In this document: positions 1-64,000 of the stretch, one piece after another
Layout: the number at the start of each line of letters is the position of its first letter
Numbering within the stretch: position 1 is the stretch's first letter
From: Holophagales bacterium
GTDB taxonomy: Bacteria > Acidobacteriota > Thermoanaerobaculia > UBA5066
Length of the DNA: 64,000 nt
Reading direction: 5' to 3'
Assembly: GCA_016714815.1 (NCBI GenBank)
Contig: JADKBZ010000003.1
Location: forward strand, 544,038-608,037
The notes under the pieces: model-generated
What the model saw: only the letters and a program-made list of their open reading frames with translations
Databases searched by the model: none
What the model was told of the DNA's origin: nothing
Program-made: the position numbers and the translations under genes

Positions 1-291
1 ACGCTCTGCAGGACGACGGCTCCCGGACGGGCCGCCTGACCCGCGAGGAGGGCGGGAATTCCGAGAAGCCCGCGGACGGAGGGAAGGAACCCGAGGAGCG
101 CCACCGCCGCCGCGGCGTGCATGGCGTGCTTGCGAAGGTGCTCCTTCCGGGCGACGAGGCCGCAGATTCCGAGGAGGACGCCGAAGCCCACGGGGATCAG
201 GGCCGTGGGGCTTCCGTACGCGGCGTATCCGCCGACGCCGGTGAGGACGAGGAGGCCACCGAAGAGGAGCGACATGGAGGAGACGTTCATT

Positions 292-1335
292 TCAATCACC
301 TAACGCGCGGGGGGGGCGTCCGGATTCCCGCCCCGCGAGGTCCGGCGGACTGCTGGAGACGAAGCTCGCCAGGAGCGCCGCCGCCACGATCCCGGCGGCC
401 CCGGCGAGGTTCACGGCCGCGAAGCCGAACCGCTCGTAGACCGGCCCGAAGGCGAAGGCGCCGAGGGCGATGGCGAGGTCGTAGGAGCCGTAGAACGCCG
501 CCATCGCCGCCCCGCGCGCCTCTCCCGAACGGTCCACCGTCCAGGCCGTCAGGGCCGGAAACGTGAGACCCGACATGCCGACGCCGTAGAGGGCCGCCGC
601 CACCGCCAGGGAGAGCGGCCCCCGGGCCAGTCCCGTCAACGCGACGCCGACCGCCCCGAGGAGAAGCCCCGGGACGACGACGGCACGGCGCCCGTGCCGG
701 TCGGAAAGGCGCCCGGCGAACGGCCGGACGAGGAGGATCGAGGTCGCGTAGACCGTGAAGTAGGTGCCCGTCCGGCCCGGCTCGGACCCCAGCTCCACCG
801 GGACGAAGGCGATGATCGCGCCGTACGAGAGCGAGGAGAGAAACAGGACGGCGCAGGGGAGGAACGCCCCGCCCGGGAAGACCCCTCCCGACCGCACCGG
901 CCCGACGTGACGGGGCTCGGCGACCGGGACCATCAGTCCGAGGGCGACGACGAAGAGGACCGCCGTCCCGAGGAACGCCGCTCCCGGGCCGCCGACCCGA
1001 ACCAGCCCGGCTCCCGCGGCGGGGCCGAGAGCCATCGCCACCGTCGGCGCCAGGCCCCAGATTCCGATCGCCTCCCCGCGGCGGGCGGCCGGGGCGAGAT
1101 CGGCCACGAGGGACGAGATCGCCGTCGTCGCGAATCCCCAGCCGACCCCCTGCACGGCGCGCAGGGCCAGGAGCCAGCCGAGGGAAGCGGCGAGCGGAAG
1201 CGTCGCCGTCGCCGCGGCGAAGAGGGCGAGGCCGCCCAGGGCGAAGGGCCGCCGGCCCCTCCGGTCGAGCGCTCCCGCCGAGAGGACCCGGGTCGCCACC
1301 GCGGCGATCGACGAGAGGCCGATGACGAGCCCCAC
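292..1335 (-). CDS. MFS transporter (major facilitator superfamily); canonical-start ORF is N-terminally truncated
   Basis: Multiple TM helices and MFS motif A (AGALDRRGRRP) between TM2 and TM3. TM1 (RILTRPFVLLIAATAVLFFGFYFLIPVL) is encoded in frame upstream at 1336-1470, with no ATG/GTG/TTG before the in-frame stop at 1633-1635. Confidence 0.8.
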   Translation of the reverse strand: MGLVIGLSSIAAVATRVLSAGALDRRGRRPFALGGLALFAAATATLPLAASLGWLLALRAVQGVGWGFATTAISSLVADLAPAARRGEAIGIWGLAPTVAMALGPAAGAGLVRVGGPGAAFLGTAVLFVVALGLMVPVAEPRHVGPVRSGGVFPGGAFLPCAVLFLSSLSYGAIIAFVPVELGSEPGRTGTYFTVYATSILLVRPFAGRLSDRHGRRAVVVPGLLLGAVGVALTGLARGPLSLAVAAALYGVGMSGLTFPALTAWTVDRSGEARGAAMAAFYGSYDLAIALGAFAFGPVYERFGFAAVNLAGAAGIVAAALLASFVSSSPPDLAGRESGRPPRALGD

Positions 1336-1588
1336 CTCGCTCTTCGACGCCCCGCGCGCCGCCGCGTAGGGCGGAAGGACGGGAATGAGGAAATAGAAGC
1401 CGAAGAAGAGGACCGCCGTCGCGGCGATGAGGAGGACGAAGGGACGGGTGAGGATCCGCTCCCTCAGGGGACCTCCGTTCCGTGGAAGTGCCGCTCGAAA
1501 CAGGGCTTCCAGTCCTTCTTCGTCAGGAATTCGAGGAGGCCGGCGAAATCCGCTCGCAGGTGCATTGCCATGCTTGTTCCGGATGGCC

Positions 1589-1984
1589 CTAGGGCCGCTC
1601 CTCGAGGTCGAGCAGGTGCAGGTCGAGCGCCTTCACCGAGACCTGGATCTCCCGCACCGAAAGCCCGAGCGAGACGATCATCAGGACGAGGCTCGCCGCG
1701 AAGAGGGCCTTTCCGGCAGCGACCTCCCCGAAGAAGAGGACGAACATGCAGACGACGCAGACGAGGAGGCTCGAGACTCCCGCGGCCTGCATGCTCTGGA
1801 TGAGGTGGATCCGGTACCTGAGGTTGTCGATCTGCTTCGGGATCAGCGGGTCGGGGTGCTCGCGGTGCCGGGTGTGGAGGCTCCTCACGAGCGAGGCGAG
1901 CGCCAGGAAGCGGTTCGTGTAGGCGAGGAGAAGGAGCGAGACGGCCGGGAAAAGGAGGGCGGGGGTCGTGAGGCTCAGCTCCAT
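1589..1984 (-). CDS. DUF2721-family small membrane protein (132 aa)
   Basis: Translation MELSLTTPALLFPAVSLLLLAYTNRFLALASLVRSLH...NLRYRIHLIQSMQAAG matches my recollection of the DUF2721 family pattern. Two TM segments; ATG start; gene-like codon usage. Confidence 0.65.
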   Translation of the reverse strand: MELSLTTPALLFPAVSLLLLAYTNRFLALASLVRSLHTRHREHPDPLIPKQIDNLRYRIHLIQSMQAAGVSSLLVCVVCMFVLFFGEVAAGKALFAASLVLMIVSLGLSVREIQVSVKALDLHLLDLEERP

Positions 1985-2067
1985 GTCCACCCGACGATAG
2001 CCGACTCGCGTCGGGAACTTTCCGGGCGCGCCGGGGTCACAAGGGCAAACGACGGAGGAGGACGACG

Positions 2068-2829
2068 ATGCTCCAGCTCGCCACACCCCCCGAACGCAAC
2101 CGGCCCGCCCTGCTGACCTCGGTCGGAATCCACGCTCTGGCGGCGTCCGCCTTCTCGTTCGTTCCGCTGCTGGCCTTCCCGATCGCGCCCTTCTGGCCCG
2201 GAGAGGTCTGGGTCATCACGCAACCCGACCTCTCGGCCCTGCGCGACGTGAAGCCCGTCGACCTGCGGGGCCCCGCGCCCCAGGCACGGCCTCCGCGAGG
2301 CCCCGCGGCGGGCGGCGTTCCGGCCCCGCCGCGGGAAAGGCCGCCGGCCGAGCCCTCCGAGCCGATCGTGCAGCCGACGTCCATGCTCGCCGCGGTCGCC
2401 CCTGCTCCCGAAGCCGAGCCTCCCGGCGATTCCGGCATCCCCGGCAGCATCGGGAACGACATCGGGAGAAGGGCCGGTACCGGACCCGGCGACCCGAACG
2501 GCGATCCGAACGGCGATCCGAACGGCACGTACGACGGCCGCGGCGGAGCGCTCCCGGCCGACCTCGTCCTTCCCGTTCCGCTCGAGACGCCGGCGCCCCG
2601 CTATCCCGACATCGCCCGCCTCGTGCGGAAGGAAGGGGCCGTCGTCCTCTCGGCGACGATCGCCGCCGACGGAAACGTCGTCGACATCCAGCTCGAGAAG
2701 GGGATGGGCCCGCTCCTGGACCAGGCGGCCATCGACGCCGTCTCGCGCTGGCGCTACGTCCCCGCCCGCATCGGAGAACGGCGGGTGGCCGTGATCCTGC
2801 GGGTGACCGTCAACTTCCGGCTCCTCTGA
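2068..2829 (+). CDS. TonB family protein (energy transducer, C-terminal TonB domain)
   Basis: N-terminal TM anchor, Pro-rich spacer with PNGD repeats, C-terminal TonB-like domain (YPDIARLVRKEGAVVLSATIAADGNVVDIQLEKGMGPLLDQAAIDAVSRWRYVP). RBS ggagga upstream. Confidence 0.85.
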   Translation: MLQLATPPERNRPALLTSVGIHALAASAFSFVPLLAFPIAPFWPGEVWVITQPDLSALRDVKPVDLRGPAPQARPPRGPAAGGVPAPPRERPPAEPSEPIVQPTSMLAAVAPAPEAEPPGDSGIPGSIGNDIGRRAGTGPGDPNGDPNGDPNGTYDGRGGALPADLVLPVPLETPAPRYPDIARLVRKEGAVVLSATIAADGNVVDIQLEKGMGPLLDQAAIDAVSRWRYVPARIGERRVAVILRVTVNFRLL

Positions 2830-2890
2830 TCGTCCGGCAGCGTCCGGAGCGCCGGGAGACTCCCGGAGCGCCGGACCACGGCACGCCGTG

Positions 2891-2941
2891 CCAGGCGTGA
2901 ATTCGTGTATTGTTTTCAACAATACACGAATTCACGCCTGG
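2891..2941. repeat. 51-bp perfect palindrome (24-bp arms, 3-nt loop) in the convergent TonB / ABC permease intergenic region; probably a bidirectional terminator or protein-binding site
   Basis: ccaggcgtgaattcgtgtattgtt-ttc-aacaatacacgaattcacgcctgg. AT-rich relative to its context. A second small palindrome ggcacg-c-cgtgcc lies at 2880-2892. Confidence 0.7.
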
Positions 2942-2955
2942 CACCGTTTCCCGTC

Positions 2956-4257
2956 CTACCCGTCGGTCCAGCGGAACCGGAGCCGGGCGACGAGGAGGAA
3001 GAGGGCGGCGTAGCCGAAGAGGACCGCCGCGGCAGGAAGCGCACCCGCCACCAGGCCGGCGCCTCGCCACGTGACCGCGTCGAGGCCGTCGATCGCCCAG
3101 CGCGTCGGCAGGACCAGGGTCGCCGTCCGGAGCCACTCGGGGAAGACGAAGGCCGGGACCCAGCCTCCGCCGAGCATGACGAGGAGGAGGATCGCGAGGA
3201 TCGAGAGGCCGCGCGTGGCTCCGGGGGTCTTTCCCAGCGCCGCCAGGAGGAGACCGAACGACGAGGCCATCAGCGCGGAGGAGACGAGGATCAGGAGGAA
3301 CCCCGGAATGCTCCCCTGGATCCGGACTCCGAGAACGACGATGCCGAACGCGAACGTCGCTCCCACCGAGATGAGGCCGACGAGCGCGCCCGCGGTGGCC
3401 TTGCCGGCGAGCAGGGACGAACGGGAGAGCGGGGCGGCGCGAAGCCGCTTCCAGATCCCGCCCTGCCTCTCCAGGAGAAAGGCGATACCGAAGTCGAGCG
3501 CGACGAAGAGGAGGAACTGGATCCCCATCCCGGCGAAGGAGTGGGCGTAGCTGTTGTACGTCACCCCCCTGCGGGCCGTGACCGGCTCCTCCTTCAGAGT
3601 GAAGGGGGCCGCCGAGCCCGGCCCCCGCGTTTGCGTCGCCGCACCGCCCTGACCGCCAGTCGTCGATTCCTTCCAGCGGGTCACGTCCCTGAGGAGCTGC
3701 TCGAGCGTCTCGCGCTCCGGCGTCGCCGGCGCGGGGTCGGCTTCCAGGTTCCGGAGGCTCTCTTGGAGGACCGTCGTTCCCGAGCTTCCGCCGAACGCCT
3801 CCCGGGACGACTCGCGAAAGACCTTCTCGGAGAGGAGCCCTCTCACGAGGCCTGCCTCCGTTGCGCGAGACGGGTCGACGAGGAGGACGATCTCGGGGGC
3901 CTTCGAGGCTCCGAAGAAGGCGCGGACGCTCCCCTCGCCGAAACCCACCGGGAGAACGACCGCGGCGACGGCTTTGCCCTTCCTCACGGCCTCCCGTGCT
4001 GCGGCTTCGGTCGCCTGCGTCACGGCGAGGAGCGGATCGGCCGCGAGGCCCGCCACGACCGCACTCGAGACGGCGCTGCCGTCGGCGTCGGCGACGAGGA
4101 CCGGGATCTTCGCGGCTTCGTGCCGCCCCTGGCCCGAGAAGAGGAACCCGAAGAAGGTCGCCAGGAGAATCGGAGTGACGATCCCGACGACGACGGAGCG
4201 CGGGTCCGAGAGGAAGAGCTTCAGCTCGTGGCGGACGATCGCGAGCGCCTGTTTCAT
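2956..4257 (-). CDS. ABC-2 type transporter permease
   Basis: N-terminal TM, large extracytoplasmic loop, then 5 C-terminal TM helices typical of ABC-2/YhgE-like permeases. 4-nt overlap with the upstream ATPase gene. Confidence 0.8.
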   Translation of the reverse strand: MKQALAIVRHELKLFLSDPRSVVVGIVTPILLATFFGFLFSGQGRHEAAKIPVLVADADGSAVSSAVVAGLAADPLLAVTQATEAAAREAVRKGKAVAAVVLPVGFGEGSVRAFFGASKAPEIVLLVDPSRATEAGLVRGLLSEKVFRESSREAFGGSSGTTVLQESLRNLEADPAPATPERETLEQLLRDVTRWKESTTGGQGGAATQTRGPGSAAPFTLKEEPVTARRGVTYNSYAHSFAGMGIQFLLFVALDFGIAFLLERQGGIWKRLRAAPLSRSSLLAGKATAGALVGLISVGATFAFGIVVLGVRIQGSIPGFLLILVSSALMASSFGLLLAALGKTPGATRGLSILAILLLVMLGGGWVPAFVFPEWLRTATLVLPTRWAIDGLDAVTWRGAGLVAGALPAAAVLFGYAALFLLVARLRFRWTDG

Positions 4258-5090
4258 CGGTCGTCCCTCAGGGCGTGGCCGGTGAGGTGGAGGAAGACCT
4301 CTTCGAGGCGGGGTTTCCCGCCGTCCACGCCCGGGACGGCGATGCCCCGTGCCGAAAGGAGCGCGACCGCCGCGCGCGCCTCGGCGTCCAGCTCGGGACC
4401 GCTCGCGGCGGGAAGGAGCCTTCCCAGCTCTTCGGCCGTCCCGTTCGCCACGACCCGGCCGTGGTCGACGATGACGACCCGGTCGCAGAGGCGTTCGGCC
4501 TCTTCCATGTAGTGCGTCGTGTAGAGGATCGCCTTGCCCGCCGCGCGCAGCGCCTCGAGGCTCTCGAAGATGGCGTTCCGGCTCTGCGGGTCGACGCCCG
4601 CCGTCGGCTCGTCGAGGAGGAGGACCTTCGGGTCGTGGAGGAGCCCCGCCGCGAGGTTCAGGCGGCGTTTCATCCCCCCGCTGAAGGTCCTGACCCGGTC
4701 CCGTCGCCGATCGGCGAGGCCCGCAAGGCGGAGGACGTCGTCGATCCGCGAAGAGAGGCGCGCTCCTTCCAGCCCCTGGAGCGCCCCGAAGAACCGAAGG
4801 TTGTCGTCCGCCGTGAGCTCGTCGTAGAGCGCCAGCTCCTGAGGCACGAGGCCGAGGCGCCCCTTCGCCCGGTCGGTGTCGCCCGCCAGGGGCGCTCCGT
4901 CGACCAGCACCTCGCCGCCGTCCGCGGGGAGGAGGCTGCAGATGATCGAGACCGTCGTCGTCTTGCCGGCCCCGTTCGGCCCGAGGAGGCCGACGATCGT
5001 CCCCTCCCCGACCCGGAACGAGACTCCTGAAAGGGCGGCAACGGCTCCGTAGGACTTGCGAAGTCCGGAAACCTCCAGGGCCGGGGTCAC
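4254..5090 (-). CDS. ABC transporter ATP-binding protein
   Basis: Walker A GPNGAGKTT, ABC signature FSGGMKRRLNLA, Walker B LLLDEPTAGVD, H-loop. Confidence 0.9.
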   Translation of the reverse strand: MTPALEVSGLRKSYGAVAALSGVSFRVGEGTIVGLLGPNGAGKTTTVSIICSLLPADGGEVLVDGAPLAGDTDRAKGRLGLVPQELALYDELTADDNLRFFGALQGLEGARLSSRIDDVLRLAGLADRRRDRVRTFSGGMKRRLNLAAGLLHDPKVLLLDEPTAGVDPQSRNAIFESLEALRAAGKAILYTTHYMEEAERLCDRVVIVDHGRVVANGTAEELGRLLPAASGPELDAEARAAVALLSARGIAVPGVDGGKPRLEEVFLHLTGHALRDDR

Positions 5091-5213
5091 GAACGGGCTC
5101 GAGCGCAGCGCTGCATTTGCCTTAGGTACGACCCCGCCACCGAAATGTTCCGGGCCGCTCTTCGCGTTCCCCCCGACGGAGGGAGGCCCGGAGGCCGGAG
5201 ATCGGGTCGGCCC

Positions 5214-5251
5214 TTGACATCCGAGAAACCTAGTACTAAGTTTTTAGTATG
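5214..5251 (+). promoter_or_regulatory. blaI promoter (TTGACA at 5214-5219) with a TACTAA-N4-TTAGTA inverted repeat, a candidate BlaI operator; the mRNA is probably leaderless
   Basis: cccTTGACAtccgagaaacctagTACTAAgtttTTAGTATGacg. The inverted repeat at 5234-5249 overlaps the ATG at 5249. It lies in the divergent region shared with the ABC exporter operon. Confidence 0.45.
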
Positions 5252-5629
5252 ACGAACCGCCGCCCGGGTCCCCTCACCGGAGTCGAGCTCGAGATCATGC
5301 ACGTCGTCTGGGAGCTCGGCACGGCGACGGTGAGGCAGGTCCACGACGTCCTCTCGGCCCGCCGTCCCGTCGCCTACACGACGGTCATGACGATGCTCGG
5401 CCTCCTCGCGAAGAAGGGCCACCTGAAACGGGAGGAGTCGGGAAAGGCCTTCGTCTACAGGCCGGCCCACGCCAAGGGGCGCGTCGTGTCGAAGATGCTC
5501 GACGACTTCGTCACGCGCGTCTTCCACGGCTCGGCCCGCCCGCTCGTCCTGGCCCTCCTGAGAGACAAGAAGATCTCGAAGCGCGACCTCGACGAGATCG
5601 CACGGCTCGCGGAGGAGGAAGAGAAATGA
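5249..5629 (+). CDS. BlaI/MecI/CopY family transcriptional repressor
   Basis: Winged-helix penicillinase-repressor family pattern (LTGVELEIMHVVWELGTATVRQVHDVL...AYTTVMTMLGLLAKKGHL). 4-nt overlap with the downstream M56 gene. Confidence 0.85.
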   Translation: MTNRRPGPLTGVELEIMHVVWELGTATVRQVHDVLSARRPVAYTTVMTMLGLLAKKGHLKREESGKAFVYRPAHAKGRVVSKMLDDFVTRVFHGSARPLVLALLRDKKISKRDLDEIARLAEEEEK

Positions 5630-6918
5630 CACCCCTCCTCGCCGACCTCGCCTCCTGGTGGCTCCAGGCGGGCCTTCTCCTCGGCGCGGGCCTCCTCCTG
5701 CCGGGCCTCGTCCGGCTCCACGACCCGGGCACGCGACTTCGGCTCGGGCAGCTTCTCCTCGCCGCCACGCTCCTCCTTCCGCTCGTTCAGCCGGGCCCGG
5801 CGCCCAGCTCCGCCGGAACCGACGGGTCCGGCCCCGGCTTCTCGCTCGCCATCCTCGTCACCGGCGAGCGCACCGCGGCGTCGGCTTCCTTCGAGACCGC
5901 GATCCTCGCCCTGCTCGCGGGCGGTGCGTTCCTCCGGTTCGGGTGGCTCGGGATCGGGCTCGTTCGCCTCCGCTCACTCCGGCGCCGCTCCCTTCCGATC
6001 GAGCCCCTCCCCCCGTCCATCGCGTCCGCGATCGCGCGGACCGCCACGACCGCGGAGATCCTCGTCTCCGGCGAGATCGCTTCTCCGGTCACGCTCGGCT
6101 GGCTCCGGCCCGCAGTGCTGTTCCCGGAGTGCTTTGCCGGCCTGGACGCCGCCGAGCAGGAAGCCGTCGCGTGCCACGAGCTCCTTCACGTGAGGCGGCG
6201 GGACTCGTGGGCGGTCCTCCTCGAGGAGGGGGCCCGCGCCCTCCTCTGGGCGCAGCCCGCCGCGTGGGGAGTCCTCTCCGACATCTCGCTCGCGCGCGAG
6301 CAGGCCGTCGACGGCGCCGCCGTCGCTTCGACGGGCGACCGGCGGGCCTATCTCCGCGCTCTCGCGGGCCTGGCCCGGCTGAGCCAGGAGTCCCCCGCGG
6401 CCGCGCTCCCCTTCCACACGCGGAGCCACCTCGTCCGAAGGGTGGCCCGCCTCGCAAAGGAGGTCCCCATGTCACGAACCCGCACGTCTCTCGCAGCCGC
6501 CGCCGCGGCCGCGCTGCTTCTCCTCGTCGGGACCGCCGGCGCGGCGGCCTTCCCGTTCGGGGGCGACCCGCAGAAGCCCTCGAGCCCTCCCGGGGCCGAG
6601 AAGGCAGCTGCCGCCGGCGGCGAAGGCCAGGTCCTGAAGGTCGGCGGCGACGTCAAGGAGCCCGTCGTCCTCCACCGGGTCCAGCCCGCCTACCCCGAGG
6701 AGGCACGGAAGAACAAGGTTCAGGGCGTCGTGAAGCTCGCCGCCGTCATCGACGAGAAGGGCGTCGTCGTGAAGGTCGAGCCGATCGAATCGCCCGACCC
6801 GTCGCTGAGCGAGGCTGCGGCCGCGGCGGTGAAGCAGTGGACCTACAAGCCGGCGACGAAGAAGGGGAAGCCGGTGAAGGTCGGGATGACCATCACCGTC
6901 AACTTCCGGCTCGCCTAG
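5626..6918 (+). CDS. M56 (BlaR1-like) peptidase signal transducer fused to a C-terminal TonB domain
   Basis: HExxH motif HELLHVRRRD in a BlaR1-like N-terminal membrane domain. C-terminal ~90 aa matches TonB_C (VVLHRVQPAYPEEARKNKVQGVVKLAAVIDEKGVV...TITVNFRL). Translationally coupled to blaI. Confidence 0.85.
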   Translation: MTPLLADLASWWLQAGLLLGAGLLLPGLVRLHDPGTRLRLGQLLLAATLLLPLVQPGPAPSSAGTDGSGPGFSLAILVTGERTAASASFETAILALLAGGAFLRFGWLGIGLVRLRSLRRRSLPIEPLPPSIASAIARTATTAEILVSGEIASPVTLGWLRPAVLFPECFAGLDAAEQEAVACHELLHVRRRDSWAVLLEEGARALLWAQPAAWGVLSDISLAREQAVDGAAVASTGDRRAYLRALAGLARLSQESPAAALPFHTRSHLVRRVARLAKEVPMSRTRTSLAAAAAAALLLLVGTAGAAAFPFGGDPQKPSSPPGAEKAAAAGGEGQVLKVGGDVKEPVVLHRVQPAYPEEARKNKVQGVVKLAAVIDEKGVVVKVEPIESPDPSLSEAAAAAVKQWTYKPATKKGKPVKVGMTITVNFRLA

Positions 6919-6945
6919 GCTCTCGCCCGCTCCCGGCGCCTCCCG

Positions 6946-6985
6946 CGCCCCGGCACTCCACGGTGCCGGGGCGTTTCGCTTCGGG
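6946..6985 (+). terminator. Rho-independent terminator after the BlaR1-like gene
   Basis: Hairpin stem cgccccggcac (6946-6956) / gtgccggggcg (6963-6973), loop 6957-6962, followed by tttcgcttcgg. Confidence 0.6.
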
Positions 6986-7012
6986 GAGCCCCCTCGCGCA
7001 AACTCCGTTCCC

Positions 7013-7079
7013 TTGACACCCCGGGGATCCGGAAATACAGTACTGACGTAGTCCTAATTGAACCGCTGTCTCGATTAGG
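7013..7079 (+). promoter_or_regulatory. Sigma70-like promoter (TTGACA-17-TACAGT) plus 6-15-6 inverted repeat (CCTAAT...ATTAGG), a candidate Rrf2 operator for the suf operon
   Basis: ttgaca at 7013-7018, tacagt at 7036-7041, inverted repeat at 7053-7058 / 7074-7079. Lies immediately upstream of the Rrf2 regulator and suf genes. Confidence 0.45.
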
Positions 7080-7104
7080 GCGGGGGCAGGAAGACGAAAC
7101 AGCC

Positions 7105-7571
7105 ATGATCCGGATGAACAAGCTGACCGACTACGGGGTCGTCCTTCTGACGACGTTCGCCCGCGAACCGGCGCACGGAATCAGCGCCCGCGAGCTCTCG
7201 GCCCGGACGGGAATCCCCCAGCCGACGGTCGTCAAGCTCCTGAAGACCCTGCTGAAGGCCGGCCTCCTCGTCTCGCAGCGCGGAACCAAGGGGGGATACG
7301 CGCTGGCGAAGCTCCCCGCAGAGGTCCCGGTGTCGGCGGTCATCGAGGCGCTCGAGGGGCCGCTCGCCATCACCGAATGCAGCGTGCCGGGAATGTGCGA
7401 GCACGAGCGCCGCTGCGTGGCCCGACCGAACTGGGCCGCAGTGAACGACGTCATCCACGAGGCGCTCTCGAAGCTGACGCTCGCGGAGATGACCCGGCCC
7501 GCCCAGGCGCATCCACCCCGTCCCGCCCCGCTTCTCCCCTCGATCGACTCTCCTCCCAGGAGCATCGCGCC

Positions 7572-7575
<4 letters not shown>
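7105..7575 (+). CDS. Rrf2 family transcriptional regulator (IscR/SufR-like, Cys-containing)
   Basis: N-terminal Rrf2 HTH ([63 protein letters not shown]) and a Cys cluster ([13 protein letters not shown]). First gene of the suf operon. Confidence 0.85.
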
Positions 7576-9017
<1,442 letters not shown>

Positions 9018-9019
9018 AC

Positions 9020-9804
<785 letters not shown>

Positions 9805-9808
<4 letters not shown>

Positions 9809-11106
9809 GCGCGACGGCGAGCCCGCTCTTCGTCCAGAACCTCCGCCACGAGGGCCTCGAGGCGCTCGGCAGGCTCGGGCTCCCCCGCCCCTCCGACGAG
9901 GAGTGGCGCTACACGAGCGTCGCAACGCTGGAAAAGCGTCTGCCGGAATTCGTCCCGGCCGTCGCGAGGTCCGGCGCCAGGCCGGCCGCTTCCGAGGAGG
10001 CGCGCGCCGCGGTCGCCTCCCTCGGGCCGATCGGCGTCGCCGGGCGCAGGCTCCACCAGCTCGTCTTCGTGAACGGCCGGCTGGACTCGGGGCTCTCGCG
10101 GTTCGACGGCCTGCCGTCGGGCGTCCGCTTCGAGGCCCTCTCCCGGCTCTTCGGCGAGCCGCCCGGGCTCCTCGCGAAGCGACTCGGCCTCCTCGGCGGT
10201 CACCGGAGCCACCCGTTCGTCGCGATGAATGCGGCACATCTCCTCGACGGCGTCTTCCTCCATGTTCCCGACGGGGTCGTCCTCGCCGAGCCACTCCTCG
10301 TCGTCCACGTGGCGGACGGCTCGGCCGGACCCGTCGCCTCGCATCCGCGCGTCGTCCTTTCGCTCGGCGAGAACGCGCAGGCGACAGTCGTCGAGGCGTA
10401 CTGCGGCACCGGCGAGGCGTTCGTGAACCCGGTGACGGAGATCGTCCTCGGCGCGCACGCCCACCTCGACCACTCGACGCTCCAGGAGGAATCGCCCGAG
10501 GCGTTCCACGTCGGGACGACCGAGGCGCACCTCGGCCCCGGCGCGCAGCTCTTCAGCCACGTCCTCTCGGTCGGAGGCCGGATCGCGAGGAACGAGCTGA
10601 CGGTCCGGCTCCACGGCGACGGCGCGGGGGCGACCCTCGACGGCCTCTTCCTGGCCCGCGGCGAGCAGCAGGTCGACAACCACACGCTCGTCGACCACGC
10701 CCGCCCGCACTGCGGGAGCCAGCAGTACTACAAGGGCATTCTCGACGGGAGCGCACGCGGCGCCTTCGACGGCAAGGTCATCGTCCGCCCCGCGGGCGCC
10801 TTCACCGACGCCCACCAGAAGAACCGCAACCTCCTCCTCTCCGACACGGCCCGCATCGACGCCAAGCCGCAGCTGGAGATCTACAACAACGACGTCAAGT
10901 GCACGCACGGCTCGGCGACGGGCCGGCTCGACGCGGACGCCCTCTTCTACCTCCGCTCGCGCGCCCTCTCCGAGGGCCAGGCCCGCAGCGTCCTGACCCT
11001 CGCCTTCGCGAGCGAGATCGTCGACCGCATCCCCGTCGAGCCGCTCAGGGCCCACCTGACCGAGCGCGTCCTCGGCTGGCTCGCCGGCAGCCCGGAGGCC
11101 TCATGA
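9805..11106 (+). CDS. sufD: Fe-S cluster assembly protein SufD
   Basis: SufD-type pattern with C-terminal beta-helix region (...QKNRNLLLSDTARIDAKPQLEIYNNDVKCTHGSATGRLD...). Overlaps the sufC stop and the sufS start. Confidence 0.85.
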
Positions 11107-12350
11107 GCACGACCGTCACGTCGGCCGCCGGCCTCGACGTCGCCGCCGTACGCCGCGACTTCCCGCTCCTGTCCCGCACGGCCCACGGCCACCCCCTCGT
11201 CTACCTCGACAGCGCGAACACGACGCAGAAGCCCGAGGCCGTGATCCGCGCCTCCGACCGCTTCTACCGCGAGCAGAACGCGAACATCCACCGCTCCACC
11301 TACCGCCTCTCCGAGGAGGCGACGGCGGCCTACGAAGGCGCCCGCGAAACCGTGCGCCGGTTCGTGAACGCCCGCTCGACGCGCGAGATCGTCTTCACGC
11401 GCGGAACGACCGAGTCGATCAACCTCCTCGCAACGAGCTTCGGCCAGGCGTTCGTGAAGGCGGGCGACGAGATCCTCATCACCGGGATGGAGCACCACTC
11501 CAACATCGTTCCGTGGCAGCTCCTCTGCGAGCGGACCGGCGCCAGGCTCCGCGTCATCCCGATCGACGACCGGGGCGACCTCGTCATGGACGACCTCGGC
11601 CGCCTCCTGACGGAGAAGACGAAGCTCGTCGGCGTCGTCCACGTCTCCAACGCCCTCGGCACCATCAACCCGGTGAAGGCCCTCATCGGCTACGCCCACG
11701 CCAAGGGCGTCCCGGTCCTCGTCGACGGGGCGCAGTCGATCCCGCACCTCGGCGTCGACGTCCAGGCGCTCGACTGCGACTTCCTCGCCTTCTCGGGGCA
11801 CAAGGTCTACGGCCCGACCGGAATCGGCGTCCTCTACGGCAAGGAGTCGTGGCTCTCGAAGATGCCCCCGTACCAGGGGGGCGGCGACATGATCGCCTCC
11901 GTCTCGTTCGAGAAGACGACGTACGCCGAGCTCCCGGCGAAGTTCGAGGCGGGGACGGGTAACCTTGCAGGCGCCGTCGCACTCGGCGCGGCCCTCGACT
12001 ACGTGACGGGCCTCGGCCTGCCGCGGATCGCCGCGCACGAGGCGGACCTCCTCTTCTACGCCACCGCGCGCCTCTCCGAGATCCCGGGCCTCAGAATCAT
12101 CGGCCGAGCCCGCGAGAAGGCGAGCGTCGTGTCGTTCGTCCTCGGAGATATTCACCCGCACGACGTCGGGACGATCCTCGATCAGGAAGGGATCTGCATC
12201 CGGACGGGCCACCACTGCGCGCAGCCGGTCATGACCCGCTACGACCTCCCCGCCACGGCCCGCGCCTCCTTCGGCCTCTACAACACGCGCGAGGAGGTCG
12301 ACGCGCTCGCGGCCGGCCTCCGGAAGGTCCTCGAGGTTTTCGGCGCATGA
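11103..12350 (+). CDS. sufS: Cysteine desulfurase SufS (PLP-dependent)
   Basis: PLP lysine motif FSGHKVYGPTGIGVLYGK, active-site Cys motif RTGHHCAQP. ATG at 11103 is in frame within the longer tracked ORF. Confidence 0.9.
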   Translation: MSTTVTSAAGLDVAAVRRDFPLLSRTAHGHPLVYLDSANTTQKPEAVIRASDRFYREQNANIHRSTYRLSEEATAAYEGARETVRRFVNARSTREIVFTRGTTESINLLATSFGQAFVKAGDEILITGMEHHSNIVPWQLLCERTGARLRVIPIDDRGDLVMDDLGRLLTEKTKLVGVVHVSNALGTINPVKALIGYAHAKGVPVLVDGAQSIPHLGVDVQALDCDFLAFSGHKVYGPTGIGVLYGKESWLSKMPPYQGGGDMIASVSFEKTTYAELPAKFEAGTGNLAGAVALGAALDYVTGLGLPRIAAHEADLLFYATARLSEIPGLRIIGRAREKASVVSFVLGDIHPHDVGTILDQEGICIRTGHHCAQPVMTRYDLPATARASFGLYNTREEVDALAAGLRKVLEVFGA

Positions 12351-12799
12351 CGGCTCTCACGGACCTCTACCAGGAGGTCATCCTCGACCACAACAAGTCG
12401 CCCCGGAACTTCCGGGCGCTCGAAGGGGCGACCCACTCCGGCATCGGCCACAACCCCCTCTGCGGCGACCAGCTGACGCTCTACGTCGTCGTCGACGGCG
12501 GCGTCATCCGCGAGATCGGCTTCCAGGGGAAGGGGTGCGCCATTTCGAAGGCGTCAGCCTCGCTCATGACCGAAGCCGTCAAGGGAAAGACCACGGAAGA
12601 GGCCGAGGCGCTCTTCACCCGCTTCCACGACCTCCTCACCGGACCGTCCGACGTGAAGACCGACGCGAAGGGCTTCGGCAAGCTCGCCGTCTTCTCCGGA
12701 GTCCGCGAATTCCCCGTCCGCGTCAAGTGCGCGACGCTCGCCTGGCACACGCTCCACTCGGCCCTCGCCGGGGGCGGCGCCTCGGCCTCCACGGAGTAA
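12347..12799 (+). CDS. sufU: SufU/NifU-like sulfur acceptor (SUF-type scaffold)
   Basis: Conserved Cys motifs (NPLCGD, GKGCAIS, VKCATLAWHTL) typical of Zn-binding SufU. Confidence 0.85.
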   Translation: MTALTDLYQEVILDHNKSPRNFRALEGATHSGIGHNPLCGDQLTLYVVVDGGVIREIGFQGKGCAISKASASLMTEAVKGKTTEEAEALFTRFHDLLTGPSDVKTDAKGFGKLAVFSGVREFPVRVKCATLAWHTLHSALAGGGASASTE

Positions 12800-12803
12800 C
12801 GCC

Positions 12804-13145
12804 ATGTCCGCCGCGATGCCCGAACCGACGCCCGCCGCTCCCTCCGACGACCTCGAGCAGAAGGTCGTCGGGGCGCTCAAGAAGATCTACGACCCCGAGA
12901 TCCCGGTCAACATCCACGACCTCGGCCTCATCTATTCGGTCAACGTCGCCGATGGCGGCGCGGTGCAGGTGACGATGACGCTCACCGCCCCCGCCTGCCC
13001 CGTCGCCGGGACCCTCCCCGGCGAGGTGGAACGGGCGGTACGGTCGGTCGACGGCGTCTCCGAGGCGAAGGTCGAGCTCGTCTGGGACCCGCCCTGGAAC
13101 CCCGGGATGATGTCCAAGATGGCCCGGGTGATGCTGGGGATGTGA
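12804..13145 (+). CDS. sufT: DUF59/MIP18-family Fe-S assembly protein (SufT-like)
   Basis: Pattern YDPEIPVNIHDLGLIY...TMTLTAPACPVAG, typical of the DUF59 domain found at the end of suf operons. Confidence 0.8.
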   Translation: MSAAMPEPTPAAPSDDLEQKVVGALKKIYDPEIPVNIHDLGLIYSVNVADGGAVQVTMTLTAPACPVAGTLPGEVERAVRSVDGVSEAKVELVWDPPWNPGMMSKMARVMLGM

Positions 13146-13396
13146 CCGTGGCCCTCGCCGACGGCCTCCGCGAGTACCTGGCGCGCGACTGGGCGGCGGT
13201 GAGGGAGTCGAAAGAGGCCGCGCTCGCCGAGCGGCTCGACCGGCTCGGCCCCGCCGAGAGCCTGCGGATGGCCGACGAGCTTCGCCACTTCGCGCGTTCC
13301 GTCGGCTCCGACCCCGCCGCGGCCGACCTCAGGGCCGCCGACCTCGAGGCCCACCGGCGCCTCAGCTCGCTTCTGCGCCGTGCCTCTCACGTCTGA
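13142..13396 (+). CDS. Hypothetical small helical protein (84 aa), possible partner of the downstream nucleotidyltransferase
   Basis: 4-nt overlap with the sufT stop and overlaps the downstream nucleotidyltransferase gene start. No recognisable motif. Confidence 0.45.
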   Translation: MTVALADGLREYLARDWAAVRESKEAALAERLDRLGPAESLRMADELRHFARSVGSDPAAADLRAADLEAHRRLSSLLRRASHV

Positions 13397-13997
13397 CGCC
13401 GCCCGGCTCCTCGCGCTCGTCCGCGAGGTCTTCCGGCTGCGAGGCGATCGCTGGTTCCTCTTCGGCGCCCAGGCCGTCGTCGCCCACGGTTTTCCCCGGA
13501 CGACCGGCGACGTCGACGTGACGGTCGTCCCCGCAGACGGAAACCCGCGCGCCCTCGCGACCGCCCTCGTCTCCGCCGGGCTGACCCTGCGGGTCTCCGA
13601 TCTCGACGACTTCGTCGATCGGACCGCCGTCCTCCCCTTCCTGCACGAAGCGACCGGCCTCGGCCTCGACGTCGTCCTCGGCGCCTCCGGCCTCGAGAAC
13701 GACTGCATCGACCGCGCGGTTGCCGTCGACATCGGGGACGGCACCGTTCCGGTGATCCGTGTCGAGGACCTGGTCGTCCTCAAGGTCCTCTCCGGCCGCC
13801 CGAAGGACGTCGAGGACGTGAGGTCGATCCTGCGCCGGCGGCGTCTCACGCTCGATCTCGCCCACGTCCGCTCGCTCCTCGCCGAACTGGAAGAGGCCCT
13901 CGGGCAGAGCGACCTCGTGCCCGAGCTCGAAGGGCTGCTCGCCGAGGAAGAGCGGTCGCGAGGCGTTCGCGGCCGGACGACTCCCCGCCGGACGTAG
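13380..13997 (+). CDS. Nucleotidyltransferase-fold protein (minimal NTase, DUF6036-like)
   Basis: NTase signature GAQAVVAHGFPRTTGDVDVTVV (G[SA]x9-13DhD). About 205 aa. Confidence 0.55.
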   Translation: MPLTSDAARLLALVREVFRLRGDRWFLFGAQAVVAHGFPRTTGDVDVTVVPADGNPRALATALVSAGLTLRVSDLDDFVDRTAVLPFLHEATGLGLDVVLGASGLENDCIDRAVAVDIGDGTVPVIRVEDLVVLKVLSGRPKDVEDVRSILRRRRLTLDLAHVRSLLAELEEALGQSDLVPELEGLLAEEERSRGVRGRTTPRRT

Positions 13998-14136
13998 CGG
14001 TCCTTCAGCAACGGACGGGAGACGGCCTCGCCAGCATCGGAGCCATGGTGATGGTTTCGCAAGGAAGAAGGGCCGAAGAAGCCGGGCCCCGCAAGGGGTC
14101 GGGAACGAATCCGGCGAACCTGGTGAGGAGTCCCCA

Positions 14137-14236
14137 AAGCGCCTCGTCCACGACCTCCTGACCGGACCACGCGACGTGAAGATCGACGCCGACGGCGGCG
14201 CGGTCCAGGATGGCCCTGGTGATGATGGGGATGTAG
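14137..14236 (+). pseudogene. Degenerate fragments homologous to the sufU 3' region and the sufT 3' end (non-coding remnants)
   Basis: 14137-14190 resembles sufU 12611-12665 (...cgtccacgacctcctgaccggaccacgcgacgtgaagatcgacgcc). 14189-14236 resembles sufT 12939-12966 and 13119-13145 (atggccctggtgatgatggggatgtag vs atggcccgggtgatgctggggatgtga). Confidence 0.55.
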
Positions 14237-14287
14237 ACCGGGCACCCGCCGACGTCCGCGTTTACGCTTTCGTCACAGCCACCGGAA

Positions 14288-15286
14288 TTGTCGACTGGAC
14301 TGCCAGTGGTCGTACGCGGAGCGGAGGCCCAACCAAGGACGAGATCCATCACCGAGCGGCCCGCCTGGCGGAGCTTCCGTTCCTCCCTTGGGTTCGCGGC
14401 CGCGCTCCTCGTATCCCCGTCCCCAACCGCGACCGCGCCCACGACCGCGGTGACGATCCACGAGTTCCCGATCCCGACGGCCGGTTCTTTGCCCTATGGG
14501 CTCACCTCGGGACCAGACGGCGCAATCTGGTTCACCGAGTGGGCGAGCAACAAGGTCGGCCGGATCACGACCGCCGGTGTCGTCACCGAGTTCACGATCC
14601 CGGCGACGAGCCACGGTCTCCACGTCATCGTCTCCGGGCCCGACGGCAACCTCTGGTTCACGGAACTCGACGGCAACAGGATCGGCCGGATGACTCCTGG
14701 AGGAGACCTCACGGAGTTCCCGCTCCCGGAGGCGGGCAGCGCGCCCTACGCCATCGCTGCGGGACCCGACGGCAACCTCTGGTTCACGGAGTACGTCGCC
14801 AACAGGATCGGCCAGCTCATCGTTCCGTGGACCGCGTACTTCACGATTCCTCCGTGTCGTCTCTTCGACACGCGAAACAGCGAGGGGCCGGACGCGGCGT
14901 CGCCGATCCTCGCGGCCGGGGAGTCCCGGCCCCTGGCGCTCGACGGGAGATGCGGCGTCCCCACGTCGGCACGCGCCGTGTCGATCAACGTGACGGTGAC
15001 GCAGCCCGGCGCGCCCGGGAACTTCGTTCTTTTCCGTGGGGACCTCGCCCCGGTCCCGAACACCAGCAACCTCAACTTCCCGGCCGGAAGCACCCGGGCG
15101 AACAACGGAATCCTGGGGTTGGACCTTCACGGGGGCCAGACGATCAAGGTCGTGAACTACTCGGCCGGCCCGGCTCATTTCATCCTCGACGTGTCCGGGC
15201 ATTTCGAGTCGTCACCCCGGAGATCCTGGATCTGGACCAAAGCCCGCCGACGGACCTGCAGAGGGTCCCTCGATACCTCCCGCTGA
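14288..15286 (+). CDS. Secreted beta-propeller protein with Vgb (streptogramin lyase)-like repeats plus a C-terminal PPCRxxDTR...LDVxGxF module
   Basis: Four repeats of the type GPDGNLWFTE..NRIGR (Vgb family style), then CRLFDTRN...NVTVTQPGAPGNFVLF...HFILDVSGHFE. The 5' end and the 25-aa C-terminal extension are uncertain; the gene sits between suf-like remnants. Confidence 0.65.
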   Translation: MSTGLPVVVRGAEAQPRTRSITERPAWRSFRSSLGFAAALLVSPSPTATAPTTAVTIHEFPIPTAGSLPYGLTSGPDGAIWFTEWASNKVGRITTAGVVTEFTIPATSHGLHVIVSGPDGNLWFTELDGNRIGRMTPGGDLTEFPLPEAGSAPYAIAAGPDGNLWFTEYVANRIGQLIVPWTAYFTIPPCRLFDTRNSEGPDAASPILAAGESRPLALDGRCGVPTSARAVSINVTVTQPGAPGNFVLFRGDLAPVPNTSNLNFPAGSTRANNGILGLDLHGGQTIKVVNYSAGPAHFILDVSGHFESSPRRSWIWTKARRRTCRGSLDTSR

Positions 15287-15287
15287 A

Positions 15288-15385
15288 CGGGTCGACGGAA
15301 ACGATCGGGGCGACCTGGTCCTCGACGACCTCGGCCGCCTCTGACCGAGCGGACGAAGCTCGTCGCCGTCGTCCGCGTTTCTGAA
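15288..15385 (+). pseudogene. Degenerate fragment homologous to an internal sufS segment (about 11568-11650)
   Basis: acgatcggggcgacctggtcctcgacgacctcggccgcctc-tgaccgagcggacgaagctcgtcgccgtcgtccgcgt versus the sufS sequence, about 80% identity in the same orientation. Confidence 0.5.
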
Positions 15386-15513
15386 GACCGTCACGCGGCC
15401 CGGGAGATCGACGCCGGCGGCCCTTCCACGAGACGGTCGAAGACGCCGTTCGATCCCGGCCGACTTCCGCCGCAACGGATCTTTCGCCCGAGCCCGATCC
15501 GGGGCCTCGCGCT

Positions 15514-16992
15514 TCAGCGCGCCACGCCGCTGAGGAGGAAGGGCGGCACCTGCACAACGGTCCCGGGATCCGGCAGACGGCGAGGATCCGCGAAGAACGC
15601 TCTCATGATCCGGGCCGCCTCCGGGTGCGTGAAAAGGGGCGCGTGGGACATGCCGGGTAGGGTCATCAGGTGAGCATTGGGCAGGTGAGCCAGGGTGGCA
15701 CGGGCCCACTTCCCCGGCGTGTCGGGATCGAATTCACCGGAAACGATCAGAATCGGGACCGCGCTGGAGACAGGTTCGTTTTCCCTGGCGTCCGGGTGTC
15801 CCTGAGGCCACGCGTCGAGCGCTTCCATCGGCACTGCGGTCTGGACGAACCCCCGGAGCTCCTTCGGTAGTCCGGTCGGGTGGAGGATGCGGGAAGGCCT
15901 TTCGAACGGCAGTTCCTCGTTGCACCACACCGCGAGCCGCATCCCCCAGGCCGCACCCTGGGAGGAGCCGAGGTCCGCCTCGAGCATCGGGGCCAGGAGC
16001 TGAAAGTCGCCCCTGGTCGCCGCGTCCATGGCCAGGAGCGTCGGCCGAATGGTGCCGGCCTGCTCGAGCCCCGCGTAGACGGAGTTCATGAGGCCCGCAG
16101 CGCCGAGCCGGACGACGAGGGGAGAGCCGTCCCGTGGATTCCGGACCCGGACCTGCACTGGCTTCCGGTTCGCCGTCGCCAGCACTTTCAGGAATCGGAC
16201 CTCGAGGTCCTTGCACGCGACCCGGAGGGATTCGTCCCTCTGACCCGCGGCGAGTACACGCCTCAGGACCTCCAGGATGTTGGCCGGAGCCTCTTCGTCC
16301 CAGTTGGATTCCGGCGTGAGCACCGAGTCCAGGATCGCGGATCGGATGCCTTCCGGGTGATCGCGCAGAACGGTCAGCATCAGCTTCGTGCTGTAGGAGA
16401 CGCCGTAGAGATTCAGCGCGGGGATTCCCAGCAGGCGCCTCAGGTCCGCGATGTCCGCGGCGCTCTGCTCCGTCGTGTAGCCCGCGAGGTCCACGCCCTC
16501 GGCCTTGAACGCCGCCGCCGCCGAAGCGAGGGCCTTGCGGACCGTGGCGGAGACGGGCCTGCCGTCGAGCTGCGTCGCCCAGCCCGAGCGCAGGGCTTCG
16601 TCGATGCCGGGCGCCACGAGCGAGGGCTCCGCGTGATGGGTCCCGCGCTGCTCGAAGAGGATCAGGTCCCGATCGTCGAGCAGAGGCTGATTCGCACGGC
16701 GTCTCGCGCCCGAGAGCGAGCTTCCCCCGGGTCCCCCGGCGGTGAAGAGGATCGGATCCTCCGGAGCCGCAGGATTGCGGCTCTTCTCGATGATGAACGG
16801 AAGGCGGATGCTCCGGGAGCCCTTCGCGTGCCGATTCTCGGGGACGACGAGGTAGCCAGTGCGCAGATCCGGCGCCTTCTCCACGACGGCGGCCGGCAGG
16901 TCGGCCCACTCGACGCGTGGCACGGGCAGCGCCGGCTGGGCGCCAGCGGGGAGTGACGCGGCCAGGAGCAGGAGCATGTTTCGGATCGCCAT
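15514..16992 (-). CDS. Secreted alpha/beta hydrolase (S33 prolyl/tripeptidyl aminopeptidase-like)
   Basis: Signal peptide, nucleophile elbow GVSYS, C-terminal Asp/His region (SGEFDPD...MSHAPL). Confidence 0.75.
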   Translation of the reverse strand: MAIRNMLLLLAASLPAGAQPALPVPRVEWADLPAAVVEKAPDLRTGYLVVPENRHAKGSRSIRLPFIIEKSRNPAAPEDPILFTAGGPGGSSLSGARRRANQPLLDDRDLILFEQRGTHHAEPSLVAPGIDEALRSGWATQLDGRPVSATVRKALASAAAAFKAEGVDLAGYTTEQSAADIADLRRLLGIPALNLYGVSYSTKLMLTVLRDHPEGIRSAILDSVLTPESNWDEEAPANILEVLRRVLAAGQRDESLRVACKDLEVRFLKVLATANRKPVQVRVRNPRDGSPLVVRLGAAGLMNSVYAGLEQAGTIRPTLLAMDAATRGDFQLLAPMLEADLGSSQGAAWGMRLAVWCNEELPFERPSRILHPTGLPKELRGFVQTAVPMEALDAWPQGHPDARENEPVSSAVPILIVSGEFDPDTPGKWARATLAHLPNAHLMTLPGMSHAPLFTHPEAARIMRAFFADPRRLPDPGTVVQVPPFLLSGVAR

Positions 16993-17157
16993 GTGCGCTT
17001 CTCGAAGGGCCGCTCCTATCCTAGACCACGCCAGGCCGGCCCAGCCTCACCGCGCCACCCCGGGTGCGCCCGCCCGGGCAAACGAGACTCACCTCCGGCT
17101 TTCCACGAAGGGAAAGACGCGATAGGGTGCCCCTTCCGTTTAGCGGAGGAGGAAAGC

Positions 17158-20064
17158 ATGAGAGGTCGGATGTGGGTCGCTGGTGCCGTTCTCGCGGCCA
17201 TCGTGAGAGTAGCGAGCGCCGAGAGCACCGGAGCCAACTGGCCGTCCCTGCCCGAGCAGCTGGGCAAGGACAAGGTCCTGGCGGGGAGCGCTCTCGAGGC
17301 GCTGATCAAGGCCAACCAGGATTTCGGAATGCTCCGAGCCGAGGAAGCCAAGGACACGATAAGAGTTCCGCCGTGGCTCCGGGTCGTCTGGAGGAAGTCC
17401 CACCCCGAGGGGGTCTACGTTGCCGACGACCCGACGGGCGGGTACCCCTTCGTCCTGAAGGAGGTCCACGAGTGGATGCTCTCGCACCAGGACCTCCAGC
17501 CGGGGGTTCCGGAAGCCCACGTCCCTCCGGGGCCGAAGGCGGGCGTCGGTACGAACGTGCGCACCTCGGGGCTGCAGACGGTCCCGCGGAGCGAGTCCGA
17601 CATCCGGATCAACTACTGGAACCCGCAGCTCGTCATCGCCTCGTCGAACAACATCGGCGGGAGCGGCCTGCAGGGCCAGTACTACTCGGCCGACGGTGGG
17701 GCGACCTGGGGCCAGACGACGCTCGGCTCGTTGTTCACCGGTGACGCCTTCCACTCCGATCCGACCGCCGACTGGACGTCCGACGGCAAGGCCTGGTCGT
17801 CCACCCTCGGGATCGACAGCGGCGGGAGCGTCCTCAAGGGCCGGATGTACACCTCGGCCGACAACGGCGCGACCTGGGCGCAGGAGGGCACCTGGACCGG
17901 GACCCAGACGAGCGTCGACAAGCAGATGGCCTGGGTCGACCACAGCGCGACCTCCCCATACAAGGACAGGGTCTACGTCATCTACCACAACAACGCGCCG
18001 GCCTTTATGAATCGCAGGACCCCCGGCGTCGCCGGGACCTGGCTCGCGGCACCGATCCAGGTGAGCGGAGCCGAGAGCACCGGGACCTGCATCGGCGGTG
18101 ACGTGAAGTCGAACGCCTACGGGGACGTCTTCGGCTTCTGGCCCACCACGACGAACCGGAGGGTCCTCGTCGTCAAGTCGGTGAACGGCGGGGACAGCTT
18201 CGGGACCCCGGTCCAGGTCGCCACCACCTACGACGGGTACGACATCGGGGTTCCCTCCTTCAACGGCCGGCGAGCCCTGATCTACGTCTCGGCCGGGGCC
18301 TACCGGACCGCCGCGAAGGACATGGTCTACGCCTCCTGGACCGACCTCTCGGGAGAGGCGGGCTGCACGGCCGCCGCCAACGAGCCCGGCTCGAACGTGG
18401 CCTCCACGTGCAAGACGCGGGTCTGGTTCAGCCGCTCGACGAACGGCGGCGCGACCTGGTCCGCCCCGGCGATGATCAACAATCAGGCCTCGCTGAACGA
18501 CCAGTTCAACCAGTGGCTCGCGGTGGACGAGACGTCCGGCGCGATCGCGCTCATGTACTACGACACCGTCGCCGACGCGGGGCGCAAGAAGTCCGACGTC
18601 TGGTACCAGTCGTCGTTCAACGACGGCGCGAGCTGGAACGCGCCCGTCAAGGTGACGACCGCGCAGACCGACGAGACGACCGGGGGACAGGACAGCGGCA
18701 ACCAGTACGGCGACTACAACGGGCTCTCGTACTACGCCGGCGTCGCCTTGCCCGTCTGGACGGACAGGAGGTCCGGGCTCAAGGAAGAGATCTGGACCGC
18801 GAAGGTGACCGACGCGGCCTGCACCGCCCCGGCCGCTCCGACCGCTGGCACCGCGACGGCGACGGGCGCGAACCAGATACAGGTGACCTTCACGAACGGA
18901 GCCCCCCCCTCGTCGACCTACAAGGTCTACCGGGCTCCGGGCACGTGCGCCGCGCCCACGGGGCCCTTCGTCGCGATCGCGTCGAACGTGGCCGCCTCTC
19001 CCTACCTTGACACGACGGTCTCGGGCGGCTCCACCTACGCCTACAAGGTCAGCGGGTTCGAGGTCACGGGAATCTGCGAGTCGACGCAGTCGACCTGCCT
19101 CGAGGCGACGGCGACGGGCGCCTGCACCCTCGCCCCGACGTTCGCCGGGGCCGCGACCGTGACGAACGCCGCGACCGCCTCGTGCCAGCTGGACGTGGCC
19201 TGGTCGGCCGCCACGGCCGGCTGCGCCGGGCCCGTCACCTACAACGTCTACCGCTCTACGACCAGCGGCTTCACGCCGGGTCCGGCCAACCTCGTGGCGT
19301 CGGGTCTCACCGGCACCGTCTGGAACGACGCGACGCCGCTCACCTCCGGCACCCGCTACTACTACATCGTCCGGGCGGTCGACTCGTCGAACTCCGTCGA
19401 GGAGACGAACTCCGCCGAGAAGAGCGGCTTCCCGACGGGTCCGATCGCCGTGGGGACCTTCACCGACACCTTCGAAGGGGCTCTCTCCGGCGGCGGATTC
19501 GACCGGACCGGCTGGACCCACCAGTTCATCGGCGGATCGGTCGACTGGGCCTGGTCCACCGCGGTGACCGCGAACACCCCCACCCACTCCTGGTTCTCCT
19601 CCAGCCAGACCAGCGTCTCGGACCGGATCCTCGTCTCGCCGTCCTTCATCCCGGCGGCCGACTCCGTCCTCACCTTCTTCCACACCTTCAACTTCGAGGG
19701 GACCAGCACCTGCTTCGACGGCGGGACGCTCGAGGTCTCCACGAACGCAGGGGCGACCTGGACGGTCGTCCCCGATGCCGCGTTCACCGCGGGGGGCTTC
19801 ACCGGGACCGTCAGCAGCAGCTTCAGCAACCCGATCGGAGGCAAGCGGGCCTGGTGCTTCGGGACGGTCGGGGCCATGACCCAGGTGACCGTCAACCTGG
19901 CGGCCTACGCCGGCCTCGGCACACAGCTGCGCTGGCACGAGGGCGACGACTCCTCGACCAAGGCCACGGGCTGGTACGTCGACTCCGTCGTGATCACGAA
20001 CGCGGGCTCGGCGTCGGCCTGCAACACGTCGCCCGTCGAGCTGCTGACGTTCAGCGTGGACTGA
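17158..20064 (+). CDS. Large secreted BNR/Asp-box repeat protein with Fn3-like domains, a MAM-like domain and a C-terminal PVELLTFSVD tag
   Basis: Signal peptide; BNR motifs (YSADGGATW, SADNGATW, STNGGATW, FNDGASW); two Fn3-like segments (YKVYRAPGT.., YNVYRSTTSG..); LRWHEGDDS..GWYVDSV; ends PVELLTFSVD. ATG at 17158 preceded by ggaggaggaaagc. Confidence 0.8.
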   Translation: MRGRMWVAGAVLAAIVRVASAESTGANWPSLPEQLGKDKVLAGSALEALIKANQDFGMLRAEEAKDTIRVPPWLRVVWRKSHPEGVYVADDPTGGYPFVLKEVHEWMLSHQDLQPGVPEAHVPPGPKAGVGTNVRTSGLQTVPRSESDIRINYWNPQLVIASSNNIGGSGLQGQYYSADGGATWGQTTLGSLFTGDAFHSDPTADWTSDGKAWSSTLGIDSGGSVLKGRMYTSADNGATWAQEGTWTGTQTSVDKQMAWVDHSATSPYKDRVYVIYHNNAPAFMNRRTPGVAGTWLAAPIQVSGAESTGTCIGGDVKSNAYGDVFGFWPTTTNRRVLVVKSVNGGDSFGTPVQVATTYDGYDIGVPSFNGRRALIYVSAGAYRTAAKDMVYASWTDLSGEAGCTAAANEPGSNVASTCKTRVWFSRSTNGGATWSAPAMINNQASLNDQFNQWLAVDETSGAIALMYYDTVADAGRKKSDVWYQSSFNDGASWNAPVKVTTAQTDETTGGQDSGNQYGDYNGLSYYAGVALPVWTDRRSGLKEEIWTAKVTDAACTAPAAPTAGTATATGANQIQVTFTNGAPPSSTYKVYRAPGTCAAPTGPFVAIASNVAASPYLDTTVSGGSTYAYKVSGFEVTGICESTQSTCLEATATGACTLAPTFAGAATVTNAATASCQLDVAWSAATAGCAGPVTYNVYRSTTSGFTPGPANLVASGLTGTVWNDATPLTSGTRYYYIVRAVDSSNSVEETNSAEKSGFPTGPIAVGTFTDTFEGALSGGGFDRTGWTHQFIGGSVDWAWSTAVTANTPTHSWFSSSQTSVSDRILVSPSFIPAADSVLTFFHTFNFEGTSTCFDGGTLEVSTNAGATWTVVPDAAFTAGGFTGTVSSSFSNPIGGKRAWCFGTVGAMTQVTVNLAAYAGLGTQLRWHEGDDSSTKATGWYVDSVVITNAGSASACNTSPVELLTFSVD

Positions 20065-20086
20065 GCCTCCTCTCCGCCGGAATCCA

Positions 20087-20126
20087 GGAAGGGGCCGGGG
20101 TTCATCCCCGGCCCCTTCCCTTTCGA
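20087..20126. terminator. Bidirectional terminator hairpin between the convergent BNR and sulfatase genes
   Basis: Perfect 14-bp stem ggaaggggccgggg / ccccggccccttcc with loop ttcat, followed by ctttcg. Confidence 0.6.
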
Positions 20127-20210
20127 GGGAGTCTCGTCGGGAGGCGGACGAGGCGACGGCGATCTCGAGGACGCGGTCCCGTGCGATCAGCCGCCGGGCG
20201 GGGCCGGGGC

Positions 20211-22370
20211 CTAGTTCGCCCCCATCTCGGCGAGCATCGCGCGCGCCTTCGTGTGGACCCCAGCGTCGGTGGTGCGCAGCTCGAGCTCCCGCAGGCACGT
20301 GCGAGCGTTCTCGAGCTCTCCCTCCTGCCGGTACCACGAGGCGAGGGCGAACTGAGCCATCGCATACAGTGAGCCGCTCGACAGGGCGGCGGCACGGCGG
20401 AAGTACTCGGGCGCCGCTGCTCTGCGGCCGTGCCGCACGAGGTAGACACCGTAGGCGAAGCTCACTCGCGGGTCGAACGGGTACTTCTCCGTCGCCTCCA
20501 CGAACCGCGCCTCGGCTTGCGGCAGCCCGTCCCGATCGAGCAGCACCGCCAGTTGCAGGAGCGCCTCGCGGTAGCCCGCCTGCACGCCGAGCGCCTGCTC
20601 GTAGAGCCGGCGGGCGGCGGGGCGCGCTCCTTCCACTGCCGCCACGTCCCCGAGCCGCGTCAGCGCCTCCACGTCTGTGGGGTCGTCCGCCACGATCCTC
20701 TCCAGGCACTGCCGGGCGCGGACGAGGTCTCTCCTGGCGAGGAAATAGGAACCCGCCGTCAGCAGGACGTCCTTGTCCGCGAAGTCGCGGACGAGGTCGG
20801 AGTAGGCCCCGTCCGCCGCCTCCAGCAGGCCCGCGCGCACGTAATAGCCGGCCACCAGGCTCCGCGCGTCCTTGTTCTTCGGATCGGCGTCGGCCATCGC
20901 CCTGGCCTGCTCGAGCGCCTCCCGAAGCCTGTTCTGCAACGCCAGGCTGAGGATGTCGTCGTACCGGAAGAACGTCTCCATCCGGGAAGCGGGCGACGGG
21001 AGCTTCGAGAGGCTCTCGAGCGTTTCCGCGTCGTCGGCAGAGACGCTTCCCAGATAGCCGAGCGACCTCAGCTGCGCGATCTCCTCGCGGGTCGGCGACC
21101 GCTGGCTCCTGCCCGGGCGCCCCTGCTTCAGAGCGGCCTTGAGCGCGGGAAACTGCGCCGCCATCGCCGCCCGCTGCGGGGTCGCGGCGAGATCGTGCGC
21201 CTCGGCCATGTCCGTCTCGAGGTCGTACAGCTCGTCGGTCGGCCCGTGGATGTACTTCCGGCCGCCGAGGAGGAAGCCCGAGAGCGGGCTCCAGCGGTAG
21301 TGGTAAAGGGGATAGAGGGTCTCGAAATAGAGGGGACGCCTCGAGAAGCTGGCGACCGTCTCGGGGCTCGGGGCGGCGGACAGGAGCGGCAGCAGCGATC
21401 GCGCCTGCATCGGCGTGGTGGCGTCGGGAACGATCCCGAGCGCGTCGAGGACCGTCGGCGCCACGTCGGCGCCGGAGACGAACGTCCTCACGCGGTGCTG
21501 CTGAGCCTTCATCCAGGGGAGGCGGACTATGAGCGGGACGTGGAGCGTGGAGTTGTAGACGAGCAGCGCGTGAGTGAGCTCACCGTGGTCCATGAGCCCT
21601 TCGCCGTGATCGGCCGCCACGACCATCCCGGTCCGATCGGCGAGGCCCGCCTCCGATAGGGCGCGCAGCACCGTACCGATGCAGTCGTCCATGAACGCGA
21701 CCTCACCGTCGTAGGGCTGAAGAGGGTTCAGGTCTTCATACCCTCTCGGCGGGTCGTAGGGATAGTGCGGATCGAAGTAGTGAAGCCAGACGAAGAACGG
21801 CTCCCGGCCCTTGTTCCTCTCGAGCCACATCCTGAACTCGGCCGATACCCGATCGCCCCTGCGGCTCGCGACTCCGGTCGTGTGGAGGTTCGTGACCGTC
21901 AGGCTGCCCGGCGGTGCATCGAGGTGATCGCCGTAGTAGTCGAACCCGCGCGCGAATCCCATCGCTGCGCGCAGGGGAAAGCCGGCCACGATCCCCGCCG
22001 TTTCGTACCCGCGATCCTTCAGGATCGACGGAAGCCAGGTCAGCTCCTTCGGCACTCGAAACAGGTCGTTGTCGTGCACCTGGTGGAACGGCGGGAACGT
22101 CCCTGACAGCATCGACGCGTGCGATGGCCCGGTGACCGGGGCCACCGCGAAGGCGTGCTCGAAGACGGTCCCGCCGGCCGCGATGCTATCGATGTTCGGC
22201 GTGAGGGACGTGGTCGACCCGTAGCAGCCGAGCCGGTCCACACGCGTCGTGTCCATCGTGATGAGCACGAGGTTCCGCTTGCCGTGAGCGCTCTTCGCCG
22301 GCGAGCAGGCCGAGACTCCCAGGAGCAGGACGGCGCCCAGGAACCGGACCGCTGCTTCAGTTCCTCGCAC
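20211..22370 (-). CDS. Sulfatase-family (alkaline phosphatase superfamily, Thr-type) lipoprotein fused to C-terminal TPR repeats
   Basis: Lipoprotein signal (LLLGVSAC). Sulfatase N-terminal pattern (LVLITMDTTRVDRLGCYG...APVTGPSHASMLSG) with Thr in place of the formylglycine Cys. C-terminal half is TPR-like. Confidence 0.8.
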   Translation of the reverse strand: MRGTEAAVRFLGAVLLLGVSACSPAKSAHGKRNLVLITMDTTRVDRLGCYGSTTSLTPNIDSIAAGGTVFEHAFAVAPVTGPSHASMLSGTFPPFHQVHDNDLFRVPKELTWLPSILKDRGYETAGIVAGFPLRAAMGFARGFDYYGDHLDAPPGSLTVTNLHTTGVASRRGDRVSAEFRMWLERNKGREPFFVWLHYFDPHYPYDPPRGYEDLNPLQPYDGEVAFMDDCIGTVLRALSEAGLADRTGMVVAADHGEGLMDHGELTHALLVYNSTLHVPLIVRLPWMKAQQHRVRTFVSGADVAPTVLDALGIVPDATTPMQARSLLPLLSAAPSPETVASFSRRPLYFETLYPLYHYRWSPLSGFLLGGRKYIHGPTDELYDLETDMAEAHDLAATPQRAAMAAQFPALKAALKQGRPGRSQRSPTREEIAQLRSLGYLGSVSADDAETLESLSKLPSPASRMETFFRYDDILSLALQNRLREALEQARAMADADPKNKDARSLVAGYYVRAGLLEAADGAYSDLVRDFADKDVLLTAGSYFLARRDLVRARQCLERIVADDPTDVEALTRLGDVAAVEGARPAARRLYEQALGVQAGYREALLQLAVLLDRDGLPQAEARFVEATEKYPFDPRVSFAYGVYLVRHGRRAAAPEYFRRAAALSSGSLYAMAQFALASWYRQEGELENARTCLRELELRTTDAGVHTKARAMLAEMGAN

Positions 22371-24045
22371 CGGCAGCCTCGAAGACCGCTGTGGAAAGCA
22401 CCCGGAATCCTCGGTCCTTCAGCTCCCGCTCCCTCATCTCTCGGACCAGCTCTTTCTGCCGGAGGTCCACGTAGCGATCGCGGATCGCCTCGTGATCCGC
22501 CGGCTCGGTCATCGACCGCCGCGCCTCGATCGCCTTGACGAGGATCACGTAGAGGCCTTCCTCCTCCTTGAAGACCCCCGTGCTCCCCGGAGTCGTCTGG
22601 GCGAGCATGCGGCGCTGGAACTCGGGGGCGACCCGGGCGGCGTCGACGGGTGTGGCCCAACCCATGTCGACGTACGAGGCGCCGGCTTCAACGCACCGGC
22701 GCTCGACCTCGGCCCTGCTCGCGGCGGGCGAGGACGCCAGCTTCTCGAGCTCTTCGATCCTCAGCTGGAGCTGAAAGGGGGACGCGCCGCCGAAAGGCAT
22801 GAAGATGTAGGTGGCCTGGAACTTCTGCGGGACGAAGAACCGCCCCTGGTTCTCGCGAAAGTACCTGACGACGACGTCGTCGCCGAGCTTCTTCGCCGCC
22901 GCCTCGAGCCGGCGCCCGATCGCGAGGCTGGAACGCGCCGACAGCTGCCGTATCTCCCATCGGTCGAGGAACGCCTGTTCCCGATCGAGTCCGCCGTCCA
23001 TGGCGTCCAGATAGAACAGGTTCGAGCTCAACGTGTCTCCGATGACCCTCCGACGGAGCGCGGCGCCCGCGCCCTTCGCCCCGCCACGCCCCTGGAGGCT
23101 CTTTTCGAGGAACTCCTCCAGCTCCCGGCGCGTGAGACTGCGGTCCTTGACGCGAAGCACGACCTCGTCGGGCCCGAAGAAAGGCTCGCCGCTCCGGTCG
23201 ACCACGCCGTAGCGCTTGCGCAGGGACGCCATCAGCTCGTCGCGCCCGGCCTGGTTCCTCGAATTCATGATCCCGCTGACGACCTGCCCCTTCACCTCCT
23301 CGAACGGCAGCACCCTGGCAGGCGTTCGGCTCGTGACGACGACGACGTGCGTCCCCTGCTCGGTGCGGACGACGCCGGGCCGCCCCTCCTTCAAACGGTA
23401 GAGCTGGTCCTCGAAGACGGGCTCCAGCTTGCCGCGGTAGACCGGTCCGACCATCCCCTTGCTCCGCGAGGTCTGCGACTCCGAATAGGTGGCGGCCAGC
23501 TCCGCGATTGGCGTGCCGCGGCCGAGTCCGTCCAGAACCCTGCGCACGAGACCGGCCAGCTCCTCGGGGGCGTGCCGGTCGGACCGGAGGAAGACGTGCT
23601 GGAACGTGGAGGACTCCGGCAGGGTGAAGCGGTCCGCGAGGTGCTCCCTGTAAACCGCCATCGCTTCCTCGTCGGTGACCTCGTACGAGCGCTTGCCCTT
23701 CCGCTCCATGTAGTACCGGGCCAGGAAGGCGCCGCGCCCGTCCAGATAGAGGACCGCGGGAGCGGGCTTTCCGTCTCCCGCCTCGGCCGCCATCATCTTC
23801 AGAAAGGCGAGCTCGGCGAGAACTTCGGTCACTCCCTTCTTTGCATCCACCTCAGAGCGGGTGCGCAGGTGGCGGGCGTCGAGCCAGGTGAAGTAGCGCG
23901 CCGCCTCGGCCCGGGTGATGAAGCCGCCGTTCCAGGAGGCGACGGCATCCTTCGGGACCCTCGAACGGCACCCGGCTCCCGAAGGCAGGCCCAGGATCAA
24001 CAGCCCAAACGCGATCGCGCATTGATGGGACGACTTCCGTTTCAC
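22357..24045 (-). CDS. PpiC-type peptidyl-prolyl cis-trans isomerase (SurA/PrsA-like foldase lipoprotein)
   Basis: Lipobox LGLPSGAGC; parvulin-like central domain within a SurA-like helical scaffold. Overlaps the downstream sulfatase gene. Confidence 0.7.
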   Translation of the reverse strand: MKRKSSHQCAIAFGLLILGLPSGAGCRSRVPKDAVASWNGGFITRAEAARYFTWLDARHLRTRSEVDAKKGVTEVLAELAFLKMMAAEAGDGKPAPAVLYLDGRGAFLARYYMERKGKRSYEVTDEEAMAVYREHLADRFTLPESSTFQHVFLRSDRHAPEELAGLVRRVLDGLGRGTPIAELAATYSESQTSRSKGMVGPVYRGKLEPVFEDQLYRLKEGRPGVVRTEQGTHVVVVTSRTPARVLPFEEVKGQVVSGIMNSRNQAGRDELMASLRKRYGVVDRSGEPFFGPDEVVLRVKDRSLTRRELEEFLEKSLQGRGGAKGAGAALRRRVIGDTLSSNLFYLDAMDGGLDREQAFLDRWEIRQLSARSSLAIGRRLEAAAKKLGDDVVVRYFRENQGRFFVPQKFQATYIFMPFGGASPFQLQLRIEELEKLASSPAASRAEVERRCVEAGASYVDMGWATPVDAARVAPEFQRRMLAQTTPGSTGVFKEEEGLYVILVKAIEARRSMTEPADHEAIRDRYVDLRQKELVREMRERELKDRGFRVLSTAVFEAAGARN

Positions 24046-24162
24046 CTGTCTCCTCCTCCCCGTGGCCCCTCATCCGCGGGGCGGATGACCATACCGTGGC
24101 TCAGGACTCCTGCAAAGAGAGAAGCCGCCCGGCCCCGCGTGGGCCGAGCGGCTCGCCTGGGT

Positions 24163-24196
24163 CCGTTGAAGGAGGGAAAGGCGCAGTCGCGCCTTC
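24163..24196 (-). terminator. Rho-independent terminator of the 233-aa secreted-protein gene
   Basis: Hairpin aaggcgc-agtc-gcgcctt (24178-24195); the minus-strand continuation is U-rich (tttccctccttc). Confidence 0.5.
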
Positions 24197-24208
24197 CCCT
24201 CCGTGGGA

Positions 24209-24910
24209 TCACTGGATCTCGAACCTCATGAGCTCGACCGGGGTGTTGGTGTTGATGTGCGCGCGGATCGCAACGGCGGAGACCGTCGAGTACGCGGCGC
24301 CGCAGCCGTTCGGAGCCCACGCGCCCGCAGCGCCCGCATCGCCCGCCGCCGCCCCGGTGAAGGTGATGCAATTGAGCGGCTCGCCCGCTCCCGTCCAGGC
24401 GGCGTTCGCCGAGCCCTGCTGCAGGCCGTCGTTCGGGGTGCCCGTCACGCTGTTGTTCCACCCGCCAGCGTAGAAGTTGCCCGAGGCGATGCTCGGCAGC
24501 GGAGCGACCAGCGGGATCGTCGTCCACGTAGCGACGGTCATGTTGACGGCCAGCTTCCGGTTCAGGATCGTCGTGCCCGCGGCGTCGAACACCGCGACGC
24601 CGTCGAGGACGCCTGCCGCCCCCGTCACTTCCGAGCCGTCGAGTGACGTGGCGAAGACCTCGAGGTCCGTGACGTCGAGCGGGTACGACCCGCCGGCCGG
24701 GATGAACAGGTTCGACAGGTACATGTTGCCTGTCCACGAATAGAAGGCCGCGCTCGCCGGGTCGAGATAGTCGAGCACCACGGCCGCGCTGGGACTGTGT
24801 TCGTTGATGCCCTTGGGCGTCTTGGACTTCTGCCGGGAGATGGGACCCGCCACCACGGCGGCGGAACAGATCAGCAGGCCCAGGGCGCTGATTGCGATCA
24901 GCTTCTTCAT
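24209..24910 (-). CDS. Small secreted protein (233 aa) ending in the PVELMRFEIQ C-terminal tag
   Basis: Signal peptide MKKLIAISALGLLICSAAVVA; Gly/Ala/Thr-rich body; extreme C-terminus NTNTPVELMRFEIQ resembles the C-termini of the BNR protein and the giant beta-helix protein. Confidence 0.7.
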   Translation of the reverse strand: MKKLIAISALGLLICSAAVVAGPISRQKSKTPKGINEHSPSAAVVLDYLDPASAAFYSWTGNMYLSNLFIPAGGSYPLDVTDLEVFATSLDGSEVTGAAGVLDGVAVFDAAGTTILNRKLAVNMTVATWTTIPLVAPLPSIASGNFYAGGWNNSVTGTPNDGLQQGSANAAWTGAGEPLNCITFTGAAAGDAGAAGAWAPNGCGAAYSTVSAVAIRAHINTNTPVELMRFEIQ

Positions 24911-24957
24911 TCTTCTCCTCCGTTCGTCATTTCATGAGGGACGTCGGCTGACGGTGG

Positions 24958-25668
24958 TCACGACACGCCGCGCCCCTCGGGAGGGGGTGCAGGCGGGGCC
25001 TCCAGGAACAGATCGTCCTCGACGATCAACATCTCTGCCAACGCCTGCCGACAGGGGTCCCGCTCCACCGCGGGCCACTCCCAGAGAACGGGATCCGCGC
25101 TCGCCTTCCGCGCGGGCGCGGATCCCTCGTTCATGCCGTGAGAAATGCAGACCAGAGCCCCCAGCACGGATCCCCGGCCGTGGTCGTCCACCACGACGAG
25201 CCAGTACGTCCACTGGCCCTCGTGCTCCGTGCGGTCGACGAAGTCGAACGTATTCAGGCCGGGAGCCACCGTGGTCTTCTCGGCCAGCGGTAAACCGAAC
25301 CCGACAGCAGGGCCCGCATGGAGGATGACCCGCGTTCCCGCGCTCTTCGCGCGGAGCGTCCAGGAGACGGTGACCTCGCGCTGACCGCGCGGGAGAACCG
25401 CGACTCTCGAGCCGATTGGAAAGGAGTTCCCGGAGGTCAGCGGCAGGCCTGACGCGTCGGCCCCGAGACCGAAGACGAGAAGGACCATCGCAGCGGACGC
25501 CCGCAGCGCCGAACCGAGGCTGAAGCCACATGCTGGCGGTGCTTCCAGAGCCCGGGTCACTTCGTCCCACCCCTCTTCGAGAACTGTCGCGCCGAGGGAA
25601 ACTAGCACATTCCACTCCAAACGCAAACCATTCCAATGCAATAAGATCCACTCGCAGGCGGCGATCAT
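24958..25668 (-). CDS. Hypothetical protein (about 236 aa; possibly shorter and secreted if it starts at MVLLVFGLGADA)
   Basis: Balanced amino-acid composition, unlike the Arg-rich alternate frames. ATG at 25668 in an AT-richer stretch. No recognisable domain. Confidence 0.4.
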   Translation of the reverse strand: MIAACEWILLHWNGLRLEWNVLVSLGATVLEEGWDEVTRALEAPPACGFSLGSALRASAAMVLLVFGLGADASGLPLTSGNSFPIGSRVAVLPRGQREVTVSWTLRAKSAGTRVILHAGPAVGFGLPLAEKTTVAPGLNTFDFVDRTEHEGQWTYWLVVVDDHGRGSVLGALVCISHGMNEGSAPARKASADPVLWEWPAVERDPCRQALAEMLIVEDDLFLEAPPAPPPEGRGVS

Positions 25669-25702
25669 CGGAAGTCGGCGCGGTCCGCTTCCGCTCAACG
25701 CG

Positions 25703-27694
25703 GTGTCCTCGACGCCGAGGACGAAGGAGAGTGCGCGCCGTCTATCATCCCGGAGGTTCGACATGGCAGCGGCTTCACACGTACCAGGGAGAGGGTCCCG
25801 CGTCGCCCGACAGCACCTCTTCGTGGCGCTCGCGACGGTGGCGATGGCCTTCGGGGCCGTTTCCGTCGGCTGCTCGCGGTCGAGGTCCGGGGCTCGGAAC
25901 CTCGTCCTCGTGAGCATCGATACCCTGAGAGCGGACGCGCTCGGCGCGTACGGCGGCTCGGCCTCGGTCGCGCCGAACATCGACGGGTTGGCACGCGACG
26001 GCGTCGTCTTCCAGAACGTCGTCTCGCCGATCCCGATCACCGTCGCGGCCCACGCGACGATCCTGAGCGGCTTCTCCCCCGCCCGGCACGGGCTTCACCA
26101 GAACCTGGGGCACCTCCTCCGGCCGGAAGTCGAGACCCTCGCCGAGGTGCTGGGGCGCCAGGGTTTCGCCACGGCCGCGTTCGTGAGCGCGCTCGTCCTC
26201 GACAAACGGTACGGTCTCGACCAGGGCTTCCACGTCTACGACGACGACATGTCGGCGAGCCCGCGGACCGTCTTCGGGGCCGAGAGGCCGGGAACGGATA
26301 CGGTCGCACAGTCGCTCGCGTGGCTTCAGGAGCACCGCGACGAGCGCTTCTTCCTCTTCGTTCACCTCTTCGAGCCGCACGAACCGTACGAGCCGCCGCC
26401 CACGTTCGCCGCGAAGCTCCCGGAGGCGCCGTACCTCGCCGAGGTGGCCACGGCGGACGCCGCGGTCGGGCAGCTCCTCGAGGGGTTGCGGGAGCTCGAC
26501 CTCGACGACTCGACGCTCATCGCGCTCGTCGGCGATCACGGCGAGATGCTCGGAGAGCACGGCGAGGAGACCCACACCTATTTCATCTACCAGAGCGCGC
26601 TGCGCGTGCCGTTCCTCGTCCGTCTTCCCCGAAAGGCGAAGGTCGGCCGGGTCTTGCAGCTGGCCGGGCTCGTGGACGTGACGCCGACCCTCTGCGGCCT
26701 CCTGGGCGCGCCGCCGCCCGCCGGAATCGACGGCCGCAACCTCGCTCCTCTCGTGATGGGCAGGGGCGCGCCGCCGCCGGCGCGGTCGTACTACTGCGAG
26801 AGCGTGACGCCCACCCGCTACGGGGCGAATCCGCTGCACGGTCTCGTCGGCGAGCGGTGGAAGTACATTCGCACGACCCGTCCGGAGCTGTACGACCTCA
26901 CGCGCGACCCGGGCGAGAGGACCAACCTCGCGGTGACCGGAGCCGCAATGGTCGCGGAGAGGGACCGGGAGCTGCGGGACATCCTCGCGAGCCCGGGCTC
27001 CGGCGAGGCCCCGAAGGGAACGGCCGAAGACCGCGAGACCGTCAGAAAGTTCGCGGCGCTCGGCTACCTGACGGGCGCCGCGGAGAAGGCGATCGACGTC
27101 GACCCGAAGGCGCCGGACCCGAAGGACCTCATCGAGGTCCACGTGCTCCACACGCGGTCCATCCAGCTGATCGCCGCCGGGAAGTTCGACGGCGCCGAGC
27201 CGCTCTCCCGCCGGGTCCTGGAAAAGCTGCCGGATTCCTGGGAAGCGAATCTCACGCTGGGGAAGGTGAAGGTGGGCCTGGGGCAGTGGGCACTCGCCGT
27301 ACCGCTCTTCGAGAGGAGCCTCGAGCTCAAGCCCGCGCAGTACGAGGCGCTCGAAGGGCTCGGCTCGGCCTGCTCCGGGCTCGGACGGTCCGAGCGGGCG
27401 GTCGAGTTCTTCAGGCGCGCCCTGCCTCTCGACCGGCAGCCCCCCAAGGGTGCCTTCGACCTCGCCGGGGCCCTCCTCGACCGCGGCGAGCGCGCCGAGG
27501 CGGAGCGCCTCGTCGCGATGGGTGAGCCGCTCACCGCCGGCAGGCCGGAAGCTCTCCTCGGTCTGGCGAGGATCCTCGACCGTCTGGGGCGCGGCCCGGA
27601 GGCCGCGGCGTCTCTCGAGCGCGCCCTCGTTCTCGCGCGGGAGAGGAAAGACGCGGGGCTCATCCGGCGTATCGAGGAGAGGCTCCGGCCTTAA
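25703..27694 (+). CDS. Sulfatase-family (Thr-type) protein fused to C-terminal TPR repeats, second paralog
   Basis: LVLVSIDTLRADALGAYG...PIPITVAAHATILSG (Thr where sulfatases have Cys); lipoprotein-like N-terminus (AVSVGCS); C-terminal TPR-like helical repeats. Start may be at 25763. Confidence 0.8.
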   Translation: MSSTPRTKESARRLSSRRFDMAAASHVPGRGSRVARQHLFVALATVAMAFGAVSVGCSRSRSGARNLVLVSIDTLRADALGAYGGSASVAPNIDGLARDGVVFQNVVSPIPITVAAHATILSGFSPARHGLHQNLGHLLRPEVETLAEVLGRQGFATAAFVSALVLDKRYGLDQGFHVYDDDMSASPRTVFGAERPGTDTVAQSLAWLQEHRDERFFLFVHLFEPHEPYEPPPTFAAKLPEAPYLAEVATADAAVGQLLEGLRELDLDDSTLIALVGDHGEMLGEHGEETHTYFIYQSALRVPFLVRLPRKAKVGRVLQLAGLVDVTPTLCGLLGAPPPAGIDGRNLAPLVMGRGAPPPARSYYCESVTPTRYGANPLHGLVGERWKYIRTTRPELYDLTRDPGERTNLAVTGAAMVAERDRELRDILASPGSGEAPKGTAEDRETVRKFAALGYLTGAAEKAIDVDPKAPDPKDLIEVHVLHTRSIQLIAAGKFDGAEPLSRRVLEKLPDSWEANLTLGKVKVGLGQWALAVPLFERSLELKPAQYEALEGLGSACSGLGRSERAVEFFRRALPLDRQPPKGAFDLAGALLDRGERAEAERLVAMGEPLTAGRPEALLGLARILDRLGRGPEAAASLERALVLARERKDAGLIRRIEERLRP

Positions 27695-27796
27695 GGCTTC
27701 GTCTTCGCCACGGCCGCCCCGTCGCCGCCGGGGGCCGACATCGTCCCGCTACCAGGGAGCAGGAAAACGTGATAACGCGCCGGCGGAGAATGCCGC

Positions 27797-28654
27797 ATGC
27801 GACAGACAGCCCTCTCCGCCGTTCTCCTCCTCCTCTCGGCGGCAACCCCGCTCGCGGCCGAGCTTCGCCTCCCGCAACCGAGCCCCGCAGCGACCGTCTC
27901 CACCACCATCGGGACCACCGACGTCTCGATCCGCTACCACCAGCCCGCCGTGAAGGGGCGACAGGTCTGGGGCGAGCTCGTCCCGTACGGCTCCCTCTGG
28001 CGTCTCGGGGCCAACAACGCCACGACGGTCTCCTTCACCGACCCGGTCAAGGTCGCGGGGCGCGACGTGCCGGCCGGGACCTACGCGCTCTTCGCAATTC
28101 CGGGGAAGGAGAGCTGGACTCTCGTCCTGAACCGGAAGGCGCAGCAGTGGGGTGCCTACTTCGCCGACCCGAAGGAGGACCAGCTGAGGTTCGACGTCAA
28201 GCCGGTCGCCGGCGAGCCGACCGAGTGGATGACCTTCGGGATCGTCCCGACGGGCGCCACCTCCGCCCGGGTCGACTGGGCCTGGGAGAAGCTCCGCTTC
28301 TCGTTCCCCGTGGAGGTCGAGGTGTCGCGCCTCGTCTGGGCCGGCGTCGACAAGGCGCTCGCCGAAGCGAAGCCGGACGACTGGCAGACGCCGCTCCAGG
28401 CGGCCCGGTGGGCCCGCCAGGACGGCAAGCGCCTCGACGAGGCGGTCCGATGGCTCGACCGTTCGATCGCCGCCCGCGAGAGCTTCTGGAACTACGAGCT
28501 GAAGGCCCTCTTCCTCCACGACGCCGGAAAGACGGCGGAGGCGATTCCCCTGATGGAGAAGGCGATCGAGATCGCGAAGAAGGGCGGCCCGCCGAAGGAG
28601 TACACGGAGGGGCTGGAGAAGACGCTGGCGAGCTGGCAGGCCCCGAAGCGATAG
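27797..28654 (+). CDS. Secreted DUF2911-family protein
   Basis: Signal peptide. Pattern ATVSTTIGTTDVSIRYHQPAVKGRQVWGELVPYGSLWRLGANNATTVSFTDPVKVAGRDVPAGTYALFAIP matches my recollection of DUF2911. Confidence 0.6.
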   Translation: MRQTALSAVLLLLSAATPLAAELRLPQPSPAATVSTTIGTTDVSIRYHQPAVKGRQVWGELVPYGSLWRLGANNATTVSFTDPVKVAGRDVPAGTYALFAIPGKESWTLVLNRKAQQWGAYFADPKEDQLRFDVKPVAGEPTEWMTFGIVPTGATSARVDWAWEKLRFSFPVEVEVSRLVWAGVDKALAEAKPDDWQTPLQAARWARQDGKRLDEAVRWLDRSIAARESFWNYELKALFLHDAGKTAEAIPLMEKAIEIAKKGGPPKEYTEGLEKTLASWQAPKR

Positions 28655-28689
28655 GCCGCGTTCCCCCGACGGAGAACGGCGCGCCCGCG

Positions 28690-29157
28690 TCAGGCCTCTG
28701 CCAGAAACTCGGCGGCCGTCCGGACGAGCAGCGGATCCCCCGGGCTCGACCGGAAATGCCGGACGTTCTCGGTGACGATGACGGACGCGCCACAGCTTCT
28801 CGCGATCGCGGCGATGTGCGCGTCGTAGAGCCGCCCTCCGGCGACCCGCTGCGCCACGGCTGACCTGAAGAAGGAGACTCGCTCACGGACTGGCAGATCG
28901 ACCACCTCGAACCTCCCGAGAATCTCCTCCTCGACGAGGCGGAGCGCATCCGGGGGCGGAAGCCTCAGCTCTTCCGGAAGCCGCGTGGCGACGGCGTAAT
29001 ACTCGAGGCAGCAGTGCCAGGCGGTAAGCGGCCTCTCCACCCTTCCGTCGGCGATCGCGTCCATCACGTTCTGCGCCGCCCGGGTCGAGGGCCCGACGTC
29101 GATCGTCCCGCCCAGAAGGACGCTCGTATCGAGAAAGACCCCCTTCAGCCGGGCCAC
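28690..29157 (-). CDS. vapC: PIN-domain ribonuclease toxin VapC
   Basis: PIN-domain acidic residues (FLDTSVLL ... VVDLPVRE ... VIVTENVRHF). Overlaps the upstream antitoxin gene. Confidence 0.75.
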   Translation of the reverse strand: MARLKGVFLDTSVLLGGTIDVGPSTRAAQNVMDAIADGRVERPLTAWHCCLEYYAVATRLPEELRLPPPDALRLVEEEILGRFEVVDLPVRERVSFFRSAVAQRVAGGRLYDAHIAAIARSCGASVIVTENVRHFRSSPGDPLLVRTAAEFLAEA

Positions 29158-29402
29158 CGGTTGCGCTCCTCGTCGACCAGGGCGGCGAGGTCGATCTGAG
29201 GGAGGTTCCGCTGGGGCACGGTGGGCCTGGCCACGAGGCGCTTCCCGACGCGCGTCAGTTTCGGCTTCGGAACGAGCCGGATCAGCCTCACCGACACGTC
29301 GTCGACGACGATCTCGATCTCGGTTCCCGGGGTCAGGCCCGCCTTCGCCCGGATGGCAGCCGGAATGACGACGCGTCCTGCCTTGTCTATGGCAGATCTC
29401 AT
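29145..29402 (-). CDS. vapB: AbrB/MazE (SpoVT-AbrB) family antitoxin VapB
   Basis: N-terminal swapped-hairpin pattern KAGRVVIPAAIRAKAGLTPGTEIEI; 85 aa; 13-nt overlap with the PIN toxin gene. Confidence 0.75.
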   Translation of the reverse strand: MRSAIDKAGRVVIPAAIRAKAGLTPGTEIEIVVDDVSVRLIRLVPKPKLTRVGKRLVARPTVPQRNLPQIDLAALVDEERNRWPG

Positions 29403-29404
29403 GG

Positions 29405-29440
29405 TGCCAGTATGCCAGATGGATGGCAGATGCCGGCTCG
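29405..29440 (-). promoter_or_regulatory. Candidate VapB autoregulatory operator (TGCCA/TGGCA inverted repeats) just upstream of vapB
   Basis: The minus strand reads ctgccatccatctggcatactggcacc ATG agatctgccat, with several TGCCAT / TGGCA half-sites. Confidence 0.35.
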
Positions 29441-29451
29441 TCCCCCCCCCC
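29441..29451. repeat. Homopolymeric C tract (11 C)
   Basis: cccccccccc c at 29441-29451 in the vapB / algX-like intergenic region. Confidence 0.7.
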
Positions 29452-29490
29452 CGAATCGCGCTCGCCGCCCGCGCCCCGGCGGCGTCCGCG

Positions 29491-30741
29491 TCACTTCCCG
29501 GCCGGCTCCTCCGCGAACTTCCCGATCTCCCCGGGGAGCTTCGCCGGGTACTCCCAGAGGCCCGGGGTCGAGACGAGATAGATCAGGACCTTCATCGACT
29601 TCATCGACTCCGGGTCCCGCAGAAGGTCCTTGAACGGAGAGGACCCGCCGGAGGCGTGGAGGTCGCGGATCGGAAGGTTGAGGCGGTGGGAGAGGTTCGC
29701 CTCGAGGCCGTTGTTGAAGCTGTCTCCCGCCAGCGCGATGGGCGAGGTCTCCGACGTGAGCGGAGCGTTGCGGATCGGCTCGACGAGCTCGACGTCGTAC
29801 TTGAGAAGCGGCTTAACCCTCGTTGCCTGCCCGGGGGCCAGGGCCCCCGCCGCCGCCGAGACGGCCGCGAGGTCCCGCCGCTCCACCCAGGAACGGTAGA
29901 GATGCGGGCCGGCCTGGGCCTTCCTCACGACGGGGTACCGCCGCAGGCGTTTGACGATCTCGTCGAGGGCGACCCTCTGCCCCTCCCACGCCCAGTGCGG
30001 ATCGGCGAACTGGTAGAGCGACGGTCCCGCCTTCTTCCTCGCCTCGAGGAAGAGGGGCAGCAGGTCGACCACCTCGACTCCCTTGTCCAGGAGGTCATGG
30101 ATCGCGCGGCGCATCTGGGGAGCGACGATCCGATCGGCAGGGGTCGCCGCGATGAAGTGTTCGGGGTAGACCTCCGTCATCTTCGGCACCGGGACGAAGA
30201 TCAGGTCGACGCCGTGCGACGCGAGCCACCGCGAGATCGCGTCGATCGATGAGACGAAGGCCGTCTGGGAGATGAAGGCGTCCGTCGAGAGGGGCGCGTT
30301 CGCGAGATACCGCAGGTAGTTGGAGGGCCAGGCCTCGAACCGGGGGGGATCCCCGAGAGATTCCAGAACCTCGTACCGCGCCTCCGAAGGCCCTTTCGCT
30401 TTCGGGTTGTTCGGCGTGGCCGCGACGATCCTCGCCCGGAGGTCCACGCGGAACGGCTCGAGGGAGGCGTTCCACTCGTCCCACGAGCCGGCTCCCGAGG
30501 CGGCGAGCTGTCCGAGGACGACGTTCTTCGCTTCGAGGATGCTCTTCTCGCGCTCGCGGGCCGGATCGATCGGACTCTTCGCCGCCTTCGCGGAGGGTCG
30601 CGTGGCCGGCGGGGCGGGCGCCGGGCCTGCGAGCGCCGTGGCCGACGAGAGGGCAAGGAGAAGGACGAGGGGAAGGACGCGGTGGAGGGCAAGGCGAAGG
30701 GATAGGTCGAGGCCGGGCGGAAGCGCGGTCCTTTGGCTCAT
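29491..30741 (-). CDS. AlgX/AlgJ-like SGNH polysaccharide O-acetyltransferase, paralog 2
   Basis: Signal peptide; DPHW motif (FADPHWAWEG) and GDSF motif. Starts at ATG 30741, overlapping the stop of the upstream paralog (ATGA). The tracked 983-aa ORF is an over-extension. Confidence 0.75.
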   Translation of the reverse strand: MSQRTALPPGLDLSLRLALHRVLPLVLLLALSSATALAGPAPAPPATRPSAKAAKSPIDPAREREKSILEAKNVVLGQLAASGAGSWDEWNASLEPFRVDLRARIVAATPNNPKAKGPSEARYEVLESLGDPPRFEAWPSNYLRYLANAPLSTDAFISQTAFVSSIDAISRWLASHGVDLIFVPVPKMTEVYPEHFIAATPADRIVAPQMRRAIHDLLDKGVEVVDLLPLFLEARKKAGPSLYQFADPHWAWEGQRVALDEIVKRLRRYPVVRKAQAGPHLYRSWVERRDLAAVSAAAGALAPGQATRVKPLLKYDVELVEPIRNAPLTSETSPIALAGDSFNNGLEANLSHRLNLPIRDLHASGGSSPFKDLLRDPESMKSMKVLIYLVSTPGLWEYPAKLPGEIGKFAEEPAGK

Positions 30742-32522
30742 TCGATCTCCCATTTGACGGCGTAGTAGGGGATCCGCTCCAGGTCGTCGAGGTCGTCGAC
30801 GCGGCGGATCGACCGGATCTCGGGGCCAGCCTCCCGGAACGGGACGACGCGGACCTTGAGGAGCGTCTCCGGGGTGAAGCTCGCGGGCGGGAGCCACTCG
30901 TTCTCCTTCATCGCGAGGAAGACGACGATCGCGTAGCGGTCGGTCCAGCGGCCCGACTCGACGCTTTGCACCTCGAGCCGGACGGTCGAGAGGCAGTCGG
31001 CGTACGGAGCGCTGTACGGGGCCGGCACGGGAGAGATCTGAAGCACGCGCGCCCGGAGGACGATCGGCTCGGCGACCGGGGCCGGCCGCGCGGCGGCGGC
31101 GGGGATCGCGGTGGGGCGAGCGCCCGCCTCCGCGCGGTTCGGCGCCGCGGCCGCGGTTGGCCGCTCCGGCCCAGCCGGCGACGCGGCCACGGGCGGGGCG
31201 CTTTCCGCGACGGGCACCTTCTTCGCAGGAGCCGGCGGAATCGGGATGACCTTCCAGTTCTCGGTCGTCAGGTCCCGGTCGGCGAACTCGTAGACGACGA
31301 CCCGGGCTCGCTCGAGCCTCTCGCGGCCACCAGGGCCCGCGATCTCGGCCCGGGCCGCGTCCGCGCCCCCGCCGTTGATCGCCACGACGTCGATCGGAAG
31401 GCCGAGCGCGAGGGAGAGATGCTCGCCGAAGCCCGCGCTCGCGCCCCATCCCAGGGAGCTGTCCGAGTAAATGTTGGTAAAGCTGTCCCCGAGGAGGACG
31501 ACCTCCGACCCGATCGACGCGCGCCAGGGGCCTCCGTCCGCCGCCGTGGCGACCCGGTGCGCGACGACCTCCTGGGGTGAAAAGACTTTCTGGTTCTCCG
31601 GCAGACGGAGCATCCCGAGAAGATCGCCGCCGCTGGACCGGAGCTCGCGTTCGACCTTCCACGGCGAGGGGAAGGCGGCGGCCGGAAGGGAGACCTTCCT
31701 GCGGATCAGGGCCGCGAGGTCGGCGGCGGCCAGCTCCATCAGCGGCGGCGTCCAATGGGTGTCCGCGCGCAGGTAGCGCTGGCCCGGCCCGGGGACGGAC
31801 GCCGGATCGAGAGCGAAGACCTCGATCCCTTGCCGGCGCAGGCCCGCGACGAAGCTCTCCGTGCCGCGGTTCGAGGGCCGGAAGCCGGGCGGCGACCCTT
31901 CGAATCGACGGCCGAGGTGCGTGGGCTCCATCGAGACCTTGTCGGGGACCGGGAAGAGGACGAGCTCGATACCGCGTGCCGCGAGATCGGAGCGAAGCCG
32001 GAGGAGCGCCGGTCCCGGATCCGGGCTCGGCTCCGCCTCGAGGCTCCTGTCGACCATCTTCTTCCTCCGGCGGCGGAGCGCGTCGGGGTCGGTGATCGCG
32101 GGTCCCGTGACGAAATCGAGGCCGGGCTGGTAGTAGAGCCACCCGCTGTCGCCGACGAAGACCTTGCTGTTTCCGGCGCCGAGGACGCCCGTCAGGAACG
32201 TCTGGGTGTTCCTCTGGACGAACGACCGCAATCCGCTGGCGTTCTCGAGCCGGGTTTCCCACGACCGGAGCGTCTCGGCCGACGGGATCGAGGAGAGGAT
32301 CCGGGAGCCGAGAGACGGCGCGCTTCGCGGCGCCGCCCGCGCGACGGCGGGGACCGGGGGATCGGTGCTCCTTCCAAGGCCGCCCAGCTGGAGGAGCGGA
32401 ACCGCGAAGAGGATCAGGAGGAACGGACCGACGAGGAGCCACGCCGTCGGCTTCTCGACCCGGGTTCCGAGGAGATCTTCGAGGCTCTCGTCTTCCGAGA
32501 AGGATGCGTGCCGTTTCGCCAT
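30738..32522 (-). CDS. AlgX/AlgJ-like SGNH polysaccharide O-acetyltransferase, paralog 1 (membrane-anchored)
   Basis: N-terminal TM, DTHW motif (RADTHWTPP), GDSF motif, Pro/Ala-rich linker and a C-terminal beta-rich domain. Confidence 0.75.
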   Translation of the reverse strand: MAKRHASFSEDESLEDLLGTRVEKPTAWLLVGPFLLILFAVPLLQLGGLGRSTDPPVPAVARAAPRSAPSLGSRILSSIPSAETLRSWETRLENASGLRSFVQRNTQTFLTGVLGAGNSKVFVGDSGWLYYQPGLDFVTGPAITDPDALRRRRKKMVDRSLEAEPSPDPGPALLRLRSDLAARGIELVLFPVPDKVSMEPTHLGRRFEGSPPGFRPSNRGTESFVAGLRRQGIEVFALDPASVPGPGQRYLRADTHWTPPLMELAAADLAALIRRKVSLPAAAFPSPWKVERELRSSGGDLLGMLRLPENQKVFSPQEVVAHRVATAADGGPWRASIGSEVVLLGDSFTNIYSDSSLGWGASAGFGEHLSLALGLPIDVVAINGGGADAARAEIAGPGGRERLERARVVVYEFADRDLTTENWKVIPIPPAPAKKVPVAESAPPVAASPAGPERPTAAAAPNRAEAGARPTAIPAAAARPAPVAEPIVLRARVLQISPVPAPYSAPYADCLSTVRLEVQSVESGRWTDRYAIVVFLAMKENEWLPPASFTPETLLKVRVVPFREAGPEIRSIRRVDDLDDLERIPYYAVKWEIE

Positions 32523-32541
32523 ATCGCTTCCGTCCTCTCCT

Positions 32542-33999
32542 TCAGAACTGGTAGTAGAGGAACGGATTCGTCGTCTGGGTCCACATGATCATGATGCTCA
32601 GGAAGAGAACGGCGAGGCAGCCGGCGGCCTTCAGCGGCGTCAGGCGGCGCGTGAAATCCCAGACCTGGGGGAGCGTCCAGACGACGAGCGCCGAGAGCAG
32701 CGTCATCGTCACGTGGTAGGGCGTGTAGATCGTCGCCGCCACGGCCAGCGCCCCCGCGGGGACCTCGGCCAGGCCGACGAGGGAGCGGAAGTAGCTGACG
32801 GCCTGGGGGAGCGTCTCGGCCCGGAAGAAGACCCACGCGAGGCACGTCACGCCGAACGTGATGGCGATCCGGAGCGGCGCGGGCAGCTTTCGGTACGGGC
32901 TGTCCTCGTCCATGAGCCGCTCCGCGGCGAGGAGCAGGCCCTGCATCGCGCCCCAGATGACGAAGTTCCACGAGGCGCCGTGCCAGAGCCCGCCGACGAG
33001 CATGACGGTGAGGAGGTTCACGTAGGTCCTCACCTCGCCGCGCCGGTTCCCGCCGAGCGGGACGTAGAGGTAGTCCCGGAGCCACGTGGAGAGCGAGATG
33101 TGCCAGCGCCGCCAGAAGTCGGTGATGCTCTCGGCCAGGTAGGGGTCGTCGAAGTTCTTCATGAAGGCGAAGCCGAGCATCAGCCCGAGACCCACCGCCA
33201 TGTCGGAGTAGCCCGAGAAGTCGAAGTAGATCTGGAAGGCGTAGGCGACGATCCCGTACCACGCGTCGTACCAGACGAGGCTCCCGGCGTTGAAGGCGGC
33301 GTCCGCCACGTGCCCCATCGGGTTCGCCAGGAGGGTCTTCTTCCCCAGCCCGAGGGAGAAGAACGCGACGCCGCGGGCGAACCTGTCGACGTTGAACGTC
33401 CGGTGCCGGATCTGCTCGGCGACCGTCTGGTACCTGACGATCGGCCCGGCGATGAGCTGCGGGAAGAGCGCGACGAAGAGCTGGAAGTCGACCGGGTTCT
33501 TCAGCGGGCGCGCCGCGCCGCGGTAGACGTCGATGGCGTAGCTCATCGACTGGAACGTGTAGAAGGAGACGCCGACCGGAAGGGCGACGTTGAGAACCGG
33601 CAGGCCGAGCGGGCCGAGCCCCAGCCCGGCGGCGGCGGCCTCGAGGTTGGTGACCCCGAAGTCGTAGTACTTGAAGAACGCCAGGATCCCGATGTTGGAG
33701 ACCAGGGACGTGACGAGGCAGAGCCTCTGCCGCCGGTTGCGCGGCTCCCCCTTCGGCAGGAAGGGCAGATCGGCGCCGGAGAGCGAGTGGCCTCCGAAAT
33801 GGACGAGCCCGAGCCCGCAGAAGTAATCGACGTACGAGCTCGCGAGCATGAGGAGGATCCAAACGGGATTCGCCCAGCCGTAGAACAGGTAGCTGAGGAC
33901 CGTCAGGACGGCAGAGAGCGACCGGAACGGGAGGAGGGTGTTGCAGGCGAGGACGACCGGCAGGAAAAAGAAGAGGAAGACGTGGGAGCTGAAAACCAT
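32542..33999 (-). CDS. MBOAT family membrane O-acyltransferase (AlgI/DltB-like)
   Basis: Multi-TM protein with the conserved MBOAT His (VMLVGGLWHGASWNFVIWG). Sits directly upstream of the two AlgX/J-like genes. Confidence 0.85.
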   Translation of the reverse strand: MVFSSHVFLFFFLPVVLACNTLLPFRSLSAVLTVLSYLFYGWANPVWILLMLASSYVDYFCGLGLVHFGGHSLSGADLPFLPKGEPRNRRQRLCLVTSLVSNIGILAFFKYYDFGVTNLEAAAAGLGLGPLGLPVLNVALPVGVSFYTFQSMSYAIDVYRGAARPLKNPVDFQLFVALFPQLIAGPIVRYQTVAEQIRHRTFNVDRFARGVAFFSLGLGKKTLLANPMGHVADAAFNAGSLVWYDAWYGIVAYAFQIYFDFSGYSDMAVGLGLMLGFAFMKNFDDPYLAESITDFWRRWHISLSTWLRDYLYVPLGGNRRGEVRTYVNLLTVMLVGGLWHGASWNFVIWGAMQGLLLAAERLMDEDSPYRKLPAPLRIAITFGVTCLAWVFFRAETLPQAVSYFRSLVGLAEVPAGALAVAATIYTPYHVTMTLLSALVVWTLPQVWDFTRRLTPLKAAGCLAVLFLSIMIMWTQTTNPFLYYQF

Positions 34000-34246
34000 C
34001 TCGATTCGGCGCGGAGCTTACGCGACGGAGGCCGATCCCGTTCTTCGCGTACCTGGCGGTTGCCGCATGGGCCCCTCTTTCGTCGGACCGCTTCCGGTCA
34101 TCGGCGCACTCCTCCTGCAGATGTGGGGTTTCGACGCGAAATCCCACGATGCGTCCCTTCTCCCCGGCGGCGAGCCCGATCTGGTCCTTCCTGATCTGGC
34201 CCTTCCTTGCGGGGTCGAGCAGACACCCCTATCCTCTCTCGCGCTG

Positions 34247-37200
34247 ATGAGAGGCCTCACTTCCCTCCTCCTGGCCGTCGTCCTCGGGATTTCCCTTCGC
34301 GCCGCCGCCGACACCTACGACACCCACACCCTCGTGGCCGTCACGACCCGCGGCGACGCCGACGTCCGCGCGCTTCGCGACGCCGGAGCCGACGTCGTCG
34401 GGCGAAAAGGGAACGTCTACAAGGCGCTCCTGACGCCCGGGCAGCTGGAGAAGCTGACCGCACAGGGCCTGCAGATCGAGGTCCTCCGGGCCGAGATGGA
34501 CGCGGACCGGAAGCGCTGGGCCGAGAACGACGCCGCCTCGCGGGCGAACCTCGCCACCGCCTACTACACGGCCTCGAAGTTCGACCTGGTCAGCCCGCCG
34601 GCGGGGAGCCTGATGGAGCACCTTCTCCAGCAGTACAACGCCCACCCCGGCATCACCCGGCTCTACAACCTCGGCGCCACCCAGGACGGCGCGTACGACG
34701 TCATCGCAATGAAGGTCTCGAAGAACCCCGACGCCGTCGAGGCCGAGCCGAAGATCCGGATCTACGGGAACATCCACGGGGACGAGAAGGGGGGCTGCAT
34801 GGTCGCCTCCGACGTCCTCGACACGATCCTCGCCGGGTACGCCGCCGTCCCCCAGGACGCCACCGCGAAGAAGCTCGTGGACGAGTCGGAGATCTGGTTC
34901 ATCCCGATGGGGAACCCCTACGGCAACGCCCACAACCAGCGCGGCAACGTGAACGGCGTCGACCTGAACCGGAACTTCTGGGGGCCCTCCGGGTCCGACG
35001 CACCCCCCGCCTGGTCGCAGAAGGAGACCCAGATCATCCGCGACCTGACGGAGACGGCGACCGCCGACCACGGCAAGAAGCGGTTCACGACCTCGATCTC
35101 CTTCCACGAGGGGGAGGTCTGCCTCAACTCCATCTGGAACTACACGTCCGCCGCGCCGTCCGACGAGCCGCTCTTCTGGGCCACGCGCAGCGGCGGGAAC
35201 GTCACGCTCGCGGCCGACGGCCTCGCGAAGGCCTACCAGGACGGCGTCACGACACCCGGCTTCTGGTACACGAACGGCTACGACTGGTACCAGACCAGGG
35301 GCGACACGAACGACTGGTCGTACGGTGCGTGGAGCGCTCTCGACACGACGATCGAGCTGAACTCGATCAAGGCGCCCCCCGCCGCGCAGATCCCCACCTA
35401 CTGCGCCCAGCACCGGCAGGCGGTGCTGAACTACATGCTCAAGACGTTCCAGGGGGTCCACGGCGTGATGACCGACCAGTCGTCGGGGGCGCCGCTCGAC
35501 GGGACCGTCTCCGCCACGTGCACGGCATCCTCGACGGTCGCCGTCCCGCACGCCTACCAGGCGATCTACACCGACCCGGTGGCGGGCGACTTCCACCGCG
35601 TCCTGCTGCCCGGCACCTACACGATCACCTGCAAGGCGCCGGGGTACGTCGACACGGTCATCCCCGGCGTCGTGGTGACCGCCGACTCGAAGACCTCGTG
35701 CAACTGCCCCATGACGACGCCGTGCACGAACAATCCGACCGCGGTGAACGTCGCCCCGGCCGGACCGCTCGTCCTCTGCCCCGGGACCGGGCAGACCCTC
35801 ACCGCGAACGTCACCGGGGGGACCGGGCCTTTCACGTACCAGTGGTACGACGGCGCGTCCGCCATCCCCGGCGCAGAGGACCCGACCTACTTCGCCAATG
35901 ACGCCGGCGCCCACTCCTACAGCTGCAAGGTGACCGGCAGCGGCTGCACGGGCGGGATCACCGACCCGACGCCGTCACAGGTGACCTGGCAGGCGGCCCC
36001 GGCCTTCGCCGGCGCCACCTCCGTCACGACCCCCGGGAGCGCTCTCTGTACCCTCACGGTGGGCTGGAGCGCCGCATCGAGCGCCTGTCCCGGAACGGTG
36101 ACCTACAAGGTCTACCGTTCCACCACCTCTCCCGTCTCCGTCGGTCCCGCCAGTCTCGCCGCCTCGGGCCTGACGGGGACGAGCTACGACGACACGAGCG
36201 CCCTCGCGAACGGAGCGCGCTACTACTACGTCGTCCGCGCCGTGAGCGGCGCGGGGGTCGAGGACGCAAACACCGTCGAGAGGAGCGCAATCCCCGCTGG
36301 GCCGCTCGTGACCGGGGACTGGATCGCGGGGGCCGAGACGGGCGGTCCCGCGCTGACTCTCAACGCGCCCTGGGGCCTTTCCACGACCTACAAGCGGACG
36401 GGGACGAGCAGCTACTCGACGGGGTCGGGAGGGACGTACGCGGACGGAGCCTGTGGCGGGCTGACCACTCCCCCGCTCGTTCTCGGCGCCGGTTCCGTCC
36501 TCACCTTCCACCACATCTACTCCACGGAGACCGGCTACGACGGCGGACGGGTGGAGATTTCGACGAACGGGGGAGGCTCCTGGGCCCCCCTGACGCCTTC
36601 GCCGGCATATCCCGGGAACATCATCCACACCACGGCCTGCGGGTGGTCGAACCCGACTCCCTGCTACATCGGCGACTCCTCCGGGTATCCGGCGACGTGG
36701 CAGCTCGCGACGATCAACCTCGCGGCCTGGGGCGGCCAGACGGCTCTCCTCCGGTGGAACTTCACGACGGACACCAGCCAGGATGGCTCCCTGGCCAACC
36801 CCGGCTGGTACGTGGACGACATCAAGGTCACCGGCGTCCAGGTGCCCGGCCCGTGCTCGGGCGCGGCCACGGCGCTCTCCTTCCACGAGCTCCCCCCGTG
36901 CCGGGTCATCGACACGCGCGGCGCGACCGGGCCTCTCGGCGGGCCGGTCCTGGCCGCCGGCATCTCGGTGCGGACCTTCCCCGTGACGGGAACCTGCGGC
37001 ATCCCGGCCACGGCGAAAGCTCTCTCGGTGAACCAGACCGTGACCGAGCCCGCCGCAACCGGCTTCCTCCGCGTCTACCCGGGCGACCTGACCGGCGCGC
37101 AGGTCCCGATCACGAGCGCGGTCAGTTTCTCGGCTGGAAAGACCCGCGCGAACAACGGGATCCTCGGCCTCGCCGGAAACGGGAACGGGACGATCGCGGT

Positions 37201-37264
37201 CGAGAACGACGCCGTCGGCGGAACGGTCCACTTCATCCTGGACGTCAACGGATACTTCGAGTAG
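34247..37264 (+). CDS. Secreted M14 zinc carboxypeptidase with Fn3/Ig-like and MAM-like domains and a C-terminal PPCRxxDTR...LDVNGYFE module
   Basis: Signal peptide; M14 motifs (IHGDEKGG, NPYG, NRNF, HEGE); two Fn3-like domains (YKVYRSTTSP..); LLRWNF..GWYVDDIKV; C-terminus PPCRVIDTRGA...CGIPATA...TRANNGILGL...HFILDVNGYFE. Confidence 0.8.
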   Translation: MRGLTSLLLAVVLGISLRAAADTYDTHTLVAVTTRGDADVRALRDAGADVVGRKGNVYKALLTPGQLEKLTAQGLQIEVLRAEMDADRKRWAENDAASRANLATAYYTASKFDLVSPPAGSLMEHLLQQYNAHPGITRLYNLGATQDGAYDVIAMKVSKNPDAVEAEPKIRIYGNIHGDEKGGCMVASDVLDTILAGYAAVPQDATAKKLVDESEIWFIPMGNPYGNAHNQRGNVNGVDLNRNFWGPSGSDAPPAWSQKETQIIRDLTETATADHGKKRFTTSISFHEGEVCLNSIWNYTSAAPSDEPLFWATRSGGNVTLAADGLAKAYQDGVTTPGFWYTNGYDWYQTRGDTNDWSYGAWSALDTTIELNSIKAPPAAQIPTYCAQHRQAVLNYMLKTFQGVHGVMTDQSSGAPLDGTVSATCTASSTVAVPHAYQAIYTDPVAGDFHRVLLPGTYTITCKAPGYVDTVIPGVVVTADSKTSCNCPMTTPCTNNPTAVNVAPAGPLVLCPGTGQTLTANVTGGTGPFTYQWYDGASAIPGAEDPTYFANDAGAHSYSCKVTGSGCTGGITDPTPSQVTWQAAPAFAGATSVTTPGSALCTLTVGWSAASSACPGTVTYKVYRSTTSPVSVGPASLAASGLTGTSYDDTSALANGARYYYVVRAVSGAGVEDANTVERSAIPAGPLVTGDWIAGAETGGPALTLNAPWGLSTTYKRTGTSSYSTGSGGTYADGACGGLTTPPLVLGAGSVLTFHHIYSTETGYDGGRVEISTNGGGSWAPLTPSPAYPGNIIHTTACGWSNPTPCYIGDSSGYPATWQLATINLAAWGGQTALLRWNFTTDTSQDGSLANPGWYVDDIKVTGVQVPGPCSGAATALSFHELPPCRVIDTRGATGPLGGPVLAAGISVRTFPVTGTCGIPATAKALSVNQTVTEPAATGFLRVYPGDLTGAQVPITSAVSFSAGKTRANNGILGLAGNGNGTIAVENDAVGGTVHFILDVNGYFE

Positions 37265-37285
37265 CGGCGGCCGGCGCGCCGCCGT

Positions 37286-39088
37286 CTACCGGACGCGCGC
37301 GCCGTTTCCGCCCGAGGGCGAGTCCTCCGGGACGTCGAGGGTGGCGTATCCGGCGGTCCCGGTGAGCGCGTCGCGGACGGCCACCGAGATCCGGTAGCTC
37401 CCCGGCTTCACGACGAGGGTCGCGGTGATCGGCCAGGTCTTGCCGCGCGCCGACTCGTACTCGCCCTTCGGGACGGCGACGCGATGCTCGGCCTTCAGCA
37501 GGGCCGACTGCTTTCCGTCCGGGCCACGGGTGACGTAGTACGCGGTGGCCTTGCCGACCATCTCGTCCCCCTCCGGCAGCAGGGCGAGCTTCCCGATCGG
37601 GACCGAGATCCGCACCGGCAGCTCCCGGGTCTTCGACGCGCCCTTCTTCCACGCGCCCGCCGACGCGGCGATGCCGAGCAGGTTCTCGGCCGCGTCGAAG
37701 CTCAGTGCCGCCAGGACGCGGTCCTCGATGAGCGCCGGCAGGGACTTCTCGACGAAGCGCCGGCGGTAGTCGAGGCGGCACCCTTTCCGGTTCACGAGCT
37801 CGACCCCGACGGTGTGGACGGCGCTTCGCCCCCCGCGCGGCAGCGGGTAGCCGACGAGGTAATAGCTGTCGAGCTCGCGGGAGAAACGCTCGAGACCGGC
37901 CTTGAAGTCGCCGCCGTTGACGAACGCGGAGCCGCCCGTCTCGGCGGCGATCTTCTGCAGCGGCTCCTGGTAATTCCGGACGTCCCGGCTCCACGTCGCC
38001 GAGGGTCCGCCGGCGCTCTCCGCGTCCCCGGGCGCGACGAGCCCGCGCGCGTCGATGGTGAAGAGGGTCACGCCCGCCGCGGCCGCGCTGACGACGACGT
38101 CGTCGAAGACCTTCTGCTCGCTCCCTTCGCCGGTCATCGCCATGCGCGCGTCGTTCACCTGGCTGCGCGCAGCGGGGAACTCGCGGAAGTAGTCCTCGAA
38201 GGCGCGATAGACGGCCTGGCCCGGCGTACCCGCAAGGCCGTCCGAAACGTAGACGAGGACCTTCCGCCCCGGCATCGCGCTCATCGCCGTGAGGATGGCC
38301 CGGAGGCCCCGGGTCGCGTCGCGCGTCGCGACCCGCTCCGTCTGCTCGAAGGTGCGCACCTCGTCGAGGGCTCCCTGGGCGATGGCCGCGGCCTGCGCGA
38401 CGGCGCTGGGCCGCCCCGTGACGATCACCTGCCGCAGGATCGCCGCCGTGATCCGGAGGTTCGCCGTAACCCGCAAGCGCTCCACGTTCGTGATCGACCA
38501 GCCTCCCGGCTCGTCGCGCAGCCGCCGCAGGGCGGAGACGGCCAGCTCCCGGTCCCCGGTCAGTCCCTGGACGATCTTCGGCCCCCCGACGTGGGTCGTC
38601 ACGGCCACCCGGTCGCCCGGACCGACGCGCGTGCGGACGAAGTCGATCGCGGCGTCGAGCACGGGACCCCGGGTCGCGGTGCTGAGGTTGGCGTTGTCGA
38701 CGTAGAAGTTGAGTGAAAGCCCGGGCCGCTCCGCGACGACGGGAGCTTCGGCGGACGCGACGTCCGGTTTCGAGGGCTCGCCCGTCATCGCGGGAGCACG
38801 GCTCTCTCCCGCGCGCCCATAGCAGGAGAAGTTGGAGAGCTCGACCTGCTTTCCGTCGTGAAGCACCCGAAAGTCCGAGGCCGTCAGCCCGAGGACCGGA
38901 CCATGGGCGTCGGTCACCGAGACCTCGAAGCTGACGAGGTCGACGACCGCCGTCTGCACGAAGCCGGACGCCTCGGCCGGCGCCCGGGGCGCGTCGATCG
39001 CGGCTGGTGTCCCGGCCTGCTGGGAAAGAGCCAGCGAGCCGAACAGGGTCGCGCCGGCGAGGAGCAGCCCCTCGATCTTCATCTTCAT
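37286..39088 (-). CDS. Secreted VWA-domain protein of the VWFA-related Acidobacterial domain family (TIGR03436-like)
   Basis: Signal peptide MKMKIEGLLLAGATLFGSLALS; N-terminal pattern VVDLVSFEVSVTDAHGPVLGLTASDFRVLHDGKQVELSNFS; VWA-like core. The tracked 1089-aa ORF is over-extended. Confidence 0.75.
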   Translation of the reverse strand: MKMKIEGLLLAGATLFGSLALSQQAGTPAAIDAPRAPAEASGFVQTAVVDLVSFEVSVTDAHGPVLGLTASDFRVLHDGKQVELSNFSCYGRAGESRAPAMTGEPSKPDVASAEAPVVAERPGLSLNFYVDNANLSTATRGPVLDAAIDFVRTRVGPGDRVAVTTHVGGPKIVQGLTGDRELAVSALRRLRDEPGGWSITNVERLRVTANLRITAAILRQVIVTGRPSAVAQAAAIAQGALDEVRTFEQTERVATRDATRGLRAILTAMSAMPGRKVLVYVSDGLAGTPGQAVYRAFEDYFREFPAARSQVNDARMAMTGEGSEQKVFDDVVVSAAAAGVTLFTIDARGLVAPGDAESAGGPSATWSRDVRNYQEPLQKIAAETGGSAFVNGGDFKAGLERFSRELDSYYLVGYPLPRGGRSAVHTVGVELVNRKGCRLDYRRRFVEKSLPALIEDRVLAALSFDAAENLLGIAASAGAWKKGASKTRELPVRISVPIGKLALLPEGDEMVGKATAYYVTRGPDGKQSALLKAEHRVAVPKGEYESARGKTWPITATLVVKPGSYRISVAVRDALTGTAGYATLDVPEDSPSGGNGARVR

Positions 39089-39117
39089 CCGGAACCCGGA
39101 CTCCCGGTCCGCCGACT

Positions 39118-41031
39118 CTACGGCTTTCCCTTCGCCGGACGCAGGAGCAGAACCCGCGCGCCAGGCGACCCCCAGGCGACGAGCAGCTCGCGGACCTCGC
39201 GGGCCGCGGAGGCGGGCTCCTGGCGGCTCGCGAGGGCGAGGCGCCGCCGCGCGACGACCCTGCCGGCCTCGACGGGCCCGCAGCTCACCGTGACTTCCCC
39301 GCGGGAATTGGCGACCTTCGCGGCGGTGGGTGGCGCCGCCACGGACCACCCCTTTGGAAGCGTCAGCGTCAGCTCGATCTCCTCGCTCCCCGCTCCGGGA
39401 AGCGCGATCGGCGAGAGCCGGCCGGCGCCGGGAAGCGGCGGCAGGTCGTCGGTGACGCCCCCGGCGATTCCGGCGAGCGACACCGCGTGGAGGCCGCGCG
39501 CGTTCTTTTCGGGGAGCGTCCCCTCGAACGTGGCCGAGAGGGACGCCGCGCCGCGCTCGAGCCGCGTCGTCCGGGCGCTCGTCACCTTCGCGCCCTCCAG
39601 CAGGCCGCCGGCGAGGCGCTCGGCGAGCTTCTGCGGGTCGCGGACGAGGCTCGCGTGCGGCGTGGCGCCACCGGCCGAGGTCAGCGCGAGCTCCCCCTTC
39701 ACGCTCCCCTTCTCGTCGATCGTGAGCGACGCCACGAGACGGCTCCGCCACGGCGAGGCGAACGGCGCGAGGTCGAACGGCTTGCCCGGGACGACGACGT
39801 GGGCGCGGTCGAGCGAGCGCTCGAGCGGCCTTGCCGCCGCCGGCTCGGCCGGGTCGTAGAGGCGATCGTCGCCGTCGCCGAAGTGCACCAGGAGAACGGC
39901 CCGGTCGTGGAGCGCAAAGCCCGGGGCGCGGGCCGCCTGCGGGCCGGTCAGGAAGAGCCCGGGACGCGCCTCGAAACCGAGCTCGCCGAGGACGCGCGCC
40001 GCGAGCGAGGCCATCTCGAGCGGCGATGCCCAGCCGGCGGCCCAGACGGAGGCGAGCGGGTGGATCGTCCAGCCCGTGTGGGACGCGGGGAGCGTCGCCG
40101 AGACGTTGATCGCGTCGCCGAGCGCCGAGAGGACGGCGAGAAGGGCGCGCTCGCGGTCCGGCTCCTTGCCGAACGCCTTGCGGGCCGCTTCGATCGCGCC
40201 GGCCGGCGCGGGACCAGCCGCCTCGAAACGCCGCGCGAGCTCGGCACCGGCCCAGCCCGCCGCCGCGGGGGCGCCCGCCGCGAGGAACGCGTACGGCTCG
40301 ATCTCCCCGCGCGCCGGGGTGCCGGGCTCCGACGGAAGCGCCGCGACCCCGTCGGCCTGCCAGCGGCAGGCGCGGACGGCTCCGGTCACCCGGCAGTCGG
40401 GCGGCGGCTCGAGCCCCTGGGGCCCGGGAACGAGAATCTCCAGGCCGGCCGGGACCTCGACCTCGACGACGCGCTGCGCGACGGGAAAGGCGAAGGCGAG
40501 CGGCTCGGCGACGATGAGCGCCGCCGGCGTGGAGGCGGCGCGAGAGACGCGCCACGATGCCTCGATCACGGCGCCCGGCTCGAGCGCCGTGTGGACGATC
40601 ACCCTTCGGCGAAGCGCGCTCCAGAGCGGGTTCCTGTGGACCGCGGGGGGGAGCTCGTCGACGATCGCGTTCGCCGGCCCGGGCACCACCTGGCCCGACG
40701 GGAGAACGGTCCGGTTGAACAGGACCTCGAACGTCTCGACGGAGGGGTCCCAGACGATCCGGCTCTCGCCGAAGTCGCGGTTGATGGCGAGCGACGAGTT
40801 GACCCGGATCCGCTGGGTCCGTTCGTGGACGACGGCGCCGTCGGCGCGGAGCGTGTAGCGGTCGAGGACGAGCAGCGCCTCCGCGTCGGGACCGGCCGGC
40901 GCGACGAAAGCCTTCGGCGCCCTGGCGGTCTGTGGGGCCGCCTTCGTGACGACCTGCGGCTGCGCGGCGAACGCCGCGCCGGCGAAGAGGAGCGAGAGCG
41001 TGGCGAGTCCCTGGCGAACGGAAGCGCGCAT
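39118..41031 (-). CDS. Secreted DUF3857-domain protein (paralog lacking a clear transglutaminase core)
   Basis: Signal peptide; homologous in architecture to the upstream gene. Start at 41031 overlaps the upstream stop (TGATG). Confidence 0.65.
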   Translation of the reverse strand: MRASVRQGLATLSLLFAGAAFAAQPQVVTKAAPQTARAPKAFVAPAGPDAEALLVLDRYTLRADGAVVHERTQRIRVNSSLAINRDFGESRIVWDPSVETFEVLFNRTVLPSGQVVPGPANAIVDELPPAVHRNPLWSALRRRVIVHTALEPGAVIEASWRVSRAASTPAALIVAEPLAFAFPVAQRVVEVEVPAGLEILVPGPQGLEPPPDCRVTGAVRACRWQADGVAALPSEPGTPARGEIEPYAFLAAGAPAAAGWAGAELARRFEAAGPAPAGAIEAARKAFGKEPDRERALLAVLSALGDAINVSATLPASHTGWTIHPLASVWAAGWASPLEMASLAARVLGELGFEARPGLFLTGPQAARAPGFALHDRAVLLVHFGDGDDRLYDPAEPAAARPLERSLDRAHVVVPGKPFDLAPFASPWRSRLVASLTIDEKGSVKGELALTSAGGATPHASLVRDPQKLAERLAGGLLEGAKVTSARTTRLERGAASLSATFEGTLPEKNARGLHAVSLAGIAGGVTDDLPPLPGAGRLSPIALPGAGSEEIELTLTLPKGWSVAAPPTAAKVANSRGEVTVSCGPVEAGRVVARRRLALASRQEPASAAREVRELLVAWGSPGARVLLLRPAKGKP

Positions 41032-43070
41032 CACGCCTTCCCCTTTCCCTTTGCGGCAGCCGGTCTGACGATCAGCGGCGTCTCGGCGAGCTTGCGGAAG
41101 GATTCGAGGGCGTCCCTCAAGGCAGGCCACTCCCCGGGAGCGAAGATGCGGCGGTCGAGGGTGAGCGTCTCGCTCACGACGAGGTCGCTCCCGGAGTGCT
41201 TCCAGCTCGACTGCAGGCTCCCCGCGCCCTCCAGCTTCGCGTCGTCGGGCAGTCCCTCGACCGTGGCGCCCGCCGGCAGGGTCAGCCGCTCCTCGAGGAA
41301 GACCACCTTCGAGCAGCCGATCCTCACCGGGTACTTGCGCTCCTTCGGCTTGAGCGGCAGCGCGATCTCCTCGGCCTTTGCGGCCAGGCCGACCGGGTGG
41401 CGCGCCGCCAGCGGCGTGAGGAGCATCGAGCCGTCGTCGAGGACGCGGGCGTAGCCGGGAATGGAGAACGTGGCCTCGATGGTAAACGGCACCCGCAGGT
41501 CGTCGGGGTCGGTCCGGGACGTAACGCGGACGACCGCCCGCGGATCGACGGCCGAAAGGAGCCCTTCGTCGATCGCCGCCCACTGCGTCCGCGCGCGGCC
41601 CCGGTAGGGGCGGCGCAGGCCCGAGTCGGCCTGCCCGTCGCCCGTGAGCTTCAGCGTTCCCTCGAGGGCGCCGTCCGCGCGCAGAGTGGAGCGGACGGTG
41701 AAGCGGAGCGGGTGGTCCGAGGGCGGCGAGATCGGCGTGGTGATGATGTCCGCCCCTTCGGGCAGCCCCATCAGCACCTCCTGCTGCTGCTCGCGGCTCG
41801 ACCAGAGCTCGCGGGCGCCCGGCACCCACGTCGGGTCGAGGAGCTGCGCCGTGCCGTCGGGACGCCGCCAGACCGTGATGCAGTGGTTGAACTGGTCGGC
41901 GGCGATGTGCTCGATCCGCTCCCCCGCCATCGTCATGCCGGCGTACGCCTCGAGACCGGCGGCGCGCAGGAGGGCGGTGAGAATTCCCGCCTTGTCCTTG
42001 CAGACGCCGCCTCGGTCGCGCAGCGTCATCGCCGCGGGGTGGAGCGTGTAGCCCTCGCCTTCGCCCATGTGCAGGCCGATGTAGCGGATGTTCTCGGCGA
42101 CCCAGTGGGTCAGCGCGGCCGCCTTGTCGTCGGCGCGGTCGAGCCCGGCGGTCACCTCGTCGGCGACGCGCTGCAGCTCCGGCGTCACCGCGAAGGCCTT
42201 CGCGTCCTCCTGGACGCCGTGGAACCAGACCGCCTTCGCCTGCCAGTCGGGCGCCGTCGTCAGCAGGAGCTTCGGCGCGACGTCCGGCCAGTCGACCATG
42301 CTCTTCTCGGCCTCCGCCGGCCTGAAGCCGCGGAGGGTGACCGTCACCGTCCGCTTCCCGCCCGCCGTGCGGTCCTCGACCTCGGCGCCGCCGTTGAAGA
42401 GCTGGTACTGGAGGTTCTTGGCGACCGGGACCGTCACGCGGTAGCGCTGCTCGATCACCGGGTTGGCCGCAAAGAACGGCACGATGTCGTAGAAGTGCCC
42501 GCGCATCGGCGGCACGAAGCGCGCCTCGCCGGCGCCCGGCTCCCCCTCGAGGAGCGCGTAGGTGAAGCCGACCCGCCGCGACACGAGCTCCACGGCGTCG
42601 CCCACGTCGAGCCGGCCGACCGGCACGAGCCGGTGGCGCGCGTTCCAGAGGATCGTCCCCTGCGTGTCGGGGTGGTCCTGGACGAGCGTGACGGCGACGT
42701 CGCGCACGCCGCCCGCGGCCGTCAGGACGCGGCACCGGAGCACTTCGACCGCGGCCGACAGCGGGTCGTACAGGAGCTCGGCGACGGAGAGCTCCCTGGC
42801 GCCGGCCGCCGTGAGCGCCTTGACGAGCGTGTGCTGCACGGTGCGCGCCATGCCGCTCTCCTCGACCTCCACCTCTCGACGGTCGAAGACCGTCACGGCG
42901 CCGGCGGCGGGAAAGGCCTCGGCGCCCCCCGCCTTTGCGAGGACCTTCTGCACGTCGGCGGCCGGCAGGTCCCAGCCCGGGGCGACCTCGGCCGCGGGCG
43001 CTGCGCCGGCGAAAAGGACCAATCCCAGGACCAGGGCGAGAACGTTCAGACGAGGAGCTCGTGCGCGCAT
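41031..43070 (-). CDS. Secreted DUF3857 plus transglutaminase-like cysteine-protease domain protein
   Basis: Signal peptide; transglutaminase-like core with catalytic Cys context (RGGVCKDKAGILTALLRAAGLEAY) and downstream His/Asp region. Confidence 0.75.
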   Translation of the reverse strand: MRARAPRLNVLALVLGLVLFAGAAPAAEVAPGWDLPAADVQKVLAKAGGAEAFPAAGAVTVFDRREVEVEESGMARTVQHTLVKALTAAGARELSVAELLYDPLSAAVEVLRCRVLTAAGGVRDVAVTLVQDHPDTQGTILWNARHRLVPVGRLDVGDAVELVSRRVGFTYALLEGEPGAGEARFVPPMRGHFYDIVPFFAANPVIEQRYRVTVPVAKNLQYQLFNGGAEVEDRTAGGKRTVTVTLRGFRPAEAEKSMVDWPDVAPKLLLTTAPDWQAKAVWFHGVQEDAKAFAVTPELQRVADEVTAGLDRADDKAAALTHWVAENIRYIGLHMGEGEGYTLHPAAMTLRDRGGVCKDKAGILTALLRAAGLEAYAGMTMAGERIEHIAADQFNHCITVWRRPDGTAQLLDPTWVPGARELWSSREQQQEVLMGLPEGADIITTPISPPSDHPLRFTVRSTLRADGALEGTLKLTGDGQADSGLRRPYRGRARTQWAAIDEGLLSAVDPRAVVRVTSRTDPDDLRVPFTIEATFSIPGYARVLDDGSMLLTPLAARHPVGLAAKAEEIALPLKPKERKYPVRIGCSKVVFLEERLTLPAGATVEGLPDDAKLEGAGSLQSSWKHSGSDLVVSETLTLDRRIFAPGEWPALRDALESFRKLAETPLIVRPAAAKGKGKA

Positions 43071-43134
43071 GCCCGGACCTCCGGCGGCATGATAGCGACA
43101 AGGGGATCCGCGGCGGGGACTCGGGAATGGCGGC

Positions 43135-45702
43135 TCAGGCGAAGAGGGCCCCGGACGCGGCGAGAAGAGCCCTCATCTCGGCGGCGCTCCCCGGCCGCCG
43201 GCGCTGCTCGCGCGCCAGACACCGCGCCAGGACGCTTCCCAGGGCGGGAGGCAGCTCGGGGACGAGGACGCACGGGTCGGGGATGACCGGATGGCGCGAC
43301 CGCTGCAGGATCTGGAGCGGGGTCCCACCCGCGAGCGGGTTCGTCCCGGTCGCCGCGTGGTAGAGCACCATCGAGAGCCCCCACAGGTCGAACGACGGGT
43401 CGGGCGGGCCGCCGACGACGGCCTCGGGAGAGATGTAGCCCGGCGTGCCGACGATGCAGTCCGTGCGGGTGTCGCCCATGAGCGGAGTCACGGCGTCGGG
43501 GGTGGGGACGAGGGGCGACGCCGAGGGGCCGAGCGCTCCCTCGCCGCGCCGGTCGAGGTCGACGCGGGCGAGCCCGAAATCGAGGAGCTTCACCTCGCCC
43601 CCCTTCGAGAAGCCGATGTTCGAGGGCTTCACGTCGCGGTGCAGGATGCCGGCGGCGTGAATGGCCTCGAGGGCCGAGGCGATCGCAACCCCGATGCGCA
43701 CCACCTCGGCCGGCGCGAGGCGCCCCTTCCGGATCCGGTCCGCCAGCGTCGCCTCCTCGAGGAGCTCGAAGACGAGGAGCGGCGTCCCGTGCCAGGAATC
43801 GGCCGCGTAGATCAGGGCGAGGTTCGGGTGCGTCACCGCGGCCACGGCGCGCGCCTCGCGGCGCAGGCGGAGCGCGGCCTCGGGCGAGACGCGGGGGAGC
43901 GCCTTGACGGCGACCGGCCGGGCCAGCGCGAGGTCGAGCGCCCGGTAGACGACTCCCATTCCGCCCGCGCCGAGCCGCTTCTCGAAACGGTACTTGCCGG
44001 CGAGAACGAACGGGACCGGGGCGGGGACGAGGACCGACCCGTCGTGGGGGCAGCGCGTCTCCCTCGACGGGTGGAGCGTCGCGCAGGCCGGGCACTCCGC
44101 CGCGGAGCTCTCGGCGGAGAGAAGGTACGGGGTGGCGAGGAGGGCCGGCCCCGGCGTCGGCGTCCGGGCGGGCGGGTGCGAGGACGTGAACCGGAGCAGG
44201 CGGTTCTCGAGCGCGAGCGAGCCGGACGCCGCGATGGCCGAGAGGAGCTTCCGGTCCTCGTCCTGGATCGGCAGCTCGCTCCTCTTCTCGCCGAGGGCGA
44301 TGAGGCCGACGAGAAGGCCGTCGGAAGCGACCATCGGGACGAGCAGGCGGAAGCCGCCGTCGGCGATCCAGACGCGGTCGTCCTCCGGCAGCCGGGATGC
44401 CGGACCGCTCCCCCTCTCGAGCTCGACGGAGAGGGCTTCCGAAGAGGAGCCGAGAAGGCCCGCGAGCGCCGAGGTGGAGTCGAGCGGACGCGCGGACCCG
44501 TCGGGGGCCACGAGCTTCGAAGTCTCGGGATCGAGGGCGAAGACCGTGACCGCGTCCAGGTGGAGCGCCCGGTCGATCTCCGTGGTCAGGAGGGCGGCCA
44601 GCTCGGGCGGGGTCCCCGCGGCGCGCGATCGGGCGGCGAGCTGCGAAAGGATGGTCTGGGCGTCCCACCTCTCGCGGAAGAAGCGCCGGTCGAGCCCGTC
44701 GAGGACCCGGTGGCGTGAAGTGAGGAGGGCGGTCCCGATCGCCGCCGTCGCCAGAAGGCCGAGCGGCCGGACGCCGGAGAAGAGCTCCTTCACCGTCGCG
44801 TCCTGCCTCTCCCAGACGTACGCCACGAGGAGGACGAATGGGGTCACGGCGGCCGCGGCGAGGGTCCAACGCGCGAGGAGGTACTGGAGCGCCCGGCGGA
44901 CGACCAGACGGATGTCGAGAGCCTTGTGGACGAGGACGGAATAGGCCGTCAGGAACGGGACGAGGAGGAGCGTCCCCTTCACGAGAAGCCGGAAGAGGCC
45001 GAGGCCCACCGACGGGTCGCGCGCCCCCATCCCGGGGACGACCGCGTAGAAGATCAGGTAGACCGTCGCCGGGACGAGCCCCACGGCGAGGCCGGCCGTG
45101 AAGAGGGCGACCCGGCGCCGCTCGGTTCGGGGCGCGCGTCGGGCGCGCCAGATCATCGCGGGGAAGACCGGGAGGACGAGGAGCGCGACGATCGGGTAGT
45201 AGAGCGTCGCGTAGTTGTCGGTCCCGCCCGCGAAACGCTCGAGGAGGCCCGTCCGGAGACCGGTCGCCACGTTCCACGTCTTGGCTGCGCCGAGCGCGAC
45301 GCCGGAAGCGAGCGCGACGCGCTCCACCGCCGCCAGGAGGGCGCGCGCCCGCGGACTCGCGAGGGCCTCCGGGAAGAGCGTCACGAAGCGCCAGAGGAAG
45401 TAAGGGAGGAGCGCGTCGACCGAGAGAGCGCGCAGGAGGTGGAGCGCGGAGCCGACGGAGGGCGAGGCGCCCTCCCCTGCTCGCGCGAGGAACGAGACGA
45501 CGAACGACGAGCCCGCGGCGGCGAAACCAGCCGCAAGCACCCTCGCCCGAACGTCGCGCCAGCCGGCGAGCCGAAGGAGGAGCGCAGCAGCCGCGAGAGC
45601 GAGGGCGTGGAGGGCGGCGAAGACGTTCGTGCTGTCCCCGGCGATCTGGGTCGACGGCAAGGCCCCCGCGACCGAAAGAGCGAGGGCGCCGACACCCGCC
45701 AC
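43135..45702 (-). CDS. Membrane-associated sensor Ser/Thr protein kinase (polytopic N-terminal domain, GAF-like domain, Zn-ribbon, kinase)
   Basis: About 7 N-terminal TM helices; GAF-like segment; CPAC...CPHD ribbon; kinase motifs GAGGMGVVYRA, VAVK, HRDVKPSNI, DFGLAR, GTPGYISPE. Confidence 0.85.
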   Translation of the reverse strand: MAGVGALALSVAGALPSTQIAGDSTNVFAALHALALAAAALLLRLAGWRDVRARVLAAGFAAAGSSFVVSFLARAGEGASPSVGSALHLLRALSVDALLPYFLWRFVTLFPEALASPRARALLAAVERVALASGVALGAAKTWNVATGLRTGLLERFAGGTDNYATLYYPIVALLVLPVFPAMIWRARRAPRTERRRVALFTAGLAVGLVPATVYLIFYAVVPGMGARDPSVGLGLFRLLVKGTLLLVPFLTAYSVLVHKALDIRLVVRRALQYLLARWTLAAAAVTPFVLLVAYVWERQDATVKELFSGVRPLGLLATAAIGTALLTSRHRVLDGLDRRFFRERWDAQTILSQLAARSRAAGTPPELAALLTTEIDRALHLDAVTVFALDPETSKLVAPDGSARPLDSTSALAGLLGSSSEALSVELERGSGPASRLPEDDRVWIADGGFRLLVPMVASDGLLVGLIALGEKRSELPIQDEDRKLLSAIAASGSLALENRLLRFTSSHPPARTPTPGPALLATPYLLSAESSAAECPACATLHPSRETRCPHDGSVLVPAPVPFVLAGKYRFEKRLGAGGMGVVYRALDLALARPVAVKALPRVSPEAALRLRREARAVAAVTHPNLALIYAADSWHGTPLLVFELLEEATLADRIRKGRLAPAEVVRIGVAIASALEAIHAAGILHRDVKPSNIGFSKGGEVKLLDFGLARVDLDRRGEGALGPSASPLVPTPDAVTPLMGDTRTDCIVGTPGYISPEAVVGGPPDPSFDLWGLSMVLYHAATGTNPLAGGTPLQILQRSRHPVIPDPCVLVPELPPALGSVLARCLAREQRRRPGSAAEMRALLAASGALFA

Positions 45703-45812
45703 TGTCTTCGTCAGGGCGAGGACGAAGACGATGTCCGCGAAGGCGGTCCGGACTCGCGGACCCTCCCGGAGAGGCCGTTCCCGGGGAAGGTCGGGCCTCG
45801 TCTCGAGGGAGA

Positions 45813-46121
45813 TCAGTTGCAGAGGTCGGTCATCGACACCAGCCGGACGGTGTCGGCGGCCTTCGTGAAGTCTTCACCGCCCAGCTCGAGGGAGCCGCGC
45901 CCGACGGCGATCTGCGCGGCGAGGCGCCCCATGAGCCGCACCCTCTCGAGCGCCTCGGTCCCGTCCTTGTCCCAGCGCGGGAGCGCCTTTGCCGCGAACC
46001 GCGTGAAGTAGGCGCGCATGGTGCGGATCGTGACGCGCGGGACACGGATCGCGCCCGCCCCCTGCCCGAACGCAATCAGGATCTGGCCGGCGATCTCCTC
46101 GACCTCGGCGGGGTCTGGCAT
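45813..46121 (-). CDS. Hypothetical small protein (102 aa)
   Basis: ATG start in an AT-richer patch; non-Arg-rich composition; 6 nt downstream of the acyltransferase gene. Confidence 0.45.
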   Translation of the reverse strand: MPDPAEVEEIAGQILIAFGQGAGAIRVPRVTIRTMRAYFTRFAAKALPRWDKDGTEALERVRLMGRLAAQIAVGRGSLELGGEDFTKAADTVRLVSMTDLCN

Positions 46122-46126
46122 ATGAA

Positions 46127-46990
46127 TCACCTCTGGACGGATTCTATTTCCTGGGGGGCCGGCGCGGGGACCGCTGGCCCGGAGGCGCCCTTCCAGCGGT
46201 CGTGAAGCCAGAGCCAGCTGTGCGGGCGCTGCCGGATCGCCTCCTCGATGCGACGCGTGAACGCCGCCGTGTCCTCCTCGACGTTTCCCGTCAGCGTGAA
46301 GGGGTCGTGGAACCGGCAACCGTGCTTCCCGACGCCTTCCCGCCAGTACTCGAGGAAGAAGACGTCCTCGCCGGTCTTCGCCGCGGCGACGGCGAGAGAC
46401 GGGGCGGTCAGCGCCGGCCTGCCGAAGAAGGGGACCGGGATCCCGCGCGTGAGCCGCTGGTCGAGGAAGAAACCGATCAGCTGGCCCCGGGTGACGAGTT
46501 CGTAGATCTCCGCCATCGAGCCCCGCTTGTTCGCCAGGATCTCGAGGCCGTATCCGGTTCTCACCTTCTCGAGGAGCATCGCGAGGGAGGGGGCGCGCGG
46601 AACCTTCACGACGACCGTGGAGGGAACGCCGGTCCGCTGGACGAGGAGCCCCCCGATCAGGTCGTAGGAGCCGAGGTGGGTCGCGAGGATGAGAGTCGGC
46701 CTCCCCTTCCGGGAGCGCTCCACGATCTGCTCGAGTCCGTCGATCGCCAGGGTCACCGTCCCCGGCCGGTGCAGCTCGCGGAAGAGCTCGAAGTACCCCA
46801 GGATGATCCCGCGCAGCATCTGGCGCAGCGGCGGCCCCGGGACGAGCCCGGGAAGGGCCGCCTTGAAGTTCGCCACGGCGAGGTTCCGGCGCACCGGTAC
46901 GACCGTCCACCAGAGCCACGACAGGATCCACGACAGCGCCGCGGCGAGCGGAAGGGGCGTGCGGGCGATCAGCCAGACGGCGAACGACAT
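46127..46990 (-). CDS. Lysophospholipid/lipid A acyltransferase (LpxL/HtrB-like LPLAT family)
   Basis: N-terminal TM, then pattern NFKAALPG...GYFELFRE...GRPTLILATHLGSYDL...GFFLDQR typical of Kdo2-lipid IVA acyltransferases. Confidence 0.7.
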   Translation of the reverse strand: MSFAVWLIARTPLPLAAALSWILSWLWWTVVPVRRNLAVANFKAALPGLVPGPPLRQMLRGIILGYFELFRELHRPGTVTLAIDGLEQIVERSRKGRPTLILATHLGSYDLIGGLLVQRTGVPSTVVVKVPRAPSLAMLLEKVRTGYGLEILANKRGSMAEIYELVTRGQLIGFFLDQRLTRGIPVPFFGRPALTAPSLAVAAAKTGEDVFFLEYWREGVGKHGCRFHDPFTLTGNVEEDTAAFTRRIEEAIRQRPHSWLWLHDRWKGASGPAVPAPAPQEIESVQR

Positions 46991-47109
46991 CGTCCGCGCA
47001 TCATAGGGTGCCGGCTCTCGCGGGACGCGGCGGCAACCCCGACGCCTGGCGACGCAGGCGGCGAGGGCGGCGGCGCGCTCGGGCGGTGCGCCCCAAACCG
47101 ACGGCGTCG

Positions 47110-48312
47110 TCAGGCCAGGACCGTCTCCGCCCTCCTCATCAGCCCCGCCACGTCGACGCCGTGCGGGCAGGCGCGGTTGGCGGCGCTGAAGTCGACGGAA
47201 GAGAGGTTCCGCGCCTCGGCCGGGAGCTTCGCGAAGAGCTCGCGGGCGCGGCCCTTTTCGCCGTAGGCATCGTGGTACATGAGGTAGCGCATCGTGTCGC
47301 CGATCTTCACGTTGGCGGCCACGGCCGCGCCGCAGAGGTGGTCGCAGCCGTCGCAGGCATACGGCCGCGTCGCCATCGCGTACCGGTCGAGCGCCTCCTT
47401 CTCGGCCGAGGTGAGGGAGGTCCGGTCCAGCGCCGCGGCGATGTTCTCGCGCAGCTTCTCGAAGGAGTCCATGTTCGAGACGGCGGCCGAGATCCTCTCG
47501 TCGGCCCAGACGGCCTTGAGGACCGCCTGGTGCTTGGTCCACTTCCCGGTCTTCTCGAACTTCTGCCAGGCGTCGCGGAAGCCGGCTTCCGCACCCTGCG
47601 TCTTCATCGCGATGAGGCCGACGCCCGCCTTGTGCGCGGCGTCGATGGCGGCGTTGAGCTCCTTGTCGCCGTAGCTGCGGAAGTTGTACCGGAACATGAC
47701 CGACTCGACCCACGGAGTCTTCGCCGCCAGGTGGAGGAGCTCCACGACGTTGCCACCGTGGCAGGAGAAGCCGAAGTGGCGGATCTTCCCGGCCTTCTTC
47801 AGGCGGGAGACGGTGACGGCGAGGTCGTCGCTCACGTACTTCGCGTCGTCGAGGCCGTGGAGGTAGTAGAGGTCGACGTAGTCCGACTGGAGCTGCTCGA
47901 GGCTCCGGAAGACCGTCTGCTCGAACGCCTTCGGGTCGTGCTTGTCGCTCTTGGACGTCACCCAGAACTTGTCGCGGTTCTTCGCGCGGGCGAAGTAGGC
48001 CGCCAGCCCCGCCTCCGAGCTCCCGCCGAGGTAGCAGTCGGCCGCGTCGACGTAGTTCACGCCGAATCGGACCGCTTCGGCGATCTTCGGGTCGAACTTC
48101 TTCTCGAGCGCCATGCCGCCGAGAAGGAGGATGGGAACGGACTTGCCCGTCTTCCCGAGAGTCCGGCGCGGCACCTGCGGGAGAGGGGCCTCCTCGGCCT
48201 CGGCGAGGCGCGAGGGAAGGCCGAGGCCGCCGACGAGCGCCGCGCCCGCGGCCGCGCCGCCGAGGCCGAAGAGGTCCCGTCTCGTGATGCCGTTCGCTTC
48301 GTTCTTCGCCAT
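47110..48312 (-). CDS. Tat-exported aldo/keto reductase
   Basis: Twin-arginine signal [18 protein letters not shown]; AKR fold pattern ([29 protein letters not shown]). Confidence 0.8.
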
Positions 48313-48341
48313 GTCGTTCTCCTTGCGAGCCGCTCGAGGGG

Positions 48342-50092
<1,751 letters not shown>

Positions 50093-50096
<4 letters not shown>

Positions 50097-51103
50097 CCGA
50101 CCTGGATCTCCCTCACGTTCGTCGACCGCCAGTCGGGCGTTCCGAGACCGCGCGCGGCGGCCTTCTCGAAGTAGGCGGGAAGCAGCTCGCCCTTGCGCTC
50201 GAGGAGCTCGTCCCACCCGAAGGCGTCGGCGGCGAGCGAGTCGGTCGAGGCGATGAGCGTCCTCCCCTCCTTCACGTCCGAAAGGCTCCCGCCCGTCGGT
50301 CCGCTCCGCCAGAGGACGCGCGTTCCGTCGAGGACGACGAACGTCGGCCGGAGCATCAGGGCGAGGTCCGCGATGATCCCGTGGATGTCCTGGTGGAACT
50401 GGTTGCGGCGGCCGCCGAGGAGGCCGTACCAGTTCTTCGTCGTCATCGACGCGCGGCAGAGGTTGTGGTCCTTCACCGGCGCGACGCCGATCACCTTCGT
50501 CACCCCCTGGAAGGGACGCCAGAAGAAGGGCCAGCGGGCGATGTGCGTGGCGCCGGGGGTCTCGAGCATCCGGAAGTCCGAGGCCGTCGGGAGATAGACC
50601 TCCGAGCCCGCGTCGACGGCGGCACGCTGGACGCCGCTTCGGGCGAAGCAGGCCGCGGGCGACTCGATCGGGTTGTCGGCAACGCGCACCTCGGCCGCCC
50701 CCGCCTCGCGGCAGAGCCTGACGAGTGCGGCGACGACCTCGGGGTTCGACGTCGCGCCGAGAGGGGCCGACCGCTCGAAGGCGACGTTCGGCTTGACGAG
50801 GACGACGTCGCCCGTCTTCACGAAGCGATGAATCCCGCCGATGGCGTCGACGGCCGCCTTCAGCATCGCGTCGACGTTCGCCCCGCGGGCCACGCCGAGG
50901 TGCGGCAGGACGCCCGACGGATCGACGGCGAAGCCCTTTTCAGGGAGGCGGAGGGAGGTGCCGCGCGGCTTGCCCCGCTCTCCGTCGGGGTCCTTCAGCG
51001 ACAGGGGCCAGCCGGACGGGGCGAGGGAGACGTAGCCGGCTCCGAGGGAGAGCCCCGCCACCGCGCCGAGCTGCTTGAGGAGGCGCCTCCGGTCCTCATT
51101 CAT
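50093..51103 (-). CDS. Tat-exported DUF362-domain protein
   Basis: Twin-arginine signal [20 protein letters not shown]; the rest matches my recollection of DUF362 (VLVKPNV..., VKDHNLC...). Confidence 0.65.
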
Positions 51104-52322
51104 CGGCGTCCCCTTTCGCGGCGGTGGGTGGGCCGGCCGCGGCCTTCTTCGCGACGTCGGGAGACAGGGCGAGGACCGCCCTCTCCAGCTTCGCGAGCGC
51201 TTCGGCCGCCTTCGCGACCTCCGGGGCGCCGCGGACACCGACGACGAACGTCCCGGCGGCTTTCGCACGCGAGAAGGCTCCCAGGTAGCGGTCCTTGATC
51301 CACGGCTCCCCCGCCACGACGGCCTTCTCGCCGTAGCTCAGGAACCCCTTCTCGAACTGCGCGGAGAGCGCCTTCGCCTTCCCTTCGTCTCCCGCGGGGA
51401 GGACGAAGAGCTCCGTCTCGCCGTCGTCGAGCGTCGCGGAGGAGACGTTCCTCGCAAAGCCGAACGAGAAGGCGCTCTCGGCGGTGTACTGGAGGCGGTC
51501 GGGCGGGAGGCCGAGGGCGTCGCCGAAGAGGGCGACCGTCCAGGGCTTCTCGCCGGCGGCGATCCCCCCTTCGAACGTCTTCCGAAGATGCTCCAGCTGC
51601 GCGACGACGGCGGGCGACTCGTCGGAGCCGATCGCTCGGACGTAGCTCGCTCCGCGCGCGACGAAGAGGGCATTGCGCGCGACGTACCAAGACGTGCCGC
51701 CGCCGCTCTTCGGTTTCGCCTCCGGGGTCTTCTCGGCGGAGAAGGCGCCGAGGGCGTTCTCGGGAGAGCCGAGGTCGTAGAGCTCGACGTCGACCACGGC
51801 GCCGGCCGGCCCGGAGAGGGTGACGAACGTGAGCGAACGGAACCCCCGCGCGAGGAAGAAGTCGGCGCGCCCGTTGATCTTCACGTAGAGGTTCTCGGCG
51901 TCGAAGCGGGCGAGCGGCCCCTCGCTCCACCCCTTTCCGGCGAGCGCGGCGGGAAGGACCCCGCGGTCGGGCGCGACGGGGAGGTTGCCGCGATCGGGCG
52001 CGACCGGCGGGACGGACGGGACGGCGTCGGGAGCCGATCGGGCTGGAGCCGCGGAGAGAGCGACCGGGGCCTCGGCCGGAGCGGTCGGAGTGGCCGGATC
52101 GGCGACGAGCGACGGGTCGGGGTGCGCCCCGCGCCAGGCGACCCACGCGGCGACGAGGGCGAGGAGGACGACGACCGCGGCCCCCGCCTTCGCCTCAGTC
52201 ACGGAGTACGTCTTGCGGAAGACCCGGAACGGGCGCGGGTTGAGGACGCGACGCTCGCTCGCGTCGAGGCCGGGGGGTGCGCTGCGAGCCGGGGCCGCTC
52301 CCATGGGCGGGCAGCGTAGCAC
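51096..52322 (-). CDS. Hypothetical membrane-anchored, probably periplasmic, protein (first gene of the redox cluster)
   Basis: Single N-terminal TM ([18 protein letters not shown]), Pro/Ala-rich linker, about 280-aa globular domain with no recognisable motif. Start (52322 or 52304) uncertain. Confidence 0.5.
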
Positions 52323-52380
52323 CGCCCGCCGTCGCCGATTCCGGCCCCCCGGCGGACCCGGTCCGGTCCGGCAGGCTCCC

Positions 52381-52410
52381 GGAAAGACGAAGGGCCCCCG
52401 TGGGGGCCCC
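52381..52410 (-). terminator. Terminator hairpin downstream of the giant beta-helix gene
   Basis: gggccccc-gt-gggggccc palindrome; on the minus strand it is followed by ttcgtctttcc. Confidence 0.5.
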
Positions 52411-52457
52411 TCGTGAACTCGGGTGCCGGACCCGCCGGGTCCGCGGGGCCCGGGGCC

Positions 52458-55400
52458 CTAGTCGATCGAGAACTCCATGAGCTCGACGGGGGTCGTCCCC
52501 GGTTCGGCGAGCGTCCAGTCGGAGAAGGAGGAGACGCCGGTGATGTTCGCCAGGTTCGACGCGGGCGTCACGGTCCCGCCGGGCGTCGCGTAGGCCGCGC
52601 CGTTGAACTTGTAGATGAGGAAATTGCCTTCCGTCGCCGTCACCGGGACGTCGCCGTCGAGATAGTGGAAGGTGAGGTCGGCGGTGAAGCCCGTTCCCGC
52701 GAGCGTCCAGTACCTCTGGAGAGTGAGGCTCGAGGGGAAGGCGAAGGGCTGCGGCCCCTGAACGGCCGTCACGGTCAGGTCGGCCGGAAAGGTGCCGGCG
52801 GTCGCGCTCGCATCGACGGGCGAGTAGCCGTTCGCGGTCCCGACCGGGAAGGTCGCCGCGCCGGCGCCGCAGAAGCTCTTCTTCACGTTCCCGGTGACGT
52901 AGTTCGTCGCCCCGGCACCGGTCACCGTCGCGTTGCAGCCGAGGGAGAGGGTGCTGGCCCCGGTGCCGAGGATCCCGGTCAGGGTGAGCTCGCTCGTGAC
53001 GGTCACGCCGCCGCCGAGGGTGTTGCCCGTCGTCCCGAGGGCGTTGTAGTAGGTCCCAGCCGGAATCGTCCCGGCGACCGCCTGGACGACCTCGTCCGCA
53101 CCGATGTCGGGGCTTCCCGCCGGGCGCGGATCTCCGTCGAGGTCGGCCACGACGCCGGCGAGCGGAGTCCCCTGGCCGAGAAGCGTGCTGGTCCCCAGCA
53201 GGTGGAGGTCCGTCGCCGACCGGAAGAGGGGGTCCACCGACATCGAGGCGGCGTCCTTCGCCGTCACCCCCTGCCATTGGGCGAGCGTTGCCAGGTCCGT
53301 GCCTCCCGCCGGAGCGATGCTGACGGCCCGACCGACCGCGAAAGATATGCCGGTCGTCACGAAGAGATCGTTGAAGTCGGAGGTGAGGTTCGCGAAGGTG
53401 GAGGAGCCGAGGCCGATGGCGTAGCTGAGGCCGCTCCCGGTCGTCTGGGTGTTCGAGAGGACGTTGCCCCTCACGTCGAGCGCCGGATCGGCTCCGTTGA
53501 CGGCGAGGGCGTACTGCCCCTGGTTCCCTCCCGTCGCCGTGCCGGACATCGATACCGAGTTGTCCCAGACCCGCGTCAGCGAGTCCGTCCCGTTCTCGAC
53601 GACGAAGATGCCGGCGCCGAAGTCCGGACTGGTCCCGTTGGAGAGGACGCCCGAGATGAAGTTGTTCGCGATGAGGTTCGTCCCGGTCGTGGCCGGGGTC
53701 AGGAGGATGCCGGCGGCCGAGTAAGTGGTCGTTTGCTGGACGGTGCCGATGACGTTGCCGGTCACGGTCGCGTTGCTGACCTCGGCTCCGCCGGCAACGA
53801 CGGCGTTGGACCAGCCGGCGAGGCCGCCGAGCGAGATGCCGAACACGTCATTCGACGCCGCCGACACGATCCCGCCGATGGTGTTGCCCGTCACCTGGAT
53901 CCCGTCCTCGTAAGCGACGAGGATCGCCCCCCTCCCGATGGCGGCCGTGCCGGTGTTGTTCAGGACGTTCTGCGTGTACACGTTGCCGGAGTTCTTGTTC
54001 GCGGCGCTCGCTCCCTGCGAGACGACGCCGTACTGGACGCTCCGCACGTCGCAGTTCTGCACGCGGTTTCCGTCGTTGTCGGTGCCGAGGCTGACGACGG
54101 CCGCCCCGCCGAAGACGATGCCGAAGAGCGTCGCGGCGCTCCCGCTCCCGATCACGACGAGGTTCTCGAGCGAGTCGTTCTGGGCCCCGCCGGCGCCGGA
54201 GCTGACGAGGAACACGGCGCTCGCCGTGCTCGTGTCGGCGTTCGTGAAGGTCAGGCTCCGGTCGGTCCCGCCCGACGCCGAGCCGTCGATCGTCACGCGG
54301 TCGGCCCCGTTCAGGCGGATCAGCGCCCGGGGCGAGGCCGTCGTGCTGTCACCTGCGACGCTGAAGGCGCCGCCCGAGGGACGGATCGTCAGCGTGTACC
54401 CGTTCCCGCCCTCCTCGACGAGCTGGTTCAGCGCGACGGCCCCCGTCTCGCCGCTCAGGCTGGAGGTGACGTTCACCGTGACGTCGCCCGTCAGGACGCC
54501 CGCGTTGAGCGCGGCGAAGAGGCCGCCCGGGTTCGTCAGGGAGGTGATCGATTCCGCCGACCCGACGTTCACCGACGAGGCGAAGGGAGCCACGATGGTG
54601 TAGGTGGCGAGCGTCGACGGCGGGGTCGTGATGGAGTTCACGCTGGATCCCGTCACGCCGACCGGGCTCGAGCCGAGGTTCGGCGCCGGCGCCAGGTCCT
54701 GAGCGACGACGAAGGTGTCGACGACGTCGCCCGTGCTCACCCCCCCGAGGAGCGAGTTGTCGACCGTACACGTCCAGGTGCCGTTCACCCCCGTGCCGCC
54801 CGCGAGGGCGCACTGGGTGGAGAAGTAGCTCCCGGCGTTCTTCCGGAAGTAGACGCGCGGCTGCGTCGCACCCGCGGTCGGGACGCCCGTGGCGTCGGAG
54901 ATCGTCGCGGTGAAGGTCCGGTTCACCGTGAGAGTCGTGTTCGCAAGAGGCGTGAAGGTGACGAGCGGGGCGAGGATGTCGAGCGGCACCCCGTCGAACT
55001 CGTCCGCGCCGATGTCGGGGAAGACCGCCCCCCCGTTGACCGAACCCGCCGGACCCGGGCGGGTCTGGAGGTCGTAGTCGGTCGTGATTCCGGCGATCAC
55101 CGCACCGCCGGACTCGATGACCGTCGGCGCGACGCCCATGTTCAGGTGCAGGTCGCTTGCGGCGTTCACGTAGGTGACGCCGATCCCGGAAAAGCTGCTC
55201 GCGTCGCTCGCGGACGCGGCCTGCCAGCCTCCGAAGGTCAGGGCCCCCCCCCACCAGCCGACCGACCCGGCGGCCGCGTTCAGCACGTTGTTGTTCGACG
55301 CGCCGGCTCCCCAGCCGGTGGCGGTCACCGTCGTGGCGCCGTAGTCGTTGGCGATCGCGAGGTGAGCGCCCGTCCCTCCGGAGCGCATGTTCGTGACGAC

Positions 55401-57449
55401 GTTGTTGCGGAAGTCGATCGTCTGCGTTCGCGCCGTCGTGGACGAAAAGTCCGACCGGACGAAGCCGAAGCTCGGCTGGGCCCCCGCGGCCACCGTCCCC
55501 TCGATGTTGATGGTGTTGTAATAGATCCTACTGATGGGGTCGGGCGTCGAGCCGTTGTTCGCCTGGATCCCGATGAAGATCGTGTTCGTCGCCTGCCCGG
55601 TGCCGAGCGAGATCATGTTGTTGACGACGGTGACGTCCGTCGTGCCGGACCGGATGATGATCCCGCCCACCGTCCCCGGGAGGGTCGTGCTCGTCGCCGT
55701 GCTGGCGTTGCTGAGGTCCCAGATCCGGTTCCTCGAGACCGTCGTGCTCGTCGCGTTCGCGAGGCCGATCCCGACGGTGAAGGCCCCCACCGTCCCCGTG
55801 TTCGTGCGGGAGATCGCCGAGATCGTGTTGCCGGAGACGACCGGGTTGAGGCCGGTGCCGACGGCGATCCCGACCGCCCCGGCCGCCCCGTTGGAGATCG
55901 TGGCGCTCGCGCTGTCGGTCGTGAGGTTCGTGATCGTGTTCCCGATGATGGCGAGCGCCGCCGTGCTCCCGGAAGCGCCGGGCGTCCAGATCCCCCTCAC
56001 GTAGCCCGACGTCCCGGTTCCGTAGGACGCGAGGTTCCGGATCGTGTTGCCTGTGACCGCGGTCGTCGTCGACGTCGAGGCCAGGTTGATTCCGGAAACG
56101 ACCGAGCTCCCCGTCGTCAGACCGCTCGTCCCGCCCCGCATGTTGAGTGCGGTCGCGTTTCCGATGGTGTTCCCCGAGATCGTCAGCGAGGTCGCGATTC
56201 CGGAGACGTTGATGCCAGAGACGCCCCCGGCGACGGCGGCGGTCACCCCGGACGACTGAAGCGCGCCGATCAGGTTGTTCTGGAGGACGACGATCCCCGT
56301 CGAGGAGGTGTGGATCCCGACCACGGCTCCCTGCGTCGTCGTCGGGGTCGCGGCGAGGCTCCCCGTCCCCGTCGTGGCGCCGATCGTGTTCGGCGTGACG
56401 GTGCCGACGTTCACGTCACCCGACGTTATGCTGATGCCGCAGAGGACGCCGTACGTCGTCGCGGCGCCGCTCGACGTGCCGAGCGTGATCGCGGCGACGG
56501 TGTTTCCCTGGACGGACGTCGGGGTCGCGTTTCCGACGCCGAGCTCGATCCCGATGAACCGGGTGGCGATCGTCCCCGTCATCGCGGTAACGCCCGTGCC
56601 GGCGGAGTCGGCCCCGCCGACGACGTTCGAGCTGACCGTGTGGCCGCTCCCCGAGAGGATCTGGATGCCGCGGTGGGTGTTGGCCGTCGTGTAGGTCCGC
56701 GTCCCCGTCTGGTAGATCCGGTTCGCGCTGACCGTCCAGCCCGTGTTGTTCGCCCCGACGAGGATGCCGACGGAGACCGTCGACGCGCTGAACGAGTCGG
56801 AGACGTTGGAGCCCTGGATCGCGTTCCCGGAATTCTCGGCGCCGGCGCTCCCGATCGAGAGGATCCCGTTCGTGGCGAGGTTCGCCCCCGCCGGCCCGAC
56901 GTTGCATAGAGAGACGGTGTTGCCGTCGTTGCCCGTCGTCGTGCCGGTGGAGAAGAGGATCGTCCCCGACGTGACGCTCGTCGACGACCCGAGCAGCGTC
57001 GCGTTCGTGACGGTGTTGCCCGTCGCGTCGTTGACGAAGCGGATCGTCGAGGCGCCCGTGGCGGCGCTCGTGTTCGAGATTGTCAGCCCGTTGCCGCCCG
57101 TGCCGAGACCGTCGATCGTCACGGCGTCCGCGCCGTTTAGGTCGACGAGCGGCCCGGCCACGGCGCCGGAGACCGTCCGGAGGGCGCCGCCCGATGGAGC
57201 CACGAGAATCGTCGTGTAGAGCGCGCCGCCGGAGCCGCTCGCGTTCAGGGCGGCCGAGGCGGCTTCCGTCGTGTCGCCGGTCAGGCTGACCGTGATTGCC
57301 CCCTGGTGGGTCCCCAGGTTGACCGCGTCGAACGCGTCTTTCACGGTCGCGTACGTGGACGGCCCCGTCGTCCCGGCGGTCGCCGTCACCGACACCTGGG
57401 CGGCCGCGCCCGCGCCGACGAGCAACGAGGCGAGCAGCAGGGACGTCAT
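52458..57449 (-). CDS. Giant secreted right-handed parallel beta-helix repeat protein (1663 aa, adhesin/polysaccharide-lyase-like) ending in the PVELMEFSID tag
   Basis: Signal peptide MTSLLLASLLVGAGAAAQ; many NxxIxGN-type beta-helix repeats; Thr/Gly/Ser-rich; extreme C-terminus GTTPVELMEFSID. The tracked ORF start is over-extended; the ATG is at 57449. Confidence 0.8.
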   Translation of the reverse strand: MTSLLLASLLVGAGAAAQVSVTATAGTTGPSTYATVKDAFDAVNLGTHQGAITVSLTGDTTEAASAALNASGSGGALYTTILVAPSGGALRTVSGAVAGPLVDLNGADAVTIDGLGTGGNGLTISNTSAATGASTIRFVNDATGNTVTNATLLGSSTSVTSGTILFSTGTTTGNDGNTVSLCNVGPAGANLATNGILSIGSAGAENSGNAIQGSNVSDSFSASTVSVGILVGANNTGWTVSANRIYQTGTRTYTTANTHRGIQILSGSGHTVSSNVVGGADSAGTGVTAMTGTIATRFIGIELGVGNATPTSVQGNTVAAITLGTSSGAATTYGVLCGISITSGDVNVGTVTPNTIGATTGTGSLAATPTTTQGAVVGIHTSSTGIVVLQNNLIGALQSSGVTAAVAGGVSGINVSGIATSLTISGNTIGNATALNMRGGTSGLTTGSSVVSGINLASTSTTTAVTGNTIRNLASYGTGTSGYVRGIWTPGASGSTAALAIIGNTITNLTTDSASATISNGAAGAVGIAVGTGLNPVVSGNTISAISRTNTGTVGAFTVGIGLANATSTTVSRNRIWDLSNASTATSTTLPGTVGGIIIRSGTTDVTVVNNMISLGTGQATNTIFIGIQANNGSTPDPISRIYYNTINIEGTVAAGAQPSFGFVRSDFSSTTARTQTIDFRNNVVTNMRSGGTGAHLAIANDYGATTVTATGWGAGASNNNVLNAAAGSVGWWGGALTFGGWQAASASDASSFSGIGVTYVNAASDLHLNMGVAPTVIESGGAVIAGITTDYDLQTRPGPAGSVNGGAVFPDIGADEFDGVPLDILAPLVTFTPLANTTLTVNRTFTATISDATGVPTAGATQPRVYFRKNAGSYFSTQCALAGGTGVNGTWTCTVDNSLLGGVSTGDVVDTFVVAQDLAPAPNLGSSPVGVTGSSVNSITTPPSTLATYTIVAPFASSVNVGSAESITSLTNPGGLFAALNAGVLTGDVTVNVTSSLSGETGAVALNQLVEEGGNGYTLTIRPSGGAFSVAGDSTTASPRALIRLNGADRVTIDGSASGGTDRSLTFTNADTSTASAVFLVSSGAGGAQNDSLENLVVIGSGSAATLFGIVFGGAAVVSLGTDNDGNRVQNCDVRSVQYGVVSQGASAANKNSGNVYTQNVLNNTGTAAIGRGAILVAYEDGIQVTGNTIGGIVSAASNDVFGISLGGLAGWSNAVVAGGAEVSNATVTGNVIGTVQQTTTYSAAGILLTPATTGTNLIANNFISGVLSNGTSPDFGAGIFVVENGTDSLTRVWDNSVSMSGTATGGNQGQYALAVNGADPALDVRGNVLSNTQTTGSGLSYAIGLGSSTFANLTSDFNDLFVTTGISFAVGRAVSIAPAGGTDLATLAQWQGVTAKDAASMSVDPLFRSATDLHLLGTSTLLGQGTPLAGVVADLDGDPRPAGSPDIGADEVVQAVAGTIPAGTYYNALGTTGNTLGGGVTVTSELTLTGILGTGASTLSLGCNATVTGAGATNYVTGNVKKSFCGAGAATFPVGTANGYSPVDASATAGTFPADLTVTAVQGPQPFAFPSSLTLQRYWTLAGTGFTADLTFHYLDGDVPVTATEGNFLIYKFNGAAYATPGGTVTPASNLANITGVSSFSDWTLAEPGTTPVELMEFSID

Positions 57450-57715
57450 CGTCGCGAGACGCACGCTCTTCGAGTTCAGGGATTCCCCGGCTGTTTGTCG
57501 CACTCTTCCTCCGCGGTCACTCGGCCCCTCCAATCCCACGTTCAACGGGAAGAGCCAGTCGGCAGCGAAAGACGAAGGGGACTACCGAGCTGGTCTGGCC
57601 GTGGGAAGGAAAGCCCGGGTGACGAACGACGCACGCTATCGCGCAGGGGAAGACCCGTCAAACCGCCGGATCTCGACGACTGCCCGTCCGAAAGGCCGCC
57701 GCCGCCGATAATCGA

Positions 57716-58498
57716 ATGTCCCATCGCTCCTCGTTGCGGGGTCCGACCGTGAACCTGATTCTTCTCTTTCCCGACGATTTCGCCTCCGACGGCACCGTCC
57801 GGCTCACCGGCCGCCGGGCCCGCCACGTCCACGAGGTCCACCGTGCCCGCGTCGGGGAGAGCCTCACCGTCGGCCGCGTCAACGGCCTCGTGGGAAAGGG
57901 GACGGTGCTCGCCATCGCGCCGGACGAGGTGCGCCTCTCGGTCCTCCTGTCGGACCATCCGCCGCCGCCGACCGGCCTCGACCTGCTGCTGGCGATGCCC
58001 CGGCCCAAGGTGCTGCGCAGGGTCCTCCAGTCCGCCGCGTCGCTGGGGGCTCGCCGCATCGTCCTCGTCGCCGCCCAGCGGGTCGAGAAGAGCTACTTCG
58101 ACACACCGTTTCTCGAGCCGGCCGAAATCGAAAGGAACCTCGTCCTCGGGCTGGAGCAGGCGCGCGACACCGTCCTCCCCGAAGTGGTGGTCCGCAGGCG
58201 CTTCCGCCCCTTCGTCGAGGACGAGGTCGAGGGCCTCTGGCCACGGGCGACCTCCACCCGGCTGGTGGCCCACCCCGCCGCCGCGCGAGGGCCCCAGTGT
58301 TTCGACCTCGGTACGGCCGGCTCCCCGGCCGTTTTGGCAATAGGACCGGAGGGGGGCTGGATTCCGTTCGAGCTCGAGCTTCTCGAAGCCCACGGCTTCC
58401 GTCCGTTCGACCTGGGGCGCAGGATCCTCCGCGTGGAGACCGCGGTCCCCTTCGCCTTCGGTCAGGTCCAACTCCTGCGATCGCGGGACGGCGGGTAG
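57716..58498 (+). CDS. rsmE: 16S rRNA (uracil1498-N3)-methyltransferase RsmE
   Basis: RsmE pattern (N-terminal PUA-like domain, C-terminal SPOUT domain with GPEGGW and ILRVETA). The true start is probably the GTG near 57749 (VNLILLFPDD). Confidence 0.75.
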   Translation: MSHRSSLRGPTVNLILLFPDDFASDGTVRLTGRRARHVHEVHRARVGESLTVGRVNGLVGKGTVLAIAPDEVRLSVLLSDHPPPPTGLDLLLAMPRPKVLRRVLQSAASLGARRIVLVAAQRVEKSYFDTPFLEPAEIERNLVLGLEQARDTVLPEVVVRRRFRPFVEDEVEGLWPRATSTRLVAHPAAARGPQCFDLGTAGSPAVLAIGPEGGWIPFELELLEAHGFRPFDLGRRILRVETAVPFAFGQVQLLRSRDGG

Positions 58499-58737
58499 CC
58501 AGACCCTGGAGCCGACGATCTGGCAGTAATCTGTCGTCCTCACCTGTCCTGCCCTTGAAATCCGAGGTCTCCCGACCCATTGTTTGAATAATTCGGATTG
58601 TCTCAGGGGCGAGGGAGTACGCAGGAACAGGCTTTACCGAACGCCGTAAGGGTGTGCCGCAGGTTGGCGGTGACGGTCGGATTCTGGACGCGTCGCATCC
58701 GCGCCCGGGAACCAGCACAGATCCAATAGGAGATTCC

Positions 58738-60411
58738 GTGACAATTCTCCCGAACAGGTGTTTACTGAACGTTTCGGCCTGTCTTCTCCTGATCGCGTCT
58801 CTCGACGTCGCCGCACAGGGTCTGGTCCCTCTGAGGAACTGGGCCGTTCCGCAGGCAAGCGGCGTGGCCCGCCCCTCCGCGATCGGCACTCTCGGCGACG
58901 CCTCCGGACCGGGCATTTTCATCCCCTTCACGCCGTGCCGGATGGTCGACACGCGCGGCGGCGGAGTCTGGACGGGAAGCTACGGTCCGCCGGCTCTCGC
59001 CGGGTCGAGCGCGCGGAGCTTCCCGATGACGAGCGCGAGCGGCCCGTGCCCAGGGATCCCGACCGGCGCGGCGGCGATCTCGCTGAACATCACGGTCGTC
59101 AACACCGCCGGCCCCGGCTTCATCATGATCTACCCGCAGGGGGGAGCGGTCCCGACGGTCTCGACGCTCAACTACAACGCCGGGCAGGTCCTCGGAAACG
59201 CGGCGATCGTCCCGATGAGCGCGACGGGCGGAATCACGGTCGTGGCCGGAGTGTCGGGGACCGACCTGATCCTCGACGTCAACGGCTACTTCATCAGCGG
59301 CCCGACGAGGCTCAACGACTGGGAGATGTTCAGCCTGGTCGGGTCCTACCCTGGAGTGCTGTTCAGCGTAGAGAACGACTACGTCGGACTCGATGGGATC
59401 GGTCGCGCTGGGCTATTCACCTCCCGCACGGACGTGGGCGATTCGGCGGCCCTGATGGGGCATGCCTTCGCGGACGCAGGCGTCACCCGGGGAGTCACAG
59501 GGCGAAACAGGAGCATCACCGACAACGCCTGCGGGGTGAGTGGCGAAGCCGTGGGCTCGGGGATGGTCTTCGGCGTGATAGGGAGGACCTCCAGCTCAGC
59601 CTCCTCCGCGGCTGGCGTTCTCGGGATTGCGGGCAATCCGGTCTACCCGAACAACGCCATCGCCTCCACCGTGGGAGTCCTCGGGACCAACACGACTGGC
59701 TCCGGGGTCCTCGGGAAATCCTCGACGGGCCGGCCGGTCCAGGGGTCCCGCGTCGACGCCACGACGGGCCTCGCGATCACCACGGGGATCCTCGGGTACA
59801 CGGCATCCATCGGCGTCTATGCCTTCGGAGACATGGCTGCCAGCGGCACCAAGTCCTTCATCGAGCCCCACCCGACCGACGCGTCGCGCCAGATCGCCTT
59901 CGTCGCCCTGGAAGGGCCCGAGGCCGGTACCTACTTCCGCGGCCGCGGACGGTTCGTCGGGAAGAGCGCGGTGATCCCGGTCCCCGAGGAGTTCCGGCTC
60001 GTGACCGAGGAGGAGGGGCTGACCGTCCAGATCACGCCCATCGGGGCCGTCGCGAGCGTCGGCGTGATGAGCGTCGACCTCCAGCAGATCGTCGTCGGGT
60101 CGACCCGCGACGTCGAGTTCAGCTACATCGTCCACGGCGTCCGGAAGAACTACGGCCAGTACGAGCCGATCCAGAAGAACACCGTCTTCGTGCCGGCGGG
60201 GCCCGACGCGAAGATGGACCCCTTCCCGGCACACATCCAGAGACGCCTCGTCGACCTCGGGATCTACAAGGCCGACGGGAGCGTCAACCTCGAGACGGCC
60301 GAGACGATGGGCTGGGCGCAGACGTGGCGGGAGGAGGCCGCGGCGGAACAGGCCGCCGCGGCGAAGGCGGCCGCGGAACGGGCCGTACTCCAGGACGGGC
60401 TTCGGCGTTAG
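58738..60411 (+). CDS. Secreted Gly/Thr-rich repeat protein, paralog 1 (N-terminal CRxxDTR...LDVNGYF module, Gly-rich middle, conserved C-terminal domain with Ala-rich helix)
   Basis: GTG at 58738 after aggag; signal peptide; N-terminal module PCRMVDTRGGG...CPGIP...NITVVNTAGPGF...LILDVNGYFI; C-terminal TGTKSFIEPHPTDASRQIAFVALEGPEAGTYFRG...WAQTWREEAAAEQAAAAKAA. Confidence 0.8.
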   Translation: MTILPNRCLLNVSACLLLIASLDVAAQGLVPLRNWAVPQASGVARPSAIGTLGDASGPGIFIPFTPCRMVDTRGGGVWTGSYGPPALAGSSARSFPMTSASGPCPGIPTGAAAISLNITVVNTAGPGFIMIYPQGGAVPTVSTLNYNAGQVLGNAAIVPMSATGGITVVAGVSGTDLILDVNGYFISGPTRLNDWEMFSLVGSYPGVLFSVENDYVGLDGIGRAGLFTSRTDVGDSAALMGHAFADAGVTRGVTGRNRSITDNACGVSGEAVGSGMVFGVIGRTSSSASSAAGVLGIAGNPVYPNNAIASTVGVLGTNTTGSGVLGKSSTGRPVQGSRVDATTGLAITTGILGYTASIGVYAFGDMAASGTKSFIEPHPTDASRQIAFVALEGPEAGTYFRGRGRFVGKSAVIPVPEEFRLVTEEEGLTVQITPIGAVASVGVMSVDLQQIVVGSTRDVEFSYIVHGVRKNYGQYEPIQKNTVFVPAGPDAKMDPFPAHIQRRLVDLGIYKADGSVNLETAETMGWAQTWREEAAAEQAAAAKAAAERAVLQDGLRR

Positions 60412-60495
60412 CAGGACCAGGCAGGCCAAACCGCCAGCGACCTCGCGACCGCTCCGGTCGCGGGGCCCGCCGGCTTCGCACATCGCGGAGGTTTC

Positions 60496-62382
60496 ATGAG
60501 ACATCCGGCCGGAAGGCGATTCTTCCTGGCGTTCGCAACGCTGACGCTGCTCCTTTCCGGGGCGGCTCAAGCCTCGGACCGGGTCCCGCTGAAGAACTGG
60601 GCCGTTCCACAGGCAACCTCGGGGTCGCGCCCGTCGACGCTCGGAGCTCTCGGGGACGCGGGCAACCCCGCGATCTTCGTGCCGTTCGCACCGTGCCGGA
60701 TGGTCGACACCCGTGGCGGCGGGGTCTTCACCGGGAGCTACGGACCGCCCGCTCTCGCGGCGTCGACGGCGCGGGACTTCGAGATGACGAGCGCGAGCGG
60801 CCCCTGCCCCGGGATTCCGTACGGCGCGACGGCGATCTCCCTCAACGTCACGGTCGTCAACACCGCCGGTCCCGGCTTCATCATGATCTATCCGCAGGGT
60901 GGAGCCGTCCCGACGGTCTCGACGCTGAACTACAACGCCGGGCAGGTCCTGGCCAACGCGGCGATCGTCCCGATGAACTCGTCGGGAGGGATCACCGTCG
61001 TCGCCGGAGTGTCGGGAACCGACCTGATTCTCGACGTGAACGGGTACTACATCAACTCGCAGGGGAACCTCACCCCGGGAGAGTACTTCCACCTTGCGGG
61101 GTCAACGCCGGGCTCGCTCATCAGGGGCGAGAACTGGACCTTGGGCGGAACTGGCGGGGCATTCTATGCCGGCGGCGCGGGCAGCACTGGCGTGCGTGGA
61201 GAGGCATTGACGACGGGAGTAAAGGGGACCGCGCTGGGCTCTGCCAACGGCTCCGTCGGAGTTTCAGGCCTCGCCAATTCGTCGTCGGGACAGGTGTACG
61301 GGGTCTACGGCCAATCCATGAGCGCGACGGCAGGTACGTCCGGCGTCTTCGGGGAGGCCACGGGGTCGGGGGAGGTGTACGGGGTCTTCGGCCGAACTGC
61401 GAGCGCGACGATGGGTGCCTCCGGCGTGGTCGGGGAGGCCACGGGTTCGGGAGAGGTGTACGGGGTCAACGGCCGAACTGCGAGCGCGACGACGGGTGCG
61501 TCCGGCGTAGTCGGGGAGGCCACGGGTTCGGGAGAGGTGTACGGGACCGTCGGGCGTTCGACCAGCTCGGCGACGGGCTCGGCAGGCGTACTCGGCTCGG
61601 CAGGGAGTCCGGGGTACCCGAACAACGTCTCCACCGGCGTCGTGGGAGTCCTCGGCACCACCACGAGCGGCTACGGGGTCTTCGGCAAGGCCACCGCAAC
61701 GGGAATCGGAGTCCGGGGCGCGAAGGTCGACGCCACGACCGGCGTCCCCACCGCCTCCGGGGTCCTCGGCTACCTGACGTCCTGGGGCGTCTACTCCTAT
61801 AACGACCTGGGGGCGACCGGTACGAAGAGCTTCGTCGAGCCGCACCCGACCGACGCCTCGCGCCAGATCGTCTACGTCGCCATGGAAGGCCCGGAGGCCG
61901 GAACCTACTTCCGCGGGCGCGGCCGTTTCGACGGGAAGAGCGCCGTCATCGTCGTCCCGGAGGACTTCCGCCTCGTCACGGAGGAAGAGGGGCTGACGGT
62001 CCAGATCACGCCGATGGGCCGGGCCACCACCTGGGTGAATCGCGCCGGGCTCGACGCCATCGAGGCGGAGAGCACGGCGGACGTGGAGTTCTCCTATCTC
62101 GTCCAGGGCGTACGGAAGAACTACAAGGGGCACGAGCCGATCCAGAAGAACACCCTCTTCGTCCCGATGGGATTCGACGCCCGGATGGAGCCGTACCCGG
62201 CCCACATCCAGAAGCGCCTGGTCGACCTCGGGATCTACAAGGCCGACGGGAGCGTCAACCTCGAGACGGCCGAGAGGATGGGCTGGGCGCAGACGTGGCG
62301 CGAGGAGGCGGCGGCGGAGCTGGCCGCCGCGGCGAAGGCGGCACGGGAACAGGACGTTCGCAGGGAAGCGATTCAGCGCTAG
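60496..62382 (+). CDS. Secreted Gly/Thr-rich repeat protein, paralog 2 (expanded 27-aa repeats)
   Basis: Same architecture as paralog 1, with about 3.5 copies of an 81-bp (27-aa) in-frame tandem repeat (SGVxGEATGSGEVYGVxGRTASATxGA). Confidence 0.85.
   Translation: MRHPAGRRFFLAFATLTLLLSGAAQASDRVPLKNWAVPQATSGSRPSTLGALGDAGNPAIFVPFAPCRMVDTRGGGVFTGSYGPPALAASTARDFEMTSASGPCPGIPYGATAISLNVTVVNTAGPGFIMIYPQGGAVPTVSTLNYNAGQVLANAAIVPMNSSGGITVVAGVSGTDLILDVNGYYINSQGNLTPGEYFHLAGSTPGSLIRGENWTLGGTGGAFYAGGAGSTGVRGEALTTGVKGTALGSANGSVGVSGLANSSSGQVYGVYGQSMSATAGTSGVFGEATGSGEVYGVFGRTASATMGASGVVGEATGSGEVYGVNGRTASATTGASGVVGEATGSGEVYGTVGRSTSSATGSAGVLGSAGSPGYPNNVSTGVVGVLGTTTSGYGVFGKATATGIGVRGAKVDATTGVPTASGVLGYLTSWGVYSYNDLGATGTKSFVEPHPTDASRQIVYVAMEGPEAGTYFRGRGRFDGKSAVIVVPEDFRLVTEEEGLTVQITPMGRATTWVNRAGLDAIEAESTADVEFSYLVQGVRKNYKGHEPIQKNTLFVPMGFDARMEPYPAHIQKRLVDLGIYKADGSVNLETAERMGWAQTWREEAAAELAAAAKAAREQDVRREAIQR
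61294..61600 (+). repeat. In-frame 81-bp tandem repeat array (about 3.5 units) inside paralog 2
   Basis: Units begin at 61294, 61375, 61456 and 61537 (partial), with over 90% identity between units. Confidence 0.8.
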
Positions 62383-62466
62383 CAGGACCAGGCGAGTCAG
62401 ACCGCCGGCGGCCTCGCAACCGCTCTGGTCGCGAGGCCCGCCGGCTTTCAATGCTGCGGAGGTTTC

Positions 62467-64000
62467 ATGAGACATCCTGCCGGAAGGCGATTCTTCTACG
62501 CTCTCGCACCGTTGACGCTCCTCCTGTCTTGGGCAGCCGAGGCCGGAGAGCAGGTCCCGCTGAAGAACTGGACCGTTCCACAGGCGACCTCCGGGTCGCG
62601 CTTGTCGGCTCTCGGTACCGTTGGCGATGCGGGAAACCCCGCCATCTTCATCCCGTTCACGCCGTGCCGCATGGTCGACACGCGCGGCGGCGGGGTCTGG
62701 ACGGGGACCTACGGCCCGCCGGCCCTCGCCGGGTCGAGCGCGCGGAGCTTCCCGATGACGAGCGCGAGCGGCCCCTGCCCCGGGATCCCGACGGGCGCGG
62801 CGGCGGTCTCGCTGAACATCACGGTCGTCAACACCGCCGGTCCCGGCTTCATCATGATCTATCCCGAGGGGGGAGCGGTCCCGACGGTCTCGACGCTCAA
62901 CTACAACGCCGGGCAGGTCCTCGGAAACGCGGCGATCGTCCCGATGAGTGCGACGGGAGGGATCACGGTGGTGGCCGCGGTCTCCGGCACCGACCTGATC
63001 CTCGACGTGAACGGGTACTTCATCGGCAGCCCGGCGTCGCTGAACGACAACGAGGGCCTCCGGCTGGAGGGGTCGTACGGTGGAGGGCTGATCGCTGGAT
63101 TCAACAACTACACCGGGACCAACAACAGCTACGGCGGGTTCTTCGTTTCCTACAACTCTCAGAAGGGAGGCGGCGTCTACGGAGGCGTCGCGGCAGCGAC
63201 CGGTGCCACGGCCGGAGTTCGCGGGGTGACCGAGAGCGCCACGGACGGCGCGAGCGGAGTTCTCGGCGAGACGTTCGCCACCACCGGCATGGCTTTCGGA
63301 GTAAAGGGAACCACGCAAAGCACGTCCTCTTCCGCCGCGGGTGTCCTCGGGGTTGCCGGCTCCCCGGTCTATCCGAACAACGCCATCGCCGCCACCGTGG
63401 GAGTCCTCGGGACCAATACGAGCGGCTTCGGCGTCCTCGGGAAATCCTCGACGGGCCGGCCCGTCCAGGGCTCCCGCGTCGACGCCACGACGGGACTCGC
63501 CGTCACCACCGGAATCCTCGGCTACACGGCGTCCATCGGCGTCTACGCCTTCGGGGACATGGCGGCCAGCGGAACGAAGTCGTTCATCGAGCCTCACCCG
63601 ACCGACGCGTCGCGCCAGATCGTCTACGTCGCCATGGAAGGCCCGGAGGCCGGAACCTACTTCCGCGGCCGCGGGCGTTTCGAGGGAAAGACCGCGGTCA
63701 TCGGCGTGCCGGAGGACTTCCGCCTCGTCACCGAGGAGGAAGGGCTGACGGTCCAAATCACCCCGATCGGGCGGGCAACGGCCGTCGGCGTGACCAGCAT
63801 CGACCTCGACAGGATCGTCGTCGAGGCGACCCGCGACGTGGAGTTCTCCTATCTCGTGCAGGGTGTAAGAAGGAACTACAAGGGGCACGAGCCAGTCCAG
63901 AAGAACACCGTGTTCGTTCCGATGGGGCCCGACGCGAGGATGGATCCCTACCCCGCTCACCTCCAGAAGCGCCTCGTCGACCTCGGGATCTACAGGGCCG
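62467..64000 (+). CDS. Secreted Gly/Thr-rich repeat protein, paralog 3 (3' end partial, runs off the window)
   Basis: ATG at 62467 after ggagg; signal peptide MRHPAGRRFFYALAPLTLLLSWAAEA; the N-terminal module is about 93% identical at DNA level to paralog 1; the same C-terminal domain starts at about 63560. Confidence 0.8.
   Translation, partial: MRHPAGRRFFYALAPLTLLLSWAAEAGEQVPLKNWTVPQATSGSRLSALGTVGDAGNPAIFIPFTPCRMVDTRGGGVWTGTYGPPALAGSSARSFPMTSASGPCPGIPTGAAAVSLNITVVNTAGPGFIMIYPEGGAVPTVSTLNYNAGQVLGNAAIVPMSATGGITVVAAVSGTDLILDVNGYFIGSPASLNDNEGLRLEGSYGGGLIAGFNNYTGTNNSYGGFFVSYNSQKGGGVYGGVAAATGATAGVRGVTESATDGASGVLGETFATTGMAFGVKGTTQSTSSSAAGVLGVAGSPVYPNNAIAATVGVLGTNTSGFGVLGKSSTGRPVQGSRVDATTGLAVTTGILGYTASIGVYAFGDMAASGTKSFIEPHPTDASRQIVYVAMEGPEAGTYFRGRGRFEGKTAVIGVPEDFRLVTEEEGLTVQITPIGRATAVGVTSIDLDRIVVEATRDVEFSYLVQGVRRNYKGHEPVQKNTVFVPMGPDARMDPYPAHLQKRLVDLGIYRA

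Follow-up and report, generated by a model that had tools for sequence, protein, structure and literature searches.

Decayed fragments of sufS, sufU and sufT around a degenerating Vgb-lyase-family gene beside the suf operon of a Holophagales bacterium

Introduction

How did short suf-like pieces come to lie in the DNA that follows the suf operon of a Holophagales bacterium, and do they do anything there? The locus lies in a stretch of 64,000 nucleotides (contig JADKBZ010000003.1), here called the window. A reading of its letters without database searches, here the sequence-only reading, proposed that an old partial duplication of sufS-sufU-sufT had been broken up and invaded by foreign genes. 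We compared the locus with itself, with control sequences and with the loci of relatives, designated by L numbers. Its features are as follows (position, strand, description).

11103-12350, plus, sufS, 415 aa (Pfam Aminotran_5), the source-like gene of 15301-15381
12347-12799, plus, sufU, 150 aa (TIGR01994 SufU, E 1.7e-46)
12804-13145, plus, sufT-type Fe-S assembly protein, 113 aa (TIGR02945 SUF_assoc, E 2.3e-43)
13142-13396, plus, ORF84, candidate MenA1-like antitoxin, overlapping sufT by 4 nt and the nucleotidyltransferase by 17 nt
13380-13997, plus, minimal nucleotidyltransferase (NTase), 205 aa, candidate MenT1/AbiEii-like toxin (Pfam DUF6036/DUF2204)
13998-14141, no strand, spacer from the NTase stop to the first scrap
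14142-14196, plus, sufU-derived scrap (sufU'), matching sufU 12619-12673
14184-14209, plus, possible mid-sufT scrap, matching sufT 12944-12969
14203-14257, plus, sufT-end scrap (sufT'), matching the end of sufT and about 21 nt beyond
14288-15286, plus, open frame with a Vgb-lyase-family remnant (Pfam Vgb_lyase)
15301-15381, plus, sufS-derived scrap (sufS'), matching sufS 11566-11647 with a 1-nt deletion
15383-15415, plus, piece matching L096 8238-8270, just upstream of the L096 BNR-repeat gene (78.8% over 33 nt)
15494-17068, minus, alpha/beta-hydrolase segment, with the gene at 15514-16992, 492 aa (Pfam Abhydrolase_1, Abhydrolase_4)
17071-20064, plus, BNR-repeat protein gene region from gene calls, the right-hand anchor, shared with L096 (8267 onward)

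Results

The scraps are decayed derivatives of sufS, sufU and sufT, and with the decay around them they are a known kind of feature. The sufS scrap aligns with its source-like gene at 86.6% over 82 nt (blastn, E 4e-22). The core of the sufU scrap (14147-14189) is 88% identical to sufU 12624-12666 by blastn, and softer scoring extends the match to the full 14142-14196 at 82% over 55 nt (E 1.5e-10 against the whole window). The sufT-end scrap aligns ungapped with 13112-13166 at 80% over 55 nt (blastn, E 1.3e-9) and holds the last 11 sufT codons, a TAG where sufT has TGA, as had been pointed out before, and about 21 nt past the stop that match the start of ORF84, so that a contiguous stretch rather than a coding motif appears to have been copied. 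The possible mid-sufT piece matches resident sufT at 23/26, which taken alone is at noise level, and the L104 allele at 25/26; it is collinear with the other pieces and overlaps its neighbors by 6 nt (CGACGC) and 7 nt (GTCCAGG). The sufU and sufT scraps share the strand of the resident genes and are collinear with them, and overall the scraps are 80-89% identical to the resident suf genes. The spacer before them matched neither the window nor any fetched locus (blastn with word size 7, tblastx).

To set these matches against the background of GC-rich sequence we took the best local score against the suf region (11100-13170). The scores were 68 for 13998-14300 and 107 for 15200-15520, with maxima of 33 and 43 among 300 dinucleotide shuffles and 46 among 338 genuine 300-nt segments taken from the window itself, and the whole-window self-comparison contains very few other repeats. 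The suf-like fragments claimed from the letters alone are thus real and well above background. The same arrangement occurs in L002, which is 99.93% identical over 12368-17934, and in L001, L003-L005 and L088 from other samples and assemblers, and its presence in independent assemblies of the same species excludes misassembly. In a genome of about 69% G+C, and with one of the four pieces, the mid-sufT one, no better than noise against its resident counterpart, chance similarity or a chimeric metagenome assembly might come to mind, but we reject either as a practically negligible prospect, given scores far above every shuffle and real-sequence control and an arrangement that recurs in five or more independent contigs of separate samples.

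The pieces no longer have coding capacity: they are 26-82 nt long and have no start codons, the sufS piece carries its 1-nt deletion, and the reading frame shifts between the mid-sufT and sufT-end pieces. Changes private to the scraps affect about 18 of 197 positions (about 9%, frameshift included), 7 of them in the sufU scrap and 5 in the sufS scrap; roughly 6 of the 18 are synonymous, with no clear synonymous bias as judged by eye on very few sites. Several differences from the resident genes are states that most relatives show, such as Leu and Arg in the sufS piece where resident sufS has Met and Lys, which implies an old copy or a later change in the resident allele. Resident SufS is 100% identical to P0121 ("cysteine desulfurase [Holophagales bacterium]"), and the identity of the suf operon to relatives is a mosaic that ranges from 77 to 100%. 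The sufS scrap agrees with L104 at 75/82 positions and with resident sufS at 71/82, and the TAG of the sufT scrap is common to the sufT genes of L104, L106 and L093; L104 and L106 combine this TAG with a dead toxin-antitoxin module. The differences in match between the L104 and resident alleles amount to only 2-4 nucleotides. The scraps are best read as ordinary, probably non-functional scars that old DNA rearrangements left behind.

In the window the order is sufU'-sufT'-Vgb-sufS'-hydrolase, whereas in contig L096, from a sister species, the hydrolase gene lies to the left of an intact Vgb gene (459 aa). The hydrolase segment is 92% identical in nucleotides to L096 4028-5604 and the BNR-repeat region 93% to L096 8267-9816. 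The sufT scrap from 14217 on is also found upstream of the L096 Vgb gene (5605-5644), so that event is older than the species split; the sufU and sufS scraps are absent from the L096 locus. Homology between window and L096 downstream of Vgb ends at 15308, and the first 8 nt of the sufS scrap (ACGATCGG) form a microhomology with the sequence that follows Vgb. Vgb-downstream DNA is thus joined to the interior of sufS at 15308/15309, in direct orientation and with ACGAYCGG microhomology, which is the kind of new join that a tandem duplication makes. The sequence-only reading had begun the sufS-like piece at 15288; the piece stands, with its start moved to 15301/15309, since 15209-15308 is homologous to the L096 Vgb downstream sequence. 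The place of the sufS scrap is taken in L096 by 1,038 bp of other sequence that contain an ORF of 189 aa, and the sufU scrap sits at the left breakpoint. Each scrap falls exactly on a breakpoint between the two arrangements, and the joints have 5-8 nt of microhomology. What the scraps flank is only the Vgb remnant and not, as had been proposed, the whole segment 13142-15390. The piece at 15383-15415, which has the sufS scrap on one side and the hydrolase on the other, contains a 17-nt exact core, a 17-mer unique in the window; a simple duplication model does not predict this piece.

The region after the NTase is different in every related species examined: a DUF2911 gene in L089, a 964-aa gene in L090, a glycosyltransferase in L098 and L099, a radical SAM gene in L093 and the hydrolase in L096. 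NTase-region homology to all relatives stops at 13975-13978. The comparison with L096 shows that segments were relocated and replaced in several steps, at joints with microhomology, and a rearrangement hot spot is the best reading of the region after the NTase. Nothing found here points to insertion of a mobile element: the four ORFs at 13142-17000 include no transposase or integrase by Pfam, the inverted repeats there are short and imperfect with none of note, no tRNA was found, and G+C stays at 66-75% throughout without a step. The locus offers a case study of two close species at different stages of local reshuffling beside a conserved operon, and its joints, readable to the nucleotide and with microhomology, may help in studying bacterial rearrangement without mobile elements.

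ORF84 and the NTase had been taken for foreign invaders of a broken suf duplicate. We find instead that they are no recent invaders and that the same pair directly follows sufT, with the same ATGTGA stop/start overlap (the sufT TGA overlapping the ORF84 GTG start), in L089, L090, L096 and L098. At the loci of L089, L090, L096, L098 and L107, the last of which keeps an ORF82 and a truncated NTase, no extra suf-like piece was found except the sufT-end piece upstream of the L096 Vgb gene. The relatives thus count in part against the proposed mosaic, the pair standing after sufT without suf scraps in several of them. After sufT, ORF84 is 94% identical in amino acids to its counterpart in L089 and about 49-51% in L090, L096 and L098, and the NTase is 97% identical to L089 and 54-59% to L096 and L090. 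Alleles of the pair are therefore very different between window and L096 (48-59% aa) and close between window and L089 (94-97%), which shows that lineages have exchanged DNA here.

From its sequence the pair looks like a candidate MenA1/MenT1-type toxin-antitoxin module. ORF84 had no match in Pfam, NCBIfam, PADLOC or PDB. The NTase matched only DUF6036 (E 1.7e-7) and DUF2204 in Pfam, which does not place it in DUF1814/AbiEii (PF08843), and had no PADLOC match; a weak AbiEii match is recorded only for the L090 allele. By phmmer against PDB, its residues 14-152 match MenT1 (8AN4, E 1e-6), and its T-x-D-x-D, K and D positions align with T39, D41, K137 and D152 of MenT1 (by eye, with numbering possibly off by about 1), the positions mutated in PMC10435456. 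The pair resembles MenA1-MenT1 of M. tuberculosis (PMC10435456) in its MenT1-like NTase of about 200 aa, in the short overlapping upstream gene without a DNA-binding domain (84 aa for ORF84, 68 aa for MenA1) and in its patchy presence and decay among relatives. It differs in that the NTase belongs to DUF6036/DUF2204 and not DUF1814/AbiEii, in that ORF84 has no detectable similarity to MenA1, and in its translational coupling to the end of a housekeeping suf operon. A candidate MenT1-like module in this position, with very different alleles or wrecks in sister lineages, is a lead in itself.

The Vgb-like gene is a decaying remnant. Its ancestral coding part is 14336-15208, where the start ATG has become AGG (14336-14338) and the stop TAG has become TCG (15209-15211). 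The 25-aa C-terminal extension and odd N-terminus that the sequence-only reading had remarked on are real and the gene is disrupted, as it held; the extension comes from the changed stop and not from rearrangement, and the N-terminus from the changed start. The remnant has three blades and a C-terminal domain of about 130 aa. Compared with the intact L096 gene it is without aa 143-310, a clean deletion of 168 aa, or four 42-aa blades (4/7). The sequence-only reading had not seen this loss of blades. Indels and frameshifts in the gene differ between strains, and dN/dS is 0.62-0.65 for Vgb and 0.20 for the hydrolase. The Pfam Vgb_lyase match is confined to aa 56-177 (profile positions 86-207 of 290), besides weak propeller-repeat matches. 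Blade repeats of the remnant match the profile of the virginiamycin B lyase family (PF24684, E 5e-45). Homologues of full length carry a signal peptide and a propeller of seven blades, but in the remnant only three blades are left, the C-terminal domain of about 130 aa is additional and has no annotation, and start and stop are mutated. With 115 and 109 bits for Vgb(A)/Vgb(B), far below the NCBIfam cut-off of 600, the remnant is not an orthologue of the resistance lyases. We found the gene in this species and L096; elsewhere no orthologue turned up, and the closest remaining homologues have about 55% identity. For annotation, 13998-15513 is best treated as decaying sequence and should not be read as a complete gene for a secreted "streptogramin lyase", and the suf-like matches within it should not be called as genes.

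Discussion

We give roughly even chances to the explanation that the scraps are what remains of an additional, partial copy of the suf operon's 3' part, later worn down by microhomology-mediated deletion. Such a copy would have comprised an internal part of sufS, the 3' part of sufU, and sufT with the 20-30 nt that follow it. It would have arisen by illegitimate recombination, most likely as a local segmental or tandem duplication joined at 15308/15309, around the split from the sister species or earlier. Microhomology-mediated deletions would then have taken out nearly all of it, and later local events would have shifted the hydrolase segment and put other sequence in the place of a 1-kb stretch, leaving scraps that bracket the decaying Vgb-lyase-family gene. 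We infer the duplication itself and the number and order of events. Collinear sufU and sufT pieces on one strand with overlaps of 6-7 nt fit a contiguous sufU-sufT copy that lost 277 and 142 bp, or 438 bp. The short same-strand collinear pieces, the frameshift, the altered stop, deletions at short direct repeats and a variable region beside a conserved operon are all familiar from gene remnants left by segmental duplication and deletional decay.

The window differs from such remnants in its scrambled order, with sufU'-sufT' before the flanked gene and sufS' after it, and in that its duplication is deduced, a larger second copy having been found in no relative examined. In place of a second suf copy in the expected order only scraps remain. 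The observed order is incompatible with a single tandem duplication plus deletions and would call for three copies or a separate earlier placement of sufU'-sufT' upstream of Vgb. From the sequence-only reading the decayed derivatives of sufS, sufU and sufT stand; a plain duplicate of the three genes would need further events to give their order. No outgroup was found to carry this Vgb gene, and either order, window-like or L096-like, may be the ancestral one. Pieces as short as 26-82 nt also fit templated patching.

Such patching is a credible if somewhat unlikely account: serial template switching at microhomology, of the MMBIR/FoSTeS type, would have copied 26-82 nt as filler at breaks, and no longer copy would ever have existed. 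This type of switching has been described mainly in eukaryotes, where tens of nucleotides are patched in from nearby sequence at rearrangement joints. Here too the pieces are short and in direct orientation, with joints of 5-8 nt, each at a breakpoint defined by L096 (the sufU piece on the left, the sufS piece in place of the 1,038-bp stretch), and the suf templates are close, 1.5-3.7 kb away on the same strand. The patches are, however, 11-20% diverged from their present templates and one is older; with the sufT piece common to L096 and the sufU and sufS pieces not, at least two separate events are needed, and a single complex event has no direct evidence here. The pieces also resemble an ancestral or L104-like allele more closely than they do the resident one (75/82 against 71/82, 25/26 against 23/26, TAG against TGA), a comparison that carries the caveat that the suf operon is mosaic (77-100%) and its resident allele may have been replaced since. 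Three ordered forward jumps along sufU-sufT look more like deletions in a contiguous copy.

We consider it improbable that the Vgb gene was imported from a close relative in which it stood beside a suf operon whose sufT ended in TAG and whose toxin-antitoxin module was dead, like those of L104 and L106, by homology-facilitated illegitimate recombination that brought or trapped the flanking suf pieces. This process is known from naturally transformable bacteria and usually replaces recipient DNA, leaving no partial duplicate. It would agree with the best match of the pieces to the L104 allele, the TAG shared with L104, L106 and L093, the restriction of Vgb to this species and L096 with next homologues about 55% identical, and toxin-antitoxin alleles that differ at the same site in sister lineages and point to DNA exchange there; a conserved anchor, the suf operon, and a microhomology joint are likewise typical of it. 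It does not account for a partial duplicate or explain why the sufS piece is found on the downstream side of Vgb, the allele argument comes down to 2-4 nucleotides, and no relative with the donor arrangement, sufT followed by Vgb, was found.

A functional role at the RNA level, in which minus-strand read-through from the hydrolase gene acts antisense to sufS, or sense scraps act as decoys, and suf expression is linked to the neighbors, would be very surprising. Perfect runs of 17 and 14 nt occur between the sufS piece and sufS mRNA, read-through on the hydrolase's coding strand would reach the piece 133 nt past the stop without meeting a terminator-like site, and the scraps are invariant among same-species assemblies, a weak point as these are at least 99% identical overall. 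Against such a role, the sufU and sufS pieces are absent from L096, about 9% of positions carry private changes (an indel included), the scraps lie amid other clearly decaying sequence, and they show no Rfam family, promoter-like or terminator-like site and only short, imperfect inverted repeats. Hardly to be expected is its most specific form, in which the 81-nt sufS-like piece, situated in the read-through or 3'UTR zone of the hydrolase gene, would be a trans-acting antisense regulator of Fe-S cluster assembly; if it held, a gene fragment captured in a rearrangement would have been turned into a regulator.

Suf-derived fragments downstream of the suf operon

The suf operon of the window is complete on the plus strand (Rrf2-type regulator gene, sufB, sufC, sufD, sufS, sufU and a sufT-type gene) and is followed by the features listed here.

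Features of the locus (window positions)
11103-12350, plus strand, sufS
12347-12799, plus strand, sufU
12804-13145, plus strand, sufT-type gene
13142-13396, 84-aa open reading frame (ORF84), directly after sufT
13380-13997, DUF6036/DUF2204 nucleotidyltransferase gene (NTase)
gap of 290 nt
14288-15286, open frame with Vgb-lyase-family repeats (Vgb remnant)
gap of 227 nt
15514-16992, minus strand, alpha/beta hydrolase gene
beyond the hydrolase gene, a large BNR-repeat protein gene

A blastn search with 13146-15600 against the suf region returned four same-strand matches, three of them clear and one marginal. The piece designated sufS' (15301-15381) is 86.6% identical over 82 nt to sufS 11566-11647, with one 1-nt deletion. 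The sufU' piece (14147-14189) is 88% identical to sufU 12624-12666, or 82% when extended to 14142-14196, and the end-sufT' piece (14203-14257) matches sufT 13112-13166 at 80% without gaps, comprising the last 11 codons of sufT, a TAG replacing the TGA stop, and ~21 nt beyond the stop. The marginal match, mid-sufT' (14184-14209), is to sufT 12944-12969.

Searched against the whole window, where other internal repeats are few, the three main matches score 54-90 bits, as compared to 33 bits for the best unrelated matches. The best local scores of the scrap regions (68 and 107) exceed the maxima of 300 dinucleotide-preserving shuffles (33 and 43) and of 338 real control pieces from the window (46), and chance similarity was rejected on these scores. 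The suf-like fragments described in a sequence-only reading of this DNA are thus above background and are now placed to the nucleotide. Misassembly is excluded because same-species contigs from other samples and assemblers (L001, the Holophagales MAG GCA_016722225.1; L002, Logan SRR28161540, 99.93% identical to the window over 5.6 kb; L003-L005; and L088) carry the identical arrangement across all scraps.

Decay of the Vgb-family gene

The frame between the scraps reads clearly as a decaying gene. Full-length Vgb homologues are ~440-470 aa long, with a signal peptide, seven blades and a ~130-aa C-terminal domain ending in GYFE, and the Pfam Vgb_lyase match here covers only residues 56-177, equal to positions 86-207 of the 290-position profile. 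The orthologue on L096, a sister-species contig from activated sludge (ERZ937806), is intact at 459 aa, and its DNA is 92-96% identical in the common parts. Relative to L096, the start codon has changed from ATG to AGG (14336-14338), the stop codon from TAG to TCG (15209-15211), and residues 143-310 are cleanly lost, a total of 168 aa or four 42-aa blades. Same-species contigs carry further indels: a 2-nt deletion at 14394-14395 and another 159 bp missing in L001, a 1-nt deletion in L003, and a 6-nt deletion in L088. dN/dS against L096 is 0.62-0.65 for the remnant and 0.20 for the neighboring hydrolase gene. The earlier suspicion that this gene was disrupted is therefore confirmed by its start, stop, internal loss and strain indels. 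The 25-aa C-terminal extension taken as a sign of that disruption is real, and the TAG to TCG change alone accounts for it. Residual expression is possible because the frame remains open from an upstream TTG or GTG.

A protein search with the intact L096 Vgb found no orthologue beyond the window species and the L096 species; the best full-length matches are about 55% identical. The ~130-aa C-terminal domain (14819-15208) is also present in a 1,108-aa M14-peptidase-like protein of the same window (36800-37261) and recurs in many full-length homologues of the Vgb family. It lies at the very C-terminus with the pattern PPCRxxDTR ... ILDVxGYFE, is without a Pfam match, and may represent a sorting or anchoring domain that is as yet uncharacterised. 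Gene callers annotated a minus-strand ORF at 14005-14442 on the short contigs L004 and L005 but not on longer ones. This ORF lies antisense to the suf scraps and to the 5' end of Vgb and is probably an artefact of GC-rich sequence.

A candidate toxin-antitoxin module at the end of the suf operon

Many SufS homologues were found in the 81-97% identity range, and several of their loci were fetched. In L096 and in the related species L089, L090 and L098, an ORF82/84 and NTase pair directly follows sufT with the same ATGTGA stop/start overlap (SufS identity to the window is 96% for L096, 95% for L089 and 92% for L090). The module spans 13142-13997 in the window, 10043-10898 in L089, 10037-10883 in L090 and 2608-3445 in L096. 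Among other related species, L107 retains ORF82 and the first ~37 codons of the NTase, a stop codon interrupts ORF82 in L106, just a few nucleotides of the module are left in L104 and L099, and L093 lacks it after sufT. The sequence-only reading, in which foreign genes had invaded a broken sufS-sufU-sufT duplicate, was right about the suf scraps and the disrupted Vgb-like gene, but its placing of ORF84 and the NTase among the invaders does not hold, as the pair follows sufT in four other loci.

At protein level the window module shares 94-97% identity with that of L089 but no more than 48-59% with the modules of L096, L090 and L098, although the identity of the adjoining suf genes is 90-97% in all four. 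In our reading, the candidate module would have stood at the suf operon end since before the species diverged, with exchange or loss in individual lineages.

Among PDB sequences, the NTase matches that of the crystallised Mycobacterium tuberculosis toxin MenT1 (8AN4) with an E value of 1e-6. Four MenT1 residues, T39, D41, K137 and D152, have been mutated (PMC10435456), and all four appear conserved in the NTase in an alignment read by eye, in which numbering may be off by about one. The gene immediately 5' of that for MenT1 encodes its antitoxin, MenA1 (68 aa); ORF84 is alike in position and size class but has no detectable similarity to MenA1. From this architecture and sequence, ORF84 and the NTase look like a candidate toxin-antitoxin pair of the MenA1/MenT1 type, translationally coupled to the suf operon end through the ATGTGA overlap. 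No mention of DUF6036 was found in the literature searched. This MenT1-like candidate module coupled to suf is one of the two more useful by-products of the analysis.

Breakpoints relative to the sister species

The other is a nucleotide-level view of reshuffling between sister species, whose gene orders are as follows.

Gene order in the window and in L096
Window: sufS-U-T, ORF84, NTase, 144 nt without match, sufU', sufT', Vgb remnant, sufS', 33-nt piece, 78 nt without match, hydrolase (minus), BNR gene
L096: sufS-U-T, ORF82, NTase, ~595 nt unrelated, hydrolase (minus), Vgb (plus), 189-aa ORF, BNR gene

Homology of the window to every relative ends at 13975-13978, the very end of the NTase gene. 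It resumes with L096 within sufT': from 14217 rightward the piece, with all that lies to its right, is also found in L096 (from 5605), directly 5' of the intact Vgb gene and adjoining the upstream region of the hydrolase gene. L096's own sufT end likewise matches this spot. The sufT'-Vgb link therefore predates the species split. L096 lacks sufU' and the first 14 nt of sufT', and apart from this sufT-end piece no suf scraps were found downstream in the fetched loci of relatives.

On the 3' side of Vgb, homology to L096 reaches 15308 (ACGATCGG). Beyond this joint comes sufS' in the window and, in L096, a 1,038-bp stretch with the 189-aa ORF. The 8 nt of the joint also match sufS (ACGACCGG) and thus constitute microhomology. 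The 33 nt directly behind sufS' (15383-15415) correspond to L096 8238-8270 and include a 17-nt exact core that occurs only once in the window; the L096 piece sits just before 8267, where homology to the region upstream of the window BNR gene (17071) starts. Relative to L096, therefore, sufS' stands in place of the 1-kb stretch, and the hydrolase segment (~15416-17068) is inserted between the 33-nt piece and the BNR gene. Among the left-hand scraps, sufU', mid-sufT' and end-sufT' overlap by 6 and 7 nt (CGACGC and GTCCAGG), short repeats that the parent genes carry where the deletions begin and end.

The location of the 1.6-kb hydrolase segment differs between the two species: in the window it breaks up a sequence that L096 has uninterrupted. 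The segment has no transposase. A short GC-rich, GCCCGGG-like motif lies at both of its edges (15383-15420 and 17060-17085; L096 8238-8290) and could be microhomology or a target duplication.

Neither blastn nor tblastx at sensitive settings matched the spacers (13979-14146 and 15382-15500) to anything in the window or in any of the loci, the 33-nt piece excepted. Searches of the locus for a mobile element, terminator, promoter, RNA family and tRNA found none.

Age and source of the scraps

Over 197 aligned positions the scraps carry about 18 private changes, a frameshift among them. Several further differences from the resident genes are states common to most relatives; sufS' encodes Leu and Arg, as most relatives do, at positions that are Met and Lys in the resident SufS. 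L104 has the allele closest to the scraps (75/82 for sufS, 25/26 for mid-sufT, TAG stop), as compared to the resident genes (71/82, 23/26, TGA stop), with margins of only 2-4 nucleotides. Either the copy is older than the resident changes, or recombination later overwrote the resident operon, or a relative was the source of the pieces. The second option is made plausible by the identity of the suf operon to L089, which varies from 77% to 100% along its length. Since dS between the window and L096 is 0.10-0.20, the ~9% private change is comparable in scale to the age of the species split, in agreement with the presence of sufT' in both. About 6 of the 18 changes were judged by eye to be synonymous, from a number of sites too small to decide a pattern.

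In the comparison of 7000-13978 with L089, L096 and L104, identity to L089 is 97-100% at 8000-9250 (sufB to the start of sufC) and 77-81% at 9750-10250 (the start of sufD), which suggests that the suf operon is a mosaic formed by between-species recombination.

Origin of the rearrangement

We conclude that illegitimate, microhomology-mediated recombination left the scraps behind as inert relics at a rearrangement-prone boundary between the conserved suf/candidate toxin-antitoxin block and the variable genes downstream. The most likely version, to which we give an even chance, is an extra partial copy of the region from within sufS to sufT, later whittled by deletions. The joint between Vgb-downstream sequence and the interior of sufS would be the duplication join, the collinear sufU'-sufT' pieces would be leftovers of a contiguous copy, and later deletions would have pared the rest.

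No single simple model reproduces the order sufU'-sufT'-Vgb-sufS'-hydrolase. One tandem duplication from mid-sufS to Vgb yields the Vgb/sufS join but leaves the upstream sufU'-sufT' pieces unexplained. Duplication from mid-sufS to the hydrolase gene, with Vgb inserted in the second copy, accounts for L096 and the swapped hydrolase but places the sufS piece on the wrong side, and a triplication fits the observed order at the cost of five deletions. None of the three can be preferred on present data. Either gene order may be ancestral, because the protein search found no outgroup with the Vgb gene. A genome-collection scan with SufS gave, among the matches listed, only distant relatives (≤67% aa) of no use for synteny, a metagenome DNA scan with a 22-mer of the sufT'-Vgb junction had no matches, and hydrolase relatives in the metagenome scan (61-76% aa) lacked common neighbor genes.

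The main rival to a whittled extra copy, in which template-switching repair copied short patches from the suf genes close by, is possible and distinctly less probable. Import of the pieces with the Vgb gene from a close relative, one of the sources that the allele pattern allows, is possible but less probable still. A regulatory role for the scraps has no support and is very improbable, and an artefact is excluded.

Taken as a whole the locus is unremarkable, a variable region with pseudogene scraps and a dying gene, and it adds one more case to a known kind.

Repeats elsewhere in the window

At least three tandem paralogous genes of ~600 aa each, without Pfam match, occupy 58654-64000 (58654-60411, 60496-62382 and a third running past the window edge) and are 78-84% identical in DNA. 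A further ~315 nt are common to the BNR-repeat protein gene (19132-19447) and the M14-peptidase-like protein gene (35996-36308) at 67% identity, and probably encode a common domain.

Follow-up and report, generated by a model that had tools for sequence, protein, structure and literature searches.

A short C-terminal tag on unrelated Sec-exported proteins of Acidobacteriota resembles the first strand of an Fn3-like domain

Tagged proteins and their cassette in the window

The DNA analysed here (the window) is a stretch of 64,000 nucleotides from a Holophagales bacterium, and it encodes three unrelated exported proteins that share a short tag at their extreme C-terminus (Table 1). The earlier note had read PVEL[ML]xF[SE][IV][DQ]-stop at the end of three open reading frames, and PVEL[ML]xFx[IV][DQ]-stop is indeed how they finish: a six-frame regular-expression search of the window places PVEL..F at only 3 sites, each exactly three residues ahead of the stop codon, and the back-translated pattern CCNGTNGARCTNMTGNNNTTY matches the window 3 times (0.00 expected, from 100 shuffles). 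The length of the β-helix protein is 1663 residues counted from the Met at 57449 and 1695 as a mechanical ORF; that of the BNR/Fn3 protein is 1023 residues as a mechanical ORF and 968 in the database record (MBK8595544.1, start MRGRMW). All three proteins open with a Sec-type signal peptide, and neither a transmembrane helix nor a basic tail follows any of the three tags, in agreement with the earlier description of exported proteins that end without such elements; the Thr/Asn-rich linker described there is recognizable as well, with G, N, S, T and D abundant in the residues preceding the tag. Each of the three stop codons precedes an inverted repeat that is rich in G+C and, by eye, resembles a terminator, and we therefore rule out readthrough, or an ORF that continues past the tag. 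All tagged proteins that we looked up bear the PGAP name "hypothetical protein".

Table 1. Coordinates of tagged genes, tags and other genes of interest in the window.
Feature	Position	Strand	Details
β-helix protein, mechanical ORF	52458-57545	-	C-terminal end ...AEPGTTPVELMEFSID-stop
Tagged cargo 1, Sec-exported 1663-aa β-helix protein	52458..57449	-	
Tag TPVELMEFSID of the β-helix protein	52461..52493	-	stop codon 52458-52460
BNR/Fn3 protein, mechanical ORF	16993-20064	+	C-terminal end ...CNTSPVELLTFSVD-stop
Tagged cargo 2, Sec-exported 968-aa BNR / Fn3 / Reelin-subrepeat-B-like protein	17158..20064	+	
Tag SPVELLTFSVD of the BNR/Fn3/Reelin-like protein	20029..20061	+	stop codon 20062-20064
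233-aa protein ORF; tagged cargo 3, Sec-exported jelly-roll β-sandwich protein	24209-24910	-	conserved cassette gene 1; C-terminal end ...INTNTPVELMRFEIQ-stop
Tag TPVELMRFEIQ of the 233-aa protein	24212..24244	-	stop codon 24209-24211
562-aa lipoprotein	22357..24045	-	cassette gene 2; lipobox ..SGAGC
719-aa lipoprotein	20211..22370	-	cassette gene 3; lipobox ..VSAC
236-aa ORF	24958..25668	-	lies just upstream of the gene for tagged cargo 3
Second sulfatase-like TPR lipoprotein, 643 aa	25763..27694	+	lipobox ..SVGC; diverged from the cassette protein
Secreted 679-aa DUF3857 + transglutaminase-core protein	41031..43070	-	possible accessory

The two lipoproteins of the cassette each have a recognizable architecture. 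The 562-residue product contains a PpiC-type parvulin domain (aa 123–252) with flanks like those of SurA, PrsA and PpiD (the family is referred to hereafter as PPI), and the 719-residue product joins a sulfatase-fold domain (aa 32–313) to a TPR domain (aa ~470–700; hereafter SULF-TPR). Whereas type I (formylglycine) sulfatases are defined by a C/S-x-P-x-R motif, the cassette enzyme has T-G-P-S-H in its place at the active site, so that no formylglycine is possible; in the 29 cassette SULF-TPR homologues with a locatable motif the sequence is T-x-P-[SA]-H in all but one (T-L-P-A-F). The second sulfatase-like lipoprotein of the window has I-T-V-A-A-H at its active site. The product of the 236-aa ORF has a signal or transmembrane segment, shows an Fn3-like pattern and closes with a conserved P..PPPR; at four loci (L094, L010, L131 and L221) a homologue immediately precedes a tagged gene of another family.

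Spread of the tag and its likeness to strand A

In genomes and metagenomes our scans picked up ~240 tagged ORFs, which belong to 82 or more sequence families (217 of the ORFs form 82 BLAST clusters) and share the consensus [VLIT]-P-V-E-L-M-x-F-x-[VI]-[ED]-COOH, a conserved element of 10–11 residues. Position −11, which no search pattern constrained, is V, L, I or T (2.4 bits), and the chain closes with E, D, N or Q. The hosts are soil and wastewater bacteria, mostly Acidobacteriota with a few Gammaproteobacteria; more than 117 loci came from the genome scan, and 120 ORFs in these end with the tag. The motif proves strongly C-terminal in public sequence data, an enrichment that the earlier note had proposed to check: when the metagenome scan was run without a stop constraint, 113 of 133 matches ran straight into a stop codon (of the others, ~8 carry a short acidic extension and the remainder are unrelated proteins), and a relaxed motif search gave 126 matches out of 129 with the stop codon three residues past the Phe. 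Orthologs, another check suggested there, keep the tag as well; it is present in 24 of 24 homologues of the 233-aa protein (43–88% identity), with PVELMR invariant and the body only ~45% identical. Most complete tagged ORFs begin with a signal-peptide-like N-terminus, and what precedes the tag ranges from P-domains, GEVED domains and subtilases to propeller-like repeats and Pro/Thr linkers. The tag is a real, modular element on unrelated Sec-exported proteins. Neither Pfam nor NCBIfam contains a model that matches it, the three window proteins gave no hit at E≤1 to known C-terminal sorting models, and our literature search found no mention of the motif and nothing relevant on DUF3857, on PorU in Acidobacteria or on secretion in Wenzhouxiangella.

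We observe that the tag is separate from the fold that precedes it. In an AF2 model of the 233-aa protein (pLDDT 77.8) the sandwich is confidently predicted, with tag residues 226–233 below 50 and unpacked; since the model leaves the tag free in this manner and Pro/Thr linkers intervene, the idea that it forms a portion of the preceding fold was ruled out. What stands at the tag position in relatives is informative. In homologues of the β-helix protein, what comes after its last domain (..NGYSPV..LQRYWTL..SFSDWTLAEP) is either the tag, a CarboxypepD_reg domain or a full Fn3-like domain, whereas the last module of the BNR/Fn3 protein has homologues that finish with T9SS CTDs, with IPTL-CTERM, with Myxo-CTERM-like tails or with variant tags; the tag takes up the place of sorting signals in homologues of the window modules.

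Comparison with the complete Fn3-like domain provides a likely structural counterpart. Homologues of the β-helix protein have PT-x-V-x-L-x-x-F-x-A at the tag position, followed by V-x-L-x-W-x-T..E..N-x-G-F-x-Y-R, and this first strand opens an Fn3-like "W-x-T-A-S-E ... G-F-x-V-x-R" domain. MAFFT aligned TPVELMEFSIQ onto the strand with T and F invariant, and an AF2 model of the complete domain, weak (mean pLDDT 52) and used for its secondary structure only, has a strand at the tag-like site and then strand B. The tag thus looks like a sequence counterpart of β-strand A of an Fn3-like C-terminal domain. Such mimicry leaves two features unaccounted for, the near-invariant acidic residue at the very end and the exact distance of three residues to the C-terminus. 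A different origin had been suggested with low confidence in the earlier note, namely that the tag is a truncated form of the hxFx[IV]PPCRxxD strand; this we reject, because the PPCR element is a different C-terminal module, carried by two further proteins of the window (near 14849 and near 36893), and it is with the Fn3-like first strand that the tag aligns.

Genes that recur beside tagged genes

PPI homologues are encoded at 46 tag loci and SULF-TPR homologues, the second most frequent neighbour, at 39; TPR-only proteins occur at 11. A tagged gene lies directly upstream of a PPI gene in 23 cases, in most of which the SULF-TPR gene comes next, and this tagged–PPI–SULF-TPR arrangement is present both in the window and in Gammaproteobacteria. 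Both lipoprotein families are far broader than the tag, and a reverse test starting from homologues indicates that SULF-TPR is unfit as a tag-specific marker for this reason. In Pseudomarimonas, a PPI/SULF-TPR pair adjoins an IPTL-CTERM-like protein with no tag within 15.7 kb.

Peptidase_C25 proteins are encoded at 7 tag loci and in an extended Wenzhouxiangella locus (Pfam E 1e-69 to 1e-81), adjoining tagged genes of several different families. Against the NCBIfam PorU model NF033707 they score 178–216 bits (E 1e-52 to 1e-64), under its curated cutoff of 420; three of four cover model positions 8–740 of 1095 (that of L087 only 345–768), and the C-terminal part of PorU is absent. The His/Cys dyad is intact, GHGGR and MTCY[ST]APFDHP / SMSCNTG being conserved. 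An IPTL-CTERM protein is encoded in the Wenzhouxiangella locus too, and the C25 peptidase there could have this protein as its real substrate.

Also recurring beside tagged genes are small lipoproteins of ~100 residues that consist of the Fn3-like domain minus its first strand. When the Fn3-like domain HMM is run against the tag loci, these lipoproteins match solely from HMM position 11–20 onward, and a Pro/Ala-rich linker leads from the lipobox Cys into strand B; the best PDB match of this candidate receptor is an Fn3-like protein, in an alignment that begins at residue 22 of that protein. At one locus (L082) the receptor domain is fused to a C25 peptidase in a single ORF, and at another (L053) the operon order is receptor–C25–tagged–PPI–SULF-TPR. 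A cultured Wenzhouxiangella (sp. EGI_FJ10409) has the whole gene set within one locus, with the receptor at about 121677-122054 of JBHJMR010000003.1, the C25 gene at about 131411-133681 and ..NILPVELMEFGVE as an example tag peptide for the receptor. C25 or receptor genes were seen at just 7–8 of ~240 loci, most of which are 8 kb or shorter. Neither gene was found in the window, in which the recurrent partners are limited to the PpiC-type and sulfatase-like TPR lipoproteins. As a candidate receptor the 236-aa ORF of the window was rejected, since it apparently has a first strand of its own and does not match the receptor HMM.

A candidate split sorting domain and its alternatives

Comparative evidence points to both functions that the earlier note had entertained, a recognition peptide for a dedicated pathway and a terminal strand used in complementation, in that tagged genes recur beside a PorU-like C25 peptidase and beside an Fn3 lipoprotein that lacks the tag-like strand; that reading is partly supported, as to the modular tag and, on comparative grounds, its two putative functions, and is unsupported as to the PPCR origin. 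We judge it an evenly balanced proposition, though the most likely of the readings weighed, that the tag is a genuine sorting or docking signal, acting as strand A of a split Fn3-like domain that docks onto the receptor, which would pass the cargo to the C25 peptidase. The Fn3-like domain appears whole at the same position in some relatives, and in tag bearers strands B–G would be encoded apart, either in the ~100-aa lipoprotein or in a domain fused to the PorU-like peptidase. Cargo binding, cleavage, attachment and final location we infer in the following terms. After Sec export, the flexible tag would pair with the exposed strand B of the receptor (strand complementation), and the cargo, now tethered to a lipid-anchored partner, would be presented to the C25 peptidase; the latter would act as PorU does in type IX secretion, removing the signal and perhaps moving the cargo onto a surface acceptor, while the PpiC-type chaperone lipoproteins and the sulfatase-like (Thr-nucleophile) TPR lipoproteins of the same cassettes may assist. 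The full version of this scheme, in which the cargo retains strand A, a lipoprotein or sortase holds B–G and the domain is reconstituted in trans for a PorU-like transpeptidase without a T9SS, is put forward tentatively, as a possibility that we rather doubt.

The T9SS type A CTD works with the PorU sortase (PMC4560394, PMC8545088), in a system described for Bacteroidota/FCB (PMC10202324). Tagged proteins resemble its cargo in being Sec-exported with an extreme C-terminal signal and no transmembrane helix, in having, at 7–8 loci, cargo genes that adjoin the gene of a C25 peptidase with homology to most of PorU, and in having homologous proteins that carry T9SS CTDs exactly at the tag site. In contrast to the CTD, which is a folded Ig-like domain of 70–100 aa, the tag has 10–11 residues, is not matched by TIGR04183/PF18962, is hosted by Acidobacteriota and Gammaproteobacteria, and would apparently have its folded part supplied in trans; T9SS core genes (Sov, PorK/L/M/N, PorV) were absent from the recurrent neighbours of tag loci.

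PEP-CTERM/exosortase and other transmembrane-type C-terminal signals (PMC1569441, PMC3237569) share with the tag a many-to-one relationship, a short C-terminal signature being found on many unrelated exported proteins per genome. The accessories of the tag, PpiC-type isomerase and TPR lipoproteins, weakly hit EpsD (TIGR02925) and PrsT (TIGR02917), and IPTL-CTERM proteins share loci with tag-type gene sets in Wenzhouxiangella and Pseudomarimonas. The difference from PEP-CTERM, LPXTG, Myxo-CTERM and T9SS CTD signals that had been claimed is nonetheless upheld: the tag is short and helix-less and matches no family model, the helix and basic cluster typical of transmembrane-type signals (PEP-CTERM, LPXTG, Myxo-CTERM, IPTL-CTERM, GlyGly-CTERM) are absent, the tagged protein stops three residues past the conserved Phe, and no exosortase, sortase or rhombosortase gene was seen near tagged genes. 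Nor does the tag resemble an outer-membrane β-signal, which closes a β-barrel protein with an aromatic Phe/Trp end; the tag ends in E, D, N or Q, and the window cargo has soluble folds (β-helix, BNR, jelly roll).

By sequence only, both partners of donor-strand complementation are at hand, an Ig/Fn3-like acceptor with one strand missing and a strand donor. As in chaperone-usher or type V pili and in SpyTag/SpyCatcher, a terminal β-strand would complete an Ig/Fn3-like sandwich elsewhere, and, as for chaperone-usher pili, a periplasmic chaperone is encoded alongside. Unlike pilins, the donors are numerous enzymes and adhesin-like proteins with no relation to one another; a lipoprotein or a peptidase domain would serve as acceptor, no usher is present, and the putative complementation, unlike that of SpyTag/SpyCatcher, implies no isopeptide chemistry.

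Other readings of the same loci were weighed. One, which we consider unlikely, holds that a TPR domain, either that of the sulfatase-like lipoproteins or that of the TPR-only neighbours, binds the free C-terminus of the tag; cargo would in this way reach a lipoprotein that acts as enzyme or scaffold, to be modified or assembled non-covalently, with the C25 peptidase and the Fn3 lipoprotein incidental. Its models are EEVD with Hop/CHIP and PTS1 with PEX5, which share with the tag a strictly terminal motif and a hydrophobic–acidic–COOH end, and TPR proteins are encoded adjacent to the tag; those systems are cytosolic and eukaryotic, whereas the tag would act in the periplasm or at the cell surface. 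Carboxylate clamps are established for TPR domains, and a tag that closes with [VI]-[ED]-COOH at constant spacing would suit one; the frequency of SULF-TPR and TPR-only neighbours agrees with this, and SULF-TPR genes also follow P-domain tagged genes that lack a PPI gene. Against it, the SULF-TPR architecture (at least 1483 hits) reaches far past tag-bearing taxa, its distant members standing alone with no tag nearby, and the strand-A-less Fn3 domain in the same operons is left unexplained.

Docking would be dispensable if the tag were a signal for crossing the outer membrane, recognised on the periplasmic side by a translocon (for example a tripartite pump of MacAB/HlyD type, a T2SS or some unknown pore), a reading that we consider distinctly improbable. 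The cargo is Sec-dependent and much of it apparently extracellular, and HlyD-type genes occur at 7 loci and MacB_PCD/FtsX permease genes at 5. MacB/FtsX-type permeases are very numerous in Acidobacteria, however, so that their frequency near the tag is about that of the background (to which we assigned MacB, HlyD and ABC neighbours alike); pump genes are also far rarer neighbours than PPI and SULF-TPR, and, the P-domain cassette excepted, no adjacency conserved over tagged families was seen.

We give very little weight to processing or cross-linking of the tag by secreted DUF3857/transglutaminase-like cysteine enzymes in place of C25: they are encoded 4–16 bp ahead of tagged genes that belong to two different families (L007/L017 and L105), and the window copy has an intact Cys-His-Asp triad, but there are four occurrences only, the window copy adjoins no tagged gene, and the literature on the family gave nothing on function. 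That the tag is an evolutionary remnant or small edge strand of a truncated Fn3-like domain with no sorting role is scarcely credible, for although some homologues have in full a domain whose first strand the tag matches, the tag is near-invariant over 82 unrelated families and across phyla while the bodies have diverged, is often parted from the body by Pro/Thr linkers, lies unpacked in the AF2 model, and keeps a fixed end point where a remnant would be expected to decay.

Acidobacteriota rank with the most abundant bacteria of soil and wastewater, and little has been described of the routes by which their many extracellular enzymes are displayed or released. Our findings point to a route, new to the literature that we searched, by which secreted proteins are sorted or anchored. 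If the tag marks the substrates of one pathway, secretomes would become predictable from genomes and hundreds of "hypothetical proteins" annotatable. The idea of a split domain can be tested directly, because the cultured Wenzhouxiangella has the whole gene set in one locus; if true, it would mean a PorU-like sortase outside Bacteroidota with the folded part of its signal in trans, widening the range of diderm protein sorting, and would offer protein engineering a natural peptide/domain docking pair. Such a domain would be a natural tag-and-catcher device with which each genome anchors to the envelope dozens of exported enzymes that are unrelated to one another, and could be a main route of surface display in Acidobacteriota.

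Tagged C-termini and their distribution

Translation of the window (70% G+C) yields three ORFs with C-termini as described in the earlier note, all ending in a shared motif (the tag; consensus [VLIT]-P-V-E-L-M-x-F-x-[VI]-[ED]-COOH). A six-frame regular-expression search places PVEL..F at only these three sites in the window, the Phe being followed each time by three residues and a stop, and the back-translated tag DNA pattern matches 3 times, the expectation from shuffled sequence being 0.00. All three proteins, hypothetical in the source annotation, carry Sec-type signal peptides at their N-termini, and none matches a C-terminal sorting model in Pfam or NCBIfam. Judged by eye, G+C-rich inverted repeats follow all three stop codons; the ORFs therefore truly end there, bearing out the earlier claim that neither a TM helix nor a basic tail follows the tag.

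Features of the window discussed in the text
Feature	Position	Strand	Remark
ORF of the 1663-aa beta-helix protein	52458-57545	minus	Tagged; C-terminus ...GTTPVELMEFSID-stop
BNR/Fn3 protein (BNR protein)	16993-20064	plus	Tagged; C-terminus ...NTSPVELLTFSVD-stop
233-aa protein	24209-24910	minus	Tagged; C-terminus ...NTNTPVELMRFEIQ-stop
PPI gene	22357-24045		In cassette with 233-aa tagged gene
SULF-TPR gene	20211-22370		In cassette with 233-aa tagged gene
Vgb_lyase-like exported protein	14610-15287	plus	C-terminal module hxFx[IV]PPCRxxDTR ... DVNGYF; motif near 14849
M14 carboxypeptidase, exported (1005-1108 aa)	33938-37264	plus	Same PPCR C-terminal module; motif near 36893
Apparent four-gene operon	37286-45702	minus	Next four rows
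Ser/Thr kinase (GAF+Pkinase)	43135-45702	minus	Operon
DUF3857+transglutaminase-core protein	41031-43070	minus	Operon
DUF3857 protein	39118-41031	minus	Operon
598-aa protein	37286-39082	minus	Operon; no Pfam hit
MazE-antitoxin/PIN-domain toxin pair	28690-29402	minus	Between second sulfatase-like gene region and ALGX genes
MBOAT gene and two ALGX-domain genes	29813-33998	minus	Alginate-type polysaccharide O-acetylation set; adjoin surface-protein genes

A scan for the tag pattern plus a stop codon, run over one genome per GTDB species, returned at least 117 loci, in which at least 120 ORFs end in [VLIT]PVEL[ML]xFx[VI][EDNQ]. Among the matches listed, the hosts are nearly all Acidobacteriota (Thermoanaerobaculia, Holophagae, Vicinamibacteria, Acanthopleuribacteraceae), with a few Gammaproteobacteria (Wenzhouxiangella, two Tahibacter, Lysobacterales, Marinicellaceae and 'Alcanivoracaceae' MAGs), single MAGs from other phyla and two chance-like matches (Prevotella and Lacibacter). 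A metagenome scan with PVELMxFx[VIM]E, for which no stop codon was required, gave 133 hits; a stop immediately follows the motif in 113, short acidic extensions follow in about eight, and the remainder belong to unrelated proteins, DNA methylases for example. Across 889 kb of six-frame translation the stop lies exactly three residues past the aromatic residue in 126 of 129 relaxed matches, and position -11 is V/L/I/T (2.4 bits) though unconstrained by any search pattern. The tag is kept in 24/24 homologues of the 233-aa protein, with PVELMR invariant and the body ~45% identical. The earlier note would have discounted the likeness had the motif lacked C-terminal enrichment or been missing from orthologs; this terminal enrichment and retention speak against both.

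Acidic extensions (E, GDLPQP, QSDE, KADDPQPDTED..) replace the stop in a Cys-rich small family (..SCxWxC..DGLPVELMxF..E; L130, L141, L178, L187, L207, L216, L225), making these family-specific exceptions to a strict terminal rule.

Carriers of the tag and endings that replace it

The tag is flexible as well as modular. Tagged ORFs that reach at least 100 aa number 217 and form 82 BLAST clusters, most complete ORFs having signal-peptide-like N-termini, and the tag is preceded by proprotein-convertase P-domains, a GEVED domain, subtilase, Cys-rich small proteins, plain Pro/Thr linkers or, in a soil family encoded in tandem gene arrays, 7-8 'GNFVVVWxSxxQDGSxxGVFGQRY' repeats. Members of this repeat family (~430 aa, with signal peptide and terminal tag) occur on soil and rhizosphere metagenome contigs (L152, L140, L162, L151), at up to six genes per 7.7 kb.

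A full HMMER search with the C-terminal 354 residues of the BNR protein gave representatives in which this protein's Fn3 plus Reelin-like module is followed by a T9SS CTD, an IPTL-CTERM or Myxo-CTERM-like tail, a TM helix with Arg-rich tail, other terminal modules, or variant tags (..MPVALTGYSVE, ..TVQLLGFDAE). These alternative endings at the tag position are a 'choice-of-anchor' pattern, which argues for a sorting or anchoring role. Many homologues of this last module share another short C-terminal motif, 'ΦΦFxDGFExGxxxxWSxxxP', and further ones end in '...S/TxTCP' (P0216, P0229, P0236, P0255, P0258, P0273, P0282, P0299, P0309, P0322, P0324, P0329, P0353).

The beta-helix protein has a last domain (..SFSDWTLAEP) whose homologues continue with the tag (P0154), with CarboxypepD_reg or with an Fn3-like domain. 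The latter begins A-P-T-[DA]-V-x-L-x-x-F-x-A, then V-x-L-x-W-x-T..E..N-L-G-F-x-Y-R, with S-Y-x-W-x-D, Y-W-L-E and W-H-G-P following in order; it has no Pfam or NCBIfam model, giving weak Fn3-type hits only. A MAFFT alignment puts TPVELMEFSIQ on its first strand, where Thr and Phe do not vary, and a weak AF2 model of the domain (mean pLDDT 52) has LVSFTADSFA and SNVLRWQT as consecutive strands. The tag would thereby equal strand A of the Fn3-like domain. The earlier suggestion of a truncated PPCR strand was rejected: the PPCR module, found in two other window proteins, bears no resemblance to the tag. In database homologues this module, for which no existing name was found, is another alternative ending after the Fn3/Reelin-like module of the BNR protein.

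Genes that accompany the tag

Clustering all ORFs of the tag loci for recurrent neighbours identified, as the dominant untagged ones, PPI (a PpiC-type parvulin lipoprotein of 560-610 aa; 46 loci) and SULF-TPR (a lipoprotein of ~720 aa that combines a sulfatase-fold domain and TPRs; 39 loci). Immediately upstream of the PPI gene lie 23 tagged genes from several BLAST clusters, with SULF-TPR next in most, an order that includes the window's 233-aa gene and gammaproteobacterial loci; where the tagged gene encodes a P-domain, SULF-TPR follows and PPI is lacking. Where the active-site motif could be located, the sulfatase-like proteins have T-x-P-[SA]-H (one exception, T-L-P-A-F) in place of the C/S-x-P-x-R of sulfatases, and so are unable to form formylglycine; Thr is probably the nucleophile. 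The SULF-TPR architecture belongs to a very large family, broader than the tag and solitary in distant members, and in Pseudomarimonas an IPTL-like CTERM protein comes after the PPI/SULF-TPR pair, the tag being absent nearby; both proteins are therefore likely helpers, not the specificity determinant.

An HMM of the Fn3-like domain found small lipoproteins in tag loci (the putative receptor; lipoboxes VMAGC, LLGC, AAGAC, LCGC, TAVAC) in which the match starts at strand B, a Pro/Ala-rich linker separating the predicted lipid-modified Cys from N-T-L-x-W-S-T-A-S-E; the top match in the PDB, to an Fn3-like protein, starts at residue 22 of the latter. Adjoining them are C25 proteins (PorU-like cysteine peptidases, ~750-1000 aa; Pfam Peptidase_C25 E 1e-69 to 1e-81), which retain the His/Cys dyad and give E values of 1e-52 to 1e-64 against NCBIfam's PorU sortase model, with scores under its cutoff, three of four covering model positions 8-740. 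Receptor, C25, tagged gene, PPI and SULF-TPR form one operon at L053, and in cultured Wenzhouxiangella sp. EGI_FJ10409 all five genes fall inside 12 kb, together with an IPTL-CTERM protein; at L082 one ORF fuses C25 and receptor, with a tagged gene next, C25 adjoins the tagged gene at L087, L175 and L217, and at L094, syntenic with the window cassette, it follows SULF-TPR. Genomes contain few C25 genes; seven occur in ~1.5 Mb of tag-flanking DNA, an enrichment that we roughly estimate at well above tenfold. Neither C25 nor receptor genes were found within the 64-kb window.

In four loci (L018, L029, L062, L078; cluster 28) the gene immediately upstream of tagged P-domain genes encodes a secreted protein of ~270 aa that has an Fn3-like 'HRVQLRWVVRE..GYRVTLV' segment (e.g. 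L062 3172-3984, minus strand). Genes there run HlyD, MacB, MacB, ~270-aa gene, then one or two tagged genes and SULF-TPR; the ~270-aa protein may represent a second receptor type. Immediately after the PPI/SULF-TPR pair in Wenzhouxiangella (L248 15368-17392) and Pseudomarimonas arenosa (L245 5986-8130) come genes for CLIPPER/DUF11-repeat proteins whose endings are of IPTL-CTERM type (IAVPTLGSW..TM..RRR). We know of no sorting enzyme for IPTL-CTERM, and a C25 peptidase beside such a gene is a candidate.

Proposed interpretation as a split sorting signal

The evidence best supports a sorting system in which the folded signal domain is split and which is related to type IX secretion at its CTD/PorU step (PMC4560394, PMC8545088). 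The cargo would retain strand A as the tag, the remainder of the Fn3-like domain would be carried by the lipoprotein or by the peptidase, and strand complementation would dock the tag, presenting the cargo to the peptidase. We infer the binding, the cleavage, a transfer (if any) to an acceptor, and what PPI and SULF-TPR do. Confidence is moderate because the conserved terminal acidic residue is not accounted for, two loci also encode IPTL-CTERM proteins, the scores against PorU lie under cutoff, and tag/C25/receptor co-occurrence is seen at the level of loci.

Among rivals, DUF3857/transglutaminase-like enzymes might act on the tag; at three loci their genes sit immediately upstream of a tagged gene, and the window has a copy. 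Alternatively, the TPR domain might bind the tag via a carboxylate clamp, or the tag might be an outer-membrane export signal. Kinase+TPR genes, like DUF3857/transglutaminase genes, are found repeatedly in the vicinity of tagged genes at other loci.

For the tag, the lipoprotein lacking strand A and PorU-like peptidases in these phyla, no model, source name or paper was found. T9SS has been described from Bacteroidota/FCB (PMC10202324), whereas the tag hosts are nearly all Acidobacteriota with a few Gammaproteobacteria. We file the tag system with C-terminal signal and sortase systems, the proposed split-domain mechanism being the most novel way to read it.

Follow-up and report, generated by a model that had tools for sequence, protein, structure and literature searches.

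Four tandem genes of a Holophagales bacterium most likely encode Sec-exported homotrimeric lectin or adhesin fibers with a binding domain at each end, analogous to the mosaic adhesive trimer (MAT) fibers of Bdellovibrio. Every paralog consists, in this order, of a Sec-type signal peptide, a two-Cys beta-sandwich of ~130 aa (the N-module), a Gly-rich stalk and a conserved C-terminal domain of ~190 aa (the C-domain). A trimeric state is suggested by analogy and by collagen repeats in distant relatives, which are absent from the paralogs. Gene structure, domain limits, homology to the C-termini of phage fibers, similarity of fold, the collagen repeats of relatives and the traces of recombination are shown by the data; a surface location, glycan binding and the identity of the cell-proximal end are inferred.

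Organization of the gene array

The window, i.e., the whole stretch of 64,000 nt that was analyzed, contains three of the four genes. Their ORF coordinates agree with the preliminary description, which had placed same-strand paralogs of one architecture at 58738-60411, 60496-62382 and from 62467 onward; its features of two conserved Cys and an Ala-rich terminal helix also hold for the paralogs. Its count of three genes has to be raised to four, because other assemblies contain a further copy outside the window. The array products comprise 557, 628, 556, and 557 aa (paralogs 1-4; other assemblies of the same species), and paralog 4 is followed by the gene of a Fer4_5 membrane protein.

58738..60411, + strand: complete gene of paralog 1 (557 aa), the same protein as P0005 / IPP07_13625 from a Holophagales MAG
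58738..58818, + strand: Sec-type signal peptide of paralog 1, ~aa 1-27, read from sequence
60412..60495, + strand: spacer 1, 84 nt; GC-rich hairpin at 60441-60467, then GGCTT, then GGAGG 4 nt before the ATG
60496..62382, + strand: paralog 2, 628 aa, complete, with a 255-aa stalk
62383..62466, + strand: spacer 2, 84 nt; same hairpin as in spacer 1, at 62410-62436
62467..64000, + strand: paralog 3, of which the window covers the first 511 codons; 556 aa in loci L001 and L002

Signal peptides were identified by eye from a basic n-region, a hydrophobic core and an AxA-like site, and were read from the sequence of all four paralogs. Paralog 1 combines AGGAG with a GTG start codon, and paralogs 2-4 each combine GGAGG with ATG; the GTG at 58738 was accepted as the start of paralog 1 because AGGAG lies 5 nt upstream and the gene calls in other assemblies agree. 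The intergenic spacers, previously put at ~85 bp and conserved, are 84 nt each and alignable. Their hairpins were not flagged by a simple terminator scan because the U-tract is too short, and the folding energies are modestly below those of shuffled sequence (z = -2.3, -2.1, and -0.1). No sigma-70-like promoter was found, Rfam detected no RNA family in 50000-64000, and JGI metagenome contigs contained no exact copy of a 22-mer taken from the spacer and the adjoining start.

None of the three window proteins matched a Pfam family at E<=1, nor did they match any NCBIfam or PADLOC model, and PDB sequence searches with a single protein and with profiles A1 and A4 returned nothing meaningful. In particular, neither Pfam nor NCBIfam revealed YadA anchor, head or stalk domains or SLH domains in the proteins, which gives no support to a trimeric autotransporter (YadA-like) adhesin or an S-layer protein. 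Against surface fibers, the proteins have neither a lipobox nor a C-terminal sorting signal, and their genes no conserved neighbor, that would account for passage from the periplasm to the surface of a diderm cell.

The N-terminal module

The N-module is characterized by the motifs PCRxVDTR ... VSTLN ... ANAAI ... DxNGYF. Paralogs 1 and 3 share 92.1% DNA identity over 407 nt of this module, close to the ~93% over ~400 bp estimated before. A full-length model (pLDDT 81.6) matches the fiber tip of Bdellovibrio Bd2133 (8OND/8OK3; E 2e-5 to 7e-5, TM 0.54). Since this match was lost when aa 340-557 were modeled alone, its attribution to the C-domain was rejected, and the likeness was assigned to the N-module by elimination. 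The predicted resemblance to the Bd2133 tip is moderate (TM 0.54), and beta-sandwich folds are widely recurrent.

The N-module is a portable unit that also terminates secreted enzymes in the same genome, and three N-modules stand at the end of Bryobacterales beta-propeller-repeat proteins.

58900..59307, + strand: N-module of paralog 1, aa 55-190, two-Cys beta-sandwich, model pLDDT 86-97
36881-37258: N-module copy at the C-terminus of an M14 carboxypeptidase in the same window
14852-15217: N-module copy that ends a Vgb_lyase-like propeller protein in the same window

In the proposed fibers, the N-module probably serves to fix the fiber to glycan, either of the cell's own envelope or of a substrate.

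The C-terminal domain and its phage relatives

59848..60147, + strand: C-domain beta-sandwich of paralog 1, aa 371-470; motif GTKSFxEPHPTD...LEGPEAGTYFRGRG...LTVQITPIG
60148..60408, + strand: C-terminal extension of paralog 1, aa 471-557; small alpha/beta part and ~30-aa Ala-rich helix, pLDDT 92-98

The invariant residues of the C-domain include F374, E392, R401, G402, and P416. Its DNA had been called near-identical among the paralogs; identity is ~68-90% in most windows of the alignment, and local tracts reach 93-99%. The suspected link to phage tail fibers proved genuine. PHROG matches were phrog_17490 (2e-12), spanning aa 269-470 and thus including the distal stalk, and phrog_28536 (2e-11), and tblastn matched 36 phage records. 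In the four phage matches inspected, namely Arthrobacter phage Mufasa8 gp19 (a minor tail protein), a tail-fiber-like protein of Flavobacterium phage immuto and cyanophage proteins, the matched region lies at the C-terminal end and stops 11-38 residues before the stop codon. The cyanophage homologs are encoded beside the gp5 baseplate hub. The phrog_17490 and phrog_28536 proteins, whose function is unannotated in PHROGs, are genuinely homologous in sequence to the distal stalk and the beta-sandwich and share the motif K(S/N)FxIxHP...EGPE...Y.RG...LP...TV.LTPIG with the paralogs; unlike these, however, they have no signal peptide, N-module or C-terminal helical extension. The distal GVxG stalk and the beta-sandwich either derive from the tip of phage tail fibers or have a common ancestor with it.

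The jellyroll sandwich in the predicted model of the C-domain (aa 340-557, pLDDT 85.9) can be superimposed on 6CU2, 6CXB, 4MTM, 4RU4, 2W94, and 2CCV. According to this model, the C-domain has the fold of the R-pyocin fiber 'foot' (discoidin-like, H-type lectin), and its fold neighbors are largely the set published for that trimeric, polysaccharide-binding domain (PMC6363177). In contrast to this likeness in fold, no sequence similarity to the paralogs is detectable in the pyocin foot, phage AP22 gp53, or the LKA1 gp49 and phi297 gp27 tailspikes (PMC6363177). The paralogs further differ from the pyocin foot relatives by ~90 additional C-terminal residues after the sandwich, by Sec export, and by being encoded apart from tail genes.

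The stalk and its variation

The Gly-rich stalk has a GVxG period of 13-14 residues and varies in length from 181 to 255 aa among the paralogs. It would act as a spacer of variable length between the two end domains.

59308..59847, + strand: stalk of paralog 1 (aa 191-370), rich in Gly, Ser and Thr; G[VILMF]xG motifs with a spacing of mostly 13-14 residues
61114..61221, + strand: strain-variable tract in the paralog 2 stalk, aa 207-242; 18 of the 45 differences from GCA_016722225.1
61284-61545, + strand: 81-bp (27-aa) in-frame tandem repeat in the paralog 2 stalk; 3.2 copies, 87% match

The proximal half of the stalk (aa ~196-290 of paralog 1) could not be aligned between paralogs. The in-frame 81-bp repeat reported for paralog 2 is present, with 3.2 copies rather than ~3.5, or ~4 if a degenerate unit extending to 61608 is counted. 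In the same stalk, a 110-nt tract shows 14% divergence between two strains whose identity is 99.6% elsewhere. A near-identical template copy that could have served as donor was found neither in the window nor in any of the fetched loci. The substitutions in this tract involve all base types; because they are not adenine-specific, they do not follow the pattern of a diversity-generating retroelement, which speaks against a retroelement target.

Between paralogs, direct DNA repeats show 75-94% identity over 100-300 nt; exact matches of 36-82 nt occur between copies, and the repeats lie 1.8-5.5 kb apart. Since 108 of the 151 informative sites group paralogs 1 and 3 against 2 and 4, duplication of a two-gene unit is indicated. 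Contrary to this tree, one gene-conversion tract makes paralog 3 96-99% identical to paralogs 4 and 2. The earlier expectation that such long direct repeats favor recombination is thus borne out by the pair duplication, the conversion tract, the exact matches and the strain-variable tract. The array thus provides a small repertoire, in which ordinary tandem duplication, conversion between genes and the replacement of short tracts create diversity, mainly in the stalk.

Distribution and genomic context of the family

More than 1144 full-length homologs, all unnamed, were found in Holophagales and Thermoanaerobaculia. The preliminary description would have regarded the genes as an ordinary paralog family if they belonged to a characterized family with a single-copy arrangement in relatives; the family is uncharacterized, and relatives repeatedly have such genes in arrays of 2-6 copies. 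A search of one literature library found nothing relevant on the family or on the Pam1 tailspike. The C-domain alone retrieved 5917 clusters at 50% identity with E<=1e-3 and 436 with E<=1e-30; in the best 150 of the 5917 clusters, the aligned part reaches the C-terminal end of the protein or stops no more than a few tens of residues short of it. Domain-only searches of a set of 5.8 billion proteins yielded mostly short fragments and no informative Pfam partners. Pfam Collagen repeats lie upstream of the same GVxG stalk in proteins that carry the C-domain and stem from one Brocadiaceae MAG and two Gammaproteobacteria MAGs (2e-30 in L064, 3e-7 in L037, and 9e-6 in L048, the last just below the Pfam cut-off). 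The source genomes of the family are wastewater and soil metagenomes.

The context of the array is cellular and not that of a prophage: rsmE lies upstream, the Fer4_5 gene downstream, and the gene of a large secreted protein is also among the flanks, with no tail, baseplate or capsid genes. Other family loci lie among housekeeping genes and have no conserved neighboring gene; one member adjoins VgrG/PAAR genes (L004).

Alternative interpretations

The preliminary description had regarded the array as a possible antigen-variation cassette. In a programmed antigenic or phase-variation system, a single expressed copy would receive sequence from the remaining ones through directed recombination, and the surface antigen would change at high frequency. 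The exact matches within direct repeats, the visible conversion tract, the conserved sequence flanking a hypervariable center and the 110-nt tract that differs between strains would all suit such a system, which we nevertheless consider very unlikely. Instead of one expression site with silent donors, as in the pilE/pilS and vlsE-type layouts, there are four intact, full-length ORFs, all of which have a ribosome-binding site, a start codon and a signal peptide of their own, and silent, promoterless or truncated cassettes are absent. Four independent assemblies agree in copy number, gene order and the number of 81-bp repeats, and one clustered replacement tract was seen, in paralog 2; its substitutions lack a preference for A, no long inverted repeats of the kind that flank invertible elements were found, and many members of the family likewise stand in arrays of similar, intact genes. 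A separate proposal concerns aa 471-557, which might act in cis as a folding chaperone or cap and be cleaved off once the trimer has formed, analogous in function but unrelated to the peptidase S74 domain. In its favor, the phage homologs, which end 11-38 residues past the matched sandwich, are missing the extension. The extension is also conserved (P486, L504, G508, Y510, G514, N517, G525, W526, W530), its long terminal helix could form a three-helix bundle, and it occupies the location held by S74 domains in MAT and phage fibers (PMC10769870). Like the paralog C-termini, the S74 domains of phage K1F endosialidase, the T5 fiber and Bd3182 are C-terminal on a fiber and have a terminal helix. 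However, the weak suggestion that the TDASR segment and terminal helix are S74-like found no backing: Peptidase_S74 (PF13884) was not matched by Pfam in the three proteins, and no S74 structure (3GW6, 4UW8, 8ONC) was among the fold matches listed. In place of the catalytic Ser-Lys motif SDxxxK (PMC10769870), the paralogs have TDASRQ, which the model places inside the first strands of the beta-sandwich, and the family consensus is TDAxKxI or TDPSKxI. As no candidate nucleophile/base pair was identified either, and the extension is modeled packed on the sandwich (pLDDT 92-98) as an integral domain would be, we regard cleavage of a cap as improbable.

The link to phages raises the question whether a prophage, a tailocin or an extracellular contractile injection system has kept the genes as alternative fiber genes. 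The likeness to phage and pyocin fiber tips in both sequence and fold, as well as the member beside VgrG/PAAR, speaks for this view. Yet a Sec signal peptide, which fibers assembled in particles lack, is present in every copy; phage and pyocin fiber feet would be encoded with tail or baseplate genes and assembled in the cytoplasm, whereas the flanks here, and the housekeeping surroundings of other loci, are non-phage. A scan of 2.9 million viral contigs with family-specific patterns also revealed no close relative, and we consider this reading very unlikely. More plausible, if still rather unlikely, are structural matrix or envelope fibers, for instance a scaffold that cross-links exopolysaccharide in flocs via two lectin-like ends and does not recognize foreign cells. 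It would agree with two conserved end domains that are predicted to be lectin-like or CBM-like, with the varying stalk length, with the origin of the genomes from wastewater and soil, and with the N-module at the end of secreted enzymes, as expected of a retention or targeting module. Such fibers would be compatible with the preferred interpretation and would differ from it only in the putative ligand.

Comparison with MAT fibers and implications

The preferred interpretation, Sec-exported adhesive fibers, takes the MATs of B. bacteriovorus (Bd2133, Bd3182, and others) as its model. MATs consist of a signal peptide, a conserved beta-rich N-domain of ~130 aa, a thin fiber and a C-terminal adhesive domain, and have many paralogs per genome (PMC10769870). 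The paralogs share this overall layout and a phage-type C-terminal adhesive domain, and their signal peptide followed by a beta-sandwich at aa 60-186 agrees with the MAT N-terminus in layout, the level at which the two were compared. The proposed fibers would work in the same manner, their C-terminal half forming a trimeric lectin-type jellyroll, the fold that R-pyocin and phage fibers use on surface polysaccharide. There are, however, clear differences: the fold matched in MATs is the tip (8OK3, TM 0.54), whereas it is N-terminal in the paralogs; a 13-14-residue GVxG repeat replaces the beta-prism or beta-helix; the proteins are half as large (~560 versus ~1000 aa) and have no S74 domain; and their host, unlike Bdellovibrio, is not a known predator. 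Moreover, MATs carry a diversified C-terminal adhesive tip on a conserved base, whereas here the ends, including the C-domain, are conserved and the stalk varies. This argues against the fiber interpretation, as a receptor-diversifying repertoire like that of MATs or phage receptor-binding proteins would vary the tip. Also against it, ~90 conserved residues and a long helix follow the foot-like domain, and a 'distal tip' geometry is uncertain.

More tentatively, the family may represent a very widespread, undescribed class of domesticated phage receptor-binding proteins, a possibility about which we remain doubtful. Such a class, for which no Pfam model exists, would comprise ~6000 clusters at 50% identity from Acidobacteriota, Planctomycetota, Gammaproteobacteria and phages. 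These would be Sec-exported 'double-headed' trimeric lectin fibers whose phage-type foot bears a novel C-terminal cap, an assembly domain acting in cis, forming a recombining repertoire for cell-cell or cell-matrix recognition in free-living non-predatory bacteria.

If the fiber interpretation is correct, adhesins built from phage parts would be no speciality of the predator Bdellovibrio but in common use among abundant phyla of soil and wastewater that are mostly uncultured. The N-module and the C-domain, two large domain families that lack annotation, would obtain names and a testable function, and the proteins would become candidates for floc or biofilm cohesion or for the recognition of neighboring cells. 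The array would then be a natural example of a fiber stalk that is remodeled through short conversion tracts and tandem duplication, between two end domains that remain constant.

Tandem array and genomic setting

Three same-strand ORFs fill the final 5.3 kb of the window, whose G+C content is ~70%. The tandem array of paralogs recognized in the preliminary description was confirmed, and related contigs extend it by a fourth copy.

Genes of the array and its surroundings
52458-57545, - strand: secreted protein of 1695 aa, upstream of the array
57716-58498: rsmE, upstream of the array
58738-60411, + strand: paralog 1, 557 aa
60496-62382, + strand: paralog 2, 628 aa
62467 to window end, + strand: paralog 3, full length 556 aa in related contigs
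outside the window, after paralog 3: paralog 4, 557 aa, seen in related Holophagales MAG contigs
downstream of paralog 4: Fer4_5 membrane protein gene, seen in related contigs

The last 12 kb (52001-64000) are 99.6–99.96% identical to contigs of the MAGs GCA_020054605.1 and GCA_016722225.1, and their 3.8-kb overlap with an ENA wastewater contig is 99.95% identical. The 1695-aa protein is rich in Thr, Gly, Ser and Ala, has a signal-like N-terminal segment, ends in ...PVELMEFSID and had no match in Pfam and PADLOC scans; its gene is syntenic with the array in two same-species loci (L001, L003). Starting at an upstream in-frame GTG (58654-58737 region) would lengthen paralog 1 by 28 residues. The ribosome-binding site is better before the 58738 GTG, from which the gene is called in other assemblies. 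In GCA_016722225.1 (L003, 12001-17156), the annotation splits paralogs 2-4 into fragments of 48-303 aa. One-base indels with respect to the window, at positions 61300 and 63165, explain the interruption of at least paralogs 2 and 3, and the fragments probably reflect faulty assembly, not pseudogenes.

The repeats noticed earlier are real: direct repeats among the paralogs share 75–94% identity, an 81-bp tandem repeat is present in frame in 3.2 copies, and the spacers, each of 84 nt, can be aligned with one another. Each spacer holds a conserved GC-rich hairpin with a stem of 11-13 bp (60441-60467; 62410-62436; ~4005-4031 in the same-species locus L002), followed by GGCTT(T) and by GGAGG 4 nt upstream of ATG. 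Compared with shuffled sequence the hairpins are modestly stable (z = -2.3, -2.1 and -0.1); they could act as leaky terminators or mRNA-stabilizing elements.

Protein architecture

The four paralog proteins can be aligned over their whole length. Each carries a signal peptide of Sec type, recognized by eye, and, shortly behind it, a short conserved segment, NWxVP (58837-58851, aa 34-38 of paralog 1; equivalents in paralogs 2 and 3). W35 and P38 are kept in 90% or more of 119 family members, and the segment, modelled at pLDDT <50, may serve as a peptide for sorting or docking. There follow an N-terminal module of ~130 aa in which two Cys are conserved (PCRxVDTR ... DxNGYF), a stalk of 181-255 aa, rich in Gly, Ser, Thr and Ala, whose G[VILMF]xG units are mostly spaced by 13-14 residues, and a C-terminal domain of ~190 aa. 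The AlphaFold model of full-length paralog 1 (119 sequences in the alignment, pLDDT 81.6) contains a beta-sandwich at aa 60-186 and a second one at aa 385-469. Between them, aa 187-291 are modelled confidently, yet received no DSSP assignment, and short strands continue to aa 370; the chain closes with a small helical region and a last helix of 30 residues.

Relation to bacterial and phage fibers

The top PDB matches of the full-length model were the C-terminal domains of Bd2133 (8OND, 8OK3; E 2e-5 to 7e-5, TM 0.54 over the 121-residue tip), one of the mosaic adhesive trimer (MAT) fiber proteins of Bdellovibrio. They were not recovered with a model of the C-terminal part alone, and the match is therefore assigned, by elimination, to the N-terminal sandwich. 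All 21 MAT proteins are described as having a signal peptide, a ~130-aa conserved domain rich in beta structure, a trimeric fiber and a variable adhesive tip of S74 (peptidase S74 intramolecular chaperone) or other fold, and the N-domain has been proposed to hold the fiber on the cell (PMC10769870). The acidobacterial array proteins have the same layout and are therefore read as working like MAT fibers; the variable tip of MAT proteins has no counterpart in the array.

The C-terminal domain matches phrog_17490 and phrog_28536, both without known function, and 36 phage records were matched by tblastn. In the four matches inspected, the alignment occupies the protein's C-terminal end and breaks off 11-38 residues short of the stop codon.

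Phage matches inspected
Arthrobacter phage Mufasa8: gp19, minor tail protein
Flavobacterium phage: tail-fiber-like protein
Cyanophages: proteins adjoining the gp5 baseplate hub gene

Common to the domain and these matches is the motif KxFxIxHP ... EGPE ... YxRG ... LP ... TVxLTPIG. The fold matches of the C-terminal model are largely the neighbors published for the "foot" domain of the R-pyocin fiber, which is trimeric and has been proposed to bind polysaccharides via distal loops (PMC6363177). Collagen repeats in relatives (see below) argue independently for a trimeric unit. An extension of ~90 residues after the second sandwich is well conserved, is missing from the phage homologs and possibly has a role in assembly.

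The suspected resemblance to phage tail fibers is genuine, but it involves a different domain from the S74-like chaperone first proposed. That assignment is not supported: the Pfam scan of the array proteins gave no S74 match, their motif is T-D-x-S-R/K within a sandwich strand instead of SDxxxK, and S74 structures are absent among the fold matches listed.

Recombination between the paralogs

Of 151 informative sites, 108 group paralog 1 with 3 and paralog 2 with 4, so the array grew out of a duplicated two-gene unit. Contradicting this tree, paralog 3 matches paralogs 4 and 2 at 96–99% over aa 378-408, a conversion tract. Exact matches between copies span 36-82 nt; the proximal stalk (aa ~196-290) is unalignable between copies. 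The 45 differences between the window and GCA_016722225.1 are clustered: 18 fall within 61114-61221 (aa 207-242 of paralog 2), in frame, with 9 of 44 residues changed and without A-bias, and 16 within the 1695-aa gene (e.g., 7 within 57108-57182). No donor of the 61114-61221 tract was found in the window and the compared loci.

The pair duplication, the conversion tract, the exact matches, the unalignable proximal stalk and the clustered differences bear out the suggested recombination. The further proposal of a variable cassette, read as a programmed antigen switch, finds no support: every copy is intact and has translation signals of its own, four assemblies agree in order, copy number and repeat number, a search for invertible-element signatures found none, and intact arrays are a habit of the family, in which arrays of 2-6 intact copies recur generally, besides single copies.

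Distribution of the family and its domains

Pfam, NCBIfam and PADLOC scans of the array proteins gave no match, nor did PDB sequence searches. More than 1144 full-length homologs, all annotated as "hypothetical", occur mostly in Holophagales and Thermoanaerobaculia, with more than 565 family loci in species-representative genomes. One single-copy member (P0014, 551 aa; 10001-11656 of L004, another contig of GCA_016722225.1) lies beside, and in divergent orientation to, genes for type VI secretion cargo (two VgrG, one DUF2169, one Tox-PAAR-like), an arrangement seen in one genome only.

Searching with the C-terminal domain alone yielded 5917 clusters (50% identity), of which 436 reached E<=1e-30; in the best 150 of the 5917 the matched region is at the C-terminus or within a few tens of residues of it. 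The two end domains are separable. Stalk and C-terminal domain occur without the N-terminal module in Planctomycetota, Gammaproteobacteria (including Rhodanobacteraceae) and Brocadiaceae, in some cases behind collagen G-X-Y or FG-GAP repeats, and short forms of ~305 aa exist. Conversely, the N-terminal module is also found alone, and beta-propeller-repeat proteins of Bryobacterales carry it threefold at the C-terminus, reminiscent of cell-surface anchoring modules. Two proteins within the window likewise end in this module, which is therefore regarded as a portable domain of secreted proteins.

Occurrences of the domains in other contexts
36881-37258, in ORF 33938-37264, + strand: N-terminal module closing an M14 carboxypeptidase multidomain protein, 43% identity to the module of paralog 1
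14852-15217, in ORF 14288-15286, + strand: N-terminal module closing a Vgb_lyase-like propeller protein, 38% identity to the module of paralog 1
L071 7916-11185; similar in L072, L075, L079, L081, L083: Bryobacterales proteins of ~1090 aa with three tandem terminal N-terminal modules
L064 299-2056; L037 9491-11053; L048 8960-10810: collagen-stalked proteins of a Brocadiaceae MAG and two Gammaproteobacteria MAGs, with an N-terminal domain and G-X-Y repeats, then the same GVxG stalk and C-terminal domain

On the best-supported reading, the array proteins form a family of fibers that are exported by Sec, probably trimeric and lectin-ended, and that diversify through ordinary duplication and conversion.
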